A DNA stretch of 25,750 nt, filler included, from an uncultured virus (IMG/VR IMGVR_UViG_2061766007_000300) (taxonomy: Duplodnaviria; Heunggongvirae; Uroviricota; Caudoviricetes). It is 3 parts of one record of this genome, joined end to end, with 100 filler letters (N's around TTAATTAATTAA, not from the genome) between each part and the next. Parts side by side here need not be neighbours in the genome. Positions count along the whole stretch, not along the records: positions 1,069 to 6,350 come from IMGVR_UViG_2061766007_000300; 2 more parts are not named here. One strand, given 5' to 3'. The translations under genes were made by a program, and so were the position numbers. The number at the start of each line of letters is the position of its first letter. The first letter of the stretch is position 1. Positions 1-25,750 of this stretch are shown here, piece by piece. Under the pieces are notes generated by a model. It saw only the letters and a program-made list of their open reading frames with translations, did no database searches and was not told where the DNA came from.

Positions 1-299
1 TTCTCTTTTCCATTTCTATCATAATAATATTTTAATGTAAATAATATACCTTTGCACGTCATTCCATTTTTAATAAAGTTCTGAATCTGCGCATGAATCT
101 TATAATAGTCGTATGAAACTTTGAGATCGCGCGCTATATAATCAAATATCAACGGTTCATAATCAGAGTCAGATTTAATTTCTTTACCTTCTTTAAACTT
201 ACCATAACACGTCTTATGAAAATACCAATTACGAGAAGGCATGACCCAATCGTCTTTAGATTTATCTATTTCTTGTTTACATACTCTACAAATCGCCAT
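1..299 (-). CDS. Hypothetical phage protein with N-terminal CxxC...HxxC zinc-finger-like motif (3' end runs off the window)
   Basis: Manual translation from ATG at 299: MAICRVCKQEIDKSKDDWVMPSRNWYFHKTCY...; GGGAG RBS and a sigmaA-type promoter upstream; open to position 1. Confidence 0.8.
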   Translation of the reverse strand, partial: MAICRVCKQEIDKSKDDWVMPSRNWYFHKTCYGKFKEGKEIKSDSDYEPLIFDYIARDLKVSYDYYKIHAQIQNFIKNGMTCKGILFTLKYYYDRNGKE

Positions 300-328
300 A
301 AAATTCTCCCTATTTTCTTCCTATATAT

Positions 329-357
329 ATTATACCATAGAATCGAAAAAAAGTCAA
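329..357 (-). promoter_or_regulatory. sigmaA/sigma70-type promoter with extended -10
   Basis: Minus strand TTGACT-17 nt-TATAAT with upstream TG, followed by ATATATAG as in the other promoters of this window. Confidence 0.8.
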
Positions 358-362
358 ATTTA

Positions 363-396
363 ATAGACCAGTCTAGCCATAACTAAACTGGTCTAT
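363..396. terminator. Intrinsic terminator-like hairpin after the ATPase gene
   Basis: ATAGACCAGT...ACTGGTCTAT inverted repeat between two minus-strand genes. Confidence 0.6.
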
Positions 397-410
397 CTTT
401 TGTATCTATA

Positions 411-968
411 TTACATTTCTCTCATTTCGGATACTACCAATGCAAGCAAATCGGCCTAATCCTCTGTAAACTCACTAAGTTTCATACGACGAGACATAAG
501 AATTTCTATCTTCTTCATAATCGTATTAGCGACATCTACATTAACGTTATCGCCTTCACCTACTAGCTTAATCCAGAGGGCGCGAGCTTCATCTTGGAGA
601 GCTTTAAAGTCTATTTTTTCATCTGTTGAACGAATCGACTTTTCGACTACTACTGCGCCATGCCGCTCTTCTTCTTCGATAGCTTCGGCAAGCGCCTTAA
701 CGAACTCATCATACCCAAACTTAATGCGCGGCGCTAGATACTTAAATCTACTGCCAGCCACAACCGTAGGAGTCGCGCGAGTCTGAATCCATCTTTCTGA
801 TTCGCCCTTCTCATTCCAAGTCTGAGTAATTACACCAATAATATCAACCAATCCATTTACAATCTTAAGACATCTGTTATTTAAATCGGGTTGCGCGCCG
901 ATAGTTTTACCATCTGCATCTTGAACCTCTCTTAAATGACAAGTCATAATAAGACCGTAACCCATCAT
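411..968 (-). CDS. C-terminal part of a phage AAA-family (AAA_24/Sak4-like) NTP-binding protein; one in-frame TAG
   Basis: GYGLIMTCH, VDIIG and AGSRF segments resemble this family. The TAG at 456-458 reads through to ...TED(Q)ADLLALVVSEMREM-TAA at 411. The 5' part is lost in the gap. Confidence 0.6.
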
Positions 969-1012
969 NNNNNNNNNNNNNNNNNNNNNNNNNNNNNNNN
1001 NNNNNNNNNNNN

Positions 1013-1024
1013 TTAATTAATTAA
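1013..1024. other. Artificial scaffold linker
   Basis: TTAATTAATTAA (stops in all six frames) embedded in an N run; an identical linker is at 6395-6406. Confidence 0.9.
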
Positions 1025-1068
1025 NNNNNNNNNNNNNNNNNNNNNNNNNNNNNNNNNNNNNNNNNNNN

Positions 1069-1240
1069 AAGTAGGGAATTAGCGTATAAGAAATAAACCT
1101 ACCGCTTGCCCATGGCGAAGCACGGGCTGCGCAGGATGAAGGATGGCCTGTGAGTTTTAGAAACTTCGTATAATAAAGTTTCTCGTGAGCGTCGCCGCCT
1201 CACGTTAAAAAACCGACTAGAATAGGTGAGGGATGCCTAT
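1069..1240 (+). ncRNA. Allelic fragment of the large structured RNA candidate (matches 5456-5629)
   Basis: Near-identical to 5456-5629, with substitutions that preserve hairpins (GCCC/GGGC vs GCTC/GAGC). Confidence 0.6.
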
Positions 1241-1314
1241 NNNNNNNNNNCATTTACCTAACATATCGGTTAATTCAATTATAAAAGGATTTAGGAATCC
1301 TTTAAGGAGATTAT

Positions 1315-2788
1315 ATGGCAGGTACTATTTCAAGAGGCATTAAAGCCCCAATTATTCGAGAAGGCGACAACATAGCAGAAATTGTAGTTAATTCGGTTTT
1401 GAAGGCTATGGAAGAAGATAATTTCCAGTTGCATGAAAGAGATATTATAGCAGTTACGGAATCCGTAGTTGCGCGCGCGGATGGAAATTATTGCACGGTA
1501 GACGATATAGCAAAAGATATAAGATTTAAATTTGGAGATAACGCAACTATTGGAGTTTTATTTCCTATTCTTAGTCGAAATAGGTTTGCTATTTGTTTGA
1601 AGGGTATAGCGCGCGGCGCAAAAAAGGTAGTAGTTCAGCTATCGTGCCCTGCAGATGAGGTTGGTAATCATCTTATAGATGAAGATTTATTTGAAAAGAT
1701 GGTTCCAAATCCAACAGTTAATTTGTTCCATGAAGATACATTTGAGCAATTATTTGGTAAACCAGTTCATCCTTTTACCGGCATAAATTATGTTGATTAT
1801 TATAAGGAAATAATTGAGGCTGAGGGTGCCGAAGCGGAAATTATATTTGGTAATAGACCTACAGATATAATTTGGTATGCGCCGGACGTCATTTGTTGTA
1901 GTATTCATAATAGGGATAGCGTCGTAGCAAAGCTTAAAGCAGGTGGCGCGCATAGGGCCCTTACTTTATGCGATATTATGAATAACTCTCATTCTATGAA
2001 TGGCGGCTNNNNNNNNNNAGATGGAAATTATTGCACGGTAGACGATATAGCAAAAGATATAAGATTTAAGTTTGGAGATAACGCAACTATTGGAGTTTTA
2101 TTTCCTATTCTTAGTCGAAANNNNNNNNNNATAATGAGCAGTACGGTCTTTTAGGAAGTAATAAAGCGAGTGAAGAAAAGCTAAAATTATTTCCTAGGAA
2201 CGCGCAAGAAGTTGTCAATGAAATTCAAACTTTATTTTGGATGAATACTGGAATAAAGATTGAAGCGATGGTCTATGGCGATGGNNNNNNNNNNGTAATG
2301 AGCAGTACGGTCTTTTAGGGAGTAATAAAGCGAGCGAAGAAAAGCTGAAGTTATTTCCTAGGAACGCGCAAGAAGTTGTCAATGAAATTCAAACTTTGTT
2401 TTGGATGAATACTGGAATAAAGATTGAAGCGATGGTCTATGGCGATGGCGCATTTAAAGACCCAGTTGGTAAGATTTGGGAACTTGCGGACCCCGTAGTA
2501 AGTCCTGCGTATACTAAAGGACTTGAGGGTTTACCGAATGAGGTTAAAATTAAGTATCTGGCTGATAATGACTTTAAGGACCTTAATGGCGAAAAACTAA
2601 ATGAAGCGATTCGCGCGAGTATACGTGAGAAAGATAAGGCTCTTAAAGGAAAAATGGTTTCTGAAGGTACTACTCCGCGCCGATTAACGGATTTAATTGG
2701 GTCATTGTGTGACCTTACGAGCGGAAGCGGCGACAAGGGTACGCCCATAGTAGTAATTCAAAACTATTTTAATAACTACGCCGATTAA
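1315..2788 (+). CDS. Coenzyme F420-0:L-glutamate ligase family (CofE-like) protein, clostridial type; broken by gaps and duplicated segments
   Basis: N-terminus ISRGIKAPIIREGD...DIIAVTESVVARA, YGDGAFKDPVGKIWELADP, and C-terminal DLIGSLCDLTSGSGDKGTPIVVIQ; AAGGAG RBS. 2019-2120 and 2294-2445 repeat earlier sequence across N gaps. Confidence 0.8.
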
Positions 2789-2800
2789 TCGGCGTTATAT

Positions 2801-2891
2801 TGGGACATAGCTCAACAGGTTAGAGCCACGGCCTTATAAGCCGTAAGCCCTCACAAGGATTTTCCGAGTTCGACTCTCGGTGTCCCTACCA
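2801..2891 (+). tRNA. tRNA-Ile(UAU) with long variable arm
   Basis: D stem GCTC/GAGC, anticodon arm ACGGC-CTTATAA-GCCGT, 19-nt variable region, T arm CCGAG-TTCGACT-CTCGG, acceptor GGGACA/TGTCCC, ACCA end. Confidence 0.85.
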
Positions 2892-2899
2892 GTTTATAT

Positions 2900-2974
2900 C
2901 GCAGAGTAGAGCAACGGTTGTTCGCTTGGCTCATAACCAAGAGGTTGTGGGTTCGAATCCCGCCTCTACAACCA
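2900..2974 (+). tRNA. tRNA-Met(CAU), initiator-like
   Basis: Anticodon arm CTTGG-CTCATAA-CCAAG, C1:A72 mismatch, GTTCGAATC T loop, ACCA end. Confidence 0.85.
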
Positions 2975-3048
2975 TTAGTCCAGGCTAGCTCTAGACTTTA
3001 AACTATTATAGTATATTTGTTGGCTAGTAGAGAATATACTAAAATTTT

Positions 3049-3121
3049 TAGACGCATACAGCAAATATAAGATATAGACGAACATATTATTTTTTTCTTG
3101 TATCTTCAGCACTCGCGTCTA
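3049..3121 (+). ncRNA. 'CAGCAAA' stem-bounded RNA element (E1)
   Basis: TAGACGC/GCGTCTA closing stem, ATA-CAGCAAA, internal AAGATA/TATCTT stem; same layout as the elements at 6984-7249. Confidence 0.55.
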
Positions 3122-3132
3122 GCAACTTATAC

Positions 3133-3222
3133 GGCAGCGTATCCTAATTGGTAAGGAGCCTGACTTGAAATCAGGTGATGGTCGGAAGGCCACTGCGCGT
3201 TCGAGTCGTGCCGCTGTCGCCA
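3133..3222 (+). tRNA. tRNA-Ser(UGA), allele 1
   Basis: Anticodon arm CCTGA-CTTGAAA-TCAGG, long variable arm, G73, CCA. Confidence 0.92.
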
Positions 3223-3226
3223 TTAT

Positions 3227-3302
3227 GTCTCCGTAGCTCAGCAGGTAGAGCATCTGACTTTTAATCAGGTGGCCATGCGTTCAAGTCGCATCGGGGACAC
3301 CA
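3227..3302 (+). tRNA. tRNA-Lys(UUU)
   Basis: Anticodon loop CTTTTAA, acceptor GTCTCCG/CGGGGAC, ACCA end. Confidence 0.93.
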
Positions 3303-3435
3303 GTTTATTCTAAGGAGAAATATAACTATGACTAAGGAAATGGTACTGACTGGGCTTTATGCTCGGCGCAATAAACTTTATAGGAATGGTCGTAACGTAA
3401 ANNNNNNNNNNAAATTTATTGAGAGGAATATAACT

Positions 3436-3566
3436 ATGACTAAGGAAATGGTACTGACCGGGCTTTATGCTCGGCGCAATAAACTTTATAGGAATGGTCG
3501 TAACGTAAAGTCGCCGGGAGTTCTTAGGAAAATCGACCGAAAAATCCGACAGCTTCAAGCCGCAGA
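3436..3566 (+). CDS. Small basic hypothetical protein (truncated by gap; duplicate start at 3328)
   Basis: MTKEMVLTGLYARRNKLYRNGRNVKSPGVLRKIDRKIRQLQAA..., with AGGA(G) RBS in both copies. Confidence 0.6.
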
Positions 3567-3610
3567 NNNNNNNNNNCTTGTATCTTCAGTACTCGCGTCT
3601 AGCAACTTAC

Positions 3611-3698
3611 GGCATCGTATCCTAATTGGTAAGGAGCCGGTCTTGAAAACCGGTGATGGGTAAAACCACTGTAGGTTCGAGTCCTACCGATGTCGCCA
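3611..3698 (+). tRNA. tRNA-Ser(UGA), allele 2
   Basis: Anticodon arm CCGGT-CTTGAAA-ACCGG, variable arm, T arm GTAGG/CCTAC, GCCA end. Confidence 0.92.
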
Positions 3699-3702
3699 CC
3701 AC

Positions 3703-3757
3703 GTCCTCGTAGCTCAGCAGGTAGAGCATCTGACTTTTAATCAGGTGGCCATGCGTT
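3703..3757 (+). tRNA. tRNA-Lys(UUU), partial second allele
   Basis: Matches 3227-3281 apart from the acceptor 5' strand; cut by an N gap. Confidence 0.75.
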
Positions 3758-3769
3758 NNNNNNNNNNTA

Positions 3770-3975
3770 GAATTATCCGGCAAAACTACTTAGCCCATAA
3801 TAAGTAGACCCGTTTAAAGAGAAAGGATAATTCCGTTTTGTACGCAGAGGATTTTATCGTATTAAACCAAGGAGTGGATAGGCGGTAAAAACGCGGTAAG
3901 GAGTGGCTGATAGACCAACTTATGGAAGTGTTGAGGTTTCAGAGGTAGGGAAGATTGGTAATTTCTTTCTGCGTA
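3770..3975 (+). ncRNA. Candidate structured RNA (two stem-closed domains)
   Basis: GAATTATCC/GGATAATTC (3770-3833) enclosing CTACTTA/TAAGTAG; TACGCAGA/TCTGCGTA (3841-3975); no ORF. Confidence 0.35.
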
Positions 3976-4038
3976 AAAAATGTATGTAAAGCGACAGGAC
4001 GCTTTATAATATATATTTATGGAGGATAGGAACTCTAT

Positions 4039-4362
4039 ATGAAGAAGTTGTATTGTAACTAGTATACGGATGAAATATTCGATACTGAAGAGAAGGCATT
4101 AGCTTCTGAGCAGAAGTATCTTGAAGCACAGGAAGCTAAGAAAAAGGCTGAAGCTGAGCGGAAGGCGGCGATTGAGAAGAAAAATTCTGAACGTGCGGCG
4201 AAGGCTAAGGAAGTCGAAGAGGCTCTCAAGGCGTATAATGAAGCGCGCAAGAATTACCAGCAGAAACTCGGTGAGTTTTGCCGGACATATGGTGCTTTTC
4301 ATACTTCGATTAAGGACGTAAATCCTTTAGACTTAGTAGACGCTATGTTTGACCTTATGTAA
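4039..4362 (+). CDS. Hypothetical coiled-coil phage protein, 107 aa; one in-frame TAG (codon 8)
   Basis: MKKLYCN(Q)YTDEIFDTEEKALASEQKYLEAQEAKKKAEAERK...FCRTYGAFHTS...FDLM-TAA; GGAGG RBS; missed by the ORF track because of the TAG at 4060. Confidence 0.8.
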
Positions 4363-4371
4363 TCTGTATAC

Positions 4372-4544
4372 GGGCGATAGGCAAGGATTAAAAGCCGCGA
4401 AGAAAATAATGCGCAGGAAGGGAACACGAGGAGGACCAACTCCGTGGCCAGGAATTTCGAAGTAGAATAAGTTGGAACTGGCTCTATGAAATAAGGTTGT
4501 GAAATCCTGATGCGATGCGGGAGATTGAAACGGCTCCCTCGCCC
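4372..4544 (+). ncRNA. Candidate ~170-nt multibranch structured RNA
   Basis: Closing GGGCGA/TCGCCC; internal AGGATT/AATCCT, CACG..GGAG/CTCCGTG, GCCAG/CTGGC and GGGAG/CTCCC stems. Confidence 0.45.
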
Positions 4545-4582
4545 AATTCTAAATTTTATAGTTAAAATTTAAATTCTAAATT

Positions 4583-4611
4583 TTGACTTTTTTTAAAATC
4601 TATGATATAAT
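4583..4611 (+). promoter_or_regulatory. sigmaA-type promoter
   Basis: TTGACT-17-TATAAT with TG extension. Confidence 0.8.
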
Positions 4612-4700
4612 ATATATAGAAGATAAGAAAAGAGAAAGAACTCTGAATTTCCATCTATTATCTATTTATCTTTCTATCTATCCTTCTTACTTCTGGTTTT

Positions 4701-4816
4701 CGGGATACCGCCAATATCGCTCTCTAGTAATTATGCGCGAGAGACTTAAGCAGCCGTAAAGGAAATCCTCATAAAACAAGTTGAGGTTGGTACGGATTAT
4801 GACGCGCAAAATCCCG
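4701..4816 (+). ncRNA. Candidate structured RNA downstream of the 4583 promoter
   Basis: CGGGAT/ATCCCG closing stem; TCTC/GAGA, CCGTA/TACGG and CCTCA/TGAGG stems; no ORF follows the promoter. Confidence 0.4.
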
Positions 4817-4858
4817 TTTAAAAAATCTCTCACCCTTAAATTTTAAGGCTTTAAAAAA

Positions 4859-4887
4859 TTGAAAGTTTCTAAAATTTATGGTATAAT
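4859..4887 (+). promoter_or_regulatory. sigmaA-type promoter driving the large ncRNA candidate
   Basis: TTGAAA-17-TATAAT with TG extension. Confidence 0.8.
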
Positions 4888-4893
4888 ATTTAT

Positions 4894-6068
4894 AGAGAGT
4901 GAGAGAGAAAGTAAAAACTTTATTCCTTTCAATTTACTTTCTCTCTCGAAGCTCAAAGCTTAATACAGGTAGATAAGCAAGCAAGGTGCGGCTATCTACA
5001 CGGTCCCAACTCCGTAAAGGTTAGAGTGACAACTAATCGAAGTAGAGGGAGCTTAAAGAGCCAGAGCAACGGCTAGGCAAGATACCATTGGCCAAGGTTG
5101 AGCCTTATGACGACCGCCCAAATCCGAGGTAGCTACTCGGCTGAACATATCGGGAATAGAATTGTGGGTCCCGTCTAAATCTTTTAAGTAGAATGGAAAA
5201 AGTTTACTACTAGAATCCAGCTTCTCCATAGGAACTGCAATAGATTCCTTAAAGGATTGGAGTAAGTAGAGTAGATTACTAAGGAATCGGACTATGCGCT
5301 TTAGTAGTTGAATTAGAATTAGTCGTAGTTAGGTATTAACTAGAGTTAGCCTTACTTCTATTGCTAAAATAACTTAGCGGCCCGCTCCGTCAATGCGGCG
5401 CGCCCTGTGCGATAAATAGGGTGACTAGGGTTCAAATAGTAAACACCCGCGTTTTTAGTAGGCAATTAACGTATAAGAAATAAACCTACCGCGTGCTCTT
5501 GGCGGAAGCAACGAGCTGCACAGGAGGAGGGATGGCCTGTGAGTTTTAGAAACTTTGTATAATAAAGTTTCTCGTGAGTGTCGCCGCCTCACGTTAAAAA
5601 ACCGACTAGAATAGGTGAGGGATGCCTATTGACTTTCAAGGATGTGGTACGCGTTAGTCCGAAGTTCAAGATGAACTTAGAGGCCGTTCTTCTTAGGACG
5701 ACCTCAGGTTATGGGTAGGTACTTCTATAAGGATTAGACAGTATCTCGGAAGTACGTATTTATCCGAGCGGGTAGGCCATCAATCCGCGATATAAAAAGT
5801 AATTAGTACCGATGGGAGGTCGCATGAACCTCAGAAAGCCTACGATTCCGGTGGGAGAAGAAATGCACGTGGGAAATAGGTAAAGAGAAAACCGTATGTG
5901 AGTAATTTACCTATCTTTAAGCGAAAGCGGGGTTCAGAAATAGTTGCAGACCGTAAGTAGTTTTAATGATGTGCCGGCTTTACAATAGTTAAAGTGGCCG
6001 AGTTTGGGGAAGTTCTTTGATAAAAAACTTTCTACCTTTTAAGGACTTTGGGTTACATAAGTCCTTTT
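4894..6068 (+). ncRNA. Large (~1.1 kb) structured non-coding RNA candidate in a GOLLD/ROOL-like context
   Basis: No ORF in the track, GC-richer than flanks, a dense series of hairpins, bounded by a promoter and a terminator-like hairpin (AAGGACTT/AAGTCCTT); compensatory changes versus the allele at 1069-1240. Confidence 0.7.
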
Positions 6069-6143
6069 ATAATTGAATTAACCACCCTCCATCTCACTTT
6101 CCTTTCTTTTCCGGTTATATCGGTTAATTCAATTATAAAAGGA
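6062..6143. repeat. 22-bp perfect inverted repeat
   Basis: TCCTTTTATAATTGAATTAACC (6062-6083) / GGTTAATTCAATTATAAAAGGA (6122-6143). Confidence 0.9.
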
Positions 6144-6176
6144 TTTAGAAATCCTTTAAGGAGATTNNNNNNNNNN

Positions 6177-6350
6177 ATTATGGGTAAGTACTTCTATAAG
6201 GAATAGATAGTATCTCGGAAGCTGGCCAGGGATGTGGCAATGTAAGTCTTCCCTCCAGGACTGCTGGATGACCCGAATAAGTTTGGGAAAGTTCTTTGAT
6301 AAAAACTTTCTACCTTTTAAGGACTTTGGGTTACATAAGTCCTTTTATAA
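6177..6350 (+). ncRNA. Variant 3' fragment of the large RNA with a shorter alternative internal segment
   Basis: Matches 5709-5752 and 6001-6072, but 6222-6279 replaces 5753-6000. Confidence 0.5.
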
Positions 6351-6460
6351 NNNNNNNNNNNNNNNNNNNNNNNNNNNNNNNNNNNNNNNNNNNNTTAATT
6401 AATTAANNNNNNNNNNNNNNNNNNNNNNNNNNNNNNNNNNNNNNNNNNNNGTAAAAATAA

Positions 6461-6537
6461 TGCGGCGTCGCCAAGTGGTTGAAGGCATTGGACTTTGACT
6501 CCAATATTCGTAGGTCCGAATCCTACCGCCGCAGCCA
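6461..6537 (+). tRNA. tRNA-Gln(UUG), allele 1
   Basis: TGCGGCG/CGCCGCA acceptor (U1-A72), TTGGA-CTTTGAC-TCCAA anticodon arm, GCCA end. Confidence 0.92.
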
Positions 6538-6548
6538 TTAAATTTATT

Positions 6549-6974
6549 ATGAAAGAAATAAAAGAATTTATAAAACGGCGTTTTCCACGGGATAATATGT
6601 GGATGAATGGAAATTGCTATTGGTTCGCAAGAATATTAGTAGATAGATTNNNNNNNNNNNNNNNNNNNNNNNNNNNNNNNNNNNNNNNNNNNNNNNNNNN
6701 NNNNNNNNNNNNNNNNNNNNNNNNNNNNNNNNNNNNNNNNNNNNNNNNNNNNNNNNNNNNNNNNNNNNNNNNNNNNNNNNNNNNNNNNNNNNNNNNNNNN
6801 NNNNNNNNNNNNNNNNNNNNNNNNNNNNNNNNNNNNNNNNNNNNNNNNNNNNNNNNNNNNNNNNNNNNNNNNNNNNNNNNNNNNNNNNNNNNNNNNNNNN
6901 NNNNNNNNNNNNNNNNNNNNNNNNNNNNNNNTCCTTTATGGTATGATAGGTTGGTTAGAGATTGTATTAATTAA
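6549..6974 (+). CDS. Gapped duplicate of the 95-aa gene at 7382-7669
   Basis: Same N- and C-termini as 7382-7669 on either side of an N run. Confidence 0.6.
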   Translation: MKEIKEFIKRRFPRDNMWMNGNCYWFARILVDRXXXXXXXXXXXXXXXXXXXXXXXXXXXXXXXXXXXXXXXXXXXXXXXXXXXXXXXXXXXXXXXXXXXXXXXXXXXXXXXXXXXXXXXXXXXXXXXPLWYDRLVRDCIN

Positions 6975-6983
6975 ATTAAATTA

Positions 6984-7249
6984 TAGGCTCGCGCAGCAAA
7001 TATAACTCACAGTGCATTTAGTTATTATTGTCCAGACTGTACGGACAGAGCCTTGGGAATTTTAAAGTTTTATATAAGACCCACCCAGCAAAGATTAAAA
7101 GAATTCTGTATTGGTAACTGAACTCATGAAGGGTCTTGAAAAGTTTATAAGGCGCATCCAGCAAATTTTTATTGCAAATAGGTTAATAATTTCATTTCTG
7201 ATCGAAATTTAGCGGTTCAAGTCCGCATTATAAATTAATGCCGCGCCTT
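6984..7249 (+). ncRNA. Tandem of three 'CAGCAAA' stem-bounded RNA elements (E2 6984-7054, E3 7076-7137, E4 7149-7249)
   Basis: Closing stems AGGCTC/GAGCCT, AAGACCC/GGGTCTT and AAGGCGC/GCGCCTT, each followed by 3 nt plus CAGCAAA; E4 contains tRNA-like D, anticodon and T arms. Confidence 0.6.
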
Positions 7250-7292
7250 GGAAGTTTAGACTACGAAAGTANNNNNNNNNNATAAAAACTAA

Positions 7293-7369
7293 TGCGGCGT
7301 AGCCAAGAGGTTGAAGGCATTGGACTTTGACTCCAATATTCGTAGGTCCGAATCCTACCGCCGCAGCCA
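7293..7369 (+). tRNA. tRNA-Gln(UUG), allele 2
   Basis: Same cloverleaf as 6461-6537 with two substitutions. Confidence 0.92.
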
Positions 7370-7381
7370 TTTAAATTTATT

Positions 7382-7669
7382 ATGAAAGAAATAAAAGAAT
7401 TTATAAAACGGCGTTTCCCACGAGATAATATATGGATGAATGGAAATTGCTATTGGTTCGCAAGAATATTAGTAGATAGATTTCCTTAGTTAGATATATA
7501 CTATCTGCCTATACGTGGTCATTTTGTGGCGGGCGATGGAAAAATTTATTATGATTGGGTCGGCGCGCATACATAGTATAGTTTAGAAGAAGAACCTATA
7601 AAATTATCGGTTATACGAACTATTGACCCTTTATGGTATGGTAGGTTGGTTAGAGATTGTATTAATTAA
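7382..7669 (+). CDS. Hypothetical 95-aa protein with Cys-His-Asp pattern; two in-frame TAG
   Basis: MKEIKEFIKRRFP...GNCYWFARIL...FP(Q)LDIYY...GHFV...YYDW...HT(Q)YSLEE...RDCIN-TAA; the C-terminus is in frame only with read-through. Confidence 0.75.
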
Positions 7670-7679
7670 ATTAAATTAT

Positions 7680-7942
7680 AAGGCTCGCGCAGCAAATATA
7701 ACTCACAGTGCATTTGTTATTATTGTCCAGACTGTACGGACAGAGCCTTGAAAATTTTAAAATTTTATATAAGACCCACCCAGCAAAGATTAAGAATTCT
7801 GTATTGGTAACTGAACTCATGAAGGGTCTTGAAAAAGTTTATAAGGCGCACACAGCAAATTTTTATTGCAAATAGGATAATAATTTCATTTTGATCGAAA
7901 TTTAGCGGTTCAAATCCGCATTATAAATTAATGCCGCGCCTT
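7680..7942 (+). ncRNA. Second allele of the three 'CAGCAAA' elements
   Basis: Near-identical to 6984-7249; all closing stems and CAGCAAA motifs are retained. Confidence 0.6.
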
Positions 7943-7949
7943 GGAAGTT

Positions 7950-7978
7950 TAGACTACGAAAGTAGTCTATTTTTTTTA
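7950..7978 (+). terminator. Intrinsic terminator
   Basis: TAGACTAC-GAAA-GTAGTCTA followed by a T run. Confidence 0.85.
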
Positions 7979-8097
7979 TTTAAAAAATTTTAGAATTGGT
8001 ACGAAAATTTTATAATGGGATTTATTTACTCCTACTTATATTTAGAAAATTAAATCCCAAGCACAGGTTCTACCCTTTTGCTTGTTATTATATACCA

Positions 8098-8129
8098 TAG
8101 GGTGGCTCACAAGGCCGCCCTAATTTTTT
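8098..8129 (+). terminator. Terminator-like hairpin just upstream of the 8149 gene
   Basis: TAGGGTGGC-TCACAAG-GCCGCCCTA followed by ATTTTTT. Confidence 0.55.
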
Positions 8130-8148
8130 AGGTATAGAGGAGAGTTAT

Positions 8149-9855
8149 ATGGCAGTAGGAGTTGGTAGTTTAGTAACTTTAGATGGCTTAATTGGCGTCC
8201 GAGACGAAAGCCAACAAATAATTTTAGATATTGAAAATCAAATACAATCATTAATAGGTAGTAATAATACTCTTGATGCTACTATTAAAAGATTAGAAGA
8301 TTATTTAGTTAGTACTTATAAACAAGAACAATATATAAAAAATATCTTTGGTGTTAATTCTATTTAGGAATTACAAGATAAGTTTTCTGATTTTTATGAT
8401 AAATCTGGTTTAAATAATTTTACTGGTAACAGTTTAAATACTAAAGTTATAGAGGCTTTTGTCCGCCATACTGACAAAAGCAAAAAAGAATTTTATGATA
8501 AATTAACAAAAATTGAAAAACAAGTTAATGCTATGGTCCCAAAAGTTGTAAATAGAAATTTAGGCTCAGAGGCTGGCCAAAAAGCAATTTTTGATGTCGC
8601 TTTAGCAATATTTAATACTGAATTTGGGACTGGGGCCCGTTTGGGGAAGCATGCTGTAAGATCTACAAAAGGTTTTAATTTTGATTTTGATAAAGGTTTT
8701 TTTACCATGATTGGTAGAGATTTAAGTGAAGTTGAAAAGAAAATAATTATAAATCATAAAATAGAAGATTTTAATATTAATTTTGAAGTAGAAGGTAATT
8801 CTGTATATAACACTTTTGATATTTATAATATTTTAGCCGCAGGTGGTAGTAAAGCTATGACGCCTACAGAAGCTAAAGAATATGAAAAAACCCATCCAGG
8901 GTTTATAGATAGTGCTAATTAGGAAATTATTAATTTTATAATTGATAATATAGATACAAATTATAAAGATAATGCTAGAAAAATTATAAATAATTTAATG
9001 TTGCAAAAAGACCCCACAATGTTTTTTAGTGGAAATAGTGCAACTGAAGTAATTGGTATTTTTGGAGAAGTTAGTGCGTATATTGCTATTATGAATTTAA
9101 TACCAAACGCCAATTTAGCAGATGTAGAATGGGTAGCTAATTAGACAAAAGATGGGAAAAAATTATCTGTTGATTTTTATTTGGACAAAATTCTTGGCAT
9201 TTAGGTTAAAAACACAATAAGAGACTATTCTTGGGCGTAGGGCTTCAATATTGGTTTTGTAGATAAAAATGCTAGCAGTGTATTAAGATAGTTACAAAAT
9301 AAATATGATATGAATTTTACTGAATTAGAGTCTTTACTGCTTTCTCATAATTTTAATGTACCTTATAAAAGAAAAGGTAGAAGATATATAGAAGTAAGTT
9401 ATAATACTACTTTTAAAGGTGATGATTATAGATTTAATGAATTTGTAGAAGTTAAAGAAGATACAGAAAATTTAATAACTATATTAAATACTATTTTTAC
9501 TGCTTTTGCTCCAGATTTTTTATTTATGTCTGGTGGAGAAGATTTTGAAAATTAGTTGGCTAATATTGAGCAAAATCTAGAAGAAGGAAATACTGGTAAT
9601 AATTTATATATTGTCGCAGGAAAACCATTTTTTATTAGTACCATTTTAAATTAGATTATACAAAATTTATATACCTTGAAAAAAGATAGTGAAAGACTTT
9701 TTAAAGTTGAAGCTTCTATAGGAAATGTAATTTTAAAATCTAAAAGCGCAGCGGTTGCAGGTAATATAGTAGCTTATAAAAATGCTAGCATTAATAAAAA
9801 GGAATAGATTGAAAATATGAGTGTGAAAATGAAAAGTTCTTTCTTCTTCTCTTAA
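8149..9855 (+). CDS. 568-aa hypothetical protein with a PD-(D/E)xK-like (D...QxK) motif; nine in-frame TAG
   Basis: ORF-track pieces 8149, 8533 and 9310 share one frame, joined by TAGs at 8365, 8920, 9142, 9202, 9238, 9289, 9553, 9652 and 9805, ending TAA at 9855; GAGGAG RBS; GIFGE...VDFYL...GI(Q)VKN. Confidence 0.85.
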
Positions 9856-9858
9856 AAT

Positions 9859-9887
9859 TTGCAATCTCCGTAAAATTGTGGTATAAT
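9859..9887 (+). promoter_or_regulatory. sigmaA-type promoter
   Basis: TTGCAA-17-TATAAT with TG extension. Confidence 0.75.
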
Positions 9888-9917
9888 TAATATAGAAAAT
9901 GAAATAAGGAGATTTCT

Positions 9918-10154
9918 ATGGGAAATTATTACTACGATGACCCTGCCCAAGTAAAATATTTTTACGATGGCGAATATCACGGTGCTATTGCGTTTCGAGA
10001 CGTTCTTATCGACGGAAAGACAGGTCAAGCTTATAATATTAGTGAGCTCCTGCAAAGTATTTATAAAGAATATGGTATTGAACCCGAACGCGCGTTAGTA
10101 GAGTATGAATGGGTTAATTTGAGCGAGGTAATTATTTATGGAGAAGTCGCTTAA
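9918..10154 (+). CDS. Hypothetical protein (paralog of 20489-20698)
   Basis: AAGGAG RBS; YDxPxQV...IA(F/Y)...WxxL pattern shared with the 20489 gene. Confidence 0.8.
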   Translation: MGNYYYDDPAQVKYFYDGEYHGAIAFRDVLIDGKTGQAYNISELLQSIYKEYGIEPERALVEYEWVNLSEVIIYGEVA

Positions 10155-10299
10155 GAAATCAAGTAAGTGCGAAAAATGCGGGAAGCCGATTGATAGGTCG
10201 GGAGAAGAGCTTATAGAGTACAATAAAAGAAGTATTCTTCATTTTATAGAGTGTAAAGAATGTGGGCATATGAATTTAGTTTATAAAGAGAATAGATAA
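10138..10299 (+). CDS. Small zinc-ribbon protein, 53 aa
   Basis: MEKSLKKSSKCEKCGKP...IECKECGHMNLVYKENR; GAGGT RBS; overlaps the upstream gene's end. Confidence 0.7.
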   Translation: MEKSLKKSSKCEKCGKPIDRSGEELIEYNKRSILHFIECKECGHMNLVYKENR

Positions 10300-10327
10300 A
10301 AATTAGTCAAGGCTGAATAAGCCTTGT

Positions 10328-10416
10328 AGGGGAGTAGTGTAATGGCAACACGGGAGACTCTAAATCTCCAGCTTCTGAGGCGAAAGATCAGGGTTCGAAT
10401 CCCTGCTCCCCCGCCA
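10328..10416 (+). tRNA. Amber suppressor tRNA (anticodon CUA), presumably Gln-inserting, with long variable region
   Basis: Acceptor GGGGAG/CTCCCC, D stem GTGT/ACAC, anticodon arm GGAGA-CTCTAAA-TCTCC, T arm CAGGG-TTCGAAT-CCCTG, GCCA end. Confidence 0.92.
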
Positions 10417-10426
10417 TATAGAAATT

Positions 10427-10459
10427 AAGCCTAGGTTTATACCTAGGCTTTTTATTTTT
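10427..10459 (+). terminator. Intrinsic terminator after the suppressor tRNA
   Basis: AAGCCTAGGT-TTAT-ACCTAGGCTT plus T-rich tail. Confidence 0.85.
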
Positions 10460-10486
10460 GACAAAAATTAAAATTTATGATATAAT
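10458..10486 (+). promoter_or_regulatory. sigmaA-type promoter
   Basis: TTGACA-17-TATAAT; about 40 bp identical to the promoter at 14862. Confidence 0.85.
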
Positions 10487-10596
10487 ATTATTAGAGAATA
10501 GGAGAATAAGTTTATATGAGTAAGAAATTACACTTAATTCATTATATGAATTATCATAATTTTCTACTTATATATAGAAAATAAGGGGTGAAAATT

Positions 10597-11493
10597 ATGA
10601 GTTATACAGTTTATATGCACATTAATAAAATAAATAATAAAAAATACATTGGCTTTACTGGATACTCTTTAGATGAAAGATGGAAAAATGGAAAGGGTTA
10701 TAGTAAAGATACTCCTTTTGGCTAGGCAATTGAAAAATATGGGTGGGATAATTTTGACCATTAGATTTTGTTTTCAAATTTAACTTTAGACGAAGCCGCA
10801 AGAAAAGAACAAGATTTAATTGATGAATATCATACTTATTTAGACGACCCATTATGTTGGGGTTATAATGCCACGAGAGGAGGAGAAGGACGTAGTAAAG
10901 TAAGGCACGAAGAAGTAACTTCTTTATGGGAATAGGGATATTCAACAAAACAAATTGGATAGAAATTAGGTGTTGATAGAAATACTGCCGGAAGAATATT
11001 ATAGAATTATGGAAATTATTCTATAAAAGAAAGCGTAGAAAGAGGATATGAGCAAAGAATTGTTACAAATTCTCGTCCAGTTTCTCAATACGATTTAAAT
11101 GGAAATTTTATAGCTACTTATCTTAGTATGAGTGATGCTTATGAAGCAATTCATGGTTATAGAGATACAGAGCCAGATGGCACAAGACATTCAAATACTA
11201 TTGGCTGTGCATGCCGAGAAGGGATAAAGGCATACGGTTTTCAATGGACTTACAAAGACGCTCCTCCTCCCGGGCCTTATCGTAAAGAAAAAAATTACCA
11301 TGATGGGAAAGCGGTTGATTAGTATAATCTAGATGGCACTTTTGTAAAGACCTATTAGAGTGCATCCGAAGCAGCAAGACAGTTAGGATTAAAAAGTCCT
11401 GGTGGGATATCTGATGTTTGTCGAAAACATAAAGGTACTTCAGCAAAATATTTATGGAAGTTTCATAACGAAAAAGAGTGGTGGATAAAATGA
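10597..11493 (+). CDS. GIY-YIG homing endonuclease-like protein with two NUMOD1-type repeats, 298 aa; seven in-frame TAG
   Basis: MSYTVYMHINKINNKKYIGFT...RW...KYGWDNF...E..LI...GYN.T.GGEG; repeats PVSQYDLNGNFIATY and AVD(Q)YNLDGTFVKTY; ends TGA overlapping the next ATG. Confidence 0.9.
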
Positions 11494-12227
11494 GTAAGAA
11501 ATACTTCGTAACAAGTGACGTTCATGGATTTTATAAAGAACTTATGAAGGCTCTTGAGGGCGCCGGCTACGATAAAAATAATAAAGACCATGTGTTTGTG
11601 AGTTGCGGAGACCTTTTTGATAGAGGTCCAGACGCGCGCGAAGTACTCCGATTTGTAAATTCTATTCCAGACGAGAGAAAAATTCTTATTAGGGGTAACC
11701 ATGAGGTTCTTATGAAAGAAATGATATTGAACTTGAGTGATTATCCGCGAACTCACGATATTCGTAATGGTACTTGGAATAGCGCAATAGATATTACGAG
11801 AGCCGATTACGTAGAAGTTATGCGCGCGATGAGGAAGAATAATGAGTGGTGGAAGTACTATAATAGTTGCGTTAACTATGCGGAAGTAGGTAATTATATT
11901 TTCGTCCATGGGTGGTTGCCTATTAATTCTACTCCGAATGGCCCCGTTGTAAGAAATGACTGGCGTAAATTGGATGATAAGGATTGGGAAGAGGCTAGTT
12001 GGTTGAACGGTATGGCTATGTGGACATATGGCGCGCGTATTAAAGATAAGACTATTGTATGCGGTCATTGGAACGTAAGTTGGGGTTGGAAGAATATTCG
12101 TAGAGCTTGTAAGGATGGATATAAGGGAGATGCCATTCACGATAGCTTTATTGATGAGGGTATTGTCGCACTGGATGCGTGTACGGTAGTTAGTAGGAAA
12201 ATTAACTGTTATACTTTTGAGGAATAA
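11490..12227 (+). CDS. Calcineurin-like metallophosphoesterase (Ser/Thr phosphatase family)
   Basis: SDVHG, GDLFDRG, RGNHE, VHG and GHW motifs; ATG 11490 preferred over GTG 11478. Confidence 0.9.
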   Translation: MSKKYFVTSDVHGFYKELMKALEGAGYDKNNKDHVFVSCGDLFDRGPDAREVLRFVNSIPDERKILIRGNHEVLMKEMILNLSDYPRTHDIRNGTWNSAIDITRADYVEVMRAMRKNNEWWKYYNSCVNYAEVGNYIFVHGWLPINSTPNGPVVRNDWRKLDDKDWEEASWLNGMAMWTYGARIKDKTIVCGHWNVSWGWKNIRRACKDGYKGDAIHDSFIDEGIVALDACTVVSRKINCYTFEE

Positions 12228-12231
12228 ATAC

Positions 12232-12336
12232 ATGAAACCTATTTTTGAAGGATTTTTGGATGGGTTACAGATAGCATTTACTATATTCTGTATTCTTTGT
12301 CTTATTGGAATTCTATTTAGTTTATTTAGTTGTTAA
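12232..12336 (+). CDS. Small hydrophobic protein, 34 aa
   Basis: MKPIFEGFLDGLQIAFTIFCILCLIGILFSLFSC; GAGGA RBS; fills the gap between genes. Confidence 0.5.
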   Translation: MKPIFEGFLDGLQIAFTIFCILCLIGILFSLFSC

Positions 12337-12345
12337 GAGGCGCAT

Positions 12346-12531
12346 ATGGAAATTGAAACTTATAATGTTTATATTAGTAATGACTGTGTAGCTAGAGATA
12401 TGTCTTTAGATACTGCAATAATTTTGGTTAGAGGGTTATTTCATAATTATTATAATGAACCGATGCCCTCGATTCGTATTGAACGTCAATGGAGAAAGCC
12501 TACCGAGGAAGAAATTAAAGCTTGGGAGTAA
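12346..12531 (+). CDS. Hypothetical protein
   Basis: ORF with GAGG RBS, co-oriented in the operon. Confidence 0.75.
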   Translation: MEIETYNVYISNDCVARDMSLDTAIILVRGLFHNYYNEPMPSIRIERQWRKPTEEEIKAWE

Positions 12532-12540
12532 AGGAGTAGT

Positions 12541-12747
12541 ATGATAGAAAAAGAATTAAAAATTAACCGAATTGCAGAAGTAATTTTAAATGAACTTTAT
12601 TGCGCGGAGTGTGAAAGTTGCACTTGGGACACTAAAGTGACTCATGATTGTACAGATTGTAGCTATCAATATTGTGATTGGCTTGTATCAGATGAGTACG
12701 CGCGCCATGTGGCAGAACTTATTATTGACGCATTAGAAAAGGAGTAA
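12541..12747 (+). CDS. Hypothetical Cys-rich protein
   Basis: CAECESC...CTDC...C; AAGGAG RBS. Confidence 0.75.
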   Translation: MIEKELKINRIAEVILNELYCAECESCTWDTKVTHDCTDCSYQYCDWLVSDEYARHVAELIIDALEKE

Positions 12748-12750
12748 TTT

Positions 12751-13962
12751 ATGTTAAATCCCAATACAAATGAAAGAGAACTTGCTTATGTAGTTCTTAT
12801 TGATGAAATTATGCCTATTGAAGGGTATGACCGTGTTGAACTCGCGCGAGTTGGCGGTTGGCATGTGATTGTGCAAAAGGGGCAGTTTAAAGTTGGCGAC
12901 CCAGCAATTTACTTTGAGGTAGACAGTAAGGTTCCTTCTGACCGCGAGTGTTTTGCTTTCCTTGCAAAGCGCAAGTATAAGATTAAGACCCTTCGTATGT
13001 GTGGAGTTATTTCTCAGGGTTTGCTTATGCATCCATCTGATTTTGGTTGGCACGTAAATCTTCAAGGTGAGATTGATGATGGTGAGATGACTCATACTCC
13101 CATAGATGAAACCCGTTTTCTTACTAAGAAGCTCGGTGTAACTCATATTGAGGATGAAGATAATAAGCCTGCGCAGAAAGTAGATAAGTATAAGGCTATG
13201 GCGCAGCGTCGACCCAATATTTTTAAACAAAAGTGGGCGCGTTGGTTTATGAGACGAGAATGGGGTCGTAAGATTATGTTCGCGCTGTTCGGTCAAAAGA
13301 AAGATAAAAAGAATGGCTGGCCTTCTCATATTGCAGCAAAGACTGATGTCGAACGTGTTCAAAATATGATTTGGGTACTTAAAGATAAGCGTCCTTATGT
13401 CGCTAGCGAAAAAGTTGATGGGTCTAGTTTTTCCGCTATGGTAGAACGCGGTCGATTTGGTAAAATGAAGTATTATATTTGTTCTCGTAATGTGGTCTTT
13501 GATACTCCTGATGCCCCTTGTTTCTATGATAGTAATATTTATTTTGAAGCTTGGAATAAGTATAATTTAAAAGAGATTATTACTAATATTCTTAATGATT
13601 ATAATCTTCCTAATGTTGCTATTCAAGCAGAGATTTATGGCGATGGAATTCAGAAGCGTGATTATTCTCTTCATAACGGAGAACATCATATGGCAGTATT
13701 TCATATTGTTTCTAATGGTGTAAAATTCCCTATGGATAAGACTGTAGAAATCTGTGAGAAATATGGACTTCCTCACGTTCCTATTGTAAATGATAATTAT
13801 ATTCTTCCCGATACTATTGATGAACTTCAGGCATATGTTGAGAGCGCGCAGTCGATGATTGATGGGAAGCCGCGCGAAGGTATTGTCTTTTATGATAAGG
13901 AAACCGGTCAGCAATACTTTAAGTTTGTATCTCCAGAATTCTTAATGAAATATCATAATTAA
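12751..13962 (+). CDS. ATP-dependent RNA ligase, DRB0094-like (N-terminal OB-like domain)
   Basis: N-terminal I.PIEGYDRVELARV.GW.VIV.KG.FK.GD..IYFEVDS; nucleotidyltransferase motifs EKVDGSS, AEIYG, EGIV and FKFVSPEFL. Confidence 0.88.
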   Translation: MLNPNTNERELAYVVLIDEIMPIEGYDRVELARVGGWHVIVQKGQFKVGDPAIYFEVDSKVPSDRECFAFLAKRKYKIKTLRMCGVISQGLLMHPSDFGWHVNLQGEIDDGEMTHTPIDETRFLTKKLGVTHIEDEDNKPAQKVDKYKAMAQRRPNIFKQKWARWFMRREWGRKIMFALFGQKKDKKNGWPSHIAAKTDVERVQNMIWVLKDKRPYVASEKVDGSSFSAMVERGRFGKMKYYICSRNVVFDTPDAPCFYDSNIYFEAWNKYNLKEIITNILNDYNLPNVAIQAEIYGDGIQKRDYSLHNGEHHMAVFHIVSNGVKFPMDKTVEICEKYGLPHVPIVNDNYILPDTIDELQAYVESAQSMIDGKPREGIVFYDKETGQQYFKFVSPEFLMKYHN

Positions 13963-13987
13963 AATATTAGAGTGATGGCTATTAAAT

Positions 13988-14039
13988 CCTACTTAGAAAT
14001 TAGAAGGGAAGAAATATTCCTATCTAATTTCTAAGTAGG
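13988..14039 (+). promoter_or_regulatory. 17-bp inverted repeat covering the RBS of the downstream endonuclease gene
   Basis: CCTACTTAGAAATTAGA / TCTAATTTCTAAGTAGG, ending 9 nt before ATG 14049. Confidence 0.7.
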
Positions 14040-14048
14040 TATTAAATT

Positions 14049-14828
14049 ATGAGCAAATTAATAGATTTAGTTGGGAATCGTTATGGACGATTAGTAGTAT
14101 TAGAAAAAGCTGAACCAGATAAACATAGTCATACAAGATGGTTATGTCAATGTGATTGTGGAAATTAGAAAATCATTGACGGAGGTTCTTTAAAAAAGGG
14201 CTTAACAAAATCTTGTGGTTGTTTAAAAAAAGAATAGTTAAAATAGTATAATGATTCTAATGTGGTTAATGAAGTCGGTAATGTATATGGTTATCTTACA
14301 GTAATAAGGCGAGCAGAGGATTCAGAGATTACCCCAAAAGACGGGCGTGCGCAATGGATTTGTAGATGTAAATGTGGTAATGAAATAATAACTACTGGTA
14401 AATTATTGCGTGATGGCCATAAATTATCTTGTGGGTGTATGAAAAAATCTAAAGGTGAGCTTTAGATAGAACTTTTATTAGAGAAATAGGGAATAAGCTA
14501 TGCAGAACAATATACTGTTTATATCGAATAGAATAATTATGAAGTAAAATAGAAGCATCCATATTATTTTGATTTTGCTGTATTAAATAATAATAAATAG
14601 TTGCTATATTTAATTGAATATGATGGTTCACAACATTTTATTTATAAAGAGAATAGTGATTTTTGGAATGACAAGGACCAATTTAATAAGACATAGATTA
14701 GAGATTAGTTAAAAAATCAATGGTGTAAGGATAATAATATTCCTTTAATACGAATACCTTATACGCATTTAGATGATATTAGTATCGAAGATTTGTAGTT
14801 AGAAACAAGCAAATATATAATTAATTAA
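14049..14828 (+). CDS. Homing endonuclease-like protein: two CxCxCG...SCGC zinc-binding repeats plus a Vsr/DUF559-like nuclease domain, 259 aa; eleven in-frame TAG
   Basis: DLVGNRYGRLVV...WLCQCDCG...SCGC twice, then SKGE...YFDFAV...LIEYDGSQHF...KNQWC...IPLIRIPY; continuous only with TAG read-through; ends TAA 14828. Confidence 0.88.
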
Positions 14829-14832
14829 TTTT

Positions 14833-14863
14833 TAAGACGCGCGCAATGTGCGTCTTATTTTTT
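14833..14863 (+). terminator. Intrinsic terminator
   Basis: TAAGACGCGC-GCAAT-GTGCGTCTTA plus T run. Confidence 0.8.
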
Positions 14864-14890
14864 GACAAAAATTAAAATTTATGATATAAT
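14862..14890 (+). promoter_or_regulatory. sigmaA-type promoter
   Basis: TTGACA-17-TATAAT with TG extension. Confidence 0.85.
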
Positions 14891-14922
14891 ATTATTAGAA
14901 AATAGAGAAAGGATATATAATT

Positions 14923-15270
14923 ATGGACGGCGTAACAATTCTTCAAGTAATAGAAAAAACTTTTTTAAATGAAACTTCTGAACATATTATCGCTGGTTCA
15001 GTTATAGTAGGTATAATAGCAATATTTCTTACTATGATTTTTTGGAGTGAAATTGGTCTTAATAATGGTTGGACGATTGCATCAATGTTACTTTTATTTA
15101 GTTGTATAACTCTTATTATTCTTGAAGCTACTTGTGGCGTTCGTATTACAGAAATAACTTATCGAGTACTAGTAGATAGTAATGTAGATATGAATGAATT
15201 CTTTTCTAAATATGAACTTATTGAGCGAGAAGGACTTATATATTTAGTTAGAGAGATAGGAGTAATGTAA
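14923..15270 (+). CDS. Hypothetical membrane protein (two hydrophobic segments)
   Basis: Hydrophobic stretches IIAGSVIVGIIAIFLTMIFW and WTIASMLLLFSCITLIIL; AAGGA RBS. Confidence 0.8.
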   Translation: MDGVTILQVIEKTFLNETSEHIIAGSVIVGIIAIFLTMIFWSEIGLNNGWTIASMLLLFSCITLIILEATCGVRITEITYRVLVDSNVDMNEFFSKYELIEREGLIYLVREIGVM

Positions 15271-15271
15271 A

Positions 15272-16117
15272 ATGGAACTTAAGTCTAATTTCCATGGTCG
15301 AGAATGGATTATGGAACGAGTAAGAAAGCATTATGAAACCGCAGTAGCTTACTTCGGTAGTGAAAAGTTTGTAGTTGGTGCGTTTCTTGTTGGTTCTCAG
15401 AATTATAAATTAGATATTGAAACGTCAGATGTAGACGTTAAAGTATTTGTTCTTCCTTCTCTTGAATCTATTATCGAGCTTGGCGCGCCGGAAAGTTCTA
15501 CATGGGTATCTGAGGGCGGCGAGCATGAAGATTTTAAGGATTTTAGGCTTGTAATTAAGGAATTGGAAAAGGGTTCTCCCAATATGCTGGAGACCCTTTT
15601 CACCGATTATTATATTATTAATCCGGATTATAATTTTATAATTGCACGGCTTAGAGCATATAGAGAACGTATCGCAAATAATAACCAAAAGGGTATTTTT
15701 AATGCGTTTTATGGTATGGCGCAAAGATTTATTAAGCTTTATAATGAAGGAAAATCAGATATTAAATCGGTAGTAACTCTTTTAAGAATTAGAGATTTTA
15801 TTTATAGTTATTTCGTATTAGGAGAAACTTATAATAAGTCTCTTGTTCCTTCTAATTTATTTACATTACGAACTTTAAGAACCCAACCAGTTGAACAAGA
15901 AAAGTTAAAGGCTTTTGTAGATGAGGCAACCAAAGATTTAGAAGAGTTTAAATCTTTTAGTGAGAAGAAGGCCGCGCGCGGTAATGACACGTTGGGGAAA
16001 GTAGTTTTAAGAGATATATTATATGATTTAATGTATACTCATTTAAAGAATGAAATTAAAGATTTTAGGTTTACTAATTTTGATGAGGTTATAAAAAATG
16101 AGAGTGTACTTTTGTAA
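15272..16117 (+). CDS. Nucleotidyltransferase, DNA polymerase beta superfamily (RNA-repair-associated type)
   Basis: LVGSQNYKLDIETSDVDVK (GS...DxD) and KGSPNMLETLF motifs. Confidence 0.85.
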   Translation: MELKSNFHGREWIMERVRKHYETAVAYFGSEKFVVGAFLVGSQNYKLDIETSDVDVKVFVLPSLESIIELGAPESSTWVSEGGEHEDFKDFRLVIKELEKGSPNMLETLFTDYYIINPDYNFIIARLRAYRERIANNNQKGIFNAFYGMAQRFIKLYNEGKSDIKSVVTLLRIRDFIYSYFVLGETYNKSLVPSNLFTLRTLRTQPVEQEKLKAFVDEATKDLEEFKSFSEKKAARGNDTLGKVVLRDILYDLMYTHLKNEIKDFRFTNFDEVIKNESVLL

Positions 16118-16235
16118 ATATTGTGGATATAGTAAAAGGAAAGAAAACGATGATAATCTTTGCCCTCGATGCTTCCATTTTATGGCTGAAGAAGAATGGG
16201 AAATGGATGTGTTGATTAATAAAGATGGAGTTTAA
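16098..16235 (+). CDS. Small zinc-ribbon protein, 45 aa
   Basis: MRVYFCKYCG...LCPRC...; GAGGT RBS. Confidence 0.6.
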   Translation: MRVYFCKYCGYSKRKENDDNLCPRCFHFMAEEEWEMDVLINKDGV

Positions 16236-16237
16236 AT

Positions 16238-16266
16238 TTGAAATTTTTTAAAATTTATGATATAAT
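16238..16266 (+). promoter_or_regulatory. sigmaA-type promoter
   Basis: TTGAAA-17-TATAAT with TG extension. Confidence 0.8.
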
Positions 16267-16295
16267 ATATATAGAGAATAGAAAAGGAATCTAAT

Positions 16296-16556
16296 ATGAA
16301 GAAAATTTTTATTGCAGATGTTCAATGGTGGAATGAATTTGACGAGAAGGATGTAACCGAAACTGTTCTTGTTCAGGCTAATAGCTTCATTGATGCTATG
16401 GAGCAGATTGAAAATCAGTATAAAGATACCCTTGAGGAGATTCATTATTTTACGTGCGTTGGTAACGGCTATGTCGTGCATCTTGGAAGTCGTGAAGTTA
16501 ATCGCGAAGAAGTGGATACGGTAGTTAGCTGCATTACTGAAAATAATTGTTTTTAA
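16296..16556 (+). CDS. Hypothetical acidic protein
   Basis: First ORF after the promoter, AAGGA RBS. Confidence 0.8.
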   Translation: MKKIFIADVQWWNEFDEKDVTETVLVQANSFIDAMEQIENQYKDTLEEIHYFTCVGNGYVVHLGSREVNREEVDTVVSCITENNCF

Positions 16557-16567
16557 GGAAAACTAAA

Positions 16568-16819
16568 ATGACTATTTATATTGTTGAAAATTATTATGAT
16601 GAACCTTTTTATAGGGCTCATAAAACTATTGAAAGCGCGCGGCTTGGTCTTTTAGAAGAGTATACAAAGAGCTGTCTGCCGGAAATGATTGAAATTATTA
16701 AAGAAGGTAAAAGTGTTGCCGAAACCGCGGATAATATTAAGACCGACCTTGAGAATATTCTTGCGCATGGTTATGTTGAAGACTTCGCTATTATCCATGA
16801 ATGTGAATTAGAGGAGTAA
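16568..16819 (+). CDS. Hypothetical acidic protein
   Basis: ATG 16568 follows an AAGGA RBS (preferred over TTG 16547). Confidence 0.75.
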   Translation: MTIYIVENYYDEPFYRAHKTIESARLGLLEEYTKSCLPEMIEIIKEGKSVAETADNIKTDLENILAHGYVEDFAIIHECELEE

Positions 16820-16821
16820 TT

Positions 16822-17283
16822 ATGGTAGCTAAAACCTTTCAGAATCTGCCGCAGGTGGGTGAACCGTTTGAGAGCGGCGGCAAGATGTATGTAAATGTAC
16901 AGGGTAAGAACGGTAATGTGCGACGGGTACGTTGGTACGAAGTTGATGAATATATTAAGATGTATCCTGATACACCGCGCGCGGAAATAGACCCATATTA
17001 TAAAACTAAGAAACGTACTCTTTTTGGTGATGGTGAGTATGTATGGATTTTTAAGCCAGTAACGCACGATTTAATGGAACTTTTGGAACAGAGTTCTCAT
17101 GTAAGATTCCATACGTATTGGGGTTGGTACGCGCGTACAGATGTCCCTGATGAAATTTTGGATGCGCTTCATGAAAGATTTGTTATGCGCCAGCTCTATT
17201 GGGATGATATCGCGGTTGATGAAGAGACGTTGAAACCGCAAAAAGAAGTAGATAAAATAGTTAAAGGAGTTTTAGGAATCTAA
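16822..17283 (+). CDS. Hypothetical phage protein (3' part duplicated at 17296-17479)
   Basis: GAGGAG RBS, 153-aa ORF. Confidence 0.85.
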   Translation: MVAKTFQNLPQVGEPFESGGKMYVNVQGKNGNVRRVRWYEVDEYIKMYPDTPRAEIDPYYKTKKRTLFGDGEYVWIFKPVTHDLMELLEQSSHVRFHTYWGWYARTDVPDEILDALHERFVMRQLYWDDIAVDEETLKPQKEVDKIVKGVLGI

Positions 17284-17478
17284 TGNNNNNNNNNNCGTAA
17301 GATTCCATACGTATTGGGGTTGGTACGCGCGCACAGATGTTCCCGATGAAATTTTGGATGCGCTCCATGAAAGATTTGTTATGCGCCAACTCTATTGGGA
17401 TGATATTGCGGTTGATGAAGAGACGTTGAAGCCGCAAAAAGAAGTAGATAAAATAGTTAAAGGAGTTTTAGGAATCTA

Positions 17479-18888
17479 ATGTTCTTTCAGATGCTTGTGG
17501 GTATTAGTGGTAGCGGGAAAAGTACTTATGCCCATTATATGAAGAATACATTTTTAGAGCCGGTAGAAATTGTTTCTTCTGACTCTATTCGTGAAGAACT
17601 TTATGGGGACGAATCTATCCAGGGTAATCCTAATAAGGTTTTTCGTATTATGCTCGCGCGCACTAAGCGGTACTTGAGTGAGGGTAAGTCGGTNNNNNNN
17701 NNNNNNNNNNNNNNNNNNNNNNNNNNNNNNNNNNNNNNNNNNNNNNNNNNNNNNNNNNNNNNNNGATGATTGTTGACCCACGTATGTGTAGCGAAAATCA
17801 GAAGCTGCGCGAACGTCATGTAAGTGATGAAGTAATCTACCACCAGGTTCAACAGTTTCGTCCACCTCACATTAGCGAGGGTTGGGATGCAATTACGATG
17901 GATGTATATGCTCCGGAAGATGAAAAACGTTACTTGGCCCATCTTTATAAAATGACTCTTGAAGTTGACCAGCATAACCCTCATCATTCNNNNNNNNNNT
18001 GGGAAAAGCACCTATGCCCATTATATGAAGAATACATTTTTAGAGCCAGTAGAAATTGTTTCTTCCGACTCTATTCGTGAAGAACTTTATGGGGATGAAT
18101 CTATCCAGGGTAACTCTAATAAAGTCTTCCGTATTATGCTCGCGCGCACTAAGCGGTACTTGAGTGAGGGTAAGTCGGTTATTTATGATGCTACGAATTT
18201 GAGCGATCGACGCCGTATAAATCTTTTAAAAGAGCTTAAAGGATATGATTGTGCGAAACTTTGCCATGTAATTATCGTTGACCCGCGTATGTGTAGTGAG
18301 AATCAGAAGCTGCGCGAACGTCATGTAAGTGATGAAGTAATTTATCACCAGGTCCAGCAGTTTCGTCCACCACATTTGAGTGAAGGATGGGATGCAATTA
18401 CTATGGATGTGTATGCACCAGAAGATGAAAAACGCTACCTGGCTCATCTTTATAAAATGACTCTTGAAGTTGACCAGCATAACCCTCATCATTCTTTAAC
18501 TATTGGGAAACATAATTACCAAGCTTATATAAATTCTATTCAATATTTTGATGATAAAGTTTCTGCGGCTGCGGCATGGCATGATTTCGGGAAACTTATG
18601 ACTCAGACTTTTGATAGTAATAAGGTCGCGCATTATTATTCCCATGAAAATGTAAGTGCATATTATTATCTACTTTTTGAAGCTGAAAGTATTAGTCTTA
18701 ATACCGTTACGTGTTGCGATAAAGCTAACGATGGTAGGTATGATTATCTTGACGTAGCGTGGTTAATCGCGCATCATATGGACTTTTATAAAGATGAAAA
18801 ATATCTTAAAAAAGTTTATGAACGTGTTGGGTATGAATTGTTTAATAAACTTTATAAGCTTCACGATTGTGATGAAAGGGCGCATTAA
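17479..18888 (+). CDS. Polynucleotide kinase-like P-loop (AAA_33) domain fused to an HD phosphohydrolase; two overlapping allelic copies split by gaps
   Basis: GISGSGKST, SSDSIRE, DATN, then NPHH...H, WHDFGK, HENVSAY, HHM and terminal D; 18000-18489 repeats 17514-17989. Confidence 0.88.
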
Positions 18889-18921
18889 AAACGCCCTAAT
18901 ATTATATATAGGAGAAAATAA

Positions 18922-20163
18922 ATGGAATTAATTTTTAAACCAGAAGACAGACCCTCTTTTACTAATTGCATTATGTTTGCGTTCCAGTAGCTTTTGGCTA
19001 TTATCGCAGCTACTATCGCAGTACCGGCTATTATTGGAAATGGAATGACTGCGTCCGCGGCGCTCTTCGGCGCGGGCATTGGTACTTTAATCTATCAATT
19101 TTTTACTAAGTTCCGCAGTCCCGTATTCTTAGGTTCTTCCTTTGCGTTCTTGGGTTCTATGTTCGCCGCGTTTGCAGGTGGAGTAAGTATGAGCCTAGGC
19201 TTTCTAGGATTAATCTTAGGCGCGGCTTTCGCAGGTTTAGTATACGTGGTTATTGCGCTTATAGTCAGAAAGGTTGGTGTAGAGTGGATTAATAAGCTTA
19301 TGCCGCCGGTAATTATTGGGCCTATTGTNNNNNNNNNNNNNNNNNNNNNNNNNNNNNNNNNNNNNNNNNNCGTAACTCTATTCGTAGTTATTCTTACTAG
19401 TGTATATGGAAGTAAGAACTTAAAGTTGGTGCCATTTATTGTTGGTATTGCAGCAGGGTACGCGGTCGCACTTATTATAAGTTTAGCGGGCGCCGCATCT
19501 ATAATTAATTTAGATAAGTTTAAAGAAATTAATAGTTTCTTTAGTCTGCCGCAGTTTACATTTTGGATTGCNNNNNNNNNNNNNNNNNNNNNNNNNNNNN
19601 NNNNNNNNNNNNNNNNNNNNNNNNNNNNNNNNNNNNNNNNNNNNNNNNNNNNNNNNNNNNNNNNNNNNNNNNNNNNNNNNNNNNNNNNNNNNNNNNNNNN
19701 NNNNNNNNNNNNNNNNNNNNNNNNNNNNNNNNNNNNNNNNNNNNNNNNNNNNNNNNNNNNNNNNNNNNNNNNNNNNNNNNNNNNNNNNNNNNNNNNNNNN
19801 NNNNNNNNNNNNNNNNNNNNNNNNNNNNNNNNNNNNNNNNNNNNNNNNNNNNNNNNNNNNNNNNNNNNNNNNNNNNNNNNNNNNNNNNNNNNNNNNNNNN
19901 NNNNNNNNNNNNNNNNNNNNNNNNNNNNNNNNNNNNNNNNNNNNNNNNNNNNNNNNNNNNNNNNNNNNNNNNNNNNNNNNNNNNNNNNNNNNNNNNNNNN
20001 TGCTAATCTTTTCGTAGTTTCTGTAATTCTTATCGCGGGTGTCGGTGGACTTAGTCTAAGCTTTACTACTGGAATGGGAGATATTACTATTACTACTGTA
20101 GCTTGCGCGCTTATATTAGGAATTATTACTAATTTAATTACTAAGTATGGAAATAAAGAATAA
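18922..20163 (+). CDS. uraA: Uracil/xanthine permease (NCS2 family); at least one in-frame TAG; internal gaps
   Basis: AGGAG RBS before ATG 18922; FAFQ(Q)LLAIIAATIAVP, GIGTLIY, SPVFLGSSFAF and PPVIIGP motifs. Confidence 0.88.
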
Positions 20164-20180
20164 AATAATTCTTTAAATTT

Positions 20181-20211
20181 AGGTCCGTTGTGATACGGGC
20201 CTTTATTTTTT
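20181..20211 (+). terminator. Intrinsic terminator
   Basis: AGGTCCGT-TGTGAT-ACGGGCCT plus T-rich tail. Confidence 0.75.
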
Positions 20212-20238
20212 GACTTTTTTTAAAATTTATGGTATAAT
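20210..20238 (+). promoter_or_regulatory. sigmaA-type promoter
   Basis: TTGACT-17-TATAAT with TG extension. Confidence 0.8.
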
Positions 20239-20271
20239 ATATATAGAGAATAGGAAAGGAATAAAAATTCG

Positions 20272-20478
20272 GTGGATATGAGAGAGTTCCAGGAAGCTTA
20301 TAACTTTATTCGTTTTGGTGAACGTGGGGACTGGGTTTCTAATAACAGGAATGACCGGCGCATTGAGCGTTTAACTAAGGGCGTTGATACTATGGCACCC
20401 TCTTGCGCGTGCTATGAACGTGAAAAGTATACGGGAACTTTGTGTGGGACCGAAGCTATTAAGTGGCTTTTAAAATAA
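20272..20478 (+). CDS. Hypothetical protein
   Basis: ORF following the promoter; the start could be GTG 20272 or ATG 20278. Confidence 0.65.
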   Translation: MDMREFQEAYNFIRFGERGDWVSNNRNDRRIERLTKGVDTMAPSCACYEREKYTGTLCGTEAIKWLLK

Positions 20479-20488
20479 GAAGCAAGCT

Positions 20489-20698
20489 ATGGAAGAAAAG
20501 TTCTACGATTGTCCGACCCAAGTTATCTTCCGCGCGAAGAAAGACGACCATAAATATGCGGGTATTGCATATGGAAGCGTAGTTATTAGCGCGAAGTGTG
20601 GTGTAATTATTCCTCTTCATGATATTGAGTATTTGAAAGAAGAGTACTGGTTAGATTTGACTGACGCAATTAAAGGAGATTTAACTGAGGTAGATTAA
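20489..20698 (+). CDS. Hypothetical protein (paralog of 9918-10154)
   Basis: FYDCPTQV...GIAY...YWLDLTDAI pattern. Confidence 0.8.
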   Translation: MEEKFYDCPTQVIFRAKKDDHKYAGIAYGSVVISAKCGVIIPLHDIEYLKEEYWLDLTDAIKGDLTEVD

Positions 20699-20699
20699 T

Positions 20700-21035
20700 A
20701 TGGAGAAAGAATATATTAGTAAGGAGTATCTCCTTAAAGAACTGAAAGAACTTAACATTGTTTCTTTCTATGAATTAAATGAGCACTCTAAAGAAGCCTA
20801 TGAAGAGTTTAAAGGTCTTATTGAATGGGCGCCAACTGAAAAAATTAAAGAAGGCGTGTGGGTTCCTGGTAGAGAAATTGGAAGAAGCTTTATTGGAGAC
20901 CTTTGTGTTGATATTCAGTATGAAGATTGGAGTTGTTCTATTTGTAATGAAAGTATTAGAGAAACTTTTAGACCTAGATATAAATATTGCCCGCATTGTG
21001 GAGCAAAAATGAAAGGTTATAGAGGAGAATTTTAA
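20700..21035 (+). CDS. Phage protein with C-terminal zinc ribbon
   Basis: CSIC...YCPHCGAKM; GAGGT RBS. Confidence 0.85.
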   Translation: MEKEYISKEYLLKELKELNIVSFYELNEHSKEAYEEFKGLIEWAPTEKIKEGVWVPGREIGRSFIGDLCVDIQYEDWSCSICNESIRETFRPRYKYCPHCGAKMKGYRGEF

Positions 21036-21477
21036 TGAGTGCATATATCCATTTTTTCGTGCGTGCGGGTGACACTTTTTGTCCTATTGCTACTTACTGT
21101 CGTAGTTCAAAAGTATATGAAATTTTCCATCGCGCGCCCTATGAGCAGATAACAACTTTAGATGAAGCCACTCTTAGTGATTATTTTAATGAAGCTACTA
21201 TTATGCGCGATAATCTGAAAGAAGATAGGATTAAATACGAAAAACGTATTGAGACTATTAAGGGGTTTGAGAATNNNNNNNNNNTGAATGTGAAGGGCTT
21301 ATTGAAGAAACTGATAGTGAACTGAGAGAAGTAGAGGACGCTATTTGTTTTATTGGTTTTCTTACTTCTATTCTTAGTGAAATATTATATAATGTGCCGC
21401 TTGGAATTTTTAAGGGTCGGTATTTATATTATGGAGTTGAGTGTTATAGACCAACTACAAAAGATATTAAGGAGTAA
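21035..21477 (+). CDS. Hypothetical protein spanning an N gap (3' part duplicated at 21604-21796)
   Basis: MSAYIHFFVR...KGFEN [gap] ECEGLIEETDSELREVEDAICFIGFL...YLYYGVECYRPTTKDIKE-TAA. Confidence 0.7.
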
Positions 21478-21798
21478 ATATGGAATTTTTAGAGCGAGAG
21501 AAGCCTTGTTCTTTTCGTTTTCGACTTATAAATTCTTTGAGTAGAGGGCGATTAAAGAAATATCTTACAAAGGCTTTAATTTATTTAATTAGANNNNNNN
21601 NNNCGAATGTGAAGAGCTTATTGAAGAAACTGATAGTGAACTTAGAGAAGTAGAGGATGCTATTTGTTTTATTGGTTTTCTTACTTCTATTCTTAGTGAA
21701 GTATTATATGATGTACCACTTGGAATTTTTAAGGGTCAGTATTTATACTATGGAGTTGAGTGTTATAGACCAACTACAAAAGATATTAAGGAGTAAAT

Positions 21799-22029
21799 AT
21801 GGAATTTTTAGAGCGAGAGAAGCCTTATTCTTTTTGCTTTCGACTTATAAATTCTTTGAGTGGAGGGCGATTAAAGAAATATCTTACAAAGGCTTTAATT
21901 TATTTAATTAGATTAAGAAGTGATATAAAACTTATGACTCAAAATGGGGATATGTATATAACTAGTAGTTCTATGCTTGAGGATATTGAGATAGCTATTA
22001 AGTTTATTTATAAAATCTTTGAGATTTAA
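21799..22029 (+). CDS. Hypothetical protein (partial duplicate at 21480-21593)
   Basis: AAGGAG RBS; the frame is conserved between the two copies. Confidence 0.7.
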   Translation: MEFLEREKPYSFCFRLINSLSGGRLKKYLTKALIYLIRLRSDIKLMTQNGDMYITSSSMLEDIEIAIKFIYKIFEI

Positions 22030-22087
22030 TATAAAAAAGTTACTTAAGATTAGAGCTTTTGTTCTAATATTTAGTAGGAGTAAAGAT

Positions 22088-22357
22088 ATGAAAGGTAAGT
22101 ATCGTAAAAAGCCCGTTATTATTGAGGCTATTTAGTGGACTGGAGATAATATAGATGAATTAAGGAGAGAGTTTTCTAATTTCATTAATGACTCTTGGAT
22201 AGTCGGTAAAAATTCTGAGTTATATTTAGGAACTCTTGAAGGGCCGATGCACGCGTCAATAGGAGATTATATTATCCGCGGGATAAAGGGTGAGTTCTAT
22301 GCGTGTAAGCCAGATATTTTTATGGACACCTATGATAAGGTAGAAGAAGAATAGTAA
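22088..22357 (+). CDS. Conserved small phage protein (KYRKKPV.IEA.QW...TLEG...GDYII.G..GEFY.CKPDIF family), 89 aa; two in-frame TAG
   Basis: MKGKYRKKPVIIEAI(Q)WTGDN...TLEGPMHASIGDYIIRGIKGEFYACKPDIFMDTY; AGGAG RBS; missed by the ORF track. Confidence 0.9.
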
Positions 22358-22548
22358 TGGAAGCTTTGGTAGAAGTTATGGAGTTTGATACTTGGAGATA
22401 TATAGCCTTAGTGGCTTTCTTTGTTTTAACTAATTTTGTGGCTTATAATTATGGCTTTGTGCGCGGTGGGACGTATATGTATTGGTATTGTAAAGATGTA
22501 TGGAATATAAAAGATGACGAAGATGAGGAAGAGGATAATGCCACCTAA
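22357..22548 (+). CDS. Small membrane protein
   Basis: One hydrophobic helix and an acidic tail; TAATG overlap with the upstream gene. Confidence 0.7.
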   Translation: MEALVEVMEFDTWRYIALVAFFVLTNFVAYNYGFVRGGTYMYWYCKDVWNIKDDEDEEEDNAT

Positions 22549-22849
22549 AAATTTTGAAGAATATACGATAGCTTATGGAGTTGGTAATCAAGAAACAAAA
22601 ACTTGGGTTGCTACTAGTGAGTCTTTAGCAGAAGATGTAGATTTAACTCATTGGACTTTAAGCTGTCCTGATACTTTAACTATTCCTATTTGTGATTGGA
22701 ATACTTCAGTTACTATAGGTACCGCTAGTTTATATGAGCCGCGCCCTCTACGTTTACATTGTGAATATTGCGGCTGCGTTAGTAAGAAAGATTATGGGAC
22801 TTGCGAGCATTGCGGCGCACCATTAATCCCGCTGGAATATTATAATTGA
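22538..22849 (+). CDS. Hypothetical protein with C-terminal zinc ribbon
   Basis: CEYCG...CEHCGAP; ATG 22538 follows GAGGA. Confidence 0.75.
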   Translation: MPPKNFEEYTIAYGVGNQETKTWVATSESLAEDVDLTHWTLSCPDTLTIPICDWNTSVTIGTASLYEPRPLRLHCEYCGCVSKKDYGTCEHCGAPLIPLEYYN

Positions 22850-22858
22850 GGAAAATTT

Positions 22859-23245
22859 ATGGCGCATAAATATTTAGAAGATATTGGAATTACCGATGGT
22901 CCATATAATTGGCGTGGAGATAGTTTTAAATGGCGGCACGAACGCCAGGTATATGGATTTGATAGTCGGGAATGTTGGAATCTAGATTATACTTTTTATC
23001 TTTGGCTTTATGAGCGGCTTATGAAGTATCTTGAAGATGCGGAGTCGGTAGTGGACCTTACTTGGACTAAAGCTGAATATAATGGAAAAACCTATACCCA
23101 GCGTGAACTTATAGATATGATGTTGGAGCGGCTTAAGAGATTTTTAACTGACGAAGATTTTAATGACTACGAAGAAGAAAACTTTAAATGGCTCCATGAA
23201 ATAGAAAAAATTTGGGCAGTAATTCTACCTGCAATGTGGTGGTAA
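22859..23245 (+). CDS. Hypothetical phage protein
   Basis: 128-aa Trp-rich ORF ending LPAMWW; GAGGA RBS. Confidence 0.85.
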   Translation: MAHKYLEDIGITDGPYNWRGDSFKWRHERQVYGFDSRECWNLDYTFYLWLYERLMKYLEDAESVVDLTWTKAEYNGKTYTQRELIDMMLERLKRFLTDEDFNDYEEENFKWLHEIEKIWAVILPAMWW

Positions 23246-23248
23246 TTT

Positions 23249-23446
23249 ATGTTTTATATTGGACTTATTATTATTCTTATTCTTACTATTGTTCATACAA
23301 TTAAAAATAAAGAAACTATAAAGGATGGTATTTTATCTTTTATTCTTAGCGTTATTCTCTTTTTTATTATAGAATGTGTATATTTTACTATATCCCGCGC
23401 ATTTATGGGAGATAGCGTTATTGATTTCTTTTTTAGGTTTTCTTAA
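23249..23446 (+). CDS. Small membrane protein
   Basis: Two hydrophobic segments. Confidence 0.6.
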   Translation: MFYIGLIIILILTIVHTIKNKETIKDGILSFILSVILFFIIECVYFTISRAFMGDSVIDFFFRFS

Positions 23447-23469
23447 AATTTAAAAATATTCTGTAAAAT

Positions 23470-23498
23470 TTGATTTTTTTTGAAAATTATGATATAAT
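23470..23498 (+). promoter_or_regulatory. sigmaA-type promoter
   Basis: TTGATT-17-TATAAT with TG extension. Confidence 0.75.
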
Positions 23499-23531
23499 TA
23501 TTATAGAAAGATTAAGAAAGGAACTAATCTA

Positions 23532-24209
23532 ATGACTTATAATGAAATGCGCGCAACTGAGTTGCTCGAAGTTCTGTTTAAGTTTGGGTTCGATAAAGTA
23601 ATGAAGGACTTTACTCGTAGTAATTACGAGGATTGGATTAGGGATACTCTTGAATCTGGCGCGGACGTCATTAGTGATGGTGATATTAACGATTGCTATA
23701 TCTTTAGTGATGGTAATTGCGACGTTTATATCGCCGGTGGAGCTTCTAAGGTAGCTTTTTGGACTGACGAAAGCGATAGCGTTTTTAAAATGGGATTTAA
23801 TAAGCTTCGGTGCGACTATTGCGGCTTAGAGGCCGAATATTTTGCAGAAGCGAAACGGCTCGGTTTAGGTGAATTTTTCGCAGGTACTGAGTTCGTTATG
23901 TACTGTAATGGTATTCGTATTTATAAGGCTGAGCGCGCAGAGGTAAGCTTTGAAAAACTTTCAAGCGACCTCTTCGATAAGCTTAAGAGCGATGGTATGG
24001 ATGAATCTACGATTTACGATACTATCGACGAGGCGGATAGTTGCTGCGAGTTTATTAATTGGCTTTTACCTTATTATACTAACGAAGATAAGGTTAACGA
24101 GCTTTTCGATTTCCTTAACGAGAATAGTATTAACGACCTCCATAGTGGAAATATCGGTTATATTGGGGACCGCATAGTTCTTATAGATTATAGCGGTTAC
24201 CGTGGCTAA
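23532..24209 (+). CDS. Protein-kinase-like fold protein
   Basis: GGASKVAF glycine loop, VFK lysine, downstream Glu, DLHSGNIG catalytic loop and LIDYS (DFG-equivalent). Confidence 0.75.
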   Translation: MTYNEMRATELLEVLFKFGFDKVMKDFTRSNYEDWIRDTLESGADVISDGDINDCYIFSDGNCDVYIAGGASKVAFWTDESDSVFKMGFNKLRCDYCGLEAEYFAEAKRLGLGEFFAGTEFVMYCNGIRIYKAERAEVSFEKLSSDLFDKLKSDGMDESTIYDTIDEADSCCEFINWLLPYYTNEDKVNELFDFLNENSINDLHSGNIGYIGDRIVLIDYSGYRG

Positions 24210-24575
24210 GATTTTTTCCAGAAATCCATAAATAGAATACTCCTCTTTCCAACGGCGCACGAGGTTTTGGAAAGTTGGGCGCATCGTCCTCCCTTATGTC
24301 TTTTGATGCGTAGAGGAGTATTTTATTTATGGATTTTTGGAGGTTAAATAGATTCAATGGAAATACATAATTTAAGTTTAGGAGAATTTTTGGAAAAATT
24401 CCCATATATGCGGCCGCATATAAATTAGTATTATTCTAATTTTCTCGGTCGGCGCCTTATAATTCCAATAGATAACGATAAAATATTATCGGATATAATA
24501 TAGGAAGAAGATATAAGACGATTAGAATACTATATAAGTATTTCTTAAAAAATTCCAAAAAACGCTAGATAAAGG

Positions 24576-24612
24576 AAAAGACTAGGTAGGTAATTCTATC
24601 TAGTCTTTTTTA
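24576..24612. terminator. Terminator-like hairpin
   Basis: AAAAGACTAGGTAG/CTATCTAGTCTTTT with T run. Confidence 0.65.
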
Positions 24613-25127
24613 TTTTAGGAAAATCCTATAAATTTTTACGTCGCGCGCAATCTACGTCTATAGAAAATTTTAGAAAATTTTTTCGGAAAAGTTAGTAGCT
24701 TTTTAAATTTCGGTAAAAATAGTTACGTTAAAATTTTCCAAAAAATCGTAGCTTCGAAATTTTCCAAAAATAAAATTTCTAAAATTTTTCCGAAAATTAC
24801 GTACTTTTTAAACGAAAAGTTTACTTCAACATAGTTCTAGGTAGAATTCTTATAACCTATGGATAACTAAAAAAGAAAATTAAAGGGGACTAGCGTTATA
24901 AGGCGCTTATATATATATTATATATATATTATATTTATATATCTTACTTATAAGTTAAAATATATATATTTCTTACCCGTATCTTCTTCGCCGCATGGCG
25001 CGGGAGAAGTAGCCTATTCTTAAACCTAGCTTATACTAATCTTTATAATAAAACGTAGCCGATAGGGGTTAATAAAACGGGGATAGGTAATAGGGGTTAT
25101 AGGTAGGGATAATAGGTTAGGGGACTA

Positions 25128-25172
25128 TATAAAGGTCTATAAAGGTTTATAAAAGTCTATAAAAGTTTATAA
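25128..25172. repeat. Four tandem 10-bp repeats TATAAARGTY
   Basis: TATAAAGGTC TATAAAGGTT TATAAAAGTC TATAAAAGTT TATAA. Confidence 0.85.
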
Positions 25173-25493
25173 GTGTACGGGGCACAAAATTTCCACGATT
25201 TCAAATTTTAAAATTTAAATTTTAATTCGCTACATAAAAACGCAGCTTTTTAACGCTGTGTTTAAACGTATATATTATATATANNNNNNNNNNTTTTAAA
25301 TTTTAATTCGCTATATAAAAACGCAGCTTTTTAACGCTGTGTTTAAACGTATATATTATATATATATAAGTATTCTCCCCTGACTATGTTGAAGTAAACT
25401 TTTTAATTGAAAAATATAAAAAATTAGTGCAAATCTGAAATTTTGGAGCTGTCAAATTTTACTATAAAATTTTGCGTCGCGCGCCATATAGAT

Positions 25494-25522
25494 AAAAAAA
25501 TAGACCCCGTTCTGGGGTCTAT
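25494..25522 (-). terminator. Intrinsic terminator for the minus-strand gene
   Basis: TAGACCCC-GTTCT-GGGGTCTA preceded on the plus strand by an A run. Confidence 0.8.
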
Positions 25523-25534
25523 CTACGTTCTAGC

Positions 25535-25750
25535 TTACGCCTTAGTGTAAGCCTTCTGGAGAGTGTTCTTAACCTTAACCTCACCAACGGTCACACGACC
25601 GTCCGCGGCCAGAACCTTCAGCACGGCAGTGGCCTTAGACACAGAAGTAATGCCTTCCACACCGAGGGCGTACACGGCAGAAGCCGTAAGGGTGTCGTTG
25701 GGGAGCGCCTCGTACAGGATGTCGGCCAGCTCCATATTGGCGGCCTTCTT
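25535..25750 (-). CDS. C-terminal part of a hypothetical protein, possibly winged-helix (5' end outside the window)
   Basis: Open frame to the window edge: ...KKAANMELADILYEAL...SVSKATAVLKVLAADGRV...KAYTKA-TAA; GC-richer codon usage. Confidence 0.7.
   Translation of the reverse strand, partial: KKAANMELADILYEALPNDTLTASAVYALGVEGITSVSKATAVLKVLAADGRVTVGEVKVKNTLQKAYTKA

Follow-up and report, generated by a model that had tools for sequence, protein, structure and literature searches.

The window analysed here, a 25,750-nucleotide stretch of DNA from an uncultured phage, carries a non-coding RNA gene that probably belongs to a new family of large (0.6–1.2 kb) structured phage RNAs, functional analogues of ROOL and GOLLD in TAG-recoding phages of the cattle rumen. 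The RNA sits at the head of a phage tRNA island, and because it heads the tRNA cluster where sister phages carry ROOL, it looks like a new giant phage RNA family. The gene is conserved and is kept together with its promoter in related phages. The gene and the parts of the window that bear on it are these:

4859–4887, plus strand: promoter, with –35 TTGAAA at 4859–4864, a 17-nt spacer and TGgTATAAT, the –10 at 4882–4887
4894–6072, plus strand: large non-coding RNA gene, ~1.17 kb, predicted start through the U-tract past the 3′ hairpin
6041–6072, plus strand: terminator-like 3′ hairpin and U-rich tract, AAGGACUU / AAGUCCUU pairing 6041–6048 with 6059–6066
1069–1240, plus strand: strain-variant duplicate of RNA positions 5457–5629, 95% identity
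6177–6350, plus strand: strain-variant duplicate of the 3′ part of the RNA, made up of 5708–5752, a different 53-nt segment and 6005–6072
1251–3302, plus strand: true downstream neighbours displaced by scaffolding (spacer with ribosome-binding site, CofE-like gene, tRNAs)

The strong promoter that the original prediction placed at 4859–4887 was borne out. It agrees with the consensus at 11 of 12 positions and has the TG extension (a near-consensus extended –10 element), and the predicted transcription start is A4894. Promoter and initial transcribed sequence are kept in all homologs, and promoters of the same family also occur at 4583, ~9859 and ~10458 of the window. The window itself consists of several contigs joined by N44-TTAATTAATTAA-N44 spacers, and the apparent 'alleles' of the RNA are strain-variant pieces that the scaffolder set beside N10 gaps. 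The pair changes that had been read from 1069–1240 are real (GCCC/GGGC versus GCTC/GAGC at 5495–5498/5513–5516, and GCAGG versus ACAGG), but this copy is an assembly duplicate and not an allele. The pair T5497C and A5514G co-occurs in an RNA-library contig of run X15, and a third relative, L099, has CCUC/GAGG in the same helix. In the 6177–6350 copy the 53-nt segment takes the place of 5754–5990, and this short form continues in RNA-library contigs of X15 and X16, which have loose ends at 5752/5753. Positions 1251–1312 equal 6105–6166, and the displaced neighbours are a CofE-like gene (1315–2154 and 2396–2788; Pfam F420_ligase match) followed by tRNAs in the order Ile(UAU), Met, Ser(UGA), Lys. 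The independent contig L099, where a CofE-like gene follows the RNA, supports this order.

Assemblies of RNA libraries contain the RNA sequence. Contigs of this kind from three studies cover 4976–6051 (a single 1028-nt contig wholly inside the RNA body), 4995–5752 and 5027–5679; they show presence, and not transcription, strand, ends or level. They leave 4930–4975 and the sequence beyond 6051 uncovered, and these uncovered stretches are no evidence on the transcript ends.

The most strongly supported part of the RNA is a predicted 5′ core of ~300 nt, whose eight helices were shown by comparison of homologs to have kept their pairing through compensatory changes. Its elements are:

4901–4915 / 4933–4947, plus strand: P1 hairpin, 15 bp, polypurine/polypyrimidine, with the invariant loop motif UUUAUUCCUUUC
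4957–5053, plus strand: four-way junction of P1c, P2, P3 and P4
4957–4960 / 5050–5053, plus strand: P1c, closing helix
4969–4975 / 4993–4999, plus strand: P2
5000–5003 / 5012–5015, plus strand: P3, loop UCCCAACU
5019–5024 / 5033–5038, plus strand: P4, loop AGUGACAA
5054–5186, plus strand: second sub-domain, with P5, P6, P7 and a candidate pseudoknot
~5054–5059 / 5180–5186, plus strand: P5, bulged in the window
5124–5128 / 5136–5140, plus strand: P6, loop GUAGCUA
5151–5155 / 5169–5173, plus strand: P7
5117–5120 with 5165–5168, plus strand: candidate pseudoknot, weak (82% paired, one double change)

P1 was near-invariant in three clades, with compensatory changes in L138 and L135. The four-way junction contains the conserved joiners UAAUACAGG and AAGUAGAGG. 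In the alignment made with covariance model R2 (A11), 98.3% of 181 cells were paired and 13 of 21 pairs had changed on both sides. This alignment scored 0.585 (versus 0.233), none of 500 shuffles scored as high, and slid controls gave 25–48% paired cells with 0–2 pairs changed on both sides. The alignment made with model R3 (A13) behaved similarly: pairing held in 95.4% of its 130 cells, both partners had changed in 12 of 21 pairs, and 0/500 shuffles came as high. A check at fixed offset, which involved no fitting, gave 12/12 paired cells and 4/4 compensatory positions for P1c, and 25/25 cells and 4/5 positions for P2. The original prediction had named homologs with covariation as the check to make; homologs were found, and the 5′ core lay well above both the shuffled and the slid controls. 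The first model-fitted alignment (A9) did not give a significant result for P3 and P4, where 48/500 and 58/500 shuffles reached the observed value. We attribute this to a misaligned seed, which was replaced in model R2 by a seed from clade B alone.

The window matched this clade B-built model R2 at 44.8 bits (E 1.3e-8) with all helices paired, and it follows the family plan of promoter, P1, UAAURCRGG, P2, a P3 loop with CAAC, P4, AAGU(N)AGAG and P1c. Model R3 matched L099 (E 0.27), L113 (E 1.9e-6) and L013 (E 8.5e-8); the window fell short of E ≤ 1 with this model, though P6 and P7 are present and paired there. The P5-P6-P7 module, with its P6 loop GUAGCU, is missing from L015 and L116.

Counting the window, the family comprises 18 loci with 12 distinct variants of 595–1179 nt in rumen phage and metagenome contigs (the window, 3 of 32 RNA-ligase-related IMG/VR records, 2 further IMG/VR records and 12 of 51 metagenome pattern matches). 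Promoter and 5′ hairpin are common to all 12 variants, and in most of them the RNA end directly precedes a tRNA-Ile/Met/Ser/Lys/Gln array. The gap between the RNA end and tRNA-Ile(UAU) is 0–5 nt in clades B and C, where Met, Ser, Lys and Gln come next, and in the window's clade the CofE-like gene separates the RNA from the array. The family is narrow, all members being from bovine or rumen material. Two pattern scans of 185,579 species genomes gave 0 and 23 matches, none of which was confirmed by model R2, and INPHARED returned no blastn match for the RNA and only relatives of ≤31% identity for the RNA ligase. There were no matches to the exact pattern 5597–5621 in IMG/VR, to the pattern ~5107–5128 in IMG/VR or its 20-nt core in JGI metagenomes, or to related loci searched for with the CofE-like protein. 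An 18-mer of P1 matched nine loci, of which only three were true, all already known. Among the 32 related records, BLAST of the RNA gave nothing but promoter matches in records other than G013–15, and covariance model R1 found G013–15 only. We discarded L139 as a false match, the pattern CAACTCC...AAGTNAGAG (9 matches in the 32 records against 10 in the reversed control; it misses the window because the window lacks the N), and a screen of ORF-free gaps for analogous RNAs, which was too permissive for use. No prior description of the RNA was found in Rfam 15 or in the main texts of freely accessible literature.

ROOL (Rumen-Originating, Ornate, Large) is described as a large structured non-coding RNA of rumen and phage sequences, found in tRNA islands and perhaps transcribed together with the tRNAs (PMC5737381). 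Both ROOL and GOLLD are reported to be RNA-only homo-oligomeric cages held by kissing loops (bioRxiv 10.1101/2024.12.08.627333); the ROOL and cryo-EM papers describe very few bacterial or phage non-coding RNAs as being as large and complex. Membership of the GOLLD/ROOL class had been one of two readings originally proposed, the other being a new large RNA family. Neither covariance model matched, and it is the new family that the data support. Whether cut at the gathering score or at E ≤ 10, the suggested cmscan against Rfam yielded no match for this RNA in the window, L015 or L013, the last two being homologs; this includes the ROOL model (RF03087; gathering score 99.1 bits), and a scan with the whole library gave no GOLLD row for the same three sequences. 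As a positive control, the ROOL model scored 232–317 bits in nine sister phage records. Conversely, models R2 and R3 run on the ROOL loci with filters off gave matches inside ROOL at E > 1 only. Within 4894–6068 there was no Rfam match to group I or II introns, RNase P RNA, riboswitches or ribozymes, and the sub-threshold rows there were chance ones (Rhino_CRE 27.1/45, SAM_alpha 17.7/36, Twister-P5 17.5/37.6 bits); ARAGORN called no tmRNA.

The new RNA nevertheless resembles both classes in being phage-encoded and near tRNA genes. Like ROOL, it is a large rumen-phage RNA of tRNA islands, and its shortest member (595 nt) is ROOL-sized, but its motifs and helix plan are different and most members are about twice as long. 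Its lengths (595–1179 nt) and its supported core, in which a single four-way junction is joined by a second sub-domain and by no more than one pseudoknot, a weak one, depart from the ROOL description, in which the 5′ and 3′ parts are intertwined as far as the published account goes; in the new RNA the 5′ third is conserved and the rest is variable. GOLLD is described as a phage or prophage RNA of >800 nt near tRNA islands, half conserved and half variable, sometimes with tRNAs within or beside it. By that description it keeps its 3′ region, whereas the new RNA keeps its 5′ region. Full-length ROOL occurred in 9 of the 32 related records, the new RNA in 3 and both in none, an exclusion that is not significant alone because the expected overlap in these mostly fragmentary records is below one. 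All nine ROOL copies had same-strand tRNAs within 3 kb, and at least five of the nine had, by eye, the same promoter type 25–45 nt upstream.

These features suggest how the RNA may be made and used. The strong sigma-70-type promoter would drive it as the first element of the tRNA transcription unit, which in the window's lineage would include the CofE-like gene. The RNA would be released either at the 3′ hairpin and U-tract or through RNase P cleavage at the abutting tRNA-Ile, and it may then accumulate as a stable trans-acting RNA that does what ROOL does for the sister phages. A different, and in our estimate unlikely, reading is that the transcript works mainly in cis, as a leader of the tRNA operon, and has no trans role. 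P1 would then be a put/nut-type element acting against termination across ~2–3 kb of untranslated structured RNA, and the remaining sequence would steer processing or shield the precursor. HK022 put RNA and the nut-like leaders of rrn operons are ~70 nt or short box motifs, and they too place a conserved stem-loop directly behind the promoter of a long transcription unit that is structured and untranslated. The arrangement of the locus fits such a leader: in clades B and C no promoter separates the RNA from the abutting tRNA-Ile, a promoter scan of the window placed none in the interval from the RNA to the CofE-like gene, and conservation is far higher in P1 and its loop than in the RNA body. 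The 3′ hairpin, which clades A and B both retain with covariation in its stems, is also a weak terminator; a simple terminator scan passed over it, its loop being longer than 8 nt. However, antitermination of this kind would explain P1 but not the 300-nt core, and the Rfam scan matched no element of this type. A leader does not need 0.6–1.2 kb of RNA with a covarying, possibly pseudoknotted 300-nt core, and sister phages have ROOL, a free-standing RNA, at the same place with the same kind of promoter. The 1028-nt RNA-library contig also ends inside the RNA and contains no tRNA sequence, which is a weak point since contigs do not define ends.

Downstream of the core, the RNA is organised differently:

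5187–6039, plus strand: modular variable 3′ region, hairpins with conserved loops, ~two-thirds of the RNA
5495–5498 / 5513–5516, plus strand: helix, compensatory versus L099 and the 1069 fragment
5519–5541, plus strand: hairpin, loop AGGAGGGAUGG
5611–5629, plus strand: hairpin, loop UGAGGGAUG
5816–5832, plus strand: hairpin, loop CGCAUGA

The nine hairpins listed in the original prediction are all present in the sequence, but its single structure of ~1.1 kb found no support as a global fold. When the minimum free energy (MFE) fold of the window was compared with the changes in L099, 49 pairs were broken on one side and 18 kept; the fold retained 10 double changes, and slid controls gave 11 and 10. 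RNAalifold collapsed to 18 pairs when partial fragments were included, and in clade B it showed double changes in only 8 of 285 pairs. Folding energy in 150-nt windows (mean z –0.79, versus –0.74 upstream and –0.14 in coding DNA) was not beyond chance, the only outliers being the 5′ hairpin (z –5.1) and 5644–5868 (z about –2). The idea, formed by eye, of intramolecular loop-loop or triplex contacts involving P1 and the GGGAUG loops was set aside.

Individual 3′ hairpins were better preserved. Beneath the invariant loop UGAGGGAUG the stem changes from ATAGG/CCTAT to ACGAA/TTCGT, and the stem of the loop CGCAUKA occurs in three variants with 15/15 cells paired. Strain variants swap the segments ~5609–5749 and 5754–5990, and 3′ modules are permuted between clades, a pattern more in keeping with separate hairpin units than with a single rigid body. 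One could therefore read the whole transcript as an array of independent hairpin modules (protein- or RNA-binding decoys, sponges or small-RNA precursors) carried on a conserved 5′ domain. The swapping, deletion and permutation of modules between strains and clades, the conservation of the two loops above covarying stems, the four GGGAUG motifs found on the plus strand only and the unsupported global MFE fold all favour this. We consider it improbable as a full account, as the 5′ core behaves as a single multi-helix unit; modularity is also compatible with a ROOL/GOLLD-like RNA, since both of these have variable linkers in the descriptions consulted.

The most speculative step is that the new RNA, like ROOL and GOLLD, may self-associate through conserved palindromic hairpin loops. 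It would then act on tRNA or the translation apparatus during infection. The P6 loop contains the palindrome UAGCUA, with AGCU in all clades; the P4 loop is palindromic in clade B (UCAUGA) and in L013 (UGUACA); and clades A and B share GCCGGC. In the window's own clade P4 is no palindrome, and overall there is no enrichment of 6-nt palindromes (10 versus ~19 in shuffles). We raise tentatively, as something we would sooner doubt than expect, that the RNA represents a third class of self-assembling giant phage RNAs, one that evolved independently. Its conserved 5′ core would oligomerise via P6, P4 and GCCGGC kissing loops, the assembly would display or enclose strain-variable hairpin modules, and the RNA would take the place that ROOL has in the tRNA/tRNA-repair island of sister phages. 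If this is true, sister genomes with and without ROOL make the function of such RNAs directly testable. An unrelated family in the ROOL slot of close relatives, never together with ROOL, would show that it is the slot, a strongly transcribed large RNA heading a tRNA and tRNA-repair island, and not the fold, that selection maintains, and it would offer geneticists natural swap pairs and give structural studies of RNA a new subject.

Region 4894–6072 is non-coding. The claim of more than 1 kb without an ORF held under table 11, under TAG=Q and by stop counts in six frames, and no protein frame under code 15 was found there. The only table-11 ORF of ≥50 aa inside the region is on the minus strand (5053–5229, 58 aa), and reading TAG as Q yields none of ≥60 aa. 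Per frame, in all six, TAA occurs 8–15 times, TAG 5–14 times and TGA 1–8 times, so no reassignment that keeps TAA as a stop opens a long frame, and the 11 window ORFs of ≥30 aa had no tblastn match in other clades. That the region is non-functional spacer, decayed coding DNA or a protein gene under an unusual code is highly improbable: some genes of the phage do use TAG as a sense codon (three ORFs contain 10, 7 and 11 of them in frame, and there is a tRNA(CUA)) and homologs contain chance ORFs of 40–137 codons, but TAA is frequent in all six frames, those ORFs differ in place and frame with none conserved, and promoter, ends and compensatory base-pair changes are conserved. The GC content of the RNA region is also above that of its flanks, at 0.43–0.45 versus ~0.27–0.41 in most coding DNA.

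The large RNA encoded at 4894–6072 (plus strand) represents a family of large, structured RNAs that is new among phages. The promoter that the original prediction placed at 4859–4887 is real and near consensus (TTGAAA-17-TGgTATAAT, 11/12). The more than 1 kb without an ORF described behind it was also borne out: no credible frame was found from 4894 to ~6072, where table 11 gave a single 58-aa minus-strand ORF and reading TAG as Q gave none of 60 aa or more. A conserved protein frame under code 15 was likewise not found, TAA being abundant in all six frames, and homologs of the RNA share no conserved ORF. GC content of the region was 0.43–0.45 vs ~0.27–0.41 in most coding stretches. The region is thus firmly shown to be non-coding. 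Folding energy was unimpressive: the mean z was –0.79 in the large RNA, –0.74 in the upstream region and –0.14 in coding sequence. The sole exceptions were the 5' hairpin, at z –5.1, and 5644–5868, at z about –2.

At gathering score, Rfam matched only tRNAs in the window, and at E ≤ 10 the large RNA region gave only chance rows well under threshold; homologs of the RNA matched no Rfam family either. Direct homolog searches returned nothing. Relatives of the phage RNA ligase yielded 32 loci in IMG/VR, of which three (two distinct) carried a weakly similar RNA. This RNA, 1069 nt in locus L015 and 595 nt in L013, keeps the promoter and the first ~55–75 nt, and its 3' end lies directly before a tRNA array. 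BLAST of the large RNA against the 32 records matched mainly promoters of the same family, in 20 of them. A 5' hairpin pattern had 51 matches in metagenome contigs, 12 of them true copies, and of 6 matches to a core pattern, two were additional IMG/VR records of the family. The family thereby came to 18 loci and 12 distinct variants in four groups, and the gene is firmly shown to be conserved. Two pattern scans of 185,579 species genomes gave 0 matches and then 23 with none confirmed, and no description of the RNA was found in the literature searched.

Groups of the large RNA family
Group A: window, L099, L113; full-length members 1179 and 1130 nt; L113 ends at 490 nt (contig end)
Group B: 943–1160 nt
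Group B2: L138, L135; 1009 nt
Group C: L013; 595 nt

BLAST alignments between groups were confined to both ends of the RNA and a handful of short modules. Module order also differs, window 925–976 corresponding to L015 354–404 and window 451–476 to L111 682–707. When three divergent groups were set side by side, a common plan appeared in the first ~300 nt.

Helices of the 5' core
P1: 4901–4947, 15-bp purine/pyrimidine hairpin with invariant loop UUUAUUCCUUUC
P1c: closing helix; encloses UAAURCRGG, P2 (variable insert), P3 (CAAC loop), P4 (8-nt loop) and AAGU(N)AGAG
P5: after P1c; surrounds a variable stretch, P6 (GUAGCU loop), P7 and a candidate pseudoknot

The UUUAUUCCUUUC loop and pyrimidine arm of P1 are unchanged in three groups despite a nearly unalignable RNA body, and the loop repeats CUUUC of the 3' arm.

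The first sub-domain model (R2) was seeded with group B only and the proposed structure, and the remaining groups were aligned by Infernal. In the resulting alignment (A11), 98.3% of 181 cells were paired vs 79.8 ± 2.0 in shuffles, and 13 of 21 pairs were changed on both sides vs 8.0; for both values, 0 of 500 shuffles scored as high. Slid partners left 25–48% paired, with 0–2 double-changed pairs. The alignment of the second sub-domain (A13) had 95.4% of 130 cells paired and 12 of 21 pairs changed on both sides, again with 0 of 500 shuffles as high. P5 and P6 were 100% paired and P7 96.7%, with the pseudoknot at only 82%. Since model-fitted alignments favour the model, helices were also counted by fixed offsets from conserved motifs. 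Counted this way, P1c had 12/12 cells paired and 4/4 positions compensatory, and P2 had 25/25 and 4/5, with slid controls far lower. These results firmly establish a covarying 5' core. Some results run counter to this plan. An earlier model from a misaligned seed gave no significant covariation signal. Sub-domain model R3 matched L099, L113 and L013, with no match in the window at E ≤ 1, and the P6–P7 module is missing altogether in L015 and L116.

The 3' two-thirds are variable. Across four public runs 4995–5286 was nearly invariant, with many differences from 5400 on; 5609–5749 was exchanged for 95 other letters in one contig of sequencing run X15. A global fold was unsupported: one-sided changes in L099 disrupt 49 pairs of the window's MFE structure, with 18 pairs kept, and its 10 kept double changes were matched by two of six slid controls. 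Individual hairpins under conserved loops are clearly upheld. The hairpins listed in the original prediction are all present, as is its compensatory pair change in the allele at 1069–1240, a 95% identical copy of 5457–5629. One stem of this region changes from GCUC/GAGC to GCCC/GGGC and CCUC/GAGG, the stem under loop UGAGGGAUG changes from ATAGG/CCTAT to ACGAA/TTCGT, and the stem under the CGCAUKA loop has three variants with 15/15 cells paired. GGGAUG lies in hairpin loops at 5529 and 5619, in duplicate pieces at 1230 and 6229, and at five further plus-strand sites elsewhere; its complement is absent from the entire window.

The window is not contiguous, its contigs being linked via N44-TTAATTAATTAA-N44 spacers at 969–1068 and 6351–6450. 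Besides the spacers there are 20 further N runs, and the N10 scaffold gaps are bordered by duplicate pieces, 88–99% identical, which are strain variants set in series. The piece at 6177–6350 is a second variant of the large RNA, with 5754–5990 exchanged for a different 53-nt segment; this short form also occurs in runs X15 and X16. Near-identical DNA was present in 20 of 24 listed public runs from 9 studies, recorded as bovine gut, bovine or unspecified metagenomes.

In six RNA libraries from three studies, 30–41% of sampled words were present. Contigs from three RNA libraries cover 4976–6051, 4995–5752 and 5027–5679, one of them, of 1028 nt, lying wholly within the large RNA (4976–6051). Nominal contig depth was 15–62 on the large RNA vs 7–8 on a neighbouring ORF, in contigs that do not establish transcription, its level, strand or ends. 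The RNA-library contigs are only supportive of transcription.

Independent contigs gave the order of the window's lineage as 146-aa ORF, 4583 promoter, 4859 promoter with large RNA, CofE-like gene and tRNAs; the second contig of the window (1069–6350) has therefore been circularly permuted by scaffolding. Groups B, B2 and C are without the CofE-like gene; in these, tRNA-Ile(UAU) comes straight after the 3' hairpin and U-tract of the RNA, and tRNAs for Met, Ser(UGA), Lys and Gln come next. The tRNA-island context is firmly shown. No promoter was found between the large RNA and the downstream genes, which therefore likely form one transcription unit with it. The CofE-like gene (1315–2154 and 2396–2788; F420-0:gamma-glutamyl ligase Pfam family), broken in the scaffold by duplicated pieces, is inserted before tRNA-Ile in the window's lineage only (also L099), and no relative of it was found in IMG/VR. 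The tRNA-Ile(UAU) itself is 91–92 nt in several phages (window 2801–2891; L015 2437–2528; L138 2336–2427) and 76–77 nt in others. In L013, which has the 595-nt form, a skipping-rope RNA (RF02924, 41.4 bits vs gathering 36.7) lies among tRNA genes at 4684–4753.

The Sak4-like protein, homing endonucleases, RNA ligase, polynucleotide kinase-like protein, phosphoesterase and nucleotidyltransferase encoded in the window identify it as phage DNA. A tRNA/RNA-repair-like module (11478–18888) lies downstream of the tRNA island.

Genes of the repair-like module and TAG-reading features
11478–12227: phosphoesterase
12751–13962: RNA ligase
15272–16117: nucleotidyltransferase, weak RlaP-like match
17959–18888: AAA_33/KTI12 polynucleotide-kinase-like protein
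7996–9855, 10588–11493, 14049–14828: TAG-reading ORFs (one of unknown function, one GIY-YIG, one HNH homing endonuclease)
10328–10416: tRNA, anticodon CUA, between TAG-reading ORFs

Some phage genes use TAG as sense, the three ORFs being open only with in-frame TAGs (10, 7 and 11); the RNA ligase and neighbouring genes need no recoding. The whole phage group has in common a strongly conserved promoter family, made up of TTGAC/AA, a 17-nt spacer, TGnTATAAT and a purine-rich start and recurring at 4583–4611, 4859–4887, ~9859 and ~10458 and at many sites in G001–G028, which are among the 32 records. Together with AAGGAG ribosome sites, these sequence signals point to a putative Firmicutes-type host.

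Of the two readings in the original prediction, the new family stood, and membership in GOLLD or ROOL was rejected, as there was no model match in either direction. Two sources (PMC5737381; bioRxiv 10.1101/2024.12.08.627333) describe ROOL and GOLLD, whose function is unknown, as large RNAs encoded close to tRNA islands in phages or prophages; they form RNA-only cages via kissing loops and A-minor contacts, with ROOL reported as abundant as 16S rRNA. The large RNA occupies the same niche, falls in the same size range and, like them, has one conserved and one variable part. The Rfam ROOL model found full-length copies (232–317 bits) in 9 of the 32 sister records, all nine with same-strand tRNA genes within 3 kb, and at least five, judged by eye, with a TTGAC/TTGAT-17-TGnTATAAT promoter 25–45 nt upstream, as for the large RNA. 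ROOL was absent from the three records with the new RNA and no record had both, a mutual exclusion (9 vs 3 of 32) that is suggestive, not significant. We infer that the large RNA is co-transcribed with the tRNAs, accumulates stably and has a ROOL-like role. Self-complementary hexamers occur in conserved loops (P6 UAGCUA; P4 UCAUGA in group B and UGUACA in L013; GCCGGC) and hint at possible homotypic kissing; in the window itself, however, the P4 loop lacks a palindrome, and overall there is no enrichment of palindromes. Self-assembly is speculative. Outside the ROOL genes of two ROOL-carrying sister phages, L012 710–1158 and L011 508–1032 (GC 0.41–0.45, no long frames, near tRNA arrays) may be further RNAs.
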